Shown here piece by piece: positions 1-64,000 of a stretch of DNA of 64,000 nucleotides; the stretch's first letter is position 1, and the number at the start of each line of letters is the position of its first letter. The stretch spans positions 4,464,001 through 4,528,000 of the forward strand of contig JAQOWU010000008.1 in NCBI GenBank assembly GCA_030867685.1, in the 5' to 3' direction. This DNA is from Wickerhamiella versatilis. Taxonomy: Eukaryota. Both the position numbers and the translations under genes were made by a program. The notes below the pieces were generated by a model that had not been told where the DNA came from, did no database searches, and saw only the letters and a list, made by a program, of their open reading frames with translations.

Positions 1-1234
1 ACGATATCAAGCTTTGAGCAACATTCTTATAGGATGGGCAGGTTGGCAGTCGGCTTGGGTCAGTACCTTTCACGAGCAGTGAGTCGTCAGCCAAGGCGAA
101 GTCACGCACATTTATGAAATCATCTGAAAGACGAGTAGGACGGCCCGTGGTCATAGAAATTTGACGATCTAGTATATAGGTACTCCAGAACAGTCGCCTT
201 GCCTCATCCTTATTCAAAGAATCGGTATAGTCAGCCCACATAGTCGAATCCTCATTGTGAAGACCAAGTTCAATACATAGTTGTATTGCCATACCACTTA
301 CATGCCACAAGCTCTGGCGTGCCGGCCGAGCTAATGAATACACACCTAGCATGAGTATTGCTTTTAACGCTTCCAACCTGTTGGGAGATCTAACCACAGT
401 ACCGTAGTAGTACATAGCCTGTTGGTGAAATTTTATACTTAAACTCGGATCCTCCAGCATAGATGTAGTAGATACTGCCATCATTTGAAGTATGAAATAT
501 AAAATACGTTGTTCTTGAACTGAAGCGGATGGAATCTCATTAAGATCTCTATCCTTGTAATCAAAATATATAGTCGAAGGTGGCGGATCACCTCCATGTC
601 TTCTTGGGAGCGCTAGATCAGTGTATTCAGAAGCAATTGGCAAATTGGGACTCAGAGGACCGTAGGTAGGCTCGAAATAAGTGTTGATGAATTCTTCTCT
701 GTTAAATATGGGAATATAGGTATTCTCGGCTTCAAAATATTTTTTCAAATGCCTCTCAGCAACTATCTTGGGCGGCAGTGAAAAAGAAATAGGCTCCCCG
801 ATAGGCTCCTCCTCAAAACTTTGCGGTGGCGCTCCCATCATAGGGCCTAAGAATTCGCTGGCGAGTAGCGAACTCTCAGATTCCTTCTTCTCAACGTAAT
901 TCTGCAGCTTGGATGATACTGCGTGCCAAAAACTAATACCCGAAGTAGCACCCCAGTATGATGCTGTTTTAACAATATTTCTGGGTCCACTGCGCCAGTA
1001 TTGGTGAGATACTAGTTTTTTTTCAAGCTCAAAAACACGCATTTCTAGCCGTGGTATATAGTCAACTGGCACTTTCTGCCCTGAAGAAATATCAGCAGTG
1101 CAACACTCTGTGTTCGCATGCTCGCAGTGTGTACACCTAGGAAGTTGGCGATCACAACGTATCTTTCGCAACCTGCACCTTTGGCATGCCTTCCTATTAG
1201 TATTAAGACGCCTTCCACCTGTCTCTATCTTCAT
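1..1234 (-). CDS. Zn(II)2Cys6 fungal transcription factor, Ppr1-like; runs off the left edge of the window (partial, not in the ORF track)
   Basis: Manual translation from ATG at 1234: MKIETGGRRLNTNRKACQRCRLRKIRCDRQLPRCTHCEHANTECCTADISSGQKVPVDYIPRLEMRVFELEKKL, i.e. CxxCx6Cx6CxxCx6C plus linker and coiled coil. Only the N-terminal part was translated in full. Confidence 0.88.
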   Translation of the reverse strand, partial: MKIETGGRRLNTNRKACQRCRLRKIRCDRQLPRCTHCEHANTECCTADISSGQKVPVDYIPRLEMRVFELEKKLVSHQYWRSGPRNIVKTASYWGATSGISFWHAVSSKLQNYVEKKESESSLLASEFLGPMMGAPPQSFEEEPIGEPISFSLPPKIVAERHLKKYFEAENTYIPIFNREEFINTYFEPTYGPLSPNLPIASEYTDLALPRRHGGDPPPSTIYFDYKDRDLNEIPSASVQEQRILYFILQMMAVSTTSMLEDPSLSIKFHQQAMYYYGTVVRSPNRLEALKAILMLGVYSLARPARQSLWHVSGMAIQLCIELGLHNEDSTMWADYTDSLNKDEARRLFWSTYILDRQISMTTGRPTRLSDDFINVRDFALADDSLLVKGTDPSRLPTCPSYKNVAQSLIS

Positions 1235-1446
1235 TCAGTAATTGCAGTACTCGCGAAAAGACGAGTTTCGTAATCGGGTATGGGTTAAGGTAGTCTAACT
1301 TAATACTATTTGTTACAAATAAAAGCTGCAAGCAAGCTGAAAAATAGGTAAATGTCACAATATCGCTATTTTGATTCAATAATAATAATCAGTGTAATTG
1401 ATTAAGTAGATTAGTTACAATTGAAAAATAATTTAACTTCATCCAG

Positions 1447-3186
1447 TCATACGCCGAGACTGATCAACTTGGCCAAAAACTCGTTCGGAACCTCAAGAAG
1501 CTTTAGCAAGTTATAAACACTGGGAATAGGCTCCTTCAACAATAGAAGAAGAGTCCAAACTTCGGACAGCAAAGCATTCCACTTCTGAACGTATTCAGAA
1601 GATAGCGATCCAACCTGTATCAGACGCCATAATGAATATACACCAGCCGTAGCTGCAAATGTAAGCAGACTGAGTGCAGCCCAGGTTACCGTAAGATCTT
1701 TTTGGTTGTGTAGTGAGCAGTATTCAGTTATGATGCCTTCACACGCGACAAGAACCGCTGTCAATTCTGAATCATCCGGCTCCGGCAGAAATTCTGAGAA
1801 TCCAGCGAGAAGTAAGATAGAATTGTGATAAATTATTCTTACCAAAGGAAGATTAATTGCACTCAAGTAGATAAGCTCTTGTCGATAAGCTTTGTGCAAC
1901 GCTTTTACTCTCAAAACATAGTGATTGCGAATTTCTATCAGTTCATCAATGGGGATTTCTAGTATTCTCGGCTTTTCGTAGAACATGTATTTTATCTCAT
2001 CTTGAATGCACAATATGTCAAGAAAATATTTAGTGGTTTTCACAGTGGACATTTCAACGGAAAACAAGTCGCAACCTGGCTCTTTTGGCCGGGGAAACAT
2101 GTATTTATGTGAAAATAAATCCTGGTTATTGATTCCGAGTTCGTGCATCAGCGAAGGTCTACCGAAGATGAACGAAACGAATTTGTCAAACAGGTAGCTA
2201 CAAAGTAGCACTCTACGTCTGTGTCGCCAATTAGTTCCACTTGAAGGCTTTTCTTTACCCATGACGTGTAAGCCTCTCTCGATACACATGTTCGTAATTA
2301 AACTGTTCAGCTGCCAGGCGCCTGGCCGAGTTGGCCGAGCCAATGAATATAAACCCAAGAATAGAAGAGCGGTGAACCATTCAAGAGTGTCTGCAGTATT
2401 AGAGACTGCTTGAAAATATAGTATTGCATGAGCATAGTATTTTTCACACTCATGATATTGCCTTATATCCCCGGCAGTCGTAATAGCCATAATCATTAAC
2501 AGATAATACAAGGAACCACGGCTTTTGGTGTCAGATGGATTAAAAAAAATGTCTTTTTCAGGATATCGGCTTGAATCTGATGCAAAATTGGGTGACAGGT
2601 GGTCATACCGAATGTTAGTGACTTCGGGGTACTTTGAAACAAGCAGGGAGTCTGGAGGTCCGTATATTGACATATAATGTTCTCCAATAAGAACATCTAA
2701 GTCTATACAGGGAAAATGCGGGTAAATTGTTTCTATGAATCTTATAAGCATTTTCTCTGTATCGAATTTTGCTGGAAGTCTTGGCAGTCTTGCCACGTTC
2801 TGAGAAGTGTGCCCCAAATATTTTTCAAATTTTGGAATGGTAGACTGAGGCACTTCTAAGCTCCTGGACCATAACCTGGAACATATCAAGCGCGCAATCT
2901 GTGGTCCAGAACAACGGCCCCATAACGAAATATCAACTTCATCTGAAGGCATTAAGTTAGGAAACCCACATAATGTCAGCTCCCTTTCAATATTTTGAGC
3001 GCGTTGCTCAAGTCTTTCTACGTAGTCGCGAGGTATAGCTTTTCCAGTCACTGGGTGAGATATCTCACAATTAACGCCCATCAATGCGCAGTTGGAACAC
3101 TTTTTCACCTTCCAATCACACTTTATTCGGTGATGACGGCATCTGAGACAGGCAAACTTGCTACGCTGGCCTTGAGCTCGGTCCAT
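1447..3186 (-). CDS. Zn(II)2Cys6 fungal transcription factor with fungal-specific TF middle domain, Ppr1-like
   Basis: N-terminal CLRCRHHRIKCDWKVKKCSNCALMGVNC; 'HPVTGKAIPRDYVERLE' linker as in Ppr1; middle-homology region (YSLARPTRPGAW...GLH...RRRV..C.YLFDK.VS.IFGRP). Confidence 0.92.
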   Translation of the reverse strand: MDRAQGQRSKFACLRCRHHRIKCDWKVKKCSNCALMGVNCEISHPVTGKAIPRDYVERLEQRAQNIERELTLCGFPNLMPSDEVDISLWGRCSGPQIARLICSRLWSRSLEVPQSTIPKFEKYLGHTSQNVARLPRLPAKFDTEKMLIRFIETIYPHFPCIDLDVLIGEHYMSIYGPPDSLLVSKYPEVTNIRYDHLSPNFASDSSRYPEKDIFFNPSDTKSRGSLYYLLMIMAITTAGDIRQYHECEKYYAHAILYFQAVSNTADTLEWFTALLFLGLYSLARPTRPGAWQLNSLITNMCIERGLHVMGKEKPSSGTNWRHRRRVLLCSYLFDKFVSFIFGRPSLMHELGINNQDLFSHKYMFPRPKEPGCDLFSVEMSTVKTTKYFLDILCIQDEIKYMFYEKPRILEIPIDELIEIRNHYVLRVKALHKAYRQELIYLSAINLPLVRIIYHNSILLLAGFSEFLPEPDDSELTAVLVACEGIITEYCSLHNQKDLTVTWAALSLLTFAATAGVYSLWRLIQVGSLSSEYVQKWNALLSEVWTLLLLLKEPIPSVYNLLKLLEVPNEFLAKLISLGV

Positions 3187-4539
3187 ATATCCACTGACAA
3201 AAAATGTTATGACTACTAACCAGAAATATGCACAGCCTGCCTAAGCTACCACATTATCCAACCCGTACAACATTGCAGCCCACACCTTTCGTATCAGAAT
3301 AAAACCTGTTCTCTTTGATACCTAATTCAAATGCAGGAGCTTGAGCCATTCATGTACAAATTCATCTATTCCATCACCCACCGTCAGGCTGTGAGGGTAA
3401 GGTGAGGGTGAGGTCCGATCAGTGTGACTTCCATACAGTATTTGTCATCGTTTTTTTCCAAATGCAGTTTGTGTATCTGATACGCGTCAACGTCAATAAT
3501 TCTAATCTATTGTGAGCTCTAGATATACCACAGGCTGTAATATTCATTTTATGATAGCTTGGCTGTAAACAAAACAACTTTCTTTTGTTTATCCTTTGGA
3601 TGTCAGCGGAGAAATATTACATTTGCTGAGGTAATTGAGTCTCCTGCAGCTGTTATCTGTCATCACATTTCTCGGGAAGTCCCGATTTACTATTTACTGG
3701 CACTCAGAGGCGGTAAAATAATAGGGATGAGGCTATCTTGGTGTACTCAATGACAAACTCAATCTTGGAGGTGGAAGCTGTCTCTGATCGAGGCCCAAAT
3801 CAGCTTCAGAAATTTCTTCCCGTATTGGTCCCGATGGTTGATCATGACTATGTGGCCAGCGTCACGCAGACAATTTGTGAGTTTTTAAGATTCTGTATCT
3901 GCTAAAGATATTATTCCTATTTTTCAAGAGAAAACCTTAATCTATACACGAAGCGCTGTTTTACCTAACAACAGAACACGTAACCCTTTCCGCTTTTCTG
4001 AATACGATAGGTACTCCACCTATCCTCATGCTGCTGTCCGGGCCATATCTGCTGGATATCATCATACGAGCGTAATTAATTCGCACAATCGTGTATCTCC
4101 TGGACACCTACACTTGTTTACAAACTGAATTTTTTGAAGAAGGTTAGGTAAATTTCGCTTGCTGCATGATCGACAAATAGCCCAGGGTCATGCGCTGCAC
4201 CTGTCCTTTTTACCCACGGAGGTGAATACAACAAGGCAATTTGTCAATGCAATGTTTTGTTAAGGACCGTGTCGAAGGCATGTAAGTATAGAAAACCTGG
4301 GAATAAGCCGATTTTAGCCAGTCCCAATAATGATATGATAATAACTACAATACAAGCCAACAAGCGTTGTCTTGACCATTACTCAAAATAGGCAAGACAG
4401 GTACTGCCACAAAACGAATGAATCGCCAATAAGAATACTCTGTGATTAATAGGTAAATACGATACATACACTTAGGTTCCCCCTTCACTTCGGGATACGT
4501 CTATTACCAACTCGAAAATTCACTAAGTGGGTACCCTCT

Positions 4540-5592
4540 CTAAAGTGTCCATTTCTGGACCTCTCCGGTTCCCCGGAGAAGGAAGAAGCTAGAATCGTCA
4601 TTAGCTAAGAGGCCGTTCCACATCGAGTGGTCGCCAGCAGTCTTCATGGCACTCCACGAATCTTTCAAAGCAGGCTTGGATAGCGGCTTGGTAACGAGAC
4701 GGACCGCGAAATCGTCACTATCCTTGCGCTGTCCCGGGTGTACATTGGATTGGAAACTTACAACGTGATTGTCTCCAACCTTGACAATTTGGGGCGCTCC
4801 CACTTTGAAGTTGTTGACATCGGGAACATGAACTTGTTGGCGATTTCCCCAGGTCTTGCCCCCATCCGATGACTGGACAGATCCAATATAACTATTATCA
4901 CCATCCAGCGATTCAAAAACCGCAATAAGATTGTTCGCGTTATCGTCATACTGCGCAACACCAATCATTCCGTCGCGGCGGCGGGAGCCATCACCATCAC
5001 TGACAACAATCGGGGGGTTCGACCAGTTCTTGCCTCCATCTGAAGACGTTATCAAGAGATTCTGCTGAACACCTTTATTTAACTCATGTGAATAATAGAG
5101 CTGAATGCTCCCGTCGGACCCTGTTCTTAGGAATGGCTCCCAGTCACCGATTTCCTCGTTATCACTATTGTTGACGACAGCATCCGCCAGATGATTCCAA
5201 TTGGTACCATCGTATTCACTTATGGTAATTCTCCATACCTTATTGTTACCCTGATTTGGTCCATGATTGCGATAAGCAACCAGAGTTTTGCCATCAGGTG
5301 TTTGATAAGGAAAGCCATTGCCCACCTGCTCACCGGGTTCAGCCGAAGCCACACTTCCTGATGGCCACCAAACCGCAGCATCAGAAGATTTGAACACACT
5401 GATCGTGCCAGCACCATTGGTCGCAAGGTAGGAATTATCTTTCAACTTGGTTGCCCGCGGGTAGTTACCACCAGTTGTGATCAGGCCATGAGGAAAAGGC
5501 TGCTGGGTCAACTCCCTTTTTTCCAAAGAGACGGGGAGACCCGTGACCAGGTTTAGAGCTGCTGTGAGCGAAAAAATGTTCAGAAATTTCAT
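4540..5592 (-). CDS. Secreted BNR/Asp-box beta-propeller glycoside hydrolase (GH93/sialidase-like)
   Basis: Start moved to ATG 5592 (MKFLNIFSLTAALNLVTGLPVSLEKR = signal peptide plus Kex2 site). Two Asp boxes (SSDGGKNW, SSDGGKTW); WEPF and RDGM motifs typical of fungal BNR-repeat hydrolases. Confidence 0.8.
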   Translation of the reverse strand: MKFLNIFSLTAALNLVTGLPVSLEKRELTQQPFPHGLITTGGNYPRATKLKDNSYLATNGAGTISVFKSSDAAVWWPSGSVASAEPGEQVGNGFPYQTPDGKTLVAYRNHGPNQGNNKVWRITISEYDGTNWNHLADAVVNNSDNEEIGDWEPFLRTGSDGSIQLYYSHELNKGVQQNLLITSSDGGKNWSNPPIVVSDGDGSRRRDGMIGVAQYDDNANNLIAVFESLDGDNSYIGSVQSSDGGKTWGNRQQVHVPDVNNFKVGAPQIVKVGDNHVVSFQSNVHPGQRKDSDDFAVRLVTKPLSKPALKDSWSAMKTAGDHSMWNGLLANDDSSFFLLRGTGEVQKWTL

Positions 5593-6112
5593 TAGCTTGT
5601 CGTGATCGATACCAGATAGTTCAGAGATGCGTCTGATTGCGTGAAACAGAAATATAAGTAGATGATAGCTGAGGCTATTTAAGCGAGCAATAGTAAGACA
5701 CCGAACCAATTAGGAATTAAGATTGGGCTAGGTCAATCACATGGTCAACACCGACGAGGGCGAAGCGCGCATGGTGCTTCGATAACGCAAAGTTCTGCAG
5801 TGAACAGAAAACTAGAACCTATATTTTAAAGCAAATATTTCAATATATCTGCGATGAATCTTGCTAACCGGCTCAGTCGCCATATCGCTGCAAGCAGCGA
5901 ACTTCTGGTAATCCCTGACAAAGCGGTTAACTCCGCAGCGGATCTTCCCGTCCCTTTCCCCGCGAAGCGTGGTCCTACATTATGCATATGCGGTATCATG
6001 TATTAGTAGCAGCTGCATACCAAACACTATGTCATTGTGCAGCATACGACTATTGCGGGATGAACATTGCTTAGCGGACAAATGCCGATTGAGCAAGTTT
6101 TGGTACGACCAC

Positions 6113-6145
6113 CTGAGACTGGTCGGACAATGCGAGATAGCCCAC
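6113..6145 (+). repeat. Dispersed ~33-bp repeat, full-length copy
   Basis: CTGAGACTGGTCGGACAATGCGAGATAGCCCAC; near-identical to 41914-41945. Confidence 0.8.
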
Positions 6146-6232
6146 GTTTTTATATCAAGCGTCGAGAAGCGGTACAGGAGTGGTATTAGCAGTAGAACAG
6201 GTATTAGAATATTATTCTCTATGGAAAAAGAC

Positions 6233-7003
6233 CTACAGCTGCTGCAGTTGTGCAGCTACATCGCTAAATTGGTTTTTGTATTTGTTGGCAAACCCCAGCA
6301 CATCGTTCAACTGACTGTTATCACTATGGTCATGTGACGAGAAAGGTGTGATCACCTGAGAAAGGGTATCTAATATTGACGCAGTACTGTTGTCGGCACT
6401 ACCTAATGAGTGGGCGAGATTCCTGAACTGATCGCCCGAGTTACTACCTGAGGTATGCTGGCTGACTTTGGTGAAAATGTCAGACGATTGCAGGAGCCCC
6501 TCTGCATTGGCTGAGGTAGAATTTCCTCCTCCACCAAAGATTCCGCCTAAGATCTTTCCCGCAACATCCTGAATCTCGCCCACGATGTCTGCGGGTAGGG
6601 CCAGAGAGGCGGATGCAATACATTGTACATCATTATTCTGTATGGCCTGCGTCCATCCACCAACATATGCCTTGGCAAAATCGGCCAACTCATTAGTGAC
6701 CTTCTCCAACTCTGGGCCCAGATTGGTTATATCCCCAATCAGGCCAGTCGCACAACCCGCAAGATCTTCGACTATATTTGGGCAGTCTTTGACAATTTCG
6801 GCTGAAAGTTTGGAGATGTCGGGTCCAACACTGGTAATCTCACCGGAAACACTTTGTAATTCCTTAAGGGTAACTTTCGTAACGTCCTGTGCTGCGCCAA
6901 TGATGGCTGCAGCGTCGGTTGGGTTACAATTGCTGGGCGCTCTTTTAACGGGCAGAGCCGCGACAGAGTTCAGGACGAGGCAGTACAGAACGGCTGGAAG
7001 CAT
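6233..7003 (-). CDS. Secreted Cys-patterned amphipathic helical protein, paralog 1 of 4 (function unknown)
   Basis: Signal peptide, LPVKR Kex2 site, mature Cys at 26/74/84/128; clear similarity to 9389..10087. Confidence 0.82.
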   Translation of the reverse strand: MLPAVLYCLVLNSVAALPVKRAPSNCNPTDAAAIIGAAQDVTKVTLKELQSVSGEITSVGPDISKLSAEIVKDCPNIVEDLAGCATGLIGDITNLGPELEKVTNELADFAKAYVGGWTQAIQNNDVQCIASASLALPADIVGEIQDVAGKILGGIFGGGGNSTSANAEGLLQSSDIFTKVSQHTSGSNSGDQFRNLAHSLGSADNSTASILDTLSQVITPFSSHDHSDNSQLNDVLGFANKYKNQFSDVAAQLQQL

Positions 7004-7247
7004 TGGAGGTATTTCTGGTCAACGAAAAGTCAGCCTACCTATTTATATATAGCTTGGTGGTCTTGCATGCATGACATACTGACTACGAAAACCAAACCAG
7101 GGAAACCCTACATTTGCCCTATCCACGCTATACGCGGGTAGGCCCGAAGCGAGGCCTCGAACCAGCAGGAGCCATAGCATAGCTGAGATTGAGATCACCT
7201 AGCGAAAAAAAATATTAGCTGGCTAATTGTGATTATCAATATAGGTA

Positions 7248-7922
7248 TTAAAGCAATGAGCTCAGAGTGCTCTTAAGGTTGCTGAAAGCGGATCCAACGT
7301 CGTCGATTTGAGCTCCAAAAGCATTATTGATGGGAGAAACCGATTTCATGGAGTTAAGTTCATTGACAAGAGGCTGAACTCCGTCGGTGATATTTTGCGA
7401 GAGCGAGGAGATCGGCGACTTTACCTCATTATGCTGTGGCCCCGGAATTTTCGACAAAAGAAGCTTGATTATTTGCTTGACCAGCTGCTCGTCGGCGTCT
7501 AAGAGCTTTTTCAACTCGTCGAGGAATGGCGAGAACAGGGGCTCTAGGTCCTTAAGAGACTGACTTACAAACCCAGCACCGTCCTCCGCGATACAGCCCC
7601 ACGGAACGCCTTCAACGCTAGATACTAAATCGGAGAATAGCCCCGTTCCGTCGCCGACAAGGCCCGTGACGTCACTGAATACGCCACCTGATTGCAAGAG
7701 TTGGACAATGCAGGTACCAACATTGTCGGAGAAGCACGCAGAGTCGCCTGTTGCAATTCCTACGATATCTGCAATATACTTCACAATGTCGGTGATCTGG
7801 GGCAGAGACTTCTGGACGTTATTTTCAACGTCGCCGACGAGCTTCTTGATGGTGTCCTCTGGCGGACAGGAGTTGTCGGCAGCCCTGCACAGAGCAATAC
7901 AAAGAATAGTGAAATATCTCAT
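7248..7922 (-). CDS. Secreted Cys-patterned amphipathic helical protein, paralog 2 of 4
   Basis: Short signal peptide, Cys at 19/63/71/110, 'VPWGC' matching 'VDWNC' of paralog 4. Confidence 0.8.
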   Translation of the reverse strand: MRYFTILCIALCRAADNSCPPEDTIKKLVGDVENNVQKSLPQITDIVKYIADIVGIATGDSACFSDNVGTCIVQLLQSGGVFSDVTGLVGDGTGLFSDLVSSVEGVPWGCIAEDGAGFVSQSLKDLEPLFSPFLDELKKLLDADEQLVKQIIKLLLSKIPGPQHNEVKSPISSLSQNITDGVQPLVNELNSMKSVSPINNAFGAQIDDVGSAFSNLKSTLSSLL

Positions 7923-8436
7923 GAAATCTAGAGACCCGAACGGATTTTTTTACTAATATATTGTCGCTATAAGACTGATTATAACTCAAAAGCTTAGGGT
8001 TTTGCAGATCTTCATCGGCGTTGGACCGATCGGTAATAATAGACCAAATAAATTACGATTCATAATTAGAACCTGTGTCAAATGCGTATTAAATCTTGCT
8101 GCAGTCGCCACTTACATGGACGTTCTGGGTCATGTTGCACATTCCAGTGTCAACTAAGGTAAGGGTTGAGGTACGGGTACAAAGCGCAGATCACATAAAG
8201 TGTTAATTGGGAACACGTGTTGACGGCTGTAACAGGGCGGTTTTCGTATCTTGGAAGGTATCACAGCTGATATAATTCCACGCAACTTATAGATCGAGGG
8301 CCTACCTTGGTGTGGACCCTTCACCCACACGGACCGGGGGCGGTGATCCTTGCTGTCATGTAATGATTCGCAGAATTTATATAATCACCTTTCTGCATAA
8401 CGGCATCTGGCTGCCATCTAATCTTTTCTTTGCAAC

Positions 8437-9159
8437 ATGCTAAGCAATATTGCTCGTTGGAGTCTGTTCGTATCCCTTATTGCCACGACCGCGGTAGCGT
8501 TTCCAGTGGTTGCAAGTGATGAGGTTAAGCGTGATTCCTGCAATGTTATCGGCTCCCTGGGGGGCATCGTCGAACAACTAATAGGTGACCTGAACCAGGT
8601 CGTGCCACTGGTCACTGATATTGGAAAGGATCTTACCACTGTAGCTAACACCCTATTTTCCGATAATGGTTGTGGAACTGCTGTAGTCTCCTGTATCTCG
8701 ACCATCGTAGATGGTGGTGAGACCTGTGGCTCCCTTGCGGCTTGCACATCCTTGATAGGGAACACTGGATTTATTTCAGTCCTTGCCGATGTTGTATCTA
8801 AAGCTTCTCAAGTGGCTGGGGATGCTTTGCAGTTGACCGGAAAAATCCCTGCCTCCTGTGTATCTGACGCTGCAATTTCGGCTGTTTGGCCCGTACTTGA
8901 TTTGACGGTAAAGCAGGTCACGGGATTTGGTAATGGCATCATCCATATTATTTCCTCTGCCGAGAAAAGTCAAATTTCTTTGGCCAACACGGGTTTCAAA
9001 ATATTCGTGGACCAGAGCACTAACATCGTCGAGGATACGGTAGAGATTGCTAAGCCACTTGTCTCTCACGCCCCGTTCTTCAATGCCACTCTGGTCGATT
9101 CTCTGAACGACCTCGAATCCGTTCTTAACACATTGAAGAATGTGACAAACAGTATATAG
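8437..9159 (+). CDS. Secreted Cys-patterned amphipathic helical protein, paralog 3 of 4 (one extra Cys pair)
   Basis: Signal peptide, EVKR Kex2 site, Cys at 35/79/86/97/103/141. Confidence 0.8.
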   Translation: MLSNIARWSLFVSLIATTAVAFPVVASDEVKRDSCNVIGSLGGIVEQLIGDLNQVVPLVTDIGKDLTTVANTLFSDNGCGTAVVSCISTIVDGGETCGSLAACTSLIGNTGFISVLADVVSKASQVAGDALQLTGKIPASCVSDAAISAVWPVLDLTVKQVTGFGNGIIHIISSAEKSQISLANTGFKIFVDQSTNIVEDTVEIAKPLVSHAPFFNATLVDSLNDLESVLNTLKNVTNSI

Positions 9160-9388
9160 TCAATCCATAATTTGTAATAGTTTTGTAACTTGAATACATT
9201 CCTTTGACGAATTTCCTGCTAGCTTAACTAGCTAAGTTGGCGAAGTTTCTGCATGCCTGTGCGTGATGATTGCCTTCAACCATGCCGAAACTGGCTGGCC
9301 TGGGCTACTGTTGTACATATTCTTGGAAACTATGGTGGTACAAGCGGGTAAATCAATAAAGATTACGGCATTCCTAAACAAATACAGT

Positions 9389-10087
9389 TTACAACAGCTT
9401 TTGAGCCGCAGCACTAAGCGAAGAACTCTGGCTTTCAAGCGGTCCAATAAAAGAATCAAGCGGCGTTCCATGTCCACCAGAGCTGAGGGGTTTCAAGAAG
9501 TCATTAAGAACGGTATCAATTATGTTCAGCGTCTGATTGTCATTCCCGTGCAGGGTCCTTGCTGTATCCTTGACCTGGTCGGTGGGATTGACTGTCTTTA
9601 GTGCCGACACTAAATTAGAGCTTTGCTCAAGATTGAATCCAGCTGGAATGAGGGCACCAAGTATGACCTTTGCCTCGTCGACCCAGGCCGAAACTTGACT
9701 GGCCGGGTCACCAATCGCGCCGTTGATTCCCTGGCCAACACAGTTCCAATCGACTTCGCTCACACCCTGGCTGAACTCATTCCAAAGAGCACCCAGATCT
9801 TTTGAAATTTCTTCAAAGTCAACGCTATATTTCTGATCGGTCGTTACTTTCTGGAAACAATCCGCGAGATCAGTTATCGGGCAGTCTTGACCTAGCAACT
9901 GGGTGATTCTCGTGATCTTTGCAACAAGGTCATTCGCAGGCCCAGCAGCATTTTTCCAGTGCTTGTTCACATCGGAAGTGACTTGCTGAATCGCCTGCTG
10001 AGGGTTGCAATCAGCACGTTTCAATGGCAGTGCCCACGATGATGAAAGCAGCAGAGAGACAAGAATAAGACCGCGTGTCTGTGCCAT
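9389..10087 (-). CDS. Secreted Cys-patterned amphipathic helical protein, paralog 4 of 4
   Basis: Signal peptide, LPLKR Kex2 site, Cys at 27/69/77/116. Confidence 0.82.
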   Translation of the reverse strand: MAQTRGLILVSLLLSSSWALPLKRADCNPQQAIQQVTSDVNKHWKNAAGPANDLVAKITRITQLLGQDCPITDLADCFQKVTTDQKYSVDFEEISKDLGALWNEFSQGVSEVDWNCVGQGINGAIGDPASQVSAWVDEAKVILGALIPAGFNLEQSSNLVSALKTVNPTDQVKDTARTLHGNDNQTLNIIDTVLNDFLKPLSSGGHGTPLDSFIGPLESQSSSLSAAAQKLL

Positions 10088-11089
10088 ATTGCTCTATGCA
10101 AGGTGGGCTATTGATGGGGAGTTAACGCTTTTATATGTCCTAATCAACGAATCTCAAGCCCTAAGCCTAATCTGGCACCCTGACATTAATTCGTCCGCCG
10201 CAGAACGACAGCGCGGTGGGCGCCGCACCTTTGCATACATTAAAGAGCCGATTGAAACACGAAAATCAGCAACTCGCCTGGGCAATAAACTATTCAAATT
10301 GCTGGTCACGAAAGACGCCAAATTACTATTGTAGCGTGGATTATTAATGCGGAGGAGTCTAACACCGAGGTATGTCGAAAAACCCTACGATTAGCCCATC
10401 TCACCTTGACATTCCTGTGGCAGACCAAGTTCAGTTCCGGTTGTGGTTCGGATTCTGGCCTCCACAACTAAATATGCTGCTTCGCTGCGAAGTTTCAATA
10501 CGATACGGGTTAGGGTCGGTTGTGCCCGCGGCTCTGCAGGCCCATAAACATTATGCCATATGCACTGAGTAAACAGGGTTCGAGTGCATGCATGGCTGCA
10601 ATACCAGCCCGCATGTACCTAGCTGGCCAGGGCACTGTGGTGGAGGAACCGCGTTGAGCCGCAAATACCTGAGTATGAAAGCGACTACAGCAGCCACAGT
10701 GTGACGTAGATATACCAGTGCTATAGTTAGCAATAATCAATTTTTTTGATGCACAAATAGCAACTACACGTAGTCTAAGTCTACTGCCTCCAGTAGTAAC
10801 ACCCCTACCCTATAATGCTAGCCTTTGCAGCAAAGACTCCCACAATAGCGGCTCAGACACTATACTACCGTGCTAGGCTAAATAATATGAAGTTAAGGGG
10901 ATGCTCTAACCAAGCAAGTTAAGTAGACTCTTTTCAGTACGGTGGTTCCATTGGTCCCTAGGCTTAGGGTCGCGCTATCCCGCACTGCGACATGTGACTA
11001 AGATTTAGAAATGCCAGGGTACGGTTTGTTCCTGAAAAGCGTTTGCATAAATACATGTCTGATAGACAATTTGGGCCCTCCATTCAGAC

Positions 11090-12184
11090 ATGGTCAGCAT
11101 CTCCTGCTTGTTTTCCACTTTGTTAGCCGCTAGTGCGGCTCCCCTTATCGAAAAACGCGATGGTGACGGCACGATTGGCGATCAGATGGCCAAGCTTTAC
11201 GTTCCCGAGGACGTGATTCAACAGCTTTACGAATACAGTCCACTAAATGACATTCTGAGCGCTGTTTGGGCGCCTAAAGGCTCACAGTCAGCTGCTCCTG
11301 CTTTTTACAATCTCCTAAACGATCAGAATGCCGCAGTCCCCGCTGTTGACGCCAACGCACAGAACAGCGATGGTAACGCACCCTCGATCAATGAGCTTAT
11401 GGGTGCAGCCTCGGCGGCTGAGCAAATGAATTTTTACAGCGCCGGTGGTAATAATCACCTACAACCATACAACCTTCCTAACACGAACAAGCAGCTCACC
11501 GGCTATGACACTGGTACGGGAATGAAGGCGCGTGTTTTCAAGACTGGCGCTGATAAATTGATCATCTCGTTCTCCGGCTGGAATCCTTTGGATCTTCCTG
11601 TGGATCTTGGCACATATACTCAGGATGAGGGTAGTGTTAGTGGTAAGATCAACGAGGGTCAGAAGAATGCCGTTGCATTTGCACGACTCGTTTACTTGGT
11701 GGCCAAACAGGACGGTAAAACGCAACAAGATATCTATGTCTCAGGCCATTCAACAGGCGCTGGCGAGGCCCAATACGTCGCTCAGCAGCTTGGGTTCAGT
11801 GGAGTCGCCTTTGAAGGTACTGGAATTCCCGAAGACTCCAAGGCTGTCGGTAAAGGCTCCAACTTCATAAGCTTCGTCAACTATGGTGATGTCTGGGCAA
11901 GCTATGCCTCTGATGTCCCCGACAACCCTGTCGACGTTATTGGAGGTCCTAAGAAGGGAACCCTTCCACATTACGGCAAGCTTATGATGGTAGGTGATGA
12001 AGGCCATGCAAAATTGCAGCGTGGGGTGCTTCAATTGTTTGGGTGGACAAAAGCCATTCCTGAAGGCGCACCAATTACTTTCCTCATTGACTTCATCAAT
12101 GAACAGGGCCTTGGTTACCATAATATGAATGAAGATGGTAATCTCAAACCTTATTTGGATAAGAAGGTTGGCCAAGCCGTGTAA
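11090..12184 (+). CDS. Secreted alpha/beta-hydrolase, lipase class 3 / Mbeg1-like
   Basis: Signal peptide plus IEKR; 'LIISFSG' oxyanion strand; nucleophile elbow VSGHSTGAG; 'VNYGDV' catalytic Asp region; C-terminal His (GYHNM). Confidence 0.75.
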   Translation: MVSISCLFSTLLAASAAPLIEKRDGDGTIGDQMAKLYVPEDVIQQLYEYSPLNDILSAVWAPKGSQSAAPAFYNLLNDQNAAVPAVDANAQNSDGNAPSINELMGAASAAEQMNFYSAGGNNHLQPYNLPNTNKQLTGYDTGTGMKARVFKTGADKLIISFSGWNPLDLPVDLGTYTQDEGSVSGKINEGQKNAVAFARLVYLVAKQDGKTQQDIYVSGHSTGAGEAQYVAQQLGFSGVAFEGTGIPEDSKAVGKGSNFISFVNYGDVWASYASDVPDNPVDVIGGPKKGTLPHYGKLMMVGDEGHAKLQRGVLQLFGWTKAIPEGAPITFLIDFINEQGLGYHNMNEDGNLKPYLDKKVGQAV

Positions 12185-13030
12185 GGTTAATGGTATCGCT
12201 AGGCCTAATGGTAACAATGATTTGGAATGAGCACACATCAATTGCGTGGCCGTCGTGTAATACCTCCATAGAGTAATAATATACATTTTAAATATCGACA
12301 GAAACTGTCCACAGATATTGCCTACGTTATTGTTCATAAAGGGAATAGTTGAATTAGCTTCAGACTACGAGGGGTGAACGACACCATCCAGGTATTTCAT
12401 GAGACATTTCGATATTCACTTCAAGACCCCCCACAAGGATTCATAACATGATAGATTTCTGACATCCCAGCTACTGCTGGCAGCCTCATATACTCTTCTT
12501 TGGCAATAACCAGTTTCCTTCGACAAATTTCGTAGCTGTCCTCATAAACCAAAAAATACTTTTTCACACAGCCACCGAAATCCTTACCCACTTTGGCTAT
12601 GCAGGACGGCCCCATAATCCTCCAGAGTAAAGCCACGCGGATTCATGCCGCATCCATCGCGATAAGTATTTTGGTAGCTATTGTTTACCACGTTTGCTTT
12701 ATCTATAGAACGGCATATAACTCAGTGCCACGGCATAAGATGTTTGTGCATAAAACACTTCCCAAAGTACCCAGATTTATCCTGTTGACAGGCCAACGAG
12801 CACTAGAGGCACAGGCTTTTCCTGCAGGATTACTGTTCAAGCGCTCGGGCTCGCGGCGATTAGGTAGTTGTGTTACTAACAAGTTAGTGAGCTGCAGCGG
12901 GAAGTGGCCCTACGCTCAGACCTAGATAAGCTGCTAAGAAACGAAAAGCATATGAGCATTAGATGTAGTGCCAATCATACGCGACAATACGTTAGCTAGA
13001 GGAGGTTAACTCCACTGTTACTTTGTACCA

Positions 13031-13050
13031 GTGGGCTATCTTGCATTGCC
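13031..13050 (-). repeat. Dispersed repeat, right-half copy
   Basis: Reverse complement GGCAATGCAAGATAGCCCAC. Confidence 0.7.
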
Positions 13051-13158
13051 CCGGGAATACCCGCTCGCTCCACTCTAGAGCACTGCTATAGTAAATTGTA
13101 ATGATATTTGATATAATCTTTTAATATAATAATAATTATAATACCCCATACCCGCCCA

Positions 13159-13339
13159 ACCTGGAAAAGAATCCGTTTGGATGGTAGTAAACGTGCTAAC
13201 TTGCCTTGCGGGCTCTTTGCATTGTGCATATGTGCCGAGTGCTGGACTTGCGTTGTTATTTTACTCCGCGGCCCGTCGCGAACAATCGACTTTCGATAGC
13301 GTAACCCAGCTTGGGCCAAACGCGCCTTCTTTTCCCGGT
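13159..13339 (-). ncRNA. Putative structured RNA element immediately 3' of the DIP1984-family gene
   Basis: In the sense strand, ACCGGGAAAAGAAGGCGCGTTTGG (13339-13316) can pair with CCAAACGGATTCTTTTCCAGGT (13180-13159): 3+9+7 bp. It encloses 135 nt with small hairpins and periodic GCA triplets, and is GC-rich next to a very AT-rich flank. Confidence 0.55.
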
Positions 13340-13356
13340 CACCTAAAATCAGCTAC

Positions 13357-13806
13357 TTAAAGATCGACTGTCCAGTTGATCTCCTGCAGATGGACCTCGA
13401 GTTCCCTGAGTTGTTTGGAATACCGATCCGTCTGCTTTTGAAGCTCTGAAGCATCCAGAGTGGGCTGCCTTTTGATTTCCGATCTAGTAATCATTCTACC
13501 ATCAACCGTTGCAACAGTGGCAAATTCGCGTAATGAGCAAACCGTCCTGCGAAGAATATCCCGCCGGGCCAATGCATCGGTCAGAGTTGCTCCCTCGAAC
13601 TTTGTTCTCTCGTTACTATGATTTATTGCCGCTATCAGCTCCATCAACTGTCGCAATTCGTCTTTGTACTGACTTAACAGCTTTTGTGGATCCTCCGAAG
13701 GTTTATCACCTTCCTGTACCACTAAGTTACGCCTTATACGGGTTGAGAGCTGATTTAAACTCTTCTCAAGATCACTTCGGCATAGCAGTGCCTCACCAAG
13801 CTTCAT
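13357..13806 (-). CDS. DIP1984-family ('septicolysin'-annotated) bacterial-type helical protein
   Basis: Family signature throughout: MKLGEALLCRSDL...VQEGDKPSEDP...INHSN...LARRD...RSEIK...LQKQTD.YSKQLRELE..LQEINWTVDL; 149 aa, intronless. Confidence 0.88.
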   Translation of the reverse strand: MKLGEALLCRSDLEKSLNQLSTRIRRNLVVQEGDKPSEDPQKLLSQYKDELRQLMELIAAINHSNERTKFEGATLTDALARRDILRRTVCSLREFATVATVDGRMITRSEIKRQPTLDASELQKQTDRYSKQLRELEVHLQEINWTVDL

Positions 13807-14681
13807 CTCCCGATGATACAGCTGAAATCTTTTCCTGAAATATTAGACCTCCGTGCTTTGCTGTGCTGTAATGATTTTTGCAGATCCAGTCACTTAAATA
13901 GCTCAATGTTCAAAAATTAGTCATTTAATGAGCCACAGTGACTGCTTGGGTGTCGTGAGATCAGAAAGAAATAGCCCGCCACTAGGCCCATCAAGAGAGC
14001 CACTTTTAGCCCATCCAGCCTATTTTTTGGCGCTCAGTTAGCTAGTAATTCTGAGCCCTCGAATAATACTTGTTCTGCCCGTTTGTTTGTTTGATCTAAC
14101 AATAGATATTCATCATGACTGCAGGACGCAATGTGAGATTATTGCATATATTGTTACTAAGCCATATTCAAATGATGGGGAAGGTACACTTGCTAGACCG
14201 AGTAGGTAAATATCGGTTCTTTTTTATCGCCGCTCTCAATGGTGGCTTAGGCTGTCTTTTTTGGGGGGGCACATCATGAAACAAGATTCATTAAAGTACA
14301 ATGCTAAATTAGACATTATATACATCTTAGGTACACATTCATAACCACAATGCACTAGGTATTAGCATTTCAATCATTATCGGTACTGAATATAAGCTCT
14401 GGGAATACCAGAACTTGTGTTTTTGGATAACGGTAAGAAGATCTATTCGCCTGTCAAGGTAGGAGATTACCAAACGGGTATAATCCAGGGACTAATACAG
14501 GCCCGTAGAAAGATAATGATGATAAAAATCAATTAAATATAGATTGTTCTTTTCTATGCCCATAATCGCATCTCAATGATATCCCACTGGAGGTGCTTCT
14601 CAATAAGGGACTTTAGCACTGCTGCTATAGGATTTTTTGCCTGTAAAATAATTGAATTCTTAAACATATGAATAATTAATA

Positions 14682-15332
14682 CTATAGGAGGAAGGCGGCT
14701 GCAGCTACAATCGCGAGAGCAGAACCAAGCTGTGTCGCAACCCCACCATTGGCTTCTGGCACCGGCGAGGTCGGTAGCAAAGGAGTCGTTGACGGCAATG
14801 CGGTGATATTTGTACCATTCAGCGAGCTAGTTTGATTTGCTACGGTAACTTCTGATACAACTCTAACTTTGAGAGGATGAGAGTTTGGTATTTTTGTAGC
14901 CAGCAATTCGTAACTCTTCTTACTATACCCATAGGCATCCTTTAGACCTTTTGCGGCATATAGTGTACTACTCCCATTCACTGTCAGATAATTGTCTTTC
15001 ACAAGGACAGGAGTGCCACCAGCGACACCAACAGAGAGAGGATAGAAGTTAATACCTCCCGTAGCGGGCACAGTCAGGTTCCACTTTTTCACCTCAGGAC
15101 CATTCTCACTATCGACTGACACAGGCAAATAAAACTCATTATAGTCTTCGGCATAGGTCAGAACCGAACCCTTTTGTGACAGAAATACCACATTAATACC
15201 CGCACCCTCGTGAAGATATGTCAGGCCCTTATTGCTAAGTTCTGTGTTACTAGACTCAGTAACAAATGATACGTTATAATCAGCTAAAGCAACAGATGCA
15301 ATGGTCAAGAATCTGATTGACGTTGATTTCAT
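14682..15332 (-). CDS. GPI-anchored cell-wall protein, Pga30/Pga31/Rhd3-like
   Basis: Start moved to ATG 15332 (MKSTSIRFLTIASVALA signal); HEGAGIN motif; S/T/P stalk; ANGG plus hydrophobic GPI tail. Confidence 0.78.
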   Translation of the reverse strand: MKSTSIRFLTIASVALADYNVSFVTESSNTELSNKGLTYLHEGAGINVVFLSQKGSVLTYAEDYNEFYLPVSVDSENGPEVKKWNLTVPATGGINFYPLSVGVAGGTPVLVKDNYLTVNGSSTLYAAKGLKDAYGYSKKSYELLATKIPNSHPLKVRVVSEVTVANQTSSLNGTNITALPSTTPLLPTSPVPEANGGVATQLGSALAIVAAAAFLL

Positions 15333-16155
15333 TGGTCTTGGGACTAAGTCACGAAGCGCTACTATATGGCAGTTGGGTGGGCTAGGGTATTGGTTTAAGG
15401 TCGAGAGACTATTAGAGTGAAACAACTTTCCTATAGTTCCTGAATAGGGTTTAAGCTAAGAGTATCTATATATTATCTGATGGTGTGACGAGGATCTAAT
15501 TTAGGAACACCAGAGATGTGCTTTATATTACGAATGGAACGAGGAGGACGATATGCTCCGAGGAAATCTGCTGATAACCTGATTCAAATGAGTGCTTAAG
15601 ATTGGTATATGCTTTATAAAATTTGCCTAGCTGCTTTTCAATTAGTCTAAAAGGTCAAACAGCACAATTAAATACCGTAACATGGAGTTGTCTACCATAG
15701 GCGTAGTGCAAGCTTAAATTTAGCAGTTTAAGTCATAGAATTAGCTAGCTATCTCGCGTAGAAATCCTCATTATAGGGCTATTGCTGGATCATTTGACCT
15801 ACTTGCCTATGTCTATCACCAAATAACACCCTTATTATAAGATGACAAATGTAGATGAAACGATGTCACCTAATCTAAGCTTGGGTATTAGTTATCCGAT
15901 AATGAGCCTGGAGTAACTATCAATATATAGATGTATCACCTAATATAACTTCTTTTCTTACCGTTATTCCCCTAGAAAATTGAAGGTGGTCATACTTGAG
16001 CTCGATGGGTGCAATTTCCGCTCACTTAATTGCTCCTTACACTTACAGGAGTAAAGTTAGATATCTTTGTACATGAACACGGGTAATTCTACGTATTTCT
16101 TGATGATTATCCCTCAATAAATTATTTTATTTTTCAGTCATACCTTTACAATCGA

Positions 16156-18438
16156 CTAACCGGTCAAACCAACTGCACCAGCACGGCCTCCACATCCACC
16201 TCCACATTTGCTACCTGATGAGCAGCCGCCCATTGACGAACAACTCGCATATCCGCCAACCGAACCACCACCACACTCACCTGTATTACAAGCCCCAGCA
16301 CTTATTCTCCCACTACAGGTTCCGCTCACACAATTTCCAACCGCTCCTGGTGAGAAATTAGCACATGCTGGGTTTTTTGCATACATCGAATTATTGTTCG
16401 AAATATCGATGTCACTCATATAAGGTGCGAAAAATGGCAAGTACACGGGCAGAATACCCCACCTCATTAACTCAGCGTCGTAAGATACCCCTTCATGTTT
16501 TGTTTTGGAATCTTTTAGGTTTTCAATAGCAATGTCAATACCGCGTTTTTTGAGTCGTCGTGAAATCTTCTGGAATTGGTTCTTAAGGCGTAACTGGCGG
16601 TACTCGTCTCTGGAAACCCCTTTTGGCAATATCGAATTGTGGGAGGATATGTGAACTCCTCTATCAGGATTTTTCTCAGAGTGGAGCGCCAGTTCATTGT
16701 CGATGGCTTTACTGGATGCTGTAAATTTGAATAATTTCGGCTCAGACGAGGGCAAGGTTGATTCATGAACAGCCTCGCAATACCAGCAAGTGCACGTGCT
16801 GTAGAGGTGACCGCCAGTGAGCCTTTGATACTCCTTACTGGTCCACTCAAACGAATCAGATAGCTTCCCCTCTTCAACTTTGTCATCGTGGTTGATGAGA
16901 CTATCAGTATGGCTTTCACAAAACAGGTAATACCTAAAAGGAGACAACTGATGAGTATGCCATGCAAGATCAACATCCAATGTAGGCACTGCCATTCTCC
17001 CTGCATTACGAGCTATGATCTCCATGAAAATCTTATATTTGGCAATCAAGCGGGCCATTGTTTTATCGACGGCAGGTGAGTTCAGCCAGTCTAATTCATC
17101 CATCTTGGACACAAACGAACCTTGTCGCAGAACTGCGCCAACAAGATCGAGGGCAAATGGCGATGAATTCTCCCAGTAGCGAGACATCATTTTACGAATG
17201 GACATGCGTCTGAGCTGTGCAATCCTCTGCGGAGTCCTATGATAACCTCCCACGAACCTTAGTGTATCACGATCCTGGGATATCTCCATAAATAAAGTTC
17301 TCACGTTGTTCATGGTTAAACGAGGATCCTTGACAAAATCAGTTACTGCCATCATTTTTTCATAGTTAAAGCCCTTGGTTATATAATGGTTCGCAAAGGT
17401 GTGGACTGGAAGCGTCGGTGTAGGCTGAATTAATCCAGAAGAAGACAAAAGCGTACCAGGCATCGGGATGTTTTTAGCAAACAGAGCTTTTACATCATCC
17501 CGGAACTTGGCAATCCGTAATATATCATGCGTTACGACATAAGAGCAATTTGGGCAGCTGTATTCAAGTTTTCCATCTGCAAATCCCTTTCCATCCTTGA
17601 ATGGATGAATAAGGTTACCCGGGCCTTTCGAAGTGGACCAAGGAATTTGAAGTTCCGACCGGCAACAAGGGCATGCAAGAACTTTGAACGGGAAGTCGTC
17701 CTCATTATCCCACGATCTGCCGGTCTGGTTTTCAAAGTTGGCAGCTGTTTTGGGGGGCGGAGCATAATCGAATGTTGGTCTAATACAGTCATTAATTTGT
17801 GCCCATGGAAACCCTGCAGACCAGAACCATACGCGCTGATATCTCAAGCAATCTTCGAGAAAGTCATGGGGATTCAACATGTAAGAGTGCCACACCATAA
17901 TAACGTCAATGGGGGGTAGAGTCTCAGGGGTCCATGGATGCCGTGCCTGTCTCTCCGTAATCGAGAAGTCTGACCTCTCGATATCCCTGACTGTGAGCTG
18001 CTGGACATTTGACTGTATTCTTTTGTGGGGAACACATTTATCCAACCAGGTTTCAAAGCGATCCACGGCGCGACTGACGTACAATTCCCACCTCTTCTCC
18101 CGAAGCAGCGCCAACGACTGTTTACGCATTTCATCATTAGATTCTGCTATTGCGTTATCCCAAAGGTCAAAAAGTCCGTCTCGAGATGAAATCACATTCC
18201 GTAGATCTGAAAAGACGCTCATAAGTTTAAGATGAGCTATACATTCGTCAACGTAGACAGTCTCTTTCTTCATTTTGCTGTGAGATACTGACCCATCGTT
18301 AGGATAAAATTTCAAAGGGCGCATCCTGGTTGCTTCCGTATATGACGGAGGAGGTGTGTCTTTAGCGGAAATGCTTTTGTGGAACATTGTCCTGTTAGAT
18401 GACAAAGTGTCTCTATCACACTGACAACAGGCAAACAT
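16156..18438 (-). CDS. Glycine-rich-domain protein (GRDP/DUF1399 family)
   Basis: LPPIDVIMVWHSYMLNP and VPTLDVDLAWHTHQLSP...HDD motifs, CPCC/CPNC, and a Cys/Gly-rich tail. Alternative start at Met18 (18387). Confidence 0.85.
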   Translation of the reverse strand: MFACCQCDRDTLSSNRTMFHKSISAKDTPPPSYTEATRMRPLKFYPNDGSVSHSKMKKETVYVDECIAHLKLMSVFSDLRNVISSRDGLFDLWDNAIAESNDEMRKQSLALLREKRWELYVSRAVDRFETWLDKCVPHKRIQSNVQQLTVRDIERSDFSITERQARHPWTPETLPPIDVIMVWHSYMLNPHDFLEDCLRYQRVWFWSAGFPWAQINDCIRPTFDYAPPPKTAANFENQTGRSWDNEDDFPFKVLACPCCRSELQIPWSTSKGPGNLIHPFKDGKGFADGKLEYSCPNCSYVVTHDILRIAKFRDDVKALFAKNIPMPGTLLSSSGLIQPTPTLPVHTFANHYITKGFNYEKMMAVTDFVKDPRLTMNNVRTLFMEISQDRDTLRFVGGYHRTPQRIAQLRRMSIRKMMSRYWENSSPFALDLVGAVLRQGSFVSKMDELDWLNSPAVDKTMARLIAKYKIFMEIIARNAGRMAVPTLDVDLAWHTHQLSPFRYYLFCESHTDSLINHDDKVEEGKLSDSFEWTSKEYQRLTGGHLYSTCTCWYCEAVHESTLPSSEPKLFKFTASSKAIDNELALHSEKNPDRGVHISSHNSILPKGVSRDEYRQLRLKNQFQKISRRLKKRGIDIAIENLKDSKTKHEGVSYDAELMRWGILPVYLPFFAPYMSDIDISNNNSMYAKNPACANFSPGAVGNCVSGTCSGRISAGACNTGECGGGSVGGYASCSSMGGCSSGSKCGGGCGGRAGAVGLTG

Positions 18439-18964
18439 ATGCTTACGTTTCAGGTTTACAATACGGCACGATATGTCACATCATGTTGGGAGGTGAGTTG
18501 TTGAGTTGGTGACCACTAAATTGAACTCCCTCTAAGCTACATGGAAGTTCCTTCTATTCTGATTGTGGCAAAAAGTAAGCTTTTTCGAACTTTGCATATC
18601 TGGGTTCCCCAGACCCCTGAAGCAAGCCCTTTCCCAGGAAAAGACAGGTCTGAGACTGTTTAGATAATCAACATAGTGCATTCATCATGAAAGATACCAC
18701 TTAACATATTCGTATGATACGATAATACCAGAGGAGATGGAATAAATCATGTTAACTGCATGTAACCAGCACTAGAAGCAAGTGATCTGTTATATGTGGC
18801 AGGTAAAGTCCAAGCAAGCTTCGACGGGCCGGGAATTACGTGACGTCACACAATGGGATGACGTATGTACTTCGACGTAGGTTCAATTCAATGGTTTGCC
18901 TCTATGACCTTTATGTGCTTATAATATGCCAATTCTTGTCTAAATACTTTTTCAAGAGTAGTAC

Positions 18965-20674
18965 TTAACTGTTACTACAAACCGACAAGTCGGCGCGACG
19001 CGAATAATTTTCTGCTTGCTCTTTTACCTGCCATTGCCAGGCAGGAACCTCCTCTCCCCTGGGTTTATAGCTAATTGTAAATTCTTGTTTTTCTCGGTGG
19101 AGTTGGAGCGTCAGTATTCCATCCTGTTCTCCCTGAATTGCATCCTGCGGAACTGGCTTGACTATCTTGTCGCCATTGCGCACCCCTGCCCTCTCTGCGG
19201 CAGAACGGGAAATAAGGCCGCGAACAATGCGAGGGCTTTCGGCTAGCACAGCCGGCTCAAATCCTAGTTCATATCGACGTAGCGGTTTGCTTACTCTTTC
19301 GAATCGAGACCCAAATGCATCGCTGGATGGAAGTGGTACTGATCCTTTCAGCATATCATCCACGCATTTAACCGCATTATCCCCCAAGTGAGCCTTTAAA
19401 GCATTTTTCCAATCGACTAGAGTAATATTTGGCTTCTTTTTGTGCAGTCCCAGCATTTCGTATATCAGTGTATCGAGTGATTTCTTGCCGTTACTGGATT
19501 TTCGCATCGCATCATCAACAGTCGCGAAATAGAAAAACCCGCGGTCATAGGGGATGGTTCGTATTCGGGTGTCTTTCCAGAAGCCCTTGTTCACCTCACT
19601 GTTCGGTATATCGGCGAATACATTTGTATAGTAGCGTCCTGCATAGTAGTTGAGTGCATTCAGAAAAGCATCTGACTCAATCATATTAAAGCGAAAAGGA
19701 AGGGCTAATTCGTAAAACACTGCAGATCCTTCTTCAAACCACTCAGTTGTATCATTGTCACCAGGGCTACTGAGCGTGGGCTGGAACGTGTGGAACATCT
19801 CATGCGCAAGGGTAAGTTTCAATTCTGCAGGATTATTACCATGATCTGTATCGTACGTCTGCACAAAAGAGTCTAGTAAAGCTACCCCACCCCCTGCATT
19901 GACCTTATTACGTCGAACAAACACACAGTACCCTGGAGACCCTCCACCAAAAAAGACCTTATAATGCTCATAAAGTTTTTTGGTCCAGCTTAACAATTCT
20001 GTTGGACTAAATGGTGTGCTTCCCTGCCAAGCGGAACAGAAGCCTGAACCATCTGGCAATTCGGGATATACGCCTATATTACCACCCATGAAGTAGCATG
20101 AAGTTAGTTCCTCCATATCAACCCAGCGACCGCCTTTTTCCAAAATACTGCATAATCCATGAGCCCGAGACGAGATGGAACTCAGGTCCCAGTGCACAAC
20201 CACTTTGTACGTACCCGCGGGCGGATGAATCAAGAAGTTACCAGCGCATCCCGAGACTGCACCCTCCTCGGCACGTAGGTCAAGAGGAGGAGCCGCACCT
20301 CGAGGCGAAATCTCATTAGTTGGCACAATATTATAGCTAAAATGTAGCCGCCCGGATATATTACGTGAAGGGTACCAGTAGCGGCATCCTGTGTCTTCAC
20401 CCTCATCGAAATAAGAGAGTTTCAAATGACCAGCATCATCACTAGCATCAATTTCATGCACCTGCATGGCACATGTTGGTGTATTGATGTTCCAATGGGA
20501 TAGCTCGAGCAAACGCGAAAGTCCCTTAGCAGCGTTAAAAGGAATCTTTTGTTCCACGGTAATACGACTCGGCCCCTGTTGGGGGCACGGCTCAATCCTT
20601 ATCAGGATCTCATAAAGATCTTCTTGCAGTGTGTGTGCAGATCCATTGCTCTCAATGATCGTCCAAGGCTCCAT
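18965..20674 (-). CDS. M61-like zinc metallo-aminopeptidase with C-terminal PDZ-like domain
   Basis: LAHEMFH (HExxH), downstream WFEEG..VFY third ligand, 'PYDRGF' motif, 'VRGLISRSAAERAGVRNGDKI' PDZ-like tail; no signal peptide. Confidence 0.8.
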   Translation of the reverse strand: MEPWTIIESNGSAHTLQEDLYEILIRIEPCPQQGPSRITVEQKIPFNAAKGLSRLLELSHWNINTPTCAMQVHEIDASDDAGHLKLSYFDEGEDTGCRYWYPSRNISGRLHFSYNIVPTNEISPRGAAPPLDLRAEEGAVSGCAGNFLIHPPAGTYKVVVHWDLSSISSRAHGLCSILEKGGRWVDMEELTSCYFMGGNIGVYPELPDGSGFCSAWQGSTPFSPTELLSWTKKLYEHYKVFFGGGSPGYCVFVRRNKVNAGGGVALLDSFVQTYDTDHGNNPAELKLTLAHEMFHTFQPTLSSPGDNDTTEWFEEGSAVFYELALPFRFNMIESDAFLNALNYYAGRYYTNVFADIPNSEVNKGFWKDTRIRTIPYDRGFFYFATVDDAMRKSSNGKKSLDTLIYEMLGLHKKKPNITLVDWKNALKAHLGDNAVKCVDDMLKGSVPLPSSDAFGSRFERVSKPLRRYELGFEPAVLAESPRIVRGLISRSAAERAGVRNGDKIVKPVPQDAIQGEQDGILTLQLHREKQEFTISYKPRGEEVPAWQWQVKEQAENYSRRADLSVCSNS

Positions 20675-21410
20675 ATTATCGGTATCGTATGACGTAAGGA
20701 AATTACCATACTAGTTATACCAGAATCTGTTTGCCAACCAGACTTTCAGCCACAGATATATATAGATGTATTGGAACTTAAGTGAATTATATTCAAATGG
20801 TAGCAGGGTTTTGTATAATTCGTAATCTTCAATTCGCACGTCGAAGCCTTTTAAAATAATGTCGCATTTTGTTAGTTCATTGACAGATATAAGGCTGCTG
20901 GACGGTTGCTTGATCATCCACGAGGATCCAGTGGTAGTATTAGCCTCGAGTTCGAGACTCTTGTCTTACCGAGGGCGGTGTTTAAGAGTTCTGGTGCTGA
21001 TATCCCCACGGCACTACCTGAGACTGGTAGTGAAGTGGGCTAAGAGAGGGAACGCTACCACCGGCAAATATTTGGGAAGCATAGAGGCACCTATCCTGCA
21101 GTACGTCAGAGGATATAAGAAGCTGTGGTGTAAGATAACAGTAATAATAACTAGCTATCGGTTAACATGTAGTGAGGTTAGGGTACGTTTTAAAGTTTCC
21201 CTTTATAGGCCCATACACAACAGTCCAGTGTGTGTAATGAGACAGGAAGATCAGTTACTCTTCGGGAAAGAAGCCATTCATCATGGCGAGAAACGACATG
21301 TATACATACATGCATACCGGATGAAGTAGTGTTTACTTACCCGGCTGGGCGGTGTTTTATTCGATAGATATATCTCTTAATAATGGTATGCTAGTATACT
21401 GAATGCGTAT

Positions 21411-22430
21411 CTAGTTCAAACGACCGTAATTCCTGATTCCTTTCTCATTAGGTGGGGGATACCTGCCCTCCTCTACTCCCTGAGCAAGGTATCTGTGTGA
21501 TTTGACCAGACATGCCCAAAGATGATCACCAATTGTTGTTGCGGTGTAATTGGCACTCTCAGCATCAAATTGTGGTAGTGGCTTAACCTCGTTAGTATGA
21601 TTGCGCGAGAAAAAGAGGGGGAATGAATATCGTTCCTCATTCACCTTACGCACTCGGTGCGTCGTGGCGACAAATTTACCGGCTGTCATGAGTTCAAGCG
21701 CATCCCCAATATTCACAACGAATGTACCGGGTATCTGTGGCACATCGATCCATTCATGCTTATCGTTCATCACTTCCAGTCCCTCCTGCAGGGTGAGTAG
21801 AATGGTGAAGGCCTCGTAATCGGTGTGGGGGCTCATACCCAGCGAATCCGTATCCTCGTCATTTTGAGGATAATGATTTATTCGGAAGAAACATGGAGGA
21901 AGCTGAAATTCATTCGTGAATGACTCCTCAGTGAGTCCCAGTGCCAGAGCAAAACCGCGCCATAAATACTGGCCCAAGCATCGGGCTTCCTCGAAATACT
22001 TACTGACTCTCTCCTTGAACTGGGGGATATCAGGCCAATTGACAGGACCCATTAGCGGGAATTTCTGATTGCGAACAACTGGGTCACTAGGGTCCAAGTC
22101 CTCACTGGTGTGGAACGTTTCCTTGAGATCAGGCACTTCGTTGCCGAATTCCTCGCCACCTTTGGGGATATATCCGTTGTGAAAGCCATTCAATCCAATT
22201 AAATAATGCTTCCTATATTCCTCTGGCATAGAGAAAAACTCCTTTGCCGCAGTCAGGAGCCCTTTCATCACATCCTGGTGAATGTGGTGTCCCTTTATGA
22301 TAAAGAAGCCCACATTACGAGCTGCATCTCCGATCTCAGAAGCAACAGACATACGCTTTTCCTTGTTATTTCCATAAAGATCACCTATATCAATGATAGG
22401 TATCGAATCAAAATTCTTTCGAACAGACAT
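21411..22430 (-). CDS. 2-oxoglutarate/Fe(II) dioxygenase, isopenicillin-N-synthase-like family
   Basis: DIOX_N start (IPIIDIG...VGFF.IKGH), HTD...H iron triad, VNIGD, HRV, RYS co-substrate motif. Confidence 0.92.
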   Translation of the reverse strand: MSVRKNFDSIPIIDIGDLYGNNKEKRMSVASEIGDAARNVGFFIIKGHHIHQDVMKGLLTAAKEFFSMPEEYRKHYLIGLNGFHNGYIPKGGEEFGNEVPDLKETFHTSEDLDPSDPVVRNQKFPLMGPVNWPDIPQFKERVSKYFEEARCLGQYLWRGFALALGLTEESFTNEFQLPPCFFRINHYPQNDEDTDSLGMSPHTDYEAFTILLTLQEGLEVMNDKHEWIDVPQIPGTFVVNIGDALELMTAGKFVATTHRVRKVNEERYSFPLFFSRNHTNEVKPLPQFDAESANYTATTIGDHLWACLVKSHRYLAQGVEEGRYPPPNEKGIRNYGRLN

Positions 22431-24023
22431 TGGTTACTTTGTTCGCTGCAAGAGCTGCACAGATGCTGAGTAACTCAGTGGCTTGGTAATGTGACCGGGG
22501 AAGCCAAGGAAGTAGATGGATTATCTGTATTACATGGGCAGGAATGTGGAGCTTTTATACTAGCCAATAGCAATCCTATTACTGGTTCTAATTCCATCAG
22601 ATCTTTTTTGGGGTCTATTATTGTCCCCAAGTTGCCATAAGTGATATAGTTATCTATTCGCTTAGTAATTACGATGCGTCATCAAACGTTAAGGCGCATT
22701 CGGCTAGCTGAAAGCGGCCAATTTATGAGATACAACAATTGCACTGCATAAGCCATTGTTATCTGGACAGTTTTAAGTTGTTGAATTACAATTTTCCATA
22801 TCACCCCCCCGGTCACGAACTCAACTTAGTTATATAAGAATATATCTCTTCCTAACCCAGGTCTATAAACCCAAGCAGGCGTGGAGAGATATGGCTCGTT
22901 CCGTCCATCAGCAGTAATTGACCAGTCTCATGTTAAAGATACACCAAAAAGCTTCATTCACTTTGCACTTCAATCCCCAGTCCTTAATTCGAGCCAGCTG
23001 TGTCGTGGCACGCAACCATATCTTATGTTTAGTAGGTATATGTCACTGCAAATGGGCAGTGCTCGCACCAATTGATTAGCAATGTCTGTTCTAGAGCTAT
23101 AGCGATGGTCGGCTATTGAATACCCGTCAACCGCTAAAAGCGATTACTTAATGATGACGAACATGTTCCATCTCGATAAGATCCAGGAATTGAGAAAGCT
23201 GCTGGATTTTTAGTCATGTAGGATTCCTTTAGTTTATCATAACTTTGAGGCAATTTGGTTTTTCATACGAGAGCAACCCCCACGTGTATGATCATCAGTT
23301 AGGCTGGAAATCCATCAAGGGCCGCTTGATTCTGTTTGGGATCGCAACAATAAGTCTCCATAAATAAAAATAGCAAGAATATTCGGTTTAATCGGCATGT
23401 GATATATGTCTCAAGTAGTGTACATTCTATAAGTTCATTATTTTGAAAGATAGTGAGTACTACTTGGACGTGGTAGTGGTAGTGGGAATGGAATGCAAAA
23501 AATGCAGGAAAATGACAGCACAAAATAGCTCAGCAACTACCAGAACCTAATTTGACCTATTGGATCATGCACCTAGACCAGCTTAACATATAAATGGGCA
23601 AGGGTGGAAGGGAAGTCACCAAGACCTACCTATAGACAAAGACCTACCCGAAGTGGTTTCTGCGACTATATTCCTTGACACAGCATCCCACTTCCTCAAA
23701 AGCTACCCATTTTATCATCACATAGGAGGAACTCTTACCCTAGCAATGTTCCTCGTTCCCTAAAATATATGCATCATGAGATTTCTAAGGGTGTTTTTTA
23801 TGCAATAGAAAGTAGAGCGTCATATATGGGCACCATACCACTAGCTCACTGAATATCTATTGAGAGGTGCTGTTAGGTCTCCTAAACCGATGCCAGACAT
23901 AATACATCCAAATAAAAAAAGTAATCCAGGCCTAGCCAAGCTGCGCTACCATTTAGATAAACTATTCCCACATCCAACTAATATGAAAATCGGTGCAGAA
24001 TATGTTTACGACATGCGTCAGCC

Positions 24024-24248
24024 CACGTGCGAATAAACAAAGATCTCCGCAAATCATGATTTTCTTCGTCATCACGTCCATAGATTGAACTTTAAGGCGG
24101 TGTGATGGAATAATTATTGGATTTTACACCACCAGCGTGCTGCAGAGATGGTACCAAGCCAAATTATGCTCTGAAGCTGCACGTTGAGTGGTTTAGGGTA
24201 ACCACGTGCCGGCAGAAACTACCCAATGGGGAAAAGAAAAGGTATAAA
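24024..24248 (+). promoter_or_regulatory. Acid phosphatase promoter: Pho4-type E-boxes plus TATA
   Basis: CACGTG 24024-24029, CACGTT 24180-24185, CACGTG 24203-24208, TATAAA 24243-24248, then ATG 24288. One further CACGTG at 23281-23286. Confidence 0.7.
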
Positions 24249-24287
24249 GAGATCATTTTCGGCAGCGGTAAAAATTCGACAGAAATC

Positions 24288-25799
24288 ATGCTCTCAGCAA
24301 TTATTCTCGCCGCAGGTGTCCTCGCCTACGCGCCTATGGCGCCCTATAACCAGGATTTCCTGGACAACTACAATGTGCTGAAATACCTGGGAAATGGTGG
24401 TCCATACAGCACTCGTCGTGGTCTTGGTATTGATCTTGATGCACCAGAAGGCTGCTCAGTCGACCAGGTTGCTTTGATAATGCGTCACGGTGAGCGATAC
24501 CCCGACCCGGGCCCAGCAAAGAAGTTCAACCAGGTTTGGAGCAAGTTCGCGGAGAAGAAGGGCTCATTCATCAATGACCTCGAATTCGCCAATTACTGGG
24601 AGCCTTTCGTCAGCCCTGATAGCGCGTTTATTTCCCAGGAATCCACGGTGGGGGCCTACTCTGGTCTTCAAACTGGCTACACTGCCGGAACCATCTATCG
24701 TCAACGCTACGGCCACCTTGTGGACCTCAACTCGGTCACCCCTGTCTTCCCATCGGGAAGTGAGCGTATCGTCGACACAGCTCGTCGTTTCGTCGAGGGC
24801 TTCTTCGGTTACAACGTATCATCCGCGGCCATCAACATTATACCCGAGGTGGCCGGACAAGGTGCCAACACCTTGGTCCCCGTGTGCAACAACGCTTCCA
24901 TTGAACAACCCAACAAGGATGCATGCTCCTGGAAGGGCGACTACCCTCCTTTCCACGCCCTTGCCAAGAAGTGGAATAAGGCCTATGGCCTCAATCTCAC
25001 CTGGTCTGATATCTCTACTTTGTGTTTGGCCACTGGCTACGAGCTTCAGGTCCGTGGTGGTTCGCCATGGGTAAATGCAATCCCCCAGGATGTTTGGATT
25101 GCCTACGAGCATCAGCTGTCCTCCTCTTTCTGGTGTGAGAGTGGTCCAGGATCTCCTGAAGCGCTTGCCCGTGGATCCGTGTGGGCCAATGCCACCCGTG
25201 AACTTTTCCTTCAGGGACCTGAGAAATCGCTTCCCCTTCTTCTCTCGTTCAGCCACGAGACTGATATTTCACCGATTCTCGCATTTTTGGGACTCGATGC
25301 TGCGCCTGGAATGAACAAGAGCCATGTACAGGCCGATTCTGGTTACCATCTTTCTGATGTTGTGCCCATGGGAACTCGTTTCATTCTTGAGCGTCTTGTA
25401 TGCACTTCTGACGAAACTGATAAGACTGGTTTCGCAAATGCCAACCCACCTGCTTACAATGCATCCTATATCAGCTCTAATGTCACAAAGCCTAGCAACG
25501 CTACTGATGCTGGTGATGGCAAGAGCTATTACGTTCGTGTTGTCTCCAATGACGCAGTTGTCCCCATTAACGACTGTGTTTCTGGTCCTGGCTTCTCCTG
25601 CCCGCTCCAAGAGTACAGTGACTATGTTGACAGGCGTCTTGAGGGACGTGATTTCTCCAAAGTCTGTAATTTGACTGCAGGTGCCCCAGATTACCTCGAC
25701 TTCATCTGGAACTATAATACCACCACCGAATTGAACAACATCAACACGACAGTTGCCTACCAAGCTCTAAATCTCAACTACCTCGGCCAAGCAATTTAA
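24288..25799 (+). CDS. Secreted histidine acid phosphatase / 3-phytase B-like (PHO5/PhyB family)
   Basis: Start moved to ATG 24288 (MLSAIILAAGVLA signal). RHGERYP active site; C-terminal CVSGPGFSCPL...WNYNTTTELN as in Aspergillus PhyB; HE in place of the HD motif. Confidence 0.92.
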   Translation: MLSAIILAAGVLAYAPMAPYNQDFLDNYNVLKYLGNGGPYSTRRGLGIDLDAPEGCSVDQVALIMRHGERYPDPGPAKKFNQVWSKFAEKKGSFINDLEFANYWEPFVSPDSAFISQESTVGAYSGLQTGYTAGTIYRQRYGHLVDLNSVTPVFPSGSERIVDTARRFVEGFFGYNVSSAAINIIPEVAGQGANTLVPVCNNASIEQPNKDACSWKGDYPPFHALAKKWNKAYGLNLTWSDISTLCLATGYELQVRGGSPWVNAIPQDVWIAYEHQLSSSFWCESGPGSPEALARGSVWANATRELFLQGPEKSLPLLLSFSHETDISPILAFLGLDAAPGMNKSHVQADSGYHLSDVVPMGTRFILERLVCTSDETDKTGFANANPPAYNASYISSNVTKPSNATDAGDGKSYYVRVVSNDAVVPINDCVSGPGFSCPLQEYSDYVDRRLEGRDFSKVCNLTAGAPDYLDFIWNYNTTTELNNINTTVAYQALNLNYLGQAI

Positions 25800-26039
25800 T
25801 TTACCTATAAAAAATTAGAGCTATTAGTGCAATAATATCCAATTTCTATTTTTAATAATAGGTTATTCTATATAACTGAACATTGACTGCAGAAGTCTAG
25901 GTGTTTGGTTAGAGAAAACGCTATCAACGTAGACCTGAAATACCAGGAATAATTGGCTTCTACATTCGGGCTGTACCCTTGTAGATCACATTTTGAAAAA
26001 AATCAGAGTCAACGCGAATTTGGAGCTATCGTAAGCATG

Positions 26040-27071
26040 TCAATTATTCCATGGTAAAGGAGGGCCTAGTGTTTGAACTTTGGAGCGATCAAAAGGCTCC
26101 TTCGCCACTTTAAAGTAACCACGCTGTTCGAGTAATACAAACTGCTTGGCACGAAGAAGGGAATATAGATGCTTCAATATCGGTGTATCAATTTTTTGCT
26201 GGGCCGCATAGCGCAGCGGATTCCCCAAAATTGCTTCCAACTCCATAACTTGACCTTTCCTGACATCTACCAGCATAGATGGAGTATAATAGGTGCCACC
26301 ATCCGAATCCAGCATACGTTGCTCGATATCCTCTGGGAGTTTCCTACCTAGCACGGCTTCAGCTATGCATCTTATCTCACGCATTGCGGGAAGTATTAAG
26401 GTTAGATGTACACCAGCATAGAGCAAGCGACCAGTATCAACATCAGTTAATGCTGCAGTAGTATTGCAAGACGAATTATACACAAGTTTCATCCACCGCA
26501 AGTACATCAGCTGTTCTGTGAACTCGCCAATTGACTTTTTTCCCGAACCATATACCTCTGCAATTCTTTTGGCAGCCTCCACGGCCTCTGGACGCTTATC
26601 ATAGGTGCCAAAGATCTGTCTATCAGGGCCGGTATGCCGAACGTTTCCCCCGTAGTTGACAGATCCAATTCTGCTTACAGCACCAATGACGTACGAGTCG
26701 GGATAGCGTGCCATAACAGGCTCCTCCATACCAATTCCATTCTGCATGAGCACGATGGAGCACCCGGGCCTTACCACGGGTTTTATTATGTCTTCTGTCT
26801 TCTGCAACTCAGGAATATTCTTGGTACAAACAAATACATAATCATAATTACCCATAATATCAGCATCCTCAATGGTTTTAACTATATTTGATGGCTTCCA
26901 AGACTCAATTCTGCCATAATTTACCGAGTCATACGAGAATCCTTTTGTTATAAGCGCGTCATGAAAGCTTCGTGTGACCACAGTAACTTTAACTTGATTT
27001 GAAGATTCAAGAGCGAGGGCAGCAACAGCTCCCACACCACCAGCACCTACTACCAGAGCGTTTATTGTCAT
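26040..27071 (-). CDS. Ketopantoate reductase family (ApbA/PanE) oxidoreductase
   Basis: VVGAGGVG Rossmann motif, VCTK, MQNGIG.E, RWMKLVYN, PSMLVD...MELEAILGN. Confidence 0.9.
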   Translation of the reverse strand: MTINALVVGAGGVGAVAALALESSNQVKVTVVTRSFHDALITKGFSYDSVNYGRIESWKPSNIVKTIEDADIMGNYDYVFVCTKNIPELQKTEDIIKPVVRPGCSIVLMQNGIGMEEPVMARYPDSYVIGAVSRIGSVNYGGNVRHTGPDRQIFGTYDKRPEAVEAAKRIAEVYGSGKKSIGEFTEQLMYLRWMKLVYNSSCNTTAALTDVDTGRLLYAGVHLTLILPAMREIRCIAEAVLGRKLPEDIEQRMLDSDGGTYYTPSMLVDVRKGQVMELEAILGNPLRYAAQQKIDTPILKHLYSLLRAKQFVLLEQRGYFKVAKEPFDRSKVQTLGPPLPWNN

Positions 27072-27619
27072 AATGCTAGGTCAAGTTCCGCAGAGCAGCT
27101 GGAAGCTACCTATTAGTCATGTGTGCTACAGTGAGCAAGTTATCTATGATTAGTCATGTATATATGATAATTATGGAGTGTTAGGTAATCGTGGCCGAAG
27201 CGGTAGTAGACATATTCCTAGTCTATGTAGCGAATGAACATTAAATAATTATCTGATACACACTTTATATGTGAGTTAGAGTAATTGGCTCAAGAGGGGC
27301 CAAGCCTTACTAGTAGTGCATGATAATGATGTAAGAAAGTCCCCTAAGATACTTTACACCCTCGTACGGAAAGTACATCTGGGTTACCTACAAGCTATTT
27401 TAGTGATGATCGAGTATTTCAGGAAAGTCCCACGGTGCCGGGACGATAATTCGTGCTCACCTGGGCTCAGAATATTGATGGAGAGGTTGCACCTGGCAAG
27501 TAATTAAAGATTTGGTCAACGAAGATATCTTGGCCCATCATCCCCTACATTATAAATTTTTTGAACTTGCATAGCCATGTGTATACCAATTTCAGAACAT
27601 CTTCTCGTCGGTGGTCACT

Positions 27620-29158
27620 TTACACGCTTCTATACCTGCTAGGCTCATACGGGAATAACAGAGCCAATACGCCAATAACTCCAAAAAAGGCAGCACAAAC
27701 CCATATTGGTGCCGTAGTGCTGCTATCAGCAGCATAATATTCGATAATAGGAGCAATTACGCCTCCTAGACGATCAAAAAACATAGCAATCCCTGATCCT
27801 GTGGTACGGCAGTAGGTCGGAAGCACTTCTGGTGTGAAACCAAAGAGGCAACCGTAGTATACATTTTCTGCCACATAGGAAAGACTAGAAAGTGCAATAT
27901 TCTGAAGTCGGGTATCCACAGCCGTATATCCCATAAAAGCAGCCATTGACGAAAGACCACCCACAAGCATCGCCCCCCGACGGCCTACGCGGGGTACCAT
28001 AATAAGAAGAGTGGCAAACAGCGGGCCTAAGATTGAGAATGCATTCGAGATCAAAGAATCAACATATGTGTCTGCAGTTGTCTCATTCTTTGTTGCTGCA
28101 CCTATGTACTTTGGGAGAAACGCCGCCCATAGCGGGTAGGCAATGCCCACAACTAGCCAGCTGAAGGAAAGAAGAAGCATGGTACGCACCATGATCCGAC
28201 TTGAGAAAAGTGAACGTATATTCCTGATCACTGAGGTAACAAAATCTTTTAGAGTAGGATTTTGCATAGAGAACTCATTCTTGTGTACCTTCCCGCAATC
28301 CTCAAGTTGCTCTACTGTCAATGAGCATTGGCGATTATATTTGACCGCGACTTCCTGTAAAAGTTCAACAGCCTCTGCGTCTCTGTTGTTCGTCACGAGA
28401 TACTTTGGTGTCTCCTGCAGACTGACAAAAAGTCTTGCCAAAGCGAAGAATAGCACAATGCACGAATCAATATAGAACACATACCTCCAGCCACGATTAT
28501 GGTCGGAAGTGCAGCCTTCAGACTGGGAACAATAATACTTTGGGTTACTGAAAAATGCATAGGCAATTAGGTACGCAATTACTTGACCAATTGCCCACCA
28601 ACACGCAAAGAACGTTGTGAGCAGTGAATATTTCGATGGAAGAAACTCCAGAAATACCGTTGAATCAATGGCCAAATTACCACCAACTCCAAATCCTGAG
28701 AAAAATATCATGATGCAATATGATCCAGTGCTATTCATAGCTCCCACCAGGATTCCAAATAGCGCAGACACTAATAGAGAAAGATTGAACACAAGCTTAC
28801 GACCAATTATATCTCCACAGATTGTCCAAAAAACACAGCCCACGAGATAGCCAACATACATCATTTCCAGAAAAATTGGATAGTCCGTGTCAGTGAACTG
28901 GTAGGCAACGAAGGTATTCACAGTAGACTGGGCGTACCCAATCAATGACTCGGCCGCATATCCAAATCCAGCAATGCAAAATACTTTAAAATGAAACCAG
29001 GTAAAGCCTATTTCTTCTAAGGCATCATTTATAAGTTTCATTTTGGCGGCCAGGACCTCGTCCTCACCTTCTAGGGCCGTCATATCATCGCTGCTGTGAT
29101 CCAGCAATATTGTGGTTACCTTCGCATCTGGAACATCACCTTTCCGTTCTTCACCCAT
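27620..29158 (-). CDS. MFS transporter (SV2/sugar-porter-like, uncharacterised fungal subfamily)
   Basis: About 12 TM segments; GDIIGRK, GGNLAID..VFLEFLP, ETPKYL, VGRRG, PEVLPT..R.TG motifs. Confidence 0.9.
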   Translation of the reverse strand: MGEERKGDVPDAKVTTILLDHSSDDMTALEGEDEVLAAKMKLINDALEEIGFTWFHFKVFCIAGFGYAAESLIGYAQSTVNTFVAYQFTDTDYPIFLEMMYVGYLVGCVFWTICGDIIGRKLVFNLSLLVSALFGILVGAMNSTGSYCIMIFFSGFGVGGNLAIDSTVFLEFLPSKYSLLTTFFACWWAIGQVIAYLIAYAFFSNPKYYCSQSEGCTSDHNRGWRYVFYIDSCIVLFFALARLFVSLQETPKYLVTNNRDAEAVELLQEVAVKYNRQCSLTVEQLEDCGKVHKNEFSMQNPTLKDFVTSVIRNIRSLFSSRIMVRTMLLLSFSWLVVGIAYPLWAAFLPKYIGAATKNETTADTYVDSLISNAFSILGPLFATLLIMVPRVGRRGAMLVGGLSSMAAFMGYTAVDTRLQNIALSSLSYVAENVYYGCLFGFTPEVLPTYCRTTGSGIAMFFDRLGGVIAPIIEYYAADSSTTAPIWVCAAFFGVIGVLALLFPYEPSRYRSV

Positions 29159-30524
29159 TAATTACCAATATGATCTGTGCTGGAACAATTTCTAGTGTCC
29201 CTTTTTATTACGTGGTTATAAATCTGCAAGTAAGCAGATAGCCGGATCGAATAGAACACCAGAGCGGGGGTAATAAGTTCTGCAGTGACATCTAGGAAAA
29301 TAAAAAGTGCTCTAGATCGACTTTTTATTTGACAAGGGCTGTGCCCACTGTCATTTCGAGTTTTTGAGCTATAGAACGCGGTCACTATAATAATTACTAA
29401 TGTGATCTTGGCACGTGCACATTTTCTTGAAGCGCATTGGAAGTGAACCCTATCTCGGATTCTGGTAATATGTAATTCTGGAGAATACCACAATTCCCCG
29501 TGCTTTGTTGAGCATGAGATGGGAGGATGCACTAATGCTGTGATTCAGATATCTAGTCTCTCATCTGCATAAACCTCCAGAGAGATTAGGTCGGTTATCT
29601 TTTTTTTAGTTCTATGTCAACTGAATCTAGTCTTGAGGACATGCATGTCACGCGACAAAAGCTCGTATGACCAATTTTCCAACTCAGTTTGGTACGACAA
29701 TGGCTGGTATGGCAATGAAAGCTAAATATTCATGCCATACTAGAATAAGGTCGCTGAAGCATGTTGTGACCAAACTCCCTTAATTTATCTACGGTAAGAC
29801 TCGGAATTTTAGAGAAACGCTATGAATTGGTGACATTAGTACTGGAGATAGTCGAAATGTACTAGATAGATCCTTTCTATATATATTAACACAGTCAGTA
29901 ATCGCTTGTAGCTGTTTTAATCTAGGTCCCAGGTATACGTTGAAACGAACTTTCAATGGCTTATAATCAAACCATTGAGATACTATCAATGAATTCATTC
30001 GAACGCTGCTCGATTCCACATATATGTAGCGTACGATAGGTCTAGTGACCCTACAAGTAAAATGATAAGGTTGATCTTACTCAGACTATGGAGGATGTCA
30101 CACGACGAGATCCAAATATTATTTCCCTTTATCTAAAAGCCAAAAACTTTCAGACGATATGCTTAAGAATTATGAGGTTTGAAGATAACGATTTCCAACT
30201 AACAAACAGCATAAAGATAATATGCCAGCAATTCCCGTGGTAAGTTCACCTAAAACGATACGTAGCCCGGAAACACTGCAGTAGACAAGCTATAAAGTCA
30301 GTAGACGATGCTTGTTAGGCTCTCAGGTTCCAAAGGTGTTATTGGGCTATCTCCTAACACTGATAGCTGTGACTTTATTTACTTAGATAGCGACGCGCTC
30401 TTAGCTACCTGGGCAATTCAAGATGGCCCATTATACACGAAGTACTTCATTCCTATCAAATCGCAAAGTATTACCCTTTGAAAATGGAATTAAAGCTTAG
30501 GGAAATTATCTATTCAAGTCAGGC

Positions 30525-31766
30525 CTATGCCCATTTACCTAAGAGCGCCATGAGCCCCGCTCCCCACAAGAAACAGATAATCTGAAACGTGAGCACCCAA
30601 ATATTGCGGGTACGTTTGGCGTTAAAAATAAAATCACGGCCAATTAGCTCCACCATACCTGTGTATAGAAGGATTCCAGCCGAAAGGGCATCTAGAACAC
30701 CAGTAACTAGCGTTGCGACGTAGCCATCACCTTCGTAAGAAGTTCGCACACCAATTCCAATAGCGATACTCACAGGTGTGGTCAAGCCATACGCCAAAGC
30801 AAATAGGTAAGGCCAAAATTTCTTGTTCTCGGGAAATGGGATATCAGCCATACGTGCACCAATACCTAAACCCTCGAATGCCTGGTGGAAGACGAGTACA
30901 GGATAAAGCGTTGCATATTCATCACTGCTCCCCAGGTCAAGGCCAATCATAACCGAGTGAAAGAGAACGCCAAATTCGAGAACGAGAAAGCCTGCAATTT
31001 GTGAATAAAAGTCTTGGTTGGCTGCCTTAAGGCTCATGGAATCAGTTTCTTGGAGCGCTATATCTTTTTCTTTTTTGGAGAGGTCATCACCGTGTAGACT
31101 TAGCGGAATAGTGTTCTCATGACCATGATCATGATCATGCTCATGTACATCTGTATCGTTCTCGTTGCCACTGATAAAGGCCGTATTAAGGTCGTGACCA
31201 TGCGTGTTGAATTTAACATCGGCTACGAAATCACAGTAAGCGTCCACAATGAACGTTATCACTGCAGAAGTAAGCATAAGTGCTGGGCACCAGGAATAGT
31301 CTGAATTTGTTCCTCGTGCAGACCACGTGGCGCCAACACAAGATTGCGGACCTATTTCTGAATACGCTGGATCCATGAGATGGATGAAGGCTGTGGTGAC
31401 AATTACCCCTGACCCGAAGTTGCGAGCTAGATCATAAACCCATCTTGGGATACGCAACCTTGGGTATTGCTTTGCCAGAACAGGAAATATAGTAGTGATC
31501 AAGGATGTTACCAGAATTACGAAAACTGCCGAAATACGACCTCCCATATTACTTGTATCACCGGTACCTGCACCATAAGTTCCTGAAAGCACACATGTTT
31601 TCCAGGTGTCGTCTGGTGCATGTTTACCAAGTGCAGATACAGAGTCAGATAGATCATCAGAATACAAAACTGGTGTCAAATAGGGATTCCACTGCATCCA
31701 CCATGGATGTGAAGATACATTCCAATCCTCAGTAGAAACTGACCAGTTAGCTGGTATACTCGACAT
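30525..31766 (-). CDS. ZRT1: High-affinity ZIP zinc transporter
   Basis: First ATG 31766. N-terminus PWWMQWNP...PDDTWKTCVL resembles S. cerevisiae Zrt1; His-rich loop HEHDHDHGHE; LEFGVLFHSVMIG, FHQAFEGLGIG; ends LGKWA. Confidence 0.93.
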   Translation of the reverse strand: MSSIPANWSVSTEDWNVSSHPWWMQWNPYLTPVLYSDDLSDSVSALGKHAPDDTWKTCVLSGTYGAGTGDTSNMGGRISAVFVILVTSLITTIFPVLAKQYPRLRIPRWVYDLARNFGSGVIVTTAFIHLMDPAYSEIGPQSCVGATWSARGTNSDYSWCPALMLTSAVITFIVDAYCDFVADVKFNTHGHDLNTAFISGNENDTDVHEHDHDHGHENTIPLSLHGDDLSKKEKDIALQETDSMSLKAANQDFYSQIAGFLVLEFGVLFHSVMIGLDLGSSDEYATLYPVLVFHQAFEGLGIGARMADIPFPENKKFWPYLFALAYGLTTPVSIAIGIGVRTSYEGDGYVATLVTGVLDALSAGILLYTGMVELIGRDFIFNAKRTRNIWVLTFQIICFLWGAGLMALLGKWA

Positions 31767-32025
31767 AAGCAAGTTTGCAATAAACCCGTATTTTTCAATT
31801 TTTTCCCTTTATATAATAGGTATCGCATAGAATAAAACTGTGGTTAGGTACTATGTGTTTCAAGTAAACCAATTCTTAGCGACATAGTTTAAGTCATCGT
31901 ATCTCAGTAATTCTATACAGTGATATGCTGATGCAGAACCTTTTGAAAAGTAAGTTCAACTGACATGTGATTATCTCTCACTGATACACGTAAACACCAA
32001 TTGAAAGATTCCTATTAATGCATGA

Positions 32026-32065
32026 CATAAGTACCTTAGAGGTTATGCATAAGTACCTTAGAGGT
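32026..32065. promoter_or_regulatory. Tandem zinc-responsive elements (Zap1-type ZRE) within an 18-bp direct repeat
   Basis: CATAAGTACCTTAGAGGT at 32026-32043 and 32048-32065. The core's reverse complement ACCTCTAAGGT fits ACCYYNAAGGT; about 270-300 bp upstream of ZRT1. Confidence 0.78.
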
Positions 32066-34222
32066 CATAGAGTGACAAGACGATGCAAGATTGCTCCCAA
32101 GAAATAAAATGCAGTATTTGAAATAGGGGAGATCTCCATAGTTTTTTTTGCAAGTTCAAATGCTTCATTGCTCCTTGGGGAAAAAGACCACAGGTATATT
32201 GTTCATAGCCTTCTTCGTGATTTCAAAGCTGCTCCGAGAATAGAGACACCGAGCAGAAGCAGACACTATATCTAGTCATATATAAGCTTTTTCTCCTTTT
32301 TTCTAGTACAAAGGGACGAATATAAGACCACCATGTGTATTCCCCATTTCTCCACATACCACGGGACTCTGTCGAGAATGCAACGATTTAGAACTAAAAA
32401 GCCTACCTGTATTCTACGTGAAAGCACTATATTTAGTAATATTTCTCTATGAGTTAATGGACTCACTGCCATGACACAATGTACGTGGTTTCGTGAGAGT
32501 GGTTTGTTCAATTACCATGTGACAGCTTGTAACAACCTTCGCATTGCTCGAGTGTAATATAAGATATTTAAAAAGGTGAAAATGGCACAATAAGTTGCTT
32601 AATGACATAATTCGTCTCTCTGGTGTTATGCTTCTGTGGTGAGGGATCCACATATCCTGCTTTCAAGCGACCCCATTCGCAGGAACGACTGGTTACACGG
32701 AATTAATCACAGCGATACCCTGATATTTTAAATATGCAAACATCCAATCTTGCTTGCTTGCCAATGTCGAAAAATGCAGATGACCATCTCACTGCAAAAT
32801 CAATCACTGGTTGGATTATGGGTAATGGATTGTTGTAGATTATTAAGTGATAAATAGTATTATGGCTGGTATAGAGCTTCACGTGCAAAATCGAATTCTA
32901 TCATCTTCCTTTGTCGAAAAGCATATAAATGTCTGCTTGGTGAGAACGTCCTACGCTAGTTCACCCAAGTGTTTCCTAAATATTTGAATCAACCTTCGAT
33001 TAGCAGATGTGCTGTAAACTTATCTCGAAGTCTTAAGACTCTAATGATTTCTGAAAAGTCTCTGACAAAAGTATCTTGGACTTTTAGCGGATTCCCGCTA
33101 TTTTTTCTGCTTCTTCCTTTACAAAGTATAATGTTACGATACTGTCACCGTGCTTGATCTTATCATAAAAAGGTAGCATATGACTATAACTGGATCCCAA
33201 TTTAGCGATGTTTGTATTGCACCTCTGCTGCTTAATCTTGAGATCGTAGTTTACTTTTTCGATTTTATTAGTACATTTACAGCTGATGCTTACTCCCTCA
33301 CTCACTTCATCTGGTTCAACCACTCATAAAATAACAGATCCAATCTTCTCGTGGTTTTTGGTATTCTGAAGCTATATCGTCTTCCGTAAAAATAAGATGG
33401 GTGGCTCTATGCATTGGCAAAAATCTAGTTATGTCTAGCCCATTGGGTACATGTGGAGTCTGATCTTCGACACTCAGCGAAAAGGTATGGTGTGAATACT
33501 TAGCTACCAAATCACTAACTACACGGCTAGTTGTTGAAATATTTTATAACTGAACAACTGGAAATGGTGCTTCTTCAGCCTAACTTAGCCAATCTATCGC
33601 CAAAGATGTGCATACACCCTCGCCCATTTGCATAATCACATGACTATCAATGTAAGCGATGCCCTGTGTTATACATAAACATGCAGAATTAGTAGCTTGA
33701 AAGGATTGAATTAATCTGAAAGTGAAGAAATAAATTATGCAACAATTAATTTCCAAGATTCAATATAATTTGTGACAAAATTATAGTCCTATTAGGTCTC
33801 AAATGAATTCTACGCGAGAAGTACGAAATGGGTCAATGTAAAACTAGTTTATGCGACTTTATTTTGAGCTAAAAGCGGTAATTCTTTGTGGCTACTCTAT
33901 TGTCAAATGGGCACATCAAACCTTGGAACAACTGCTAAAGACTCCATCATGCACGCCTTGTAAAGGCCTCGGAGGGTGTAACGAGCTGACTCGAGCTTTA
34001 GTAGGGGGGAGACAATTCCGCTACCATACTGGGGTAAATAGCCTAAACCAAGTTTGTGGGTCGTTTACGCTCTTCAGCTTCATACGCTCATGAACATATG
34101 GCCTGTAAGTTACAGCATAATAGGTAGTTTACCCCACAGTAAGCTCAAATATTAGCCCAAATATATTATAAGTCTAAGTAAGAGATGTAATTAATTCAGA
34201 TGGGTATTAAGGTTTAAAGTAC

Positions 34223-37200
34223 TTACAGCAGTACTAGCATTGCAGCAATACCGATCACAAGAGTACCAAACGGCTTGGACTTTTCTGCAGCATTGGCAAT
34301 GGCTGGAGCAGAAGAAGTAACAGCGGGTGCAGCAGTAGGAGCCAATCCACTAGGTGACTCAGATGCTACGGAGGAAGCACTTGAAGCAGCGACAGGAGCA
34401 GACTCACTTGATGATTCAGAAGCCGCTGGGGAAGCACTTGAAGCAGCGACAGGAGCAGACTCACTTGGTGATTCAGAAGTCGCTGGGGAAGCACTTGAAG
34501 CAGCGACAGGAGCAGACTCACTTGGTGATTCAGAAGCCGCTGGGGAAGCACTTGAAGCAGCGACAGGAGCAGACTCACTAGCTGATCCAGATGTACTTGG
34601 CCCAATGACCAAAGTTGTAGGCTCGGTCACAGTATAGGTAGAAGAGCCATGGGTGAAAGTCGTTGGTGAAGGACAGTAAGTTGTGAAGTGAGTGACTTCT
34701 GCCGTCGCTGTGGTAATACCAGTGGCCACAGGACTTTCCTCACTCTGTGTCTTGGTGCAATCGCATTCCTCTATAGATACCGTAGTTGCTTCAGTCACAG
34801 TGTAAGTGGAAGGACCATGAGTAAAAGTTGTTGGTGATGGACAGTACGTGGTAAAGTAGGTTGTGCCCGCTGTCGTGGTGGCACCAAAGCCTGGGGCGCT
34901 TGACTCAGTAGCAGCACCTGCAGCTGCAGTACCCGACTCGGTACCGGTAGCGCCAGATTCAGAGCCAGAGCCACCTGCGCCAGTTCCAGTAGCACCAGAG
35001 CCAGCAGCACCGGTACCAGTAGCACCAGATTCAGAGCCTGACCCACCAGCACCAGTTCCAGTAGCACCTGAGCCTGATCGACCATCACCAGTTCCAGTAG
35101 CGCCAGATTTAGAGCCTGATCCACCAGCACCAGTTCCAGTGGCACCTGAGCCAGCAGCACCGGTACCAGTAGCACCAGATTCAGAACCAGAGCCACCTGC
35201 GCCAGTTCCAGTAGTGCTAGATTTAGAGCCTGATCCACCTGCACCAGTTCCAGTAGCGCCAGATTTAGAGCCTGATCCACCTGCACCAGTTCCAGTGGCA
35301 CCTGAGCCAGCAGCACCGGTACCAGTAGCACCAGATTCAGAGCCTGATCCACCAGCACCAGTTCCAGTAGCACCCGAGCCTGATCGACCATCACCAGTTC
35401 CAGTAGCACCTGAGCCAGCACCACCGGTACCAGTAGCACCAGATTCAGAGCCTGATCGACTAACACCAGTTCCAGTAGCACCTGAGCCAGCACCACCGGT
35501 AGAAACAAAATCAGAAGAGCTCGTGCTCTGTGACGGAATTACTGTGTGATTCCAACCAGAGGCCGGTTGCGATGTAGTAATGCTAGATACTTTTGGGGTG
35601 GCAGAGCCAGACTTTGTACTGGGTCCAGACGATGATCCACTAGGCAAACCTCCTGTCACTGGTGCACTGCTTGCAATGGAATGCCCACTCGATGTTCCAC
35701 GCCTATCGCCGGACCTAGAAGTGGATGCATGAGAAGAAATCAAAGTAACACTCGACCATGTTGGTATTAAGCCCGATTTTACACTCGACGTCGGATTAAT
35801 CAAAGTTAAACTCGACAACGTTGGTTTAAAGCCCGATTCTCCAGAACTCGAACGTGTAGTAGATGCCTCAGAGTTAGATTTCGGCTTAATAGATGAGCTT
35901 GAATTTGTCGGAACAGGTGATCCACTAGACCCATTGATACCAGCACCTGACGTCACTTCAGCAGATGATGAAGTATCTGTCGAATTAACGCTGGTCTTAG
36001 AAGTTGTTGTAGCGTTTGTCGGAACAGGTAATCTACTAGACCCATTGATTCCGCCACCTGACGTTACTTGAGAAGATGAAGAAGTAGCTGTCGAAACAAC
36101 GCTGTTCTGAGAAGTTGACGTAGAACAGTGCGCAGGTGAAGCAGTAAGATCAAATCCAGAAACGTGGTTCAACTTAGCAAGTGGCAAAATTACATTAATT
36201 GCATCAATGATCTTGTTCACATCATTCAGGTAGTCCGAGGATGCGTTCACCTCCCCCCACAGAACACAACATGGGTGACGTGATAGTCCACCACTAACCT
36301 GAACAATGATGCCCGAGATGCCTTCGGTTATAAGGTTCAGACCCGGAACAATAGAGTTAATCAACTCAGCAATTCCAAAACTGTCAAGACCCTCCAGCAG
36401 CTGATGGTCTATCTCCAATAGTTGAGAAATAGCATTAAAGATCTTGGCCTGGCTGTTATAGCTGATACAGTCAATATTACCAGATATGCCAGCAAGGTCA
36501 TTAAAGACGGACTGGAGTGAATTAATATGTTCAGGAAGATCGAATACATTAATGCCTGACTTGAAGGTATTAATTGCGGCATCCACCGCCTTGCCCAAGC
36601 TATCAACGATGTCGCCAACGATTCCTTCATTATCACACTGACAACTTGAGGTAGCACTGGGAATAGCCACATCAGCGTTAGCTGGACTTGTGAAGGCGAT
36701 AGTGGAAGAAGCCAAACTTGATACGGTGGTAGGGATAGTGGTGGCTGCAGATGATGAACAGTCCCCAGATGAAGCAGTAAGATCAAATCCAGAAACGTGG
36801 TTCAACTTAGCAAGTGGCAAAATTACATTAATTGCATCAATGATCTTGTTCACATCATTCAGGTAGTCCGAGGATGCGTTCACCTCCCCCCACAGAACAC
36901 AACATGGGTGACGAGAAAGTCCACCACTAACCTGAACAATGATGCCCGAGATGCCTTCGGTTATGAGGTTCAAACCCGGAACAATAGAGTTAATCAACTC
37001 AGCAATTCCAAAACTGTCAAGACCCTCCAGCAGCTGATGGTCTATCTCCAATAGTTGAGAAATAGCATTAAAGACCTTGGCCTGGCTGTTATAGCTGATA
37101 CAGTCAATATTACCAGATATGCCAGCAAGGTCATTGAAGACGGACTGGAGTGAATTAATATGTTCAGGAAGATCGAATACATTAATGCCTGACTTGAAAG

Positions 37201-38941
37201 CGTTAGTTGCGGCATCCACCGCCTTGCCTAAACTATCAATGATATCGCCAACGATTCCTTCGTTATCGCACTGGCAGCTCGAGGTGGCACTGGGGATAAC
37301 CACATTCGAAGTAGCAGGGCTCGTGATTGCAATAGTAGAGGAAGGCAGGCTTGAAATGGTGCTTGGAATATTGCTGATGCTGATCGATGTATTAGCCGTG
37401 GTGGGGGTTCCGCTAGCACTCACACCTGATGTACTGACCAAATTACGGATAGGACTACTCGTTGCTGCGAGCGAAGAGGTTGGGGGAGAGCAGTCCCCAT
37501 GTGAAACAGTAAGATCAAATCCAGAAACGTGCTTCAACTTACCGAACGGCAATATCTCATTGATCGTATCAATGATCTTGTTCAAGTCATTCAGGTAGTC
37601 CGAAGATTCGTTCACCTCCTCCCACAGAACACAACATGGGTGGAGTGACAGTCCACCCCTGACCTGAATAATGATGCCCGAGAGGCCTTCGGTTATGAGG
37701 TTCAGACCCGGAACAATGGAGTTGATCAACTCAGCAATTCCAAAACTTTCAAGACCCTCCAGCAGCTGATGGTCTATCTCCAATAGTTGAGAAATAGCAT
37801 TAAAGATCTTGGCCTGGCTGTTATAGCTGATACAGTCAATATTACCAGATATGCCGGCAAGGTCACTGAAGACAGACTGGATAGAATTGATACGCCCAGG
37901 AATATCGAATACATTAATGCCTGCCTTGAAGGCGCTATTTGCGGCATCCACGGCCTTGCCCAAGCTGTCAATGATGTCACCAACGATTCCTTCGTTATCG
38001 CACTGGCAGCTCGAAGTGGCACTGGGGATAACCACATTCGAAGTAGCTGGACTTGTGAAATCGATAGTAGAGGAAGGCAAGCTTGAAATTGTGCTTGGGA
38101 TATTGCTGACAATACTGCTGGACGCGCTGCTCGAGTCATCAGTGTGAGAAACTGTTAAAGAGGTCAAGCTTGACACCGTGCTCGAGGTTCCGCTAACAAC
38201 CTTACTTGATGCACTGCTCGAAATACTGACAGGACTCGTTGTTGCGAGCGAAGAGGTGGACGTGGAGCAGTCCCCAGATGAAGCAGTAAGATCAAATCCA
38301 GAAACGTGGTTCAACTTAGCAAGTGGCAAAATTACATTAATTGCATCAATGATCTTGTTCACATCATTCAGGTAGTCCGAGGATGCGTTCACCTCCGCCC
38401 ACAGAACACAGCATGGGTGACGAGAAAGTCCACCACTAACCTGAACAATGATGCTCGAGATTCCTTTGTTAATAAGGTTCAGGCCCGGAACAATGGAGTT
38501 GATCAACTCAGCAATTCCAAAACTGTCAAGACCCTCCAGCAGCTGATGGTCTATCTCCAATAGTTGAGAAATAGCATTAAAGACCTTGGCCTGGCTGTTA
38601 TAGCTGATACAGTCAATATTACCAGATATTCCAGCAAGGTCATTGAATACGGACTGGAGTGACTTGATATGTTCGGGAAGATCGAATACATTAATGCCTG
38701 ACTTGAAGGTATTAGTTGCGGCATCCACCGCCTTGTCCAGGCTATCAATTATTTCACCGAGGATTCCTTCGTTATCGCACTGGCAGCTCGAAGTAGTTGC
38801 TGGCAACTTCACATCAAGAGTTGCCGGACTAGTGAATGGAACAGTCGTCGATGCCAACGAGTATGAGCTCGTTGATGCATCTTGACATGCTACTAACTGA
38901 AATACACTTTGTAGTGTCACAAAGGCCCTGATGTGCACCAT
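34223..38941 (-). CDS. Large GPI-anchored adhesin/flocculin-like cell-wall protein with four tandem six-Cys helical domains
   Basis: Signal peptide; 4 x 173-aa domains; S/T stalk; GSGATGT repeats; two [13 protein letters not shown] (Ccw12/Sed1-type) units; 19-aa repeats; ANAA plus hydrophobic GPI tail. Confidence 0.9.
34355..34580 (-). repeat. Intragenic 57-nt tandem repeat x4 ([19 protein letters not shown])
   Basis: GAAGCACTTGAAGCAGCGACAGGAGCAGACTCAC recurs at 57-nt spacing. Confidence 0.9.
34940..35500 (-). repeat. Intragenic Gly/Ser/Thr minisatellite ([21 protein letters not shown] variants)
   Basis: Repeated CCAGTTCCAGTAGCACC / GAGCCAGCAGCACCGGTACC units; boundaries approximate. Confidence 0.9.
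36125..38785 (-). repeat. Four near-identical 519-nt domain repeats
   Basis: First-to-last Cys spans: 38267-38785, 37490-38008, 36758-37276, 36125-36643. Confidence 0.92.
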
Positions 38942-41443
38942 ACTAAAAGTCGCGTAGGTGGGAAAGCTTCTTAATTATGGGTAGCTACGGTATGCGCTAG
39001 TTCGATCAGCTCCTGCATAACTGTGCGCTTCAGCTATTTGTAATCCTGCATCTCGGTGTCTGTGCATGTAGGGTATGTGTTTTCTTAGCAGTAGAGGAGA
39101 GAGCGTACGAACCCCAGCATGGGCTTTATTCAATTCCATCTCCTGTATTTACGTTATTCATTTCGTTTGAGCTAAAACAAAAAGTGTCTACCACGTGGGC
39201 CGAGGCTCTTCTGGTATGCAAATCTCATTAATAAGTGTAGAGGAGAAAGCACACCATTAGGGTAATTTGGACCGGTTCAGCCGGGGACGCGATTTATCGC
39301 GTCGAAAATCAAAAGATTGGTAGATATTTCAGTTAAACATTTCCGCTAACACTAATAATATTGTAGAAGGAAGTCTTAGGGCGAGTTCTGAGAAATAAAA
39401 GGAACAGACAGGTGGGCACACCTCCGACGTCGACCCCAGCCCATACAGATTCAAACACTTTTTTATTCAGGAAGCCAGTCATGAAGTGGGCTATTTGTGT
39501 CTAGCTTTACTGGAAATAGGAATTGAAACTAAGGTGGTGGGAGATGTAATATCACTTTTGGTATGATTTCGTCCCTTTTCGGCGATAACGAAGATCCGAT
39601 CGGTATTGTTAGTGAGAATTAAATGAGTCACCTGTCTGCGACGCGAATCGTATCGCTGTACGCATCACGGTATTAGGGTTATGCACTCTGTGGTCCAATC
39701 ACGCGTCGGGATGCGGCGGGTAGCTTGAAAGAACGGCGGCGCACGGTTGGCTTAATAATTCACTGGTGCTTTAGGGATCATAGTTTCGACTCTTTTCTAT
39801 ATGGTTCTGGTGTGGTGGTGGTACGTGAGTAGACTGCTCTTCTTCGGTCCGTAACTCATTGTTGCAAGCGCTCTACCACTTCATATTAAGTGGAGTTGTC
39901 AGCAATTGTGCGAAATCGGGTAAGTCCGTGATGTATAATGCAGCTTGTGACTCTAGATGCAGGCTAAACCCCTTTATTGCCAGCGAAGACCCAGACTCCA
40001 GAGGAGAAGTAAACGATATACATTCTAATTGGCCAGCTGTTGACCAATCCTTTGTTTCTAAATCAGAAGTATGCTGCCTTTCTAGCACGCTGCCTCTCCA
40101 TATTAAAGGGAATAGGTTGTGGTAAGGCTCCGGTAACTCCGATAGAATCCTCTAGTGTTAGCAAAATGGTAGGCTTAGGAATGGGACGAGCGCGATATAT
40201 TCTAAGTGTGCTAAGGGAATATATTTGCCGTAAATTGTGCGAGCTGGCATGACCGAACGCTCCATTCATGACCTAAATGGCGAATTATTCTCCTCTGTAT
40301 TCACAGCCACAACAACAACCGCAGCTATATTTTCACACACGCTATTTATAAGTAACTCTCCTATATCTATAGCAGTCAAACCGACATTTTTAAGCCTCCC
40401 TATATTTCTATTCCGGGATATGTTACTGATCTCAGACATGCAGGGCAGGTCTGAGAGTATGTGCTTATTAATGGATGATGCTTCAAAGGCATGACTGCTC
40501 TCGTATAAATGCAAGACATGAGATGTGATATAATATGTTTGGTAATCCATGCATGAAGCACCAGGTCGGAGTTAAGGCGATGCTGGGGTGAAAATTAGTG
40601 AAACTTGTGTAGGTAATGCTGATAGACCACGTAACTATATCATATAGTGTGCTGCAACTCCAGCACCGGCGTTTCCAGTGTTTCGTAGTGATCTGCGCGG
40701 ACCTCAGAAGTTGCAAGCACCTCTTCTGGAAGATCTGTGGGCTTTTCACAATCCTCACGTGTGTCCCTAATGTGTCGATTAGCGATTAAAGACCATAGAA
40801 TGAAGGTTGTTTGAGGATTCCTAGTTTACTATCGGTCGACAAGAAGTTCGCGTAGTTTATGATACGCATATGTATCAGCCTATTAAAAGCACAGCAATCT
40901 GACTATGTAGAAGATATGACAAGAAATCAGGAGGGCCGAGATATTCCAATACACCCCTAGCCTCGAAAGAGCAGTGAACCTCGTAGAAACAGCTGATTCT
41001 TTGCGTTACTCTTCGGTTGCTATTCAGTATTTATTCGCACCATCCCCTAATAAAGAGTTGAATAATATTCTTTGGGATACAGTATAGTTGATGCTTGACT
41101 ACCGAGGAGCTGCTGTTCGTTATCTTGTTAAGCACGCTACAATATCAGGATGAGATGGCATAGCCCTGGAGTTACCCAAATGTCCCTCTCTTTTCTCCAG
41201 TCCCGACTGATTGGAGAGACCGCAATGTAGCTCACCAGAGTCTCACGCTAGACAGAGAGGTAGCTACCATTCGTTTTCAATTATTTACGGTTTCCTTATA
41301 GGATTGGAATTAAGGAGTGGATGCGTTGAAGAGATCAGAAATGCTTTTCTTATTTTGGGCACATAGTCATGCACGACAGAATCCATTCTGTATGTATATG
41401 CCTAAGCAGCCGTTCGGCTTACCAATCTGACGTGGTGGCTATT

Positions 41444-41902
41444 ATGTTTCACAGATTAGAAAAGTCCGAGCATGACGCGGGCCATGCGGTACCTCCACCA
41501 CCATATAGCATAGCAAACTCGGAACAAAACGGGGGCATAGTACTTTCAACAACAGGAGATGTTCCTGGATATGAAATTGTCAAAAACCATGGTGTCGTGT
41601 TTGGCACAACGGTGAGAAAAGGTACGAATTTTTCGATGTGGAAGAGCGACGGAGAGAAGCAACAAGCACAAAAGGGGGGACGAAAAGGATCAAGCAGCGT
41701 AGAGCTTTACAGGCTCACAAATCTAGTCCAAACTACGCGCGAAGAAGCGATTGATAGAATGATCGAAGGCGTTAAGGCAACAGGTGCAAATGCAGCATGT
41801 GGGCTTCGGTTTGATTCGGAATGTATTGGACAGTTAGGGGAGATCTCTCAAGTATGTTGCTGTGCGACCGCTGTTTCTGTTGTTCCGAAGGAATACAAAT
41901 AG
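41444..41902 (+). CDS. YbjQ/UPF0145 putative heavy-metal-binding domain protein with an N-terminal PPxY motif
   Basis: STTGDVPGYEIVKNHGVVFGTTVR...REEAIDRM...GANA..GLRFDS...VCCCATAV. Likely start 41444; upstream in-frame ATG at 41369. Confidence 0.82.
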   Translation: MFHRLEKSEHDAGHAVPPPPYSIANSEQNGGIVLSTTGDVPGYEIVKNHGVVFGTTVRKGTNFSMWKSDGEKQQAQKGGRKGSSSVELYRLTNLVQTTREEAIDRMIEGVKATGANAACGLRFDSECIGQLGEISQVCCCATAVSVVPKEYK

Positions 41903-41913
41903 TGGGTCAATGC

Positions 41914-41945
41914 CTGAGACTGGTTGGACAATGCAAGATGGCCCA
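41914..41945 (+). repeat. Dispersed ~33-bp repeat, full-length copy
   Basis: CTGAGACTGGTTGGACAATGCAAGATGGCCCA, 11 bp after the YbjQ-like stop. Confidence 0.8.
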
Positions 41946-42420
41946 ACGCAAGACAGTCAGTGCTTATATAGTGCAATGACACTTATAGCACAAATATTTG
42001 AACGATTAAGCACTTTATCAAGAATATATATATAGAATGAATAAAATTAAACATGCCCTGTGTATAATAGTGTAGTAAGCTGGAGAGGAGATACACCGAG
42101 AAATAGTATTTTTGGGCATTACAGTAGAGCCAGATTGCAGATTCACCTTCCCCAACATGCGTGGAATATCGATCAAACTGCGGGCGGCATAGATTGGCAT
42201 CTAAATCACTGCAGCTCTCACAGGCAGCCTAGCTTACCCATAGCGCTTCGATTGATTTTGATAAGCAGATAGATAGCTGCCGATGATGCACTGTGCAGTC
42301 AAATCGATCCTGCTACTACTTTAATGGGACCACTGCTTTCCTCACCTGTGTTAACATCCATACCCGCGTCATTTGTTTCTTAAGCTTGCCCTTCTCTAAC
42401 AACCAACCCTAACCTCGGTG

Positions 42421-44325
42421 ATGAGCCTTCCGAAGCTGTTTCGCCAGCAGATTGAAGCATCGCTGCACATAAAGGAGCAGAGTTCAGGCTTTTACACTGA
42501 GGGGGATGTTTTAAATGGTAATCTCGTGGTAAACGTGGCCAAGAAGGCTCCTGTCAAGAGCGTTTCGGTCCAGCTTCGCTGTCAGGAAACATCAGCTGTG
42601 GCCGTAAATTTAGAAGAACGCGACTCCCAGGTGGCTTCCAGAAGTGAATCACAGCCATCGACTGGAATTGTGCCACTTTCCACCACAGAATCTAAAATAC
42701 ACTGGGAAGAGACCCATGAATTTCTTCCCGCTGGCCAGCACGAAGTCTCGCAGAAAACTGAGCTGGAAGAAGGTAAGTACACTTATTCCTTCTCATTCAA
42801 AATACCTAGGCTCGCTCAACTCCCCGGAAGTGCTACTATATCCTCGCGAAATGGTCTGGAGTTCGGGGTCACATGGGAAATCAGAGCGATCATCCGCAGA
42901 CCAGGCCTTGCTCTTAAACGCAAAGTCAGCGCAGTGATTCCGGTATATAATGATACTCCAATCCTTCCATATCATCAAGAACGCGGACATCTCAATGGCA
43001 TGAAATATATCACCGCACCGACGAACCCCGTATTGTCAGATCAGGACCAGAACGAAACCATATCGGACCATGATTCCGTGGTATTAGGCTTTGATATGGA
43101 GTTCCCCTCTGTTGCTTTACCCCAATCACCGCTAAGCCTGCAATTAGCTTTGAGTCTATCCTGTTCCCACCGCAATCTGATTTTCTTGGAGGGAATCCGG
43201 ATAAGCCTCATCAGGCATTGTCATGTCCGCGCGAAGCATTTAATGGATACTTATACTAGAAAGTATGAAATTGGATCCATTCTAGAACATCGCATGTTGC
43301 AGGACAATGTGTTAGACTTTACGCCAAAGGTAGCGAGAATGGGTCTCCCCTCTTCATTTCCACCCAGTTTCAGAACCACCCTGCTTCAGTGGTCCTATGA
43401 GCTTGAGGTGGAGGTTGAAGTATCAACGCACGACAAGAAAAAAGAAGTAATAGCATCATCCATCCCAGTATCACTGGCATCTCTGGTGGCATCCTTAAGG
43501 GCTGCAGAGGACTCCTCCTCAATCCACGCGCAACCCGCTATGTCCCTTGACTTTAGATCCCAAGAGCAGACCAACCAGTCAAAAGTACAGAAAAAAGTCG
43601 TTTCTCAAAAAAGACCTGTTTTTGAGCCGGCAAATCCGAGCACATTGGCCAACCTGTCCGCTGAGCCTGATGAGAACGTATTCCCGCAAATTAGTTCTAA
43701 GGAAAAGATTTTATCGCTGGAAGAACTTAATGCCTCGCTAGATGTTGTTGCCGATTTGATGATCAACAATGGTGTTTGGTATGAAAAATTCCTTGCAGAC
43801 AACAAGGATAATTCGAACCTGTCAGGTGAGTTCTCATTCCAGAGCGATACATCTGGGAAGAAAACCCGTCACTATAAATACAGAAAGTCTTTGAATGGGT
43901 CAATAGGACCTAAGTCCACCACTTGCCTATCTACTGATACCTTAGAGACATTCAACCCTGACGCCAATGCAGTGATACTGATAGCTACCAAGACGCCTGA
44001 CGTCCCGAGTGGAGATGCATTCGTTACGATGACGAAGGTTTGCCTGGCACGAAGCAAAAATAATCGAACAAAAATTCGCCTCTCTTCATGGCTTGATTGG
44101 GAAGGAAAGTCCTGGTTAAAGGCGGCAATTGAGAAGGGCGCGATCAGCGGTCAAGTAGAGAATTGCCGAATGCTAATTAATTGCCTTCGAAGTTCTACTG
44201 GTGAAACTGTGCCAATTAATGAAGAAGTTAAAGAATCAGCTGAACAATCATATGGAATACCCCATGCTTACAGTATCATCGCAATTGTGCTAGCCCTTGC
44301 CATTTACTTTGTATTCATTAGATGA
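42421..44325 (+). CDS. Arrestin-like N/C domains fused to a VASt (StART-like, Lam/Ysp2-type) domain and a C-terminal TM anchor
   Basis: Arrestin motifs: FYTEGDVLNG.LVV, LEEGKYTYSFSFKIP...LPGS, PPSFRT.LLQWSYELEV. VASt motifs: IGPKST.C, TKTPDVPSGDAF, W.GKSWLKAAIEKGAISGQ. Hydrophobic tail. Confidence 0.8.
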   Translation: MSLPKLFRQQIEASLHIKEQSSGFYTEGDVLNGNLVVNVAKKAPVKSVSVQLRCQETSAVAVNLEERDSQVASRSESQPSTGIVPLSTTESKIHWEETHEFLPAGQHEVSQKTELEEGKYTYSFSFKIPRLAQLPGSATISSRNGLEFGVTWEIRAIIRRPGLALKRKVSAVIPVYNDTPILPYHQERGHLNGMKYITAPTNPVLSDQDQNETISDHDSVVLGFDMEFPSVALPQSPLSLQLALSLSCSHRNLIFLEGIRISLIRHCHVRAKHLMDTYTRKYEIGSILEHRMLQDNVLDFTPKVARMGLPSSFPPSFRTTLLQWSYELEVEVEVSTHDKKKEVIASSIPVSLASLVASLRAAEDSSSIHAQPAMSLDFRSQEQTNQSKVQKKVVSQKRPVFEPANPSTLANLSAEPDENVFPQISSKEKILSLEELNASLDVVADLMINNGVWYEKFLADNKDNSNLSGEFSFQSDTSGKKTRHYKYRKSLNGSIGPKSTTCLSTDTLETFNPDANAVILIATKTPDVPSGDAFVTMTKVCLARSKNNRTKIRLSSWLDWEGKSWLKAAIEKGAISGQVENCRMLINCLRSSTGETVPINEEVKESAEQSYGIPHAYSIIAIVLALAIYFVFIR

Positions 44326-44338
44326 CCCCATTCCCTCA

Positions 44339-44701
44339 AGACTGGTCGTATGATACAAGATATCCCTCTCGTATTTTTGGGAGTAATCTCGCTTCATAGG
44401 AGGAGCTATAGACATACCAAGTCAGTATTATTGACGACAATGCAAGTTACTATGTACTCGATAATAAATATTACATATGAAGGGACCTAAGAGACAATGG
44501 CGAACGATATCCAAGATTTGTGGTAACATCTTATTTAGGCATCGCTATCTGATATGCTGAAGTAATCCGTAATTAGGCCCTCGCTAAATTCTGAGAACCT
44601 CTTTGTTTGCCGCCGATGATTGAGTGGGCTATCTTGCATCATCCAACCAGCTGGACGTTACTGCACCGTTGGATTGTCCTTGGTACCTGAGACTGGTTGG
44701 A
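44339..44701. repeat. Cluster of three dispersed-repeat copies
   Basis: 44339-44366 (+, AGACTGGTCGTATGATACAAGATATCCC); 44624-44650 (-, CTGGTTGGATGATGCAAGATAGCCCAC); 44685-44701 (+, ACCTGAGACTGGTTGGA). Confidence 0.75.
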
Positions 44702-45791
44702 TCTTTTTTTTAAGTCTAAGCTTTAAGGTTTGTGTCACCTGAATTGCGAAGTTGCTGTTTCCAAAGAATAGACATGGGACCTATTTGTGCCCATTTCTTC
44801 TATGTAGAGACTAGTTGATGCTAATACTTGTCTAAGTACCTAAGATAAAAGATGTATAATTATGATGCTAATTTAACCATTGTATATACAGATCGTAATA
44901 GGACTGGATAATCCAACACAACTCAGACAAAAGCCACGTTCATTCCTTCTTATCGATCATAACGTCTGTGCAGGCATTGTGTAACTCACTTAAAGGTCAG
45001 GACTATCCATTTTTAATTTCGGATTGCTGACATACGGGTAGCACTTATCGCTTGATCACATAATTTATGCGAATTCCGAGATTCGCAGAACGATACAAGA
45101 TAGCCGCGTCTACAATTGCCTTTCCAACCATCCGGCGTCATATGGGGAGTCAGTAGGATATAGTCATGCCACTTCTGCCCCTTGCCCCCAAACTCCTCCT
45201 TTTTGCCTCCGGCTCTAGTATCACGGAGCTCCACTAAAATGGTCAAGCGCAAATGGTTCCGACGCCACGTCGTATACTCCAATTGAAATTTAAGGCAAAA
45301 TCACCTACAATTCTACCTTAAAATACCTCGCGCGATATAACGAAACCACTTATTCGAACATGTGCTCACATGACCAAGACATTACTAACAACAGCTCAGG
45401 CTTGACTAACCTGGCGAGCAGATGAAGAGCGGCCTGCCGGAGATTTGTCTTCCGACTGAAATATATAACTAGATTTATAATTCGATAAACTGTGCTTAGA
45501 AGAATTTCTATTTGTCTGTAGTGGATAAAAAAAAATCTACGGACAGAAAGCTCGAGAATTTGTAACCACATTTTAACATTTCTTTTTGACAGATGCAATG
45601 CCTTTCAGTCAGGATTCCTGGGTCCCATAGATATTTAGTTACGGCGATGATCGCGAGAAAATGCTGGTAACAAGCAGACCGACTTGTAATTGACAGAGTC
45701 GTCGTAAGATAGCCAGCCCATCCGTCTCAGTCACCTATTTAACTCTATCTACCTACCTATAAATAACACTATCAGCCAAAATGACACTTAG

Positions 45792-46694
45792 CTAGACGCG
45801 AAGTGTAAAGTGGGTGGCAAGAATAACAAATATATAAGAGGAGACCACGAGAAGAAGCGGCCTCCAGTATCTTGTTGTTTCTCCATCTCGATTTATACCG
45901 AGCCTGAGAATGGCCATATTGGTGAAAACCGAAGAGACTGATGGTAATAAGAATGGAAGTAACACGCCGAAATTGGTATTATCTGTGGATGCATTTGACA
46001 AACTAACAAGGGCAATTGTGCACATATTAATTAGAAAACCAACTGAGCAAAGTTTTTGAGGGCTGGGCAACGCAAATAATTTTTCGGGGAATTTTGCTTT
46101 GAGCAATGCCACCATCGCAGCGATCAACGCAACTGGAATATTTATAGCCCACCGTCTACCTTTATTCCCCCAAAGATACAAGAAATACCAAACCGCTGCC
46201 TGAATCGCCGACCAAACCACCGCAGTAAGAACGTTCCACCTCAATTGGTCTAGCCTCGTGTGATGGAATGTGGCCGATACGGCGCTAACGGCTGCCACAC
46301 CTATAGAGGCATAGGTGGTAAAAATGAAGCTATCTCGGTCCAAATGCAAAGAAATCACAGTCATACAAGACAAAAGGGAGAAACACGTCATATGAATACC
46401 AAACAACTTTCGATCGATTGCGAGGCCAAGTTCAATGGAAAATATATTAATTAGAGAGCCAGTGGCTAATAGTAGTACCCCTAAAGCGATCAAGAAATCG
46501 AGTGGTCGCGTAAAATGAAGAGGTCTCACAATCACAGCAACTAGCATAAAACGAGCATAAAGGGAGGCCACCAAAATCAGGTTCTGCTGCGATGGGGACT
46601 CCCACAGGGACCCCTTGTCATTTTGTGGTTCCTCGCCTCCTCCTAGCTCTGTTGCATCGGAACTTGCAGCCTTATCTTGCACAAACGAGAACAT
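45792..46694 (-). CDS. Orphan polytopic membrane protein
   Basis: First ATG 46694; about 300 aa with many hydrophobic segments; no family recognised. Confidence 0.6.
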   Translation of the reverse strand: MFSFVQDKAASSDATELGGGEEPQNDKGSLWESPSQQNLILVASLYARFMLVAVIVRPLHFTRPLDFLIALGVLLLATGSLINIFSIELGLAIDRKLFGIHMTCFSLLSCMTVISLHLDRDSFIFTTYASIGVAAVSAVSATFHHTRLDQLRWNVLTAVVWSAIQAAVWYFLYLWGNKGRRWAINIPVALIAAMVALLKAKFPEKLFALPSPQKLCSVGFLINMCTIALVSLSNASTDNTNFGVLLPFLLPSVSSVFTNMAILRLGINRDGETTRYWRPLLLVVSSYIFVILATHFTLRV

Positions 46695-46824
46695 GGCACA
46701 GAAACAGGTGTAAGTCAACAATGGAAACCACTAGTCTCTGAGATAGCCCACTTTCCTTCGTTTTCGGGGACTGGTTCAGCACTTCAGGAGTAAGAGTTGC
46801 TTACTTATCGATACTGGCCATCTC

Positions 46825-47604
46825 ATGGCATCACTCGCAGTGGGTGAGCTACCTCGAGACAATGCTATGGATGAAGAAAAGGGTGAAAGCCCTGGAAGAT
46901 CCAGTGGATCTATGTTGCCTTCCATGAGTAGAGGCTTTCCATGTCCTAGTCCTGAATGCGTCTTAATGATTTCCAGTGTACTTGTTTCGTTTTTCCTTGA
47001 CTCCAAAGGATGTAATCCATCTAATAACCGCACTTTAACCGTAGCCTTGACTGGAGTGCTTTCAATAGGCCTCATTCCTCTACTCTTCCTTAGTTTCAGA
47101 AATCGTAACTCCTCGGTGCTCGCATCCCTGGTTCTCATATGTTTCTCAGCGCATATTACCACTATATCCTTATGGATCTGCCATGAATTGCGCCTCTTTG
47201 TCGTCTATTCTTTCTTTTTCATGCTGAATATAGATCCTGGACTTCGCCATATTACTGAGTCCCTTTCGGAGAAATACTTTGGGGACTCGTGGAAGAGCAA
47301 TCTGCTTGATATCTTGACAACACCCATTCAAATGGGCGCTTTTTTCGTACCTATACTGCTAGCTCGTCCTTTCAAGGACATGTTCGACTGGAGTTCAATA
47401 TTTAGCAGCTGGTGGGTCTTTTCTACAGGCATTGTTTCGGGGACGATGTCAATAAGGCATGTGCTTGGTCAACGGAATGAAAAGCAAATTCAGTTTTTTG
47501 AATTATGGAAAATTGCTTTTACGTTTTATATATTTTTCACAGTGAACATCTTCATGTCTAAGAATACAAGAAAGCCCACTTACTACGTGAAGATAAACTA
47601 CTGA
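46825..47604 (+). CDS. Orphan polytopic membrane protein
   Basis: 259-aa ORF with several hydrophobic segments; no family recognised. Confidence 0.55.
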   Translation: MASLAVGELPRDNAMDEEKGESPGRSSGSMLPSMSRGFPCPSPECVLMISSVLVSFFLDSKGCNPSNNRTLTVALTGVLSIGLIPLLFLSFRNRNSSVLASLVLICFSAHITTISLWICHELRLFVVYSFFFMLNIDPGLRHITESLSEKYFGDSWKSNLLDILTTPIQMGAFFVPILLARPFKDMFDWSSIFSSWWVFSTGIVSGTMSIRHVLGQRNEKQIQFFELWKIAFTFYIFFTVNIFMSKNTRKPTYYVKINY

Positions 47605-47630
47605 GCTGGTTGGATAACGCAATATAGCCC
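47601..47630 (+). repeat. Dispersed repeat copy overlapping a stop codon
   Basis: CTGAGCTGGTTGGATAACGCAATATAGCCC; its TGA (47602-47604) ends the upstream ORF. Confidence 0.7.
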
Positions 47631-48338
47631 TTCTTGTAACGTCCGACGTTAAAAACCCTGTTTCAAGAGGAACGGGCTCGGATCGGCTCGGTTTTCTTTG
47701 CCATTTTTAGTAGATATCTGTATGACTGATCCAACTGAAATGCAAATCTTTACTCCATGAGGAAAGTCACGGGCAAAACCGAGAAGTACCGATGAAGATG
47801 AATAGACCTTGTGGGGTACCTTTCTCGGGACCATAATTTCATTCTCAGCTTGATTCTTTTTTTTTATTTTAATATGATGACTCTCTCTCAGATAGATAAG
47901 ACTCCATCATTATTGCCAAACTCGGTATAATGGGCTTACCTAACCCAACCAGAGCCTGCAACAACATTTGTCCTACAAAGTATAGGTCTACATGAGTCTT
48001 TCTAGATTATAATACTCTCAAAACCTTCATTAAACCTGCGTGGAAAATCGCAAATGAGATACCAACCAGTTGCTGGCGAGTGAAGTTTATTTTTACTACA
48101 TGTCTCAGTTAAAAAAATTGCAAATATTAAAACCGAAGCTTAAATAGCACTGAGCATACACATATTGCAAGTATCTCGATTGACTTAACTCCCACATAAG
48201 ACAAGGCGCTGATCAATGGCGTTGAGAGTGTATTGCTGTATGTAGGTTTAGCAAAATATAATATATTACAGTTATAATGTGTAATATGCTGTAAACAAGT
48301 TATAAATTCTCATTATTCTGGATTAAGTATGCATTGAA

Positions 48339-50747
48339 ATGCTGCTTTTATCGCTAGCTATCACTGGTTTGGTATGTTGTCAGGTGCAAAATATCACCTG
48401 GCCTAATCAGACCAACGATATCCACGCAGAACTAGCTTACCTGCACAATTTGGAATACGTTGGCCTGAATGTTGCCAACCATCCCTATGAGCCGGTACCT
48501 GTTGGGTTTGAGTCGCCACGAATCAAGAATCCCCATCCTAAGGCTGTATCCTTCCTCAATGGGCTATCGCTCGAGGAAAAAATTCAGATGGTGACTGGTA
48601 CTAGTCACGCAGCTTGCTCTGGAGAAATTTCTCTTGGAAATCAATCTGATTTTAGATTTTGCGCCCAGGATGGACCCGCAGGCCCACGAGCCGTACGTGG
48701 CACTAGTGGCTTCTGCCCTGAATTGACCTTAGCAGCAACGTGGGACAGGGAACTAGTAAAGCAGCATTCAGAAGCCATGGCAGACGAAAACAGAGGGAAA
48801 GGTATTCATTTGATGTTGGGTCCAGTTAGTGGTGGGCCACAGGGCCGTTCTGCCTATAATGGACGCCTTTTTGAGAATTACGGAAGTGATCCAGTACTCA
48901 CAGGAGAACTCACCAAGGTAGCCGTGAGTGCTATTCAGTCGAGAGGTGTACAGACGAGCGCAAAGCACTTTATTGCATATGAACAGGAAACTTTCCGTCA
49001 CCCTGGTGCATTTGCACCCTCAAGTTTAGACTTCCCATGGTCTTATTTACCGTTCCCCGCAGGAACCCAATTCCAGATTGACAGCATCGTTGGAGATAGA
49101 GCTGTTCACGAAGTATATACATGGGCATTTGCTGACGCCATACGCGGAGGTACCTCTGCAGTGATGTGCGGCTACAACCGTATCAATGGTACACAAGCCT
49201 GTCAAAACTCCCATACCCTATCCAAGATTTTGAAGACTGAGCTTGACTTCCAGGGATACGTGATAAGTGATTGGTTTGCAGTTGAGAGAACTAAGGATTC
49301 TATTCTAGCAGGACTAGATATGGATCAACCTGGGAACGATCCTTCTGCTATTGAAGGGGAACTTTGGGGGGACAACCTGCTTAAAATGGTTAAAAACGGG
49401 ACTGTTCCCGAGAATAGAATTGATGATGCGATCCTTCGAATCTTAACACCGTATTACAGCCTGGGCCAGGATGAAGGTTATCCACCTGTTTCTTTCAACA
49501 GCTCTACTTACGACCGGCAGTTGAATCCTTACATTAGCGTAAGGGGAGATCATCGGAATATTATAAGGGATGTCGCGACCGATGCGACAGTCCTTCTGAA
49601 AAATAGCGGGGCACTTCCCCTGAGGAATGACTCTTCTTTAGGCCTATTTGGCACAGATGCTGGACCTTCTCCGTATGGGCCTAACTGTGGTATGCTTGAT
49701 CAGTGTCCAATTGGCTCCAAAAACAATGGAACGGTAACCTCCGGTGGTGGATCTGGTGCCTCCACCAGTGAGTATGTCATAACTCCATTGGATGCTATAA
49801 CACGAAGAGTTATAGAACATGGTGGCGGTGTAGCATTCGACCTCGATGACTACGGTTACGCTAGCCCTCCAAATTCATTCGGTTACAGTAATTTCAATGC
49901 CACTATGGAAAGCTTGGACACCGCAATTGTATTTGTATCGCTCCAATCGCGGGAGGGTCTCGATCTATCCACCATGGATCTAGCCAACGGGGGCAACGAA
50001 CTGGTTAAGCAGGTGGCCTCGAAATGTAATAACACTATCGTGGTGATACACGCGACGAATCCAGTGGTTATTTCGGAATGGATAGACCATCCTAACGTGA
50101 CAGCTGTGTTGAACGCTTTTGTGCCAGGTGAGCAGTCAGGCAACTCTTTGGTCCCCGTCCTCTTTGGTGACGTCTCGCCCTCCGGAAAGCTACCATTCAC
50201 AATGGCAAAGAATGAATCAGACTACATAAAGCCACTCATGGAGCCTAAAATCGACCCTACTGTTCGTTTTGACGACGAGCTTCTGGTCGACTACCGAAGA
50301 TTCGACGATATGGACATTGAACCGCTGTTCCCGTTTGGATTTGGAATGAGTTATACGAATTTTGATTACAGCAATTTCATGTTCCACAGTAACATTAGTA
50401 GCGGTTGGCATTTTTCGAACACCAGTACCAACCAGCTATATGATGTTGTGGGAACTGCCGAGGTCACTGTTACAAACTCCGGTAATGTTACAGGTAGTGA
50501 AGTTGTTCAGATCTATTTAAGCTATCCAGACTCGGCTGGAGAGCCACCAAAGGTCCTTCGCGGATTTGAAAAGCTCAGAAATATAAAACCAGGCCAGAAT
50601 AAGACGGCCAAAATACCCCTTACCAGAAAGAGTTTCTCTATCTGGGATGTAAGTGCGCAGAGCTGGACGGTTCCAAGTGGTTCATATATTGTATCTGCAG
50701 CAGCCCACTCTCGTGACTTGAGACTAAATCAAACCCTGACTATCTAA
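48339..50747 (+). CDS. Secreted GH3 beta-glucosidase
   Basis: Signal peptide, QDGPAG.R, AKHFIAYEQE, VMCGYNRING, nucleophile VISDW, PSGKLPFT, FGFGMSYT, fibronectin-III-like tail. Confidence 0.95.
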   Translation: MLLLSLAITGLVCCQVQNITWPNQTNDIHAELAYLHNLEYVGLNVANHPYEPVPVGFESPRIKNPHPKAVSFLNGLSLEEKIQMVTGTSHAACSGEISLGNQSDFRFCAQDGPAGPRAVRGTSGFCPELTLAATWDRELVKQHSEAMADENRGKGIHLMLGPVSGGPQGRSAYNGRLFENYGSDPVLTGELTKVAVSAIQSRGVQTSAKHFIAYEQETFRHPGAFAPSSLDFPWSYLPFPAGTQFQIDSIVGDRAVHEVYTWAFADAIRGGTSAVMCGYNRINGTQACQNSHTLSKILKTELDFQGYVISDWFAVERTKDSILAGLDMDQPGNDPSAIEGELWGDNLLKMVKNGTVPENRIDDAILRILTPYYSLGQDEGYPPVSFNSSTYDRQLNPYISVRGDHRNIIRDVATDATVLLKNSGALPLRNDSSLGLFGTDAGPSPYGPNCGMLDQCPIGSKNNGTVTSGGGSGASTSEYVITPLDAITRRVIEHGGGVAFDLDDYGYASPPNSFGYSNFNATMESLDTAIVFVSLQSREGLDLSTMDLANGGNELVKQVASKCNNTIVVIHATNPVVISEWIDHPNVTAVLNAFVPGEQSGNSLVPVLFGDVSPSGKLPFTMAKNESDYIKPLMEPKIDPTVRFDDELLVDYRRFDDMDIEPLFPFGFGMSYTNFDYSNFMFHSNISSGWHFSNTSTNQLYDVVGTAEVTVTNSGNVTGSEVVQIYLSYPDSAGEPPKVLRGFEKLRNIKPGQNKTAKIPLTRKSFSIWDVSAQSWTVPSGSYIVSAAAHSRDLRLNQTLTI

Positions 50748-50906
50748 ATCTGGTTGTAAAATGCATAAATCGTGATAAACATCTGAATTGCCGGAGAATA
50801 ATAGCATTGCTTCTCCTTGAATTTTTTTTTATGATCACATATGGAATCTGCACGTGAATCACAGTAGACTTTTATTTGTCATCACTTTGTTACTACTATC
50901 TGCGTG

Positions 50907-51788
50907 ATGCCAGATCCAAGCATCATCTCGAGGCTTGCCACTGCAAGAAAGAAGACGGGCAACTACATCGATGTTATGTTCTCTGGCATGATGGATAACC
51001 TTGACGTGCGTCTGCCTTCCTGTACTGCTACCCTAAAAACGTACCCCCCAATACTTCTTGTTATGCTGTGGTCTCTATTTTCCTTTATAAGCGGATTACT
51101 CTGTAAAATACTACTACATCAATTGCTAGATGCCGGTAGTGATAATGAGAGAAGCGGTGTTTGGTGGGAATTCATATTTGGACTCTTAGATAAACTCGAG
51201 CTGTTTTTTTGGTCAAGTACATTTGCTCTAGGGTTTGTCTTTGTCGTTTGGATTATTACAGGCCCTAGTAGGCGTTTGTTCTTTTTCTCATGTATTGGAA
51301 TGCTCATTAGTTGTGCTATTGCACAGATACTTATTCCGTTTATCTTGTGGGCAATGAGCCATGTTCTGTTATTGAGATATCTAGGTGGGGCAGTTTCGGA
51401 AAGTTATAAAGAGGTGGTCAATGAGCTGGCTAAATATCACCCCGCTAAATTCTTGGTCTTTTCTATCCTGATATCTGCAGCTATGGGGACTGGTGCCTTC
51501 AAGTGTGCATCGCTAAGACTGCAGATATTACGCAGAAACAATTCTGATTCTGAGGCAAAGGGAGAATCTGAGGTGAACTTTAAAGATTTCACGTTGCAAC
51601 TTCTGACCTCATTGGTCCTTTACCTCTTTGCAACTGGGTTTACCAGTATCTTTTTTTTGACGGGTGTGGCCTTCCACATCAGGCGAGAAATCATCTTTTC
51701 TAGCTTTCTAACCACGCAGATTTTTATAGTTCTGTTTACTACCAGTCTTTTTCTTCGAAATATTCTCTCCAAAGGTGATGAGGCTTGA
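50907..51788 (+). CDS. Orphan polytopic membrane protein
   Basis: First ATG 50907; about 293 aa with multiple TM-like segments; no family recognised. Confidence 0.6.
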   Translation: MPDPSIISRLATARKKTGNYIDVMFSGMMDNLDVRLPSCTATLKTYPPILLVMLWSLFSFISGLLCKILLHQLLDAGSDNERSGVWWEFIFGLLDKLELFFWSSTFALGFVFVVWIITGPSRRLFFFSCIGMLISCAIAQILIPFILWAMSHVLLLRYLGGAVSESYKEVVNELAKYHPAKFLVFSILISAAMGTGAFKCASLRLQILRRNNSDSEAKGESEVNFKDFTLQLLTSLVLYLFATGFTSIFFLTGVAFHIRREIIFSSFLTTQIFIVLFTTSLFLRNILSKGDEA

Positions 51789-52023
51789 CCCGTTGAATAG
51801 ATAGGGGCATTGCAAGATAAGGTCGATATACCGCAGATTAGCCGGTTTTTGGGTACTAACTGGTTAATATGGCTTCAGGCTATATATATATATAAAGCAG
51901 TTGTTTATTTTAATAATTTAAGAGAAATTTTAATATGAGAGCAACCTGCATACCCTGCTGATTTCTTTGGCTAAATTAGAAATATTCGTGTTACTAATTT
52001 CTTTATCTTTCCCCAACTTCGTC

Positions 52024-52734
52024 ATGAGCACACCGGGTACGGTTCTCCTAGTTGGTGCTTCACGGGGGTTGGGATATGCGATGGCAGAAGAATTTTTGAA
52101 GAAAGGCTGGTCGGTTATTGGAACAGTGCGGGATAACCATGGGGCTCCAACGTCGCTGCATGGGCTGGCGGATAAATATTCTGGCAGGCTAACTATAGAG
52201 GTCCTTGATATTTGTAAAGAGGATCAGCTTGATTCCCTCCACAACAGAATTGGTGGACAAAGGCTTGACATCCTTTTTGTGAATGCTGGCAGTACCAACC
52301 CAGATCCAAATCAGACAATTGGAGAGGTTTCCACAAATGATTTTACGGATCTTATGATAACGAACGCCCTGAGTCCAATGCGTGTGCTGGAAAAGTTCGA
52401 ACACTGTGTTCCAGCAGGAGCAGGTGGATTGATAGGTGCAATGTCCTCAGGACAAGGCAGTATAGCTAACAACGTAGCTGGGGAGCGTGAACTATATAGA
52501 GGAACCAAGGCAGCGCTCAATATGTTTATGCGGAGCTTTGCGGCCCGTAAAGAACATATAAAGCGTTCTATACTTGTAATGGCCCCAGGATGGGTTCGCA
52601 CAGAATTAGGAGGTCCTAACGCAAGATTTTCCATCGAAGAAACCATTCCAAGTCTTGTTAACGTTATTCTTTCAAATAGGGGTCATCCTGGGATACGCTT
52701 TCTGGATTATAAGGGGGATGAAGTACCCTGGTAA
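52024..52734 (+). CDS. Short-chain dehydrogenase/reductase, C-factor (CsgA)-like, bacterial type
   Basis: Start moved to ATG 52024; GASRGLG, LFVNAG, MSSGQGS, YRGTK, APGWVRTELGG, FLDYKG..VPW. Confidence 0.9.
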   Translation: MSTPGTVLLVGASRGLGYAMAEEFLKKGWSVIGTVRDNHGAPTSLHGLADKYSGRLTIEVLDICKEDQLDSLHNRIGGQRLDILFVNAGSTNPDPNQTIGEVSTNDFTDLMITNALSPMRVLEKFEHCVPAGAGGLIGAMSSGQGSIANNVAGERELYRGTKAALNMFMRSFAARKEHIKRSILVMAPGWVRTELGGPNARFSIEETIPSLVNVILSNRGHPGIRFLDYKGDEVPW

Positions 52735-53296
52735 TCTACTAAGTAATTTTTCAAGCCATGCTAAGGTAGTTTATTTATTATGTTCCCATATATAATACCA
52801 TTGTGAAAAGCGAATATAGAAGTGGGATCCCTCACATAGTGTGGAGAAGACCCAACAAACTGTCTCACTTAGAGCCATACGAGAAGCAGGGTATTCAATA
52901 AAATCCTCCGTAAGACTGCCTGAAATACGACCCCCAGCATCCAATCAATTTTAACTTCTACAGATATATATGGCCAGTTTAGTACAGATTTGTCCTTTAT
53001 CTGTGTCAAACACTATCGGCATGCATAAAACTACCACCTTCAGTCGCATATCGTGCAATGGAGCAATTCGAAAAGTGGATTCTTAAAGGATCTCAATAAA
53101 TACATTCTTTTAGTTAAACTACATAAATATTACATTTATAACGTTTACTAGATTCGATTAACGCATAGGGGTATTTACGTCCACCATTAGTCGCCGAAGC
53201 TTGTTTTTTATTACTCATAAATTCCGAAATTCATACATAGCTGGAAGCTATTGTTCACTAAACGGCAAATCCGGCAACGAATAATACCTATATCTG

Positions 53297-54214
53297 ATGG
53301 TACATTATACAGATCAAGATGTATCCCAATCTATCTATGGATATGTACCCAACTTTGCCGCTAATATGGTTGGTCTCGTACTATTTGCTGTTCTACTCGC
53401 ATACCACATCTTTTTCGGCTTATGGTATCGCCAGTGGTGGTTTGGCATAACTTGGGTTTGCACTATGGTCCTTGAAGTCCTAGGATATATCGGACGCGTG
53501 GTTGGTCACTCGAATATTGAAAACGAACCTATGTATGAAATGCAACTTGTGTGCCTTATAATAGGCCCCATTTTCATGACTGCTGGCATATATTATCTCC
53601 TAGGAAAGTACATTCAGGTTTATGGGACTCAGTATAGCCCACTGAGACCTATGGACTATTGTGCAGTATTTATCACCTCAGATATCGTATCCCTAATAGT
53701 TCAAGCTGCAGGTGGAGGAACGGCCGCTACTAGAAAGCATTATCCTGTCGATTTAGTTACAAGAGGGGGATGGGTTATGTTTGCTGGTATCTTTGTGCAA
53801 GTGATATCTCTGACAGTCTTCGCAATATTACTCGTTCACGTTGTGTGGCAAATCAGACGTGAGCAAGATGAATCCAACTATGATCAAAGATTTCGTCATG
53901 TGAGAAATCGAAAACTATTCAAGTATCTTATTCCATGTATGCTCATCTCGGTGCTGTTTGTTTGGATTCGGTCCGTCTATCGTCTCGTTGAGTTGGGAGA
54001 GGGCTGGAATGGAAGACTCATGACTACAGAAAGATATGTGCTTGTTTTAGATGGACTTATGATTTTGCTGGGATGCATTCCTTTTGTACTTCACCCGGGT
54101 ATGATGCTTGGGAAGGAAGAAATTCCTGTGGAGGGACTCCATACTAAACCGGGTCATACAATTGATGAAAAGTTTCAAGATATCCCAGAAGAAGACTATA
54201 TGATTCAAGGGTAA
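53297..54214 (+). CDS. RTA1/RSB1-family 7-TM lipid-translocating exporter
   Basis: YGYVP, LEVLGYIGR, GP.FMTAGIY, D.VSL.VQAAGGG, IRSVYRLVE..GW.G, LDG.M, HPG. Confidence 0.92.
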   Translation: MVHYTDQDVSQSIYGYVPNFAANMVGLVLFAVLLAYHIFFGLWYRQWWFGITWVCTMVLEVLGYIGRVVGHSNIENEPMYEMQLVCLIIGPIFMTAGIYYLLGKYIQVYGTQYSPLRPMDYCAVFITSDIVSLIVQAAGGGTAATRKHYPVDLVTRGGWVMFAGIFVQVISLTVFAILLVHVVWQIRREQDESNYDQRFRHVRNRKLFKYLIPCMLISVLFVWIRSVYRLVELGEGWNGRLMTTERYVLVLDGLMILLGCIPFVLHPGMMLGKEEIPVEGLHTKPGHTIDEKFQDIPEEDYMIQG

Positions 54215-54589
54215 CCAATCAGTAGTCGTTTGTTAATATTATTTATGTGTAGCTGGTCAATTGAAGCATTGATTATTTTCATATACTTTGAGCTCCCTAT
54301 TCTTTATAACTGGGAGGGAGTTCAAGGTTGATGACTTTACCGCGGGTCTATACTAATATGATAGATAGATAGGTCATGATCAGCGGTAGTTTTAGTAATG
54401 GTGTCTCAAATATCGGGTAGACGCGAGATGAACAAAATTACATATATGTCACAAATTAGAGGATGAGTGATCTGAAATATAGAAGATTAATTTCATGAAA
54501 AGCCGGCCTCAACGTCTCAACCTACGCTAACGCTTGTGTTCCTTAATGGCATAGCCGGTGGTGCCCTTTCTTGCCGTCACAGATTACAA

Positions 54590-57500
54590 CTAACATCCAT
54601 CATAGTGGATGATTCCGAATTCAGCCACTGTTGCTGCACCGGCTGTCTCGTCCTTGCTGCCCGACACGACTAGAGTTGCGAACTTTGAAGACCACACGGG
54701 AGCCGTGAGAGTCACATTTGTTGTATTTCCGTAATAAGGTACTATTTCATCAGCGTCCATAGGATCGTATGGATCTGAAATGATAACATTAGCCTGGCTA
54801 GTGACATTGACAATCCCGTTCTCGTGCAGCTGATGAGAATTGAGGGGAAACGAACTGGAATCAGGGATGTAGCTATCGTTGTGGAATAGAACGCTAAAGC
54901 TTTGAGGGGGGTTCTGGGCCCAGTCAAAGCGGAACTCAGAAATCGGGACAAATGGCGGACCTGGCAGCTGCACCGTCATTAGGGCCGAATCCGATGCTGA
55001 GACATTTGGTTGCCATTTGGTCGAGATATCCCCGTCGACAGCAGCCAACGGAAACTGCCCTTTGATGAAGCTCTCAGGCGACTCAGCTTGATGACACTGA
55101 GCGATGTTATCAGTCCACGTCATCTGATCGCCGATCTGGCGGTTTGTGATTACCAGTGGCGTCGTGAAGGTCAGATTAAAGTGTCGCTTTGTACTACCAA
55201 TGGTCACTGGAATCGGATCTAAGGTATATGCTGGATTCGCGCCACTAACGGTACGGTTAACACGCTCTATGACAGTGTGGCTCTGATTCGAGTGTGCCTT
55301 AATGGCATGGCCCTGCCAGTAGATCGTCCGATAAGTGAGGTAAGGGATCTGAGGTGGAAGACTGGGATCAAGATTGAGGCTGTCTAGGTCGAGACGGAGA
55401 CCAAGATAGCCGTAGATGGCTACGCGATTGGCACCACCCATGCCAGTCAAGAACGGATATGCAGGATGGTACTCCCCATTGGCTTCGTAGTTGTCAATCT
55501 GCTGCTCCGAGTACTGGAACCAAGGGGCTCGAATATAAGGATCGCTTCCCATTAAGCCATATGTGTAGGATCCACAGCCAGACTGCGAAACCAGGTTAGA
55601 AATGATGCTGAGAACACTGTATGTCATTCCTGGACCAGTCTCTGACTGCTTCCCCGCATAGTAGTAGTAATCTGCGAGTGAGTATTTATTGAGAATGTCA
55701 AGAAAATCATGAATAAGGACAACATCGGCCTGCTTGACACTGATAGATCCGTTCATCGAGCTATATTCCATCACTATATCAGCATCTTCGGAAATGGGGA
55801 CACCAATCCTCTGAGCCTGCATTTCCCAATGGCTTTGATTCTGTGATTTGAACATCCGGGAGAAATCGCTGGCTCTTTCTAAGTGAGTTTTAATGAGGGC
55901 CATGGTGAAGCCTGGCTCATCGACGTGATTGGCATATTCATCAGGATCTGTCGCATTGGTCAGGAAACACTTACCAGCAGTGCCATTACAGGTGAGGGTT
56001 TGGGAATAGAACGAGGCAATGTCATAAAAGAGCGGGAATTTAGTCTTTTCGAAGTCCTCCCAGTTTCCAGTCACAGCAAGCTCATTGAAAAGGGTCAAGC
56101 CAATGTCGCCATTTAAGTGATACTCGTAATCAAAGCAAGGGCCCGTTCCGGTGCAGTTGCCGAACCGTCCCGAGGTCCACGGATATACTGCACCTCCACG
56201 AGAGTAGCGGTCGGTCTGGTTTTTGGACGAGCCAGCAGCGGACTGGAGATTAGCTTGCGCCTGCTTGTGCTTGGCAACGCGGTAGCTAGTAATTGCGGAA
56301 ATGTGTTCGGGATGAGATAAAACGAGGCCCGGATGCATCCAGAGATCCGCATCCCAGAATATCATACCGCCGTACGAATCCGAACCTAAGCCGCCCACCA
56401 TTATACTGTTGGCATTGAGATTGCTATTGCCTCCAGAGGCATTAATAGCATTTGGCCCGATTGTATTCTGCAATATGTAAAACGGATTGGTCACCGCCGT
56501 GATCTGAAGCTCAAGAATGTTTTTATCGGACAGATCGGTACCATCGGGGCCCGAGTAGTCGTCGACAGAATCTTTGGACAGAATCGTCGACCACTCGGCT
56601 ACATGCGTGCGTATTTCGTTCGCGAACCCGGATTGCGCTCCTTCTATGGAGGCAGCCCGTGCGATAGCTTGAGGATTATCGAATGCATCTGTGGACGCGC
56701 CGCCAACGTACTTGGTGATTACTGAGGTGCAACCCGCAGTCAGTTTTGCGGTGACGGATTGTGCGATAGAAGAGTCGTTCGCACCGAGGAGCGGATTGTT
56801 CATAGTCTGTTCAAGACTGGCCATATCCACCGAGGTATCACCTATCAGGGTGGAGTAAAGGTAAGCTGTCACGTAGGGAATCCAATGAGGCTGAACCGCA
56901 CTCCACATGATGGAGCCATTTGTGGAACCATTCGTTTCGAAGCCTTTCCCAGCAGAAGACGCACGGACCGCACAGTCTCCATCAAACACGTCCATTACTT
57001 TCACGTCCATATCACGCGAAGGCGTCATTTTGAGTTGCACCACAGCACGGTTGACATGAAGCTTGTGAACAAACATAGTGTACTCAACTGCCAGTGAATC
57101 CCCTTCATTCGGGGTCCAAGTATAATTCCAGGTCATTATGCCAGCGCCAACGTCAAGGGTCGAGCTGAAGCCTGAGATCTGGTCGGCAGGCACTGACGCA
57201 TTGAGTAAGTTGTTCCCACTCTTGATAAGGAGACCAGCCCAATGGGGCACACCGCTGATCACGCTCTCCCCACCGTACTGATCCATCCATGGGAAATTTG
57301 AGCCGTTGACATGGGCCTGAACATCCCAGAACCCACTGATGGTTGCAAAAGTCTGTCGACGCTGGAAGAGTGGCCATCCATTGATATTATCACCATCTAC
57401 AGGATCATCAGCCTCAAAAAAAGGCCCCACAGATGCCAAATTTATTCCAAGGTATCCGTTAGCCAGTGATGCCCGGGATTGATAGTGGCCCTGATCAAGC

Positions 57501-57703
57501 GTTGTCGTCGAGAGTTTCCAGTTGTCGTCATCCCAGGACACACCGTCGAACTGGGTGTCATATACTTTGTTGCAGATGACGCCTGTCATAAACGGGAAGA
57601 TGAGGGGAAGCCCACCCAGCACAGCTGAATGTAACGCCGCCACCCGTGCCGCAGTTAACACCAAATAACAACAAAAAGTATAAAAAAGGCAAGATCTTGA
57701 CAT
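54590..57703 (-). CDS. ATH1: Acid (extracellular/cell-wall) trehalase, GH65
   Basis: GGLGSDSYGG.IFWDAD.W, CFDYEYHLNGDI, TDPDEYAN, VKQADV, GPGMTY, HPAYPFLTG.GG, AVDGD.STKWQP; hydrophobic N-terminus. Confidence 0.93.
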   Translation of the reverse strand: MSRSCLFYTFCCYLVLTAARVAALHSAVLGGLPLIFPFMTGVICNKVYDTQFDGVSWDDDNWKLSTTTLDQGHYQSRASLANGYLGINLASVGPFFEADDPVDGDNINGWPLFQRRQTFATISGFWDVQAHVNGSNFPWMDQYGGESVISGVPHWAGLLIKSGNNLLNASVPADQISGFSSTLDVGAGIMTWNYTWTPNEGDSLAVEYTMFVHKLHVNRAVVQLKMTPSRDMDVKVMDVFDGDCAVRASSAGKGFETNGSTNGSIMWSAVQPHWIPYVTAYLYSTLIGDTSVDMASLEQTMNNPLLGANDSSIAQSVTAKLTAGCTSVITKYVGGASTDAFDNPQAIARAASIEGAQSGFANEIRTHVAEWSTILSKDSVDDYSGPDGTDLSDKNILELQITAVTNPFYILQNTIGPNAINASGGNSNLNANSIMVGGLGSDSYGGMIFWDADLWMHPGLVLSHPEHISAITSYRVAKHKQAQANLQSAAGSSKNQTDRYSRGGAVYPWTSGRFGNCTGTGPCFDYEYHLNGDIGLTLFNELAVTGNWEDFEKTKFPLFYDIASFYSQTLTCNGTAGKCFLTNATDPDEYANHVDEPGFTMALIKTHLERASDFSRMFKSQNQSHWEMQAQRIGVPISEDADIVMEYSSMNGSISVKQADVVLIHDFLDILNKYSLADYYYYAGKQSETGPGMTYSVLSIISNLVSQSGCGSYTYGLMGSDPYIRAPWFQYSEQQIDNYEANGEYHPAYPFLTGMGGANRVAIYGYLGLRLDLDSLNLDPSLPPQIPYLTYRTIYWQGHAIKAHSNQSHTVIERVNRTVSGANPAYTLDPIPVTIGSTKRHFNLTFTTPLVITNRQIGDQMTWTDNIAQCHQAESPESFIKGQFPLAAVDGDISTKWQPNVSASDSALMTVQLPGPPFVPISEFRFDWAQNPPQSFSVLFHNDSYIPDSSSFPLNSHQLHENGIVNVTSQANVIISDPYDPMDADEIVPYYGNTTNVTLTAPVWSSKFATLVVSGSKDETAGAATVAEFGIIHYDGC

Positions 57704-57812
57704 ACCTCTCGGTTTGTCATCCTTCTCTTTGTTTCATTATGGACTTTCTGTACAGCTCGTATTATGTCATATATTAGTAACATTCTTGCTCCCCACATTC
57801 TTGACAAAGCAT

Positions 57813-57842
57813 CTGATATGGTTGAACAATGCAAGACGGCCC
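57813..57842 (+). repeat. Dispersed repeat copy
   Basis: CTGATATGGTTGAACAATGCAAGACGGCCC. Confidence 0.65.
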
Positions 57843-58393
57843 GCGTATACCCACTCAATATCAGCCAATGCTAAGCATTTGATATGTACACAGTGTGATT
57901 TCGACATTGAAGAAGATATTTCCGGTCGCAACGTATCATTTTCGTATATACAATGCAAGTAGGGTCGGCTCGGCTCGGCTCCAATAAGTAACAGGCATTA
58001 TACTTTTACACTATGATTTATGTTAGTAAAGAGTCATGGAATGTGCTCAGTTTCAAATTGGGTTGCTTTTCATAGCGCACGCATGATGATGCTTAGACTC
58101 CTGCTGATCGGTAGGTCGGCCTACCTTATATAGTAATACCTCGAATGTCCGAGACATTACTAACCTCGGCATACGAGGCCTGAGGAGAACTTTCGAAAGG
58201 TGACAGAAGCCGGTTGCTAGCTATGTATTATTAGAGGGTTTAGTGGTGAAAGTGAAAGGAGAACCTGCAGATTCGTCGAACGATACCTCTAGGATTAGAT
58301 GAAATCATATAGTACCGTCGGCATGATATACCCTAGCCCATTATGTCAAGGAACAACACATTATTAGTCAGGTGATACCGGCTTCATAGTGAC

Positions 58394-60067
58394 ATGAGCT
58401 CTTTCCGAAGCCGTGGTCAAGATAGCAGTTCCGACAACGGAGAAGCAGAAGAGACTAAGCCCCTCAATGAGTATGTAGTCGTTCCTGGAGAGCCATTTCC
58501 ACCAACTCCAGGCCCCCAGGATAAGTACCTTGTAACTTTCGCGGAGGATGATCCCGAAAGGCCTATGAATTGGCCGATGTGGCAACGAGTGATGTACAAG
58601 GCAATAGCTACTATGAATATTACGGTGGTAACTTGGGGCTCATCAGCGATATCCCCCGGCATCTCAGAGATATGTGAAGAGTTTCATGTTGGACAGGTAA
58701 CAGGCGCACTAACAGTATCTCTTTACGTTGCAGGTTTTGCCACTGGTCCTATTTTCTGGGGCCCGTCGTCAGAGATGTTAGGAAGACATGTCCCGCTAGT
58801 AATTGGAGTTTTTGGATTTTGTTGCTTTGGGTTTGCTTGTGCTACCTGTAAGGACTTTCAGACTCTTATGCTTGGCCGATTCTTTATGGGAACTTTTGGT
58901 GTAAGCACAATATCTGTTGGTCCCGCTATTAGTGCGGATGTATTCACGACTTCTCAGCGAGGAAAGGCTATTTCATATGTAATTCTCGCTATCATATGCG
59001 GTCCAGTTATAGCTCCGGTGGTTAGCGGTTACATTGCAAACTCGTATCTTCGTTGGAGGTGGACTATGTATATCACAAGTATCATGGGCTGTTTGGCTCT
59101 TGTGATTCAACTCTTATTTTTCAAAGAAACATACCCCCAGACGTGTCTCCGTAATCGTGCGGTCAAAATTAGGGCAGCTACGGGAAATTGGGCCGTTAGT
59201 GCACCTATAGAGACAATGGAACTTGACACTAAAAATATTTTGCATCGTACTGTTTTAAAGCCTTTCCGAATGCTTCTTGTTGAGCCTATATTATTGCTGA
59301 TGAGTTTGTACCATGGATTCATATATGGAATTTTATATTTATGCCTGACGGCGGTTCCAATTGTTTTTCAAGAACAGTATGGATGGAAGGGTGGTAATGT
59401 GTACCTACCGTACCTCGGAATGTTCATTGGATGCGTCATATTGGTAGTGGTTAACCTTCTTGTATTCGACAAGATGACTGAAAGAGAGCTGAAAAGAAAT
59501 CATGGTGATGTCGCCCCTGAAACGCGTTTACCCCTTATGATGATGAGCGGGGTAGCTTTTGCAATGGGAATATTCCTCACTTTTTGGTCAGGGGCTTACC
59601 CGCAGCTTCCCGGCAAATCGGGCGGAGCACACTGGATTGCACCCACGATAGGGCTTGCACTCATTGGCTTTGGACTTATTGGCATATTCCAGGCAATATT
59701 GATCTATATCATTGATACCTATCTTTTGGTAGCTGCATCTGCTATAGCTGCAAATACTTTTGTACGTTCAGGAATGGCTGCCGCGTTCCCTCTCTTTGCT
59801 GCCGCCATGTTCCATAATCTGGGGGTTCAGTGGGCTGGTACCCTTCTTGGCTGTCTAGCTGCTGTGTTGGCTCCGGTACCGTTCTTCTTCTACTTTTATG
59901 GTAAAAAGATTCGAGCGAAATCTATGTACGCTGTTGGTGATGATAACCTGGACCTTGAGGACCTAGAGTTAGAGATTCGTGCTGACCCTGCTACTAGGAA
60001 TTCTCACGCAGGTAGCTCTATAAACGATATTTCTAGGGTCGACTCGCGTACAGCTGGTGCCTTATAG
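58394..60067 (+). CDS. MFS drug:H+ antiporter, DHA1 family (Tpo1/Flr1-like)
   Basis: DDPERPMNW, GP.FWGP.SE.LGR, WRW, ETY, EPIL, PETRL, YIIDTY...AASAIAANTFVRS. Confidence 0.93.
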   Translation: MSSFRSRGQDSSSDNGEAEETKPLNEYVVVPGEPFPPTPGPQDKYLVTFAEDDPERPMNWPMWQRVMYKAIATMNITVVTWGSSAISPGISEICEEFHVGQVTGALTVSLYVAGFATGPIFWGPSSEMLGRHVPLVIGVFGFCCFGFACATCKDFQTLMLGRFFMGTFGVSTISVGPAISADVFTTSQRGKAISYVILAIICGPVIAPVVSGYIANSYLRWRWTMYITSIMGCLALVIQLLFFKETYPQTCLRNRAVKIRAATGNWAVSAPIETMELDTKNILHRTVLKPFRMLLVEPILLLMSLYHGFIYGILYLCLTAVPIVFQEQYGWKGGNVYLPYLGMFIGCVILVVVNLLVFDKMTERELKRNHGDVAPETRLPLMMMSGVAFAMGIFLTFWSGAYPQLPGKSGGAHWIAPTIGLALIGFGLIGIFQAILIYIIDTYLLVAASAIAANTFVRSGMAAAFPLFAAAMFHNLGVQWAGTLLGCLAAVLAPVPFFFYFYGKKIRAKSMYAVGDDNLDLEDLELEIRADPATRNSHAGSSINDISRVDSRTAGAL

Positions 60068-60493
60068 AATTTTCAGCTGATGAATTCGGTCGGGATGTGT
60101 ATTTCGTTGCTCATTACTGCTAGCTGAGACTTAACGGAGCCAATACGAGGTAGCTCACCTCACCACCTGAGATTTTATGCGTCGCATCGGTCTCCTTAAG
60201 TCTACGAAATGACCTGTGGTGGCTATCAACTCGCACAATTATAATCCACTTTTTTTTTACTAATTAATTGGGTGAACTTTGATTTTAGGAGGGTGCTCTA
60301 ATTAGTGTATCGGTGATTCATAAGAAGGCGATTAAGCCTTGGTTATATCGATTTATGCATTTAGTATAGAACGTTTCTTACGCATATCATTCTTGTACAA
60401 GGATTAGTTACACCACAAGAATCCTATTTCGGCTGGCTAAAAAGCAGGTCTTCTTCTGCTAAACCTACACCATTCTATTGGTAGTTCTAGTTA

Positions 60494-62932
60494 TCATATG
60501 GTGAGGGTCTTGTTCAACCTCAAATCGCGCGAGTGGGTAGCTGCGGAGATAATATAGGTTCCATGGGGTATTAGCCAGCTCTGAGAAGCAACATCCCAAA
60601 TTGAGAAGCTCTTGTAAGAAAGGGAAATCTCTGCAGTCTTTGTTTGTCCAGGCTCGATGTCAACGACTTTTTCAAATCCACGAAGCACCACAGGGGGCTC
60701 ACCAGCAGAGTCAGGGTATTGCAAGTACAGCTGAACAATCTCACTGCCAGTTACATTTCCGCTATTCTTGACCGATATTTTGGCAGTGGCAGCAGTATCA
60801 TAGAGACTCGAAGCAGCAGTGGAATTTTTCCTACTCAGAGTGGCATTAGGGCTTGTGAGATTGGAATGTAAGCTGAAATTTGTGTAATCGAATGTAGTAT
60901 AACTCAAACCGAATCCGAATGGAAACTGAGGCTCAATGCCCTCCTCATCAAAGCGGCGGTAGTCTAGAAGAAGTTCGTCATCGAAAACAACTTTAGGGTC
61001 AATATCTACCTCGCTCATGGGTTTAATATAATCAGACTGGTTTTTTGCAATAGTGTAAGGCAGCTTTCCCGATGGTGATACGTCGCCAAACAAAATTGGC
61101 ACCAGAGACTTACCACTCTGATCACCTGGAACGTGGGCATGCAGGACACCAGTCACATTGGGGTGGTCTATCCACTCCGCGACAATTGGCGGATTCGTCG
61201 AATGAATGACAACGATGGTGTTGTTGCACCGCGAGGCAACTTGCTTCACGAGCTCGTCACCGTTGTTAATCACGTGAAGACTATTCAGATCCTGACCCTC
61301 AGTCGACTGGATGGATACGAACACAATTGCGATATCGGAAGTGGCTAGTGTCCAGTTGTAAACACTTGTTGAACCAGTCATCTCAAGTGGCTTATCAAGG
61401 TAGCCGTCATCCCTGAGATCGTATACGACAGAGCCACCATGGGACAGGACACGACTATTGATTGCCTCAAGAGGAGTCACCACACCGGAGGATGTAGAGC
61501 TGCCTGAACCACCTCCACTCCACATGGTACCATTATTGTTTGAGTCCAGTGGGCACACATTAAAAGTGCTCGCGCAGTTCGGGCCATAAGGTGAAGGGCC
61601 GGCATCAGAGCCGAACAGCCCCAAGAATGATTCATTCTTTAAGGGAAGACTTCCAGAATTTTTGAGTAGAGTGACAGCAGCTGTGCCTACTTCACGAATG
61701 ATCTCACTGTGGTTGCCAGTCACATCTAATATTGGGTTCACCTCTGCCCCATTATAGTACCTCTCGACCGTGGTACTATTATACTTTGATTGTGGGTCCC
61801 AAGTGTCTTGTCCAAGTGAATAGTATGGTGTATAAATACGGAGTATGGCATCGTCGAGTCTGCTTTCAGGTACTGTGCCGTTCTTAACCATCGCCAAGAG
61901 GGTAGGGCCCCACAATTCACCATTTATAGCGCTTATCTCTCCTCCTGGCATGTCCAGGTCACATCCAGCTAGAAAAGCATCTTTAGTGGACTGAATTGCA
62001 CCCCAATCAGAGAAGACATATCCCTGGAAGTCGAGTTCGGTCTTGAGGACGTGAGATAATGTGTAAGAATTCTCACAGCCCTGGCTCCCATTCACACGGT
62101 TATAGGGACACATGATTGATGCGGTGCCCGCCCTCACTGCGTCAGCAAATGCCCAGGTGTATACTTCATGCAATGCACGATCTCCTACGATAGAATCTAT
62201 CTGATACTGCTTTCCCTGGGGAAATGGGGTATACTCCCAGGTAAATGATACACGAGCTGGACCAAAAGCCTCAGGTAGCCGAAATGTTTCTTGCTCATAC
62301 GCAACGAAATGTTTAGCATTTGCCTGAACACCTTGTGACTGAATACCCTTGATCGCCACAAAGCTCAACTCCCCAGTGAGTACAGGGTCACTACCAAAGT
62401 TCTCAAATAGACGACCATTAAATGCTGAACGGCCCTGGGGCCCGCCTGTTACCGGACCCAGCATCACATGTATACCTTTGTCGCGGTTTTCAGCGGCCAT
62501 CGCTTCGGAGTGCCGACGGATTAAATCGCGGTCCCAAGTAGCACCAAGCGTAAGTTCGGGTACAAAGCCACTTGTTCCAGCCACCCCCCGCGGGCCTGCA
62601 GGGCCATCTTGAAACCTAATAGTGCTTAGGTTGAGTCTCTCCAGGGGCGACGTATTACCTGAAGCACCAAGATACGGTGCACCTGTCACGAGACTAACTT
62701 TCTCTTCCGTCGTGAGCTCCTTGAGTAGTGAGACAGCTTTAGGATGTGGAATTCTGATTCCAGGTGCAGAGTACGTCCTTGGATCGTATGGCACATTATT
62801 CACGCTCAATCCAAGATATCGTAGATCATGCAGGTAGTCTCGCTCGGCATTAATATTGTTACTCTCGTCTTTCCAGGTCACATTCGACAGCTGTGCTGCC
62901 GAAGCTAATGTTAGGCACAAGAAAAATAGCAT
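60494..62932 (-). CDS. Secreted GH3 beta-glucosidase, paralog of 48339..50747
   Basis: Same motifs (QDGPAGPR, AKHFVAYEQE, VFSDW, PSGKLPYT); long identical peptide stretches shared with the first copy. Confidence 0.95.
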   Translation of the reverse strand: MLFFLCLTLASAAQLSNVTWKDESNNINAERDYLHDLRYLGLSVNNVPYDPRTYSAPGIRIPHPKAVSLLKELTTEEKVSLVTGAPYLGASGNTSPLERLNLSTIRFQDGPAGPRGVAGTSGFVPELTLGATWDRDLIRRHSEAMAAENRDKGIHVMLGPVTGGPQGRSAFNGRLFENFGSDPVLTGELSFVAIKGIQSQGVQANAKHFVAYEQETFRLPEAFGPARVSFTWEYTPFPQGKQYQIDSIVGDRALHEVYTWAFADAVRAGTASIMCPYNRVNGSQGCENSYTLSHVLKTELDFQGYVFSDWGAIQSTKDAFLAGCDLDMPGGEISAINGELWGPTLLAMVKNGTVPESRLDDAILRIYTPYYSLGQDTWDPQSKYNSTTVERYYNGAEVNPILDVTGNHSEIIREVGTAAVTLLKNSGSLPLKNESFLGLFGSDAGPSPYGPNCASTFNVCPLDSNNNGTMWSGGGSGSSTSSGVVTPLEAINSRVLSHGGSVVYDLRDDGYLDKPLEMTGSTSVYNWTLATSDIAIVFVSIQSTEGQDLNSLHVINNGDELVKQVASRCNNTIVVIHSTNPPIVAEWIDHPNVTGVLHAHVPGDQSGKSLVPILFGDVSPSGKLPYTIAKNQSDYIKPMSEVDIDPKVVFDDELLLDYRRFDEEGIEPQFPFGFGLSYTTFDYTNFSLHSNLTSPNATLSRKNSTAASSLYDTAATAKISVKNSGNVTGSEIVQLYLQYPDSAGEPPVVLRGFEKVVDIEPGQTKTAEISLSYKSFSIWDVASQSWLIPHGTYIISAATHSRDLRLNKTLTI

Positions 62933-63083
62933 CGCTCTTTTTTACGATATCAGATCAAAGTAAGAATACCTTACAGACATTTGTAATATTCCTGATTAGC
63001 CTAATGCGGCAATACTTGCCGTGGAGATAAGGAATAGTGGAACAGAGTATTAAAATTTTTTTGAGATCCTTAGAAAATACTAT

Positions 63084-63107
63084 CTGAGACTGGTAAGACA
63101 ATGCAAG
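63084..63107 (+). repeat. Dispersed repeat copy
   Basis: CTGAGACTGGTAAGACAATGCAAG. Confidence 0.72.
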
Positions 63108-63844
63108 GTCGCTTTCTTAGTCGATTTCAACCATGGCGCATGAGGCGAAGCAGTGCTATACAGCAAGCTGCGTAGTGTGGCTTGCTATCGCCAGATATGA
63201 TTGGCCCTATATGCTTTCTTTATTGGGGTTGGTTTTGCAGTCGCTGGATTCCTGTAAAAATACTGGTGTTGATTGAGGAAGAGGATTGCCCATTTGCGGA
63301 ACAGATAAGTGAATTCAAAGAGTCCGAGCATCAGCCACTATAAAAATCAATCTTAACTTTATTTCTTTGCTTAGGCCCAAATACATGGATCTAGATGAAT
63401 TTGCATCTCTTTACTCGTCATCAACGTATAGAAGTTTTTAGATCGAGAAACATTAACCTATCTGGGCAGTTTCCCATATGCAAGATGTACTGTTATCAAT
63501 CACGGAGAATCTGGTAAAACGCTACGGGCAGCAATCCATATGTATTAAGGGCACAACAATTCTCAGTAAATTATAAATCAATAGGCAAAAAGGCTTGCTG
63601 GGACTTGCTCATCTACCCTCTGCAGACCACAAGGGCTACAAGTTTGTCGAACAAGTTTAGGCGCAGGGCTAGTCGAGCGCAAACTTTGCAATGATATTCC
63701 CGAATAAACCCTAGCGTGGTCACTCGCTATGCTAAAAATATGAGGCAGCAGTGTGTGTATTGCTGATGGCAGCTCAGACGTCACACGAAATTCATGTCGG
63801 ATGCAGCTGAGATACCGTACTTTAAGTGTATAAAATATATGAGT

Positions 63845-64000
63845 TTAACAACCCTTACCTACAATGGCACCAACCTCGAGATTCGGATCCTTTTCGTCCA
63901 AAATGATTAGGAGATCATTGTTCTCTTTGAGAGCTTGATCAAAAGCTCTAAATTCAACTGGAGCTCGTCTACCCGCTTCAGTACGTTTTGGCATGATATT
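63845..64000 (-). CDS. Probable 3' end of a gene entering from the right edge (unidentified)
   Basis: Open frame NIMPKRTEAGRRAPVEFRAFDQALKENNDLLIILDEKDPNLEVGAIVGKGC* followed by AT-rich sequence; protein-like composition is the only support. Confidence 0.4.
   Translation of the reverse strand, partial: NIMPKRTEAGRRAPVEFRAFDQALKENNDLLIILDEKDPNLEVGAIVGKGC

Follow-up and report, generated by a model that had tools for sequence, protein, structure and literature searches.

Directly downstream of a DIP1984/DUF6847 gene in Wickerhamiella versatilis, we detected an RNA element that is almost certainly a true member of an RNA family associated with this gene in prokaryotes. The element lies in the 64,000-nucleotide stretch of contig JAQOWU010000008.1 that we analyzed (positions 4,464,001 to 4,528,000 of the contig; hereafter, the window, whose own numbering is used throughout). 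The family itself is a pseudoknotted RNA of ~200 nt with closing helices, a hairpin, two pseudoknots, and a single-stranded rail of short repeats. Of 160 DIP1984 loci from bacteria and archaea, 154 have it. R1, a covariance model made from prokaryote sequences only, matched the window once, at 13349-13138 on the minus strand (53.1 bits, E = 2.6e-15, model positions 1-201 of 201), the runner-up having an E value of 0.45. Position 1 of the model falls 7 nt past the DIP1984 stop codon. Likewise, a sequence-only nhmmer profile of 36 prokaryote elements matched 13284-13141 (E = 2.6e-6), its sole place in 128 kb. The feature is well beyond chance. The initial annotation had proposed a two-part module carried intact into the yeast, and this proposal is supported by the fungal RNA, which is full-length and stands at the bacterial spacing from the stop codon.

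The protein gene occupies 13357..13806 on the minus strand and encodes 149 aa followed by a TAA stop (13357-13359), without an intron. Its ORF matched Pfam PF20935 (E = 1.3e-45, positions 1-141 of 141, 155.3 bits against a cut-off of 27), NCBIfam NF038048 (E = 1.9e-48, positions 1-149 of 149, 164.4 bits against a cut-off of 70), and the protein of PDB entry 3kdq (E = 5.8e-21), and it is established as a full-length member of the DIP1984/DUF6847 family. An AF2 model of the fungal protein (pLDDT 90.2) superimposed on 3kdq with a TM score of 0.92-0.93. In Foldseek, 3kdq was the sole match to this all-helical bundle, and an ESM Atlas search returned nothing apart from the DIP1984 family itself. 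The protein is predicted to form a homodimer (score 0.54, as against 0.00 for the best of 3 controls), with contacts agreeing by at least 98% between runs and a partner pLDDT of at least 86. Of the proteins solved as one-chain pairs, 21 of 30 attained this mark, versus 0 of 23 among those whose structures are single chains; the pass may reflect memory in the predictor, because 3kdq is a solved four-chain entry. DIP1984 proteins are mostly acidic (pI 5.0-6.8 in 22 of 26; the fungal one, 7.8), which is unusual for RNA binders. The family (3kdq is from Corynebacterium diphtheriae; older records use the name "septicolysin") has so far been described merely as a protein of unknown function.

In prokaryotes, the association between gene and RNA is close. 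R1 matched 78 of 80 genome loci, including 42 of 44 outside its training set and always on the gene's strand, as well as 76 of 80 metagenome loci; these counts bear out the statement in the initial annotation that a conserved non-coding tract with a closing stem and CA-type repeats stands behind bacterial DIP1984 genes. The RNA was 3' of the gene in all 154 matched loci. Across 148 full-length matches, its median length was 201 nt and its start lay a median of 6.5 nt past the stop codon (≤10 nt in 83). Where whole genomes were searched, one RNA and one DIP1984 gene were found, adjacent to each other, in 5 of 5, and no flanking protein family recurred in more than 4 of 66 locus groups. The data show that gene and RNA are paired strictly 1:1, that no further gene is conserved with them, and that both parts are intact in the window. 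In the 450 nt downstream, a strict version of the G-rich motif that forms the RNA's 3' tail turned up at 59 of 80 prokaryote loci, compared with 1 of 80 in the upstream control and 1 of 80 on the other strand; by eye, no conserved 5' partner of this tail was seen in the 70 nt upstream of 60 genes. The module also occurs in 372 plasmid records, 344 of them from Acinetobacter, and in 5 phage records.

The initial annotation had named covariation downstream of homologues as a check, and prokaryote alignments outscored every one of 500 shuffles. More specifically, in a MAFFT alignment of the family, 82.6% of cells formed pairs versus 40-45% when the partners were slid against each other, and the covariation score was 0.412 versus 0.09-0.12 (0 of 500 shuffles as high). 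In a 79-row alignment, it rose to 0.549 versus 0.07-0.11 (again 0 of 500); this score takes in three helices outside the model, i.e., S1, S2, and the H3-loop pseudoknot. R1 together with alignments A2 and A3 defines the family. RNAalifold recovered just 4 pairs from the MAFFT alignment, because the variable helices were out of register, and anchored tests and a model-based alignment were used instead. The outer closing helix, P1, is hypervariable in sequence yet always complementary: the mean duplex energy was -15.2 kcal/mol for cognate strands versus -5.6 kcal/mol for non-cognate ones, and the cognate partner ranked first in 23 of 37 cases and among the top three in 34 of 37. In P2, both-sided changes were found in 5 of 5 pairs, with 97.7% of cells paired. 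S1 and S2 covary as well (both-sided changes in 4 of 4 and 5 of 5 pairs, respectively), and the pseudoknot between the H3 loop (GGRGC) and a GCYC motif was 88.8% paired, with GC, GU, and AU pair types and both-sided changes in 3 of 4 pairs. The G.U pairs in the family alignment place the RNA on the gene's strand. GGUAG and CUACC were considered as a candidate third pseudoknot, and their alignment columns were too invariant or too misaligned. Rail motifs in prokaryotes are spaced 6-8 nt apart (e.g., 7, 7, 7, 7, 6, 3), and 55 of the 78 prokaryote rows contain ACNACC. Just 40 of these 78 have a T-arm-like hairpin (GGUUCRANYCC type), which therefore does not define the family.

In the fungus, the match spans 13138..13349 by cmsearch, with the RNA core at 13349-13144 (all parts are on the minus strand). 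A 19-bp stem of 3 + 9 + 7 bp had been proposed, with its 5' arm 17 nt past the stop codon (13339-13316), its 3' arm at 13180-13159, and 135 nt between them. These coordinates agree with ours, and checking base by base resolved the stem into P1, a 4 x 2 internal loop, and P2. P1 pairs 13327..13339 with 13159..13171 through 12 pairs and one G.A mismatch, and the same outer arms were returned by a repeat search. The internal loop has GGCG on its 5' side (13323..13326), the same as the prokaryote consensus, and GA on its 3' side (13172..13173), where the consensus is GAU. P2 comprises 7 pairs between 13316..13322 and 13174..13180. Overlapping the start of P1, a 5' motif GGUGAC (13338..13343) aligns to the conserved GGUAGC of the family.

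Inside the closing helices, alignment to the family places the H-type pseudoknot region S1/S2 at 13298..13315, where S1 forms 4 pairs (13312-13315 with 13305-13308) and S2 is at best a possible helix of 3 bp alone (13309-13311 with 13298-13300, AGC/GCU). An extra, lineage-specific hairpin follows at 13285..13297 (5 bp, 3-nt loop); insertions of variable kind occupy this site in several prokaryote members too. The H3 hairpin (13267..13280) has 4 pairs and a GGGC loop (13274-13271), and this loop partners GUCC (13244..13247), the counterpart of GCYC, through 4 pairs including one G.U. The hairpins that had been claimed at 13305-13315, 13285-13297, and 13267-13280 all exist in the sequence. A further claimed hairpin, CC-GCAA-GG with a GNRA loop, is not conserved: this 2-bp hairpin lies inside a fungus-specific insertion, and its G at 13209 is changed in a related strain. 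That insertion, of ~17 nt, interrupts the single-stranded rail (13189..13243), which consists of GCAC/GCAA-type units ~7-8 nt apart (spacings 7, 8, [insertion], 6, 3) and which ends in the conserved ACUACC (13183..13188). Whereas the element had been thought to stop at 13159, it extends 15 nt further 3' into a conserved G-rich tail (13144..13157; GGG-C-GGG-UAU-GGGG, in the family GGG-Y-GGG-NNN-GGGG or GAGGGYGGGNNNGGGG), with the R1 match reaching 13138. Just ahead of the fungal tail, UU stands where the family has GA.

Within the main group, no full-length match to R1 scores below the 53 bits of the fungal copy, most prokaryotes reaching 66-151. The fungal RNA departs from the consensus in GGUGAC, in GUCC, and in the loss of GA before the tail; it also has the rail insertion, and the T-arm-like hairpin is absent. 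When the homology-derived pairs were enforced, the fungal element folded at -52.4 kcal/mol, compared with -57.8 kcal/mol unconstrained. Comparison of the fungal 3' region with prokaryote loci by blastn gave matches of 10-19 nt alone (best E = 0.08), and tblastx gave none; a recurrent 14-nt blastn match to the G-rich tail was the first lead to the family. Composition confirmed the described succession of a GC-rich element and an AT-rich stretch, the GC fraction being 0.51 in the element versus about 0.40-0.42 in its surroundings.

Database searches found no catalogued counterpart. Rfam 15 had been suggested as a check and gave no match at E ≤ 1 over 12500-14500; against 20 prokaryote loci at the gathering score it returned one unrelated tRNA alone, and when a single prokaryote element was searched at E ≤ 10, the three matches were weak and unrelated. 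ARAGORN predicted 0 genes in the window. A tRNA-like RNA or bacterial Y RNA was rejected, as no tRNA or Y-RNA model matched (ARAGORN, Rfam). A stimulator of recoding or read-through was rejected too, the next in-frame stop lying a median of 10.5 codons on in 158 loci and 5 codons on in the fungus. In the papers and records that our searches listed on DIP1984, DUF6847, septicolysin, and 3kdq, we found no mention of an RNA behind the gene.

The locus is embedded in fungal DNA, with fungal genes flanking it on both sides, and contigs from four runs of four studies cover it, one of them bridging 12863-13879. The host is an ascomycete; for a GH65 enzyme, the nearest named homologues come from Pezizomycotina and share just 55-58% identity. 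On the sense strand, the RNA sits between the stop codon and an AT-rich stretch directly past it (13087..13142, by sequence and composition), i.e., in a 3'-UTR position, and this stretch may be the site of fungal 3'-end signals. The element may lie within the mRNA 3' UTR, a placement drawn from one contig of 1,022 nt in run X20, which consists of contigs and whose RNA label is a guess; the X20 depths and the uncovered stretches beside this contig are unusable as evidence of expression or transcript ends.

The reading that we prefer is that the fungal element is a copy of an uncatalogued RNA that follows nearly every prokaryotic DIP1984 stop codon, and that gene and RNA would have entered the fungal genome as a single contiguous piece, keeping the bacterial 7-nt junction. 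Transcription of the DIP1984 gene would yield the RNA as the 3' portion of the message, and several dimers of the protein would dock on its single-stranded rail, whose units are ~7 nt apart. The result would be a self-contained ribonucleoprotein that may or may not feed back on the mRNA and in which other bacterial factors are unneeded; such independence would explain the spread of the module among bacteria, archaea, phages, plasmids, and a fungus. Family membership and this mechanism, taken in combination, seem to us somewhat better than an even bet. The ribonucleoprotein with a docking rail, judged as a mechanism, is plausible while falling a little short of even odds, and that the transferred module still works in the fungus, with the RNA made by RNA polymerase II as a 3' UTR, is a tentative proposal that we hold with some doubt.

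A competing view takes the element to be a genuine bacterial RNA that came with the gene and is functionless in the fungus, recognizable only because the transfer or its spread was recent. We consider such a passive passenger rather unlikely, and the evidence from related fungi bears on it in both directions. Comparison with the X20 strain showed that the block 13068-13810 is uniformly little diverged (17 differences in 743 positions), with 22 of 151 and about 6% in its flanks; instead of constraint, the low divergence could mean that the block is young or was introgressed. Within this block, the X20 DIP1984 gene carries a premature stop (R52-to-stop) along with N65S, at a column invariant in prokaryotes, and its CDS has 6 non-synonymous versus 4 synonymous changes. 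The RNA differs at 4 of 212 positions and is thus no more conserved than a gene that seems to be broken in this strain. The low score, missing T-arm, and rail insertion of the fungal RNA also suit a passenger, as do 4 changes, counted by eye, at the 30 most conserved alignment positions. Set against these points, the core helices are all intact, including the 19 closing pairs with one mismatch, and 0 of the 4 X20 differences fall in a helix or conserved motif, for which we estimate a chance of ~5% from these few changes. Furthermore, a protein search found only one close relative, of Logan source and 88% identical, and a metagenome scan found no relative above 49%. None of the 18 differences in the 88% relative touches any of the 31 columns with ≥90% conservation in prokaryotes (chance 0.015). 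The gene has been in fungi long enough for 12% protein divergence between two lineages with 31 of 31 conserved columns spared, a residence time over which unconstrained DNA would be expected to erode. The more divergent X15 contigs (6-9% different) likewise still align over 13200-13482. These data do not establish the earlier argument from retention to selection on the RNA, because with a single related strain for comparison, constraint cannot be told apart from youth or introgression of the block.

Other accounts assign the RNA a different role or none. A cis-acting mRNA element independent of the protein, which protects against 3' exonucleases or couples translation termination to folding, would agree with the fixed and very short spacing from the stop codon (median 6.5 nt), at which a ribosome that is terminating would sit over the 5' motif and the first part of P1. 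It would also agree with the terminator-like hairpins past the RNA, which show a weak excess (52 of 144 loci versus 34 of 144 in the reverse-complement control). This account is nevertheless improbable: an RNA of 200 nt with two covarying pseudoknots and a repeat rail is far beyond the complexity of known stabilizers, and a generic stabilizer would be expected behind other genes as well, whereas this element keeps to one gene family in different phyla and domains. Still less credence attaches to a toxin-antitoxin-like pair in which the RNA neutralizes a harmful DIP1984 protein in the type III manner. Such a pair would fit a two-part, self-contained module that is patchily distributed, common on plasmids, and found in some phage records, with a pseudoknotted RNA. 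Yet PADLOC models matched none of 3 family proteins (0 of 3), the RNA is downstream of the gene and without tandem full-length repeats, the all-helical bundle resembles 3kdq alone, and X20 combines a broken gene with an intact RNA, where the logic of addiction forbids losing the antitoxin first and is silent on why it would be kept after loss of the toxin. The probability that an ordinary 3' UTR of the fungus simply contains an inverted repeat by chance is close to nil. The missing Rfam match would accord with it, as would the fold statistics proposed in the initial annotation, by which the element is unexceptional (z = -0.28, 77 of 200 shuffles folding as well, and a minimum free energy structure without the closing stem); a single-sequence fold test is uninformative here because the RNA is pseudoknotted and has long single-stranded parts. 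A chance repeat is refuted by prokaryote-only models that match the exact place, strand, and spacing (E = 2.6e-6 and 2.6e-15).

The module that we prefer, in which DIP1984 dimers would dock on the rail, resembles several known systems in part. In the TRAP/trp leader and HutP/hut leader systems of Bacillus, oligomeric proteins bind regularly spaced short RNA repeats. The DIP1984-associated RNA similarly has single-stranded motifs at a fixed spacing (~7 nt, 6-7 units), and its protein is predicted to self-associate. However, TRAP and HutP repeats are located in 5' leaders and control terminators of other genes, whereas the DIP1984-associated RNA is 3' of its own gene, in a closed pseudoknotted fold, and DIP1984, for which Foldseek returned 3kdq alone, has an unrelated fold. 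ToxIN and other type III toxin-antitoxin systems combine a protein gene with a cis-encoded pseudoknotted RNA and are mobile and plasmid-borne. The DIP1984 module shares the two-part build, the pseudoknotted cis RNA, the mobility, and the occurrence on plasmids; it differs in its downstream RNA and in lacking tandem whole-unit repeats, an endoribonuclease-type fold, and a PADLOC match. In the Ro (Rsr)/YrlA system, a Y RNA with a tRNA-like domain is encoded beside its protein partner. The DIP1984-associated RNA is likewise encoded beside the protein gene, and about half of its prokaryote members (40 of 78) carry the T-arm-like hairpin; in contrast to YrlA, it matches no Rfam Y-RNA or tRNA model and lacks a T-arm in the fungus, and DIP1984 is unrelated to Ro.

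Bacteria-to-fungus transfer of protein genes is known; we found no description in the literature of such a transfer of a structured non-coding RNA with an intact fold. If the transferred module does still work in the fungus, the locus documents a eukaryote that has retained a structured non-coding RNA, gained by horizontal transfer, along with its protein partner, and shows that the module needs no further bacterial factor. The fungal copy amounts to a natural experiment, as nothing bacterial is present apart from the protein and the RNA: if the pair functions in this host, the module is autonomous, and the partner of the RNA would be the protein itself or machinery universal to cells. The yeast-like host offers easy genetics with which to dissect it. 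More broadly, the RNA class, which is not in Rfam 15, is known to us from numerous phyla of bacteria, an archaeon, plasmids, and phage records. The protein family to which it is tied has had a structure since 2009 and still has no known function.

A gene of the same family name has entered another fungal lineage: a "septicolysin" homologue in Malassezia globosa is regarded as a bacterial horizontal transfer (PMC12239588), and that paper deals with the protein gene and its copy number alone. Plasmid papers (PMC5559437) label the family "thiol-activated cytolysin," which does not fit a 150-aa helical bundle. The "septicolysin/cytolysin" virulence label, repeated in plasmid and Malassezia papers, looks unfounded and merits correction.

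The DIP1984 gene of the window lies at 13806-13357 on the minus strand and encodes, without introns, a 149-aa full-length member of the DIP1984/DUF6847 family: its product matched Pfam PF20935 over the whole profile (E 1.3e-45), NCBIfam NF038048 over positions 1-149 of 149 (E 1.9e-48), and the solved DIP1984 structure 3kdq (E 5.8e-21). Its AlphaFold2 model comprises four helices (pLDDT 90.2) and superimposes on 3kdq with a TM score of 0.92-0.93, no other structural match being found at E <= 0.001. The gene is surrounded by long unbroken open reading frames (ORFs) of fungal type, i.e., a Zn2Cys6 "fungal specific transcription factor," MFS transporters, and GH3 and GH65 enzymes, with the closest named homologues of the GH65 enzyme belonging to Pezizomycotina (55-58% identity); the host of this DIP1984 copy is apparently an intron-poor, yeast-like ascomycete.

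From bacteria and archaea we retrieved 80 loci with genes for DIP1984 relatives, including Methanocella, Paenibacillus, Campylobacter, and Chloroflexota, the best among these 80 being Acetobacter senegalensis (52% protein identity) and Asaia (50%). A 14-nt segment from the 3' region of the fungus repeatedly matched the prokaryote downstream regions at the same offset, and the 300 nt downstream of the prokaryote genes formed clusters that span phylum and domain boundaries. Nearly all 80 loci carry, in 5' to 3' order, GGUAGC just past the stop codon, variable hairpins, a conserved AUGCCCAG block, GYAC-type units, and ACUACC, and the pattern ends with a G-rich tail, GAGGGYGGGNNNGGGG, ~190-220 nt past the stop. 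More specifically, a strict tail motif was detected <=450 nt downstream at 59 of the 80 loci, compared with 1/80 in the upstream control and 1/80 on the opposite strand.

The initial annotation had read a structured RNA into the region downstream of the fungal gene, and covariation was indeed found downstream of the homologues. The outer closing helix (P1) differs wholly in sequence between taxa, and its self-complementarity is always kept: duplex energy averaged -15.2 kcal/mol for cognate 5' and 3' strands versus -5.6 kcal/mol for non-cognate strands, and the cognate partner ranked first in 23/37 cases and among the top three in 34/37 (exceptions L012, L022, and L045). Using 36 diverse members aligned with plain MAFFT (A2) and a structure drawn by hand, we found 82.6% of cells paired, versus 40-45% when partners were slid by 1-3 columns, and a covariation score of 0.412 versus 0.09-0.12 (slid), a value reached by none of 500 shuffles; all five pairs of the inner closing helix (P2) examined in A2 had changed on both sides (5/5). 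RNAalifold recovered only 4 pairs from the MAFFT alignment, a failure due to misregister of the variable helices and not to absence of structure. To a 79-row model-based alignment (A3) we added three helices lying outside the model, namely, both stems of an H-type pseudoknot following P2 (S1 and S2) and a second pseudoknot in which the GGRGC loop of hairpin H3 pairs with GCYC of the AUGCCCAG block, so that the alignment was not fitted to those three. The whole-structure score was 0.549 versus 0.07-0.11 (slid), again reached by 0/500 shuffles, and the H3-loop pseudoknot showed GC, GU, and AU pair types. The G.U pairs set the strand of the RNA as that of the gene. The element downstream of DIP1984 is thus an RNA structure. 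In 40 of the 78 prokaryote members of A3 (e.g., L014, L017, and L056) there is also a T-arm-like hairpin with a tRNA-like loop (GGUUCRANYCC), and many prokaryote members begin with a D-loop-like GUUGGUAG; the two features together suggest a tRNA-elbow-like tertiary contact. The fungal copy lacks the T-arm-like hairpin, and its D-loop-like start is absent or altered.

A covariance model of this RNA (R1; 201 positions, 22 nested pairs), built from 36 prokaryote sequences alone, matched 78/80 genome loci (42/44 among those outside its training set); the misses were L023 and L065, the latter having only 275 nt of downstream sequence. Likewise, 76 of 80 further metagenome loci were matched, and three of the four misses have <160 nt downstream. 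All matches at both sets of loci lie on the gene's strand. The 148 full-length matches (median length 201 nt) start a median of 6.5 nt past the stop codon (<=10 nt in 83, <=50 nt in 132), and all five whole genomes searched, with 150 RNA candidates scored per genome, contain one RNA match and one DUF6847 gene, adjacent to each other. With the 160 loci grouped, no neighbouring protein family within 1.5 kb on either side recurred in more than 4 of 66 groups, and no shared motif was found upstream of DIP1984 genes, where ordinary ribosome-binding sites were seen. Given this strict one-to-one pairing, with neither a recurrent neighbour nor an upstream motif, the unit consists of gene plus RNA and nothing else. 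One metagenome locus, L097, bears two tandem RNA copies (1974-2176 and 2294-2468) after a single DIP1984 gene.

The gene-plus-RNA unit is mobile: 372 plasmid records, of which 344 are from Acinetobacter, and 5 phage records carry a DIP1984 gene. The 8.7-kb Acinetobacter baumannii plasmid p2Cl415 encodes a divergent RNA (L161:1985-2180) that keeps P1 (10 bp), the internal loop, P2, and ACUACC, is devoid of the G-rich tail, and scores just 12.5 bits with R1; a separate RNA subfamily may exist in the copies that are so common on Acinetobacter plasmids. Rfam 15 holds no family corresponding to the DIP1984-associated RNA, and no description of an RNA following DIP1984, DUF6847, or septicolysin genes was found in the literature searched outside subscription journals. 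For small Acinetobacter plasmids, the septicolysin gene has been listed among putative virulence factors (PMC5559437), and a septicolysin homologue of Malassezia globosa has been described as horizontally acquired and copy-number-variable (PMC12239588); the passages on the gene in these two papers make no mention of an RNA. Among 14 well-known control genomes, DUF6847 was present only in that of Deinococcus radiodurans, a tractable host with published small-RNA surveys.

R1, which contains no fungal sequence, gave a single match in the 64-kb window, on the minus strand at 13349-13138 (positions 1-201, 53.1 bits, E 2.6e-15); the second-best match had E 0.45, and a sequence-only profile identified the same place (E 2.6e-6). 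Model position 1 falls 7 nt past the stop, i.e., at the bacterial spacing, and gene and RNA therefore arrived as a single unbroken piece. The fungal element is thus a member of the DIP1984-associated RNA family, and the proposal that a two-part protein-RNA module entered the fungus intact is supported by this match, the spacing, and the strict gene-RNA pairing. The stem arms, spacings, and inner hairpins annotated at 13159-13356 are all present, and alignment to R1 identifies the 3+9 bp as P1, the 7 bp as P2, and the asymmetric loop as the GGCG / GA internal loop, which is letter-for-letter that of the family. The sequence of the fungal P2 (7 bp) resembles no prokaryote P2, and the helix has therefore been kept by changes on both sides. 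The counterpart of S1 is CCCA-AGC-UGGG, S2 could form 3 pairs only, and AUCGA-AAG-UCGAU forms an additional hairpin at a position that also takes insertions in prokaryote members. In H3 (CGCG-ACGGGC-CGCG), the loop GGGC could pair with GUCC at 13247-13244, with one G.U. The reported CA-rich periodic tract proved to be the rail of short repeated motifs, here GCAC/GCAA units 7-8 nt apart, and the supposed GNRA hairpin instead falls within a ~17-nt insertion that breaks it. Downstream of the rail come ACUACC and the G-rich tail (13157-13144), so that the 3' boundary, formerly placed at 13159, moves to ~13144. Taken singly, the fungal element folds no better than shuffles (207-nt stretch, z = -0.28), its minimum-energy fold is without the proposed closing stem, and it has no Rfam match at E <= 1; the chance inverted repeat that the shuffle and Rfam negatives invite as a reading is overturned by the related prokaryote loci. 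The energetic cost of imposing the pairs derived from homology is small (-52.4 versus -57.8 kcal/mol unconstrained).

Contig coverage of the fungal locus comes from four runs, belonging to four studies, and a 1,022-nt contig of run X20 bridges 12863-13879 (flank, RNA, gene, flank), making an assembly chimera unlikely. X20, consisting of contigs only and with an RNA label that is a guess, was used for sequence, not for expression or transcript ends. It represents a related strain with 43 differences from the window in 1,017 nt; regional counts rest on the 40 of these 43 listed by position. They amount to at least 22/151 plus indels in the distal stretch (12917-13067), at least 1/70 in the AT-rich stretch (13068-13137), at least 4/212 in the RNA match (13138-13349; 13140, 13149, 13209, and 13259), at least 2/7 in the spacer (13350-13356), and at least 10/450 in the coding sequence (13357-13806), compared with ~5.5-5.9% in the outer flanks on other X20 contigs. 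The four listed differences in the RNA leave its helices and conserved motifs untouched. The listed coding changes comprise 4 synonymous and 6 non-synonymous ones, including R52-to-stop (13653, codon 52) and N65S (13613, codon 65), the latter at a column invariant in prokaryotes; in this strain the gene looks broken and the RNA nearly unchanged. The low divergence spans the whole transferred block, which may be under constraint or may be younger than the sequence around it, and we consider it possible, albeit rather unlikely, that the bacterial RNA is a passive passenger without function in the fungus. Independent evidence of constraint exists for the protein: its sole close relative among 5.8 billion proteins searched is 88% identical, its 18 differences spare all 31 columns >=90% conserved in prokaryotes (chance 0.015), and both fungal proteins retain 26/31 of these columns.

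A structured RNA thus lies beside one protein gene in the same orientation, has no third component, and is mobile across domains; the mechanism that follows is proposed, and selection on the RNA in the fungus is putative. The RNA would be made as the 3' end of the DIP1984 transcript, because a promoter would not fit into the 6-nt gap and the RNA is followed by terminator-like hairpins (52/144 loci versus 34/144 in the control). The evenly spaced rail, held open in a rigid pseudoknotted frame, would bind several DIP1984 copies. The protein was predicted to form a homodimer (score 0.54 versus 0.00 for the best of 3 controls; a mark attained by 21/30 proteins with structures solved as pairs of one chain and by 0/23 with single-chain structures), with >=98% of contacts agreeing between runs and a partner pLDDT >=86, although this pass may stem from the predictor having memorized 3kdq, a four-chain entry. 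The acidic character of most family proteins counts against direct RNA binding. An mRNA element acting independently of the protein is improbable in our estimation, and a toxin-antitoxin-like pair still more so. A read-through signal after the stop was excluded.

In run X7, a variant contig passes directly from 12931 to 13064 and thereby lacks 132 nt of the distal region past the AT-rich stretch; this region, which overlaps the most divergent stretch of X20, looks unconstrained. The convergent neighbour at 11090-12184 (+), an ORF of 364 aa, has a signal-peptide-like start and a GHSTG (lipase-like) motif, with no Pfam match at E <= 0.01, and the ORF at 16156-18438 (-) encodes 760 aa with a long Gly/Cys/Ser-rich tail at its end.

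Follow-up and report, generated by a model that had tools for sequence, protein, structure and literature searches.

A bacterial DIP1984-family gene and the structured RNA behind it in a chromosome of the yeast Wickerhamiella versatilis

The closest described counterparts of the locus studied here are the bacterial genes of the DIP1984 family, represented by the profiles NF038048 (DIP1984_fam) and PF20935 (DUF6847) and by the crystal structure 3KDQ from Corynebacterium diphtheriae. Members of the family number in the thousands (5,566 of 8,000 candidates scored), and the family occurs on 370 plasmid records, 341 of them from Acinetobacter. It is widely mislabelled as a toxin, and a literature search returned DIP1984 only as a plasmid annotation. 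Other well-described systems serve for comparison. In the Ro60 (Rsr)-Y RNA ribonucleoprotein, the protein gene lies beside the Y RNA. The trp RNA-binding attenuation protein (TRAP) is a beta-sheet ring that reads (G/U)AG triplets in RNA. Fanzor and its omega RNA, which come from TnpB, provide a precedent for an RNA crossing from bacteria to eukaryotes. The TPP riboswitch with THIC has been described as a case of a bacterial gene and an RNA element kept in a eukaryote, in a study that calls RNA repertoires refractory to interdomain transfer and reports 99% of the Rfam 10 families as confined to one domain (PMC3486863).

Bacterial genes are common in the yeasts considered here: 211 putative bacterial genes have been reported in C. 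versatilis (PMC5897096), and close to 600 xenologs, mostly enzymes, in three Wickerhamiella/Starmerella species (PMC13376923). The present locus resembles these xenologs in being an intronless bacterial gene among yeast genes, with acetic acid bacteria as likely donors, in a yeast of small genome and fermented-food habitat. The published sets are protein-coding, whereas the cargo described here is a protein together with a structured RNA. The words non-coding, noncoding, ncRNA and UTR do not occur in the main text of PMC13376923, and the names of the DIP1984 family were not found in the 13 of its 16 supplementary files that were searched. Literature searches, mainly of the open-access literature, returned no paper on the RNA element or on the yeast gene studied here. 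The initial annotation of this DNA had stated that bacterial genes retained by yeasts are mostly enzymes, in agreement with PMC13376923, and had called a non-enzymatic helical protein unusual cargo. The protein is indeed non-enzymatic; its rarity was overstated, bacterial genes being common in these yeasts and the family being present in Komagataella as well, and the protein is not alone, for a 205-nt structured RNA adjoins it outside 13357-13806. The protein is thus a further case of the known bacteria-to-yeast transfers, and it is the retention of a structured bacterial RNA in a eukaryote that appears to be new. Gene-transfer surveys of these yeasts count proteins, and the retained RNA suggests that non-coding cargo is being missed.

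Judging from sequence comparisons, we consider it probable, with room for real doubt, that a DIP1984 module was acquired from a donor among the acetic acid bacteria close to Acetobacter senegalensis/tropicalis, that both of its parts have since been kept by selection, and that they act as a ribonucleoprotein. The features of the module and its flanks are as follows, with positions counted in the window, that is, the whole 64-kb stretch of DNA that was analysed.

13357..13806, minus strand: DIP1984/DUF6847-family gene of bacterial origin, encoding a soluble protein of 149 aa with four helices (profile matches and predicted structure)
13142..13346, minus strand: structured non-coding RNA, 205 nt, a homologue of the RNA that follows DIP1984 genes in bacteria (bacteria-only covariance model and HMM)
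13160..13338, minus strand: closing stem P1, 13327-13338 with 13160-13171, 11 of 12 pairs formed (covaries across family copies)
13174..13326, minus strand: 4x2 internal loop (RGCG / GA) and stem P2, 13316-13322 with 13174-13180 (conserved)
13183..13343, minus strand: long-range pairing of a 5' GGT (13340-13343) with an ACC motif (13183-13186) (near-invariant letters)
13298..13317, minus strand: first H-type pseudoknot, P3 13313-13317 with 13303-13307 (5 bp) and P4 13309-13311 with 13298-13300 (3 bp)
13244..13282, minus strand: second H-type pseudoknot, P5 13277-13282 with 13265-13270 (6 bp) and P6 formed by loop 13271-13274 with 13244-13247
13187..13251, minus strand: eight GCA(C/A) motifs at spacings of 9, 7, 8, 7, 11, 5 and 8 nt, a candidate protein-binding track
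13144..13157, minus strand: conserved 3' G-rich tail with three G-runs (invariant alignment columns, covariance model match)
13086..13141, minus strand: AT-rich stretch directly after the RNA, by its sequence a candidate yeast 3'-end signal
11090..12184, plus strand: secreted lipase-like gene in the flank, outside the module (hydrophobic N-terminus followed by KR; GHSTG lipase-like motif)
14682..15332, minus strand: GPI-wall-protein-like gene in the flank, outside the module (signal-like start, hydrophobic C-terminal tail)

The gene had been read as a full-length, intronless ORF of 149 aa with the hallmarks of its family, and this reading holds. The ORF is present at 13357-13806 on the minus strand, and its product matches NF038048 at 164.4 bits over positions 1-149 of 149, far above the cut-off of 70 bits, and PF20935 at 155.3 bits in a Pfam profile search (cut-off 27 bits). 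The protein also matches 3KDQ (E 6e-21). Its AlphaFold model (pLDDT 94.3) consists of four helices with a low-confidence loop at about residues 101-110, and compares with 3KDQ at a TM score of 0.95 and an rmsd of 1.4. In a structure comparison 3KDQ scored Z 16.3 over 149 residues and the next match Z 9.8, with no other clear match. Across 323 other members of the family, 38 positions reach a conservation of at least 80%; the yeast protein keeps 34 of these and has conservative changes at the other four. The invariant residues of the family are Arg, Asn, Gln, Glu and Trp. The yeast copy therefore shares with the bacterial family its full-length profile match and its fold, as well as the RNA downstream.

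A single DIP1984-family copy above the cut-off is found in the 9.88-Mb, 8-contig genome. With a single copy in a harmless yeast, and with the gene also in Acetobacter, its function is directly testable. In favour of selection on the protein, database entry P0043 departs from the yeast query at 1 of its 149 residues, whereas four neighbour proteins show 97 differences over 1,813 residues (Fisher p 0.006); their linkage to P0043 is inferred from contigs with the same longest length (38,757). The protein can nevertheless drift, since a probable yeast relative (P0002) is only 88% identical.

The RNA element begins 11 nt past the DIP1984 stop codon on the same strand. It was detected with a covariance model (CM) built from the downstream regions of 27 bacterial loci and aligned without the yeast sequence. 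With filters off, the best match of this bacteria-only model in the window is 13142-13346 on the minus strand, aligned over model positions 1-203 with 44.3 bits (E 3.9e-12); the next match reaches 8.1 bits. More simply, a sequence-only HMM finds the same 13142-13346 interval as its sole match (E 7e-6), and still finds the yeast RNA at E 2.3e-4 when the three Acetobacter rows are removed. Of 55 loci examined, 51 belong to the family and 49 of these are matched by the CM. For family loci not used in training the count is 22 of 24, with three near-copies of training rows among them; eight duplicate loci were excluded. One of the two unmatched loci is a contig end, the other a gene fragment where the match is weak and spans 49 nt; none of the three non-family loci is matched. 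Near-duplicates aside, the non-training bacterial copies score 20.8-49.9 bits. Wherever the RNA is present, it lies just 3' of the DIP1984 gene on the same strand.

The modelled structure is supported by covariation. In the fitted alignment, which leans towards the modelled structure, pairing extends to 88.7% of cells. Its covariation score is 0.494, compared to 0.169 for shuffled alignments; none of 500 shuffles scored as high, and slid controls stayed at or below 0.09. RNAalifold applied to a plain MAFFT alignment also gives P1, P2 and P6, with two-sided changes. A search against Rfam returned no match in the yeast region, nor at the RNA of nine bacterial loci. A DNA search found no second copy of the RNA in the yeast's own genome, a kind of search that diverged copies could escape.

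In the yeast, both pseudoknots and the stems are kept through changed letters, with one stem shortened. P2, paired at 99.2% over 53 rows, has two of its five core pairs changed on both sides relative to A. senegalensis. The stem letters of P5, which encloses a loop of 6 nt, are yeast-specific, and P5 forms at least four Watson-Crick pairs in 21 of 28 rows, with 2.4 expected by shuffling. P4, placed from the sequence and the CM alignment, has 3 bp in the yeast versus 4-5 bp in bacteria. Because the letters of the long-range GGT/ACC pairing barely vary, covariation does not prove it. The nested minimum free energy of the yeast RNA is no better than that of shuffled sequences (z -0.28), which is expected for a pseudoknotted RNA and gives no support in itself.

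Compared to bacterial DIP1984 loci, the yeast copy differs in lying in a eukaryotic chromosome with yeast codon usage and in several details of its RNA. The T-loop hairpin that follows P5 in bacteria is absent from the yeast RNA in the CM alignment; it is also missing in four bacterial copies (L066, L050, L014 and L069). The GCA(C/A) motif track is about 16 nt longer than in Acetobacter. The AT-rich stretch takes the place of a terminator-like hairpin, an intrinsic terminator, found at this point in Acetobacter (L002, 6677-6696).

The protein is nearest to those of Acetobacter senegalensis/tropicalis, as far as sequence and trees with moderate support can tell. Its best non-self match among 1,705 representatives (E at most 0.001) is P0075, with 52% identity and 152 bits, followed by matches at 131.6 and 119 bits; the 50% cluster of P0075 is Acetobacter tropicalis/senegalensis. 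The gene is patchy in acetic acid bacteria: it occurs in 6 of the 401 genomes of that bacterial family and, within the genus Acetobacter, in 4 of 57, two of these four copies being broken. A phylogeny had been proposed as a way to identify the donor. In an LG+G4 tree of 80 rows Komagataella is sister to the yeast (86/86), and the pair groups with Acetobacter (87/95); in a mixture-model tree of 70 rows the yeast groups with the Acetobacter set (62/98) and Komagataella lies in another part of the tree; and a 330-row FastTree places yeast and Komagataella away from Acetobacter on weak branches. If Komagataella and P0211 are allowed inside the group, the yeast lies with the Acetobacter set in 289 of 300 bootstrap trees. 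Trees of such a short protein are not decisive, and the protein tree is unstable.

These trees bear on the strongest alternative, namely vertical descent of the gene from an ancient yeast that was also an ancestor of Komagataella, or its passage from yeast to yeast. Komagataella phaffii, kurtzmanii and pastoris carry a 160-aa family member (PAS_chr4_0042, 135 bits against the family model), so that DIP1984 is not unique to Wickerhamiella versatilis among fungi. A 'septicolysin-like' transfer into Malassezia has also been published, by its name a candidate for the same family (bioRxiv 2020.01.28.923367; PMC12239588). Like the yeast gene, the Komagataella copy is a bacterial-type family member in a fungus, and beyond the sister position at 86/86 in one tree, the two group together with P0211 in 114 of 300 bootstrap trees. 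Against a purely fungal route, the yeast groups with the Acetobacter set in 171 of 300 bootstrap trees under the mixture model that puts Komagataella elsewhere. Furthermore, the yeast protein is nearer to Acetobacter (52%) than to the Komagataella copy (42%), which has a 10-residue insert and changes at P36 and P40, and the RNA is specifically Acetobacter-like. We regard a fungal route as unlikely while taking it seriously; it concerns the route only and is compatible with retention of the RNA.

The RNA comparison points to the same donors as the protein. When 48 bacterial RNA copies were compared to the yeast RNA, the top three were of A. tropicalis/senegalensis type (z 11-13), with the next at 5.7. 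Since this is also the group of the best protein match, gene and RNA came together. We propose that the protein gene and the RNA directly behind it would have entered the yeast jointly, the donor being an acetic acid bacterium close to Acetobacter senegalensis/tropicalis, in a transfer old enough for the codons to be rewritten, after which selection would have kept both parts.

How the two parts could work together is suggested by their arrangement. In run X20, guessed to be RNA, one contig of 1,022 nt over 12863-13879 covers both ORF and RNA with UTR-like margins. The other X20 contigs fall largely on ORFs and leave 8 of 30 bins uncovered; contigs are uninformative on strand, ends and level, and no run recorded as RNA contains the stretch. 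The X20 contig is a hint, not proof, that ORF and RNA share one transcript. Under the proposed mechanism, RNA polymerase II would transcribe the two as a unit, the RNA lying in the 3' UTR. The protein would self-assemble through its long helices, and the subunits may bind the spaced GCA(C/A) motifs of the single-stranded track via conserved Arg, Asn and Gln together with the flexible RSEI loop, the pseudoknotted core acting as the scaffold of the ribonucleoprotein. An oligomer with one motif per subunit would suit this RNA, because the motifs are evenly spaced and single-stranded and 3KDQ contains four chains. A ribonucleoprotein is further suggested by the association of RNA and gene across phyla, which no third gene shares among 96 ORFs from 30 loci. 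Taken jointly, a single transcript, self-assembly and motif binding leading to a ribonucleoprotein are, on sequence and structural grounds, somewhat more credible than the opposite.

Two subsequent steps are more speculative. The knot at the 5' end of the RNA might stall 5'-3' decay, as in the decay-resistant RNAs of viruses, and so free the RNA from the mRNA; the resulting particle might hold or protect damaged RNA under stress, as Ro60-Y RNA does. Both steps are drawn by analogy, and we think them unlikely as they stand. The broader picture of a bacterial ribonucleoprotein transplanted whole, which would assemble and work in the yeast nucleus, with its RNA released from the mRNA 3' end and acting on host RNA or stress physiology without bacterial partners, is a tentative one that we place slightly below an even chance. 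Retention of the RNA with its protein in a nuclear genome also indicates that the module needs neither a bacterial partner nor the T-loop, which narrows the function of the DIP1984 family.

The likeness to Ro60-Y RNA lies in a protein gene beside a closed-stem RNA, in the tRNA-like T-loop of many bacterial DIP1984 RNAs, and in one DIP1984 locus (L006) that adjoins RtcB and RlaP. Membership in that system finds no support: the protein has no TROVE/vWA domain and the RNA no Rfam match to Y RNA or YrlA. In contrast to Y RNA, the DIP1984 RNA has pseudoknots and a motif track, and the yeast copy lacks the T-loop. With TRAP the analogy is that of an oligomer that recognises short repeats at even spacing along single-stranded RNA, although the DIP1984 protein is helical and both its ring and its binding are candidates only. 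Unlike TPP/THIC and Fanzor, the DIP1984 RNA is no catalogued riboswitch or guide, and no link to a transposon or organelle was seen. Among 96 of the 138 listed ORFs at 30 loci, no common gene partner was found near DIP1984 genes: RtcB with RlaP adjoins 1 of the 30 loci, toxin-antitoxin genes adjoin two and holC two. RtcB was not found in a search of the yeast's own genome, which is no proof of its absence. The case for an RNA-repair context of the module is thin.

A simpler possibility is that the RNA is a cis-acting 3' element, serving stability, a decay block or 3'-end formation, or that the protein binds its own mRNA as feedback, in either case with no free particle. The constant position of the RNA immediately behind the gene and in its orientation, the single contig that covers both, the lack of a third conserved partner in 30 neighbourhoods and the AT-rich stretch directly after the RNA are in keeping with such an element. 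Two pseudoknots, an internal loop, a motif track and a G-tail are, on the other hand, kept in bacteria and yeast alike. Because the decay and termination machines of bacteria and yeasts differ, it is hard to see why a purely cis element should retain this structure. In addition, two Acetobacter genomes (L042, L043) hold a high-scoring RNA beside a broken DIP1984 gene; the RNA can therefore outlast the protein, which speaks against a role limited to that gene and also weighs against a particle made of both. We judge a purely cis role unlikely, marginally more so than a fungal route, and continue to prefer a ribonucleoprotein.

Selection on both parts has itself to be weighed against the RNA being an undecayed passenger of a recent transfer from an unsampled bacterium, with only the protein, or neither part, selected. 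The yeast RNA is identical to that of A. senegalensis at 124 of 184 aligned letters (67%, z 11.5), about the same level as the first and second codon positions of the CDS (196 of 298). Third positions agree at 44 of 149, and four-fold sites at 9 of 40, which is saturated. The flanking non-coding DNA has no similarity to Acetobacter (z 1.3 for 200 nt upstream of the gene, z 0.7 for 200 nt beyond the RNA). The RNA has a GC content of 0.53, compared to 0.41 +/- 0.05 for intergenic DNA, where 1 of 106 windows is as high. The CDS, by contrast with its Acetobacter counterpart, has been rewritten: its codon log-ratio is +0.27, with the 26 window genes at 0.11-0.33 (scored in-sample) and the Acetobacter copy at -0.24, and its GC3 is 0.48 versus 0.68. 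Because codon usage and GC3 are already yeast-like, a long residence in the yeast is indicated.

A passenger would be in keeping with an unsampled donor (52% protein identity) and with RNA parts having been lost or shortened. A recent arrival, however, conflicts with the long residence that the yeast-like codon usage and GC3 demand, and with an RNA that has stayed 67% identical at a GC of 0.53 while the adjoining non-coding stretches show no Acetobacter similarity. We therefore find a mere passenger improbable. The selection argument rests on one yeast RNA sequence and an unsampled donor, and some of the compensatory changes may have arisen in the unsampled bacterial donor line. We are highly confident of the observations that underlie the module taken jointly: homology, integration, amelioration of the CDS, and retention of RNA sequence and stems.

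Another reading takes the protein for a pore-forming toxin, 'septicolysin', directed against competitors. UniRef names family members Septicolysin, and the label, which the initial annotation mentions as one without firm function, recurs in papers on Malassezia and on Acinetobacter plasmids and in PMC5559437 and PMC13141974. Cholesterol-dependent cytolysins have about 500 aa, whereas the yeast protein is a soluble, all-helical product of 149 aa (GRAVY -0.66, best 19-residue hydropathy 0.65) whose N-terminus is not hydrophobic. It has no PF01289 or PF17440 thiol-cytolysin domain at a Pfam E of 0.1, a library that does find thiol-cytolysin domains in a 525-aa ORF of a Clostridium locus (L005). 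A cytolysin identity was thus rejected for want of a domain, of a hydrophobic segment and of any clear structural match other than 3KDQ, and a toxin is very improbable. In L005 the DIP1984 gene has this thiol-activated cytolysin ORF 1.5 kb upstream, and we infer that this neighbour may be the source of the label.

Integration of this bacterial-family, non-enzymatic gene in a yeast chromosome is supported by its surroundings. The window is full of intronless fungal-type genes, and the best named matches of a zinc transporter at 30525-31766 come from yeasts. The flanking genes had been described as a Kex2-processed secreted protein and a GPI wall protein. The sequence features behind these names are present, but profile support is not: 11090-12184 on the plus strand has no Pfam match and 14682-15332 on the minus strand only a weak match to DUF7907 (E 0.006), so that both labels are read from sequence only.

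The same annotation had argued against contamination and pointed to the junctions as a check, and they were found bridged in run X19 (study P9; organism A, 9.4 Mb), which comes from another study and is not marked as a possible source. More specifically, a single X19 contig of 28,312 nt extends over 9000-21000 at about 95% identity: it matches 9000-12931 and 13064-21000, and the 132 nt between them (12931-13064), outside gene and RNA, are replaced. Although the family is overwhelmingly bacterial, contamination or misassembly has a next to negligible chance, because this independent 28-kb contig spans both junctions, the CDS has yeast-like codon usage and the closest bacterial protein is only 52% identical. 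Of the 20 listed runs, most are food-fermentation metagenomes, seven are marked as possible sources, and 14 contain at least half of the words of 12000-15400; four were compared to the stretch at contig level. Loss of the native PDC1/ADH1 with bacterial replacements is a mark of the Wickerhamiella/Starmerella clade, and this genome has three PDC/Aro10/IPDC-like genes, native or bacterial.

Profile searches of the window assigned four further genes to families, as follows.

4540-5592, secreted BNR-repeat protein
18965-20674, M61-like peptidase with HExxH and PDZ
21411-22430, 2OG-Fe(II) oxygenase
52024-52734, short-chain dehydrogenase/reductase (SDR) near PRK08177

These four genes, in the vicinity of the DIP1984 gene, are possibly also of bacterial type. 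Elsewhere in the yeast's own genome, an acetolactate synthase (locus L017, 940-2592) matches the bacterial equivalog PRK08322 at 762.6 bits against a cut-off of 509, and is likely a further xenolog. Within the DIP1984 family itself, protein P0211 sits on a very long branch in the trees and often clusters with the yeast and Komagataella proteins; it is possibly another fungal copy of the family.

Around the yeast locus (window 9000-21000), sequencing runs X9 and X11 each contain a pair of haplotypes that differ by about 5%. The less abundant haplotype, which corresponds to organism A (the source of run X19), has roughly one quarter to one third of the depth. The pair points to a hybrid or a mixed population.

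The secreted gene flanking the DIP1984 gene (11090-12184) carries a lipase-like motif, GHSTG, despite which a Pfam search returned no match. Because contigs in runs X9, X11 and X20 match only short parts of this gene, the presence of paralogues is suggested. Four adjacent secreted proteins of 224-256 amino acids, containing cysteine and helical in appearance, are encoded at 6233-10087, and searches with Pfam and NCBIfam profiles assigned them to no significant family. Cys-paired repeats resembling these four proteins are found in a 1,572-amino-acid GPI-like protein (34223-38941).

Among the bacterial loci, a Clostridium genome has an intact thiol-activated cytolysin open reading frame (L005, 2653-4227) 1.5 kb upstream of its DIP1984 gene, a possible source of the family's database label 'septicolysin'. 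In an Erysipelotrichaceae genome (L006), the DIP1984 gene and its 3' structured RNA are followed, at 6707-10381, by genes for RtcB, RlaP and a Schlafen/AlbA protein, together with two tRNA genes. The gene-RNA module occurs in tandem, with a spacing of about 2 kb, in two Bacillota genomes (L047/L062 and L048/L061), and the second RNA of these tandems has no G-rich tail. Finally, the DIP1984 gene is broken in two Acetobacter genomes (L042 and L043), one gene being divided over two frames and the other covering profile positions 1-46 only; the RNAs beside them (L042, 1213-1412; L043, 1274-1473) score 145-148 bits, both copies being training rows of the covariance model.
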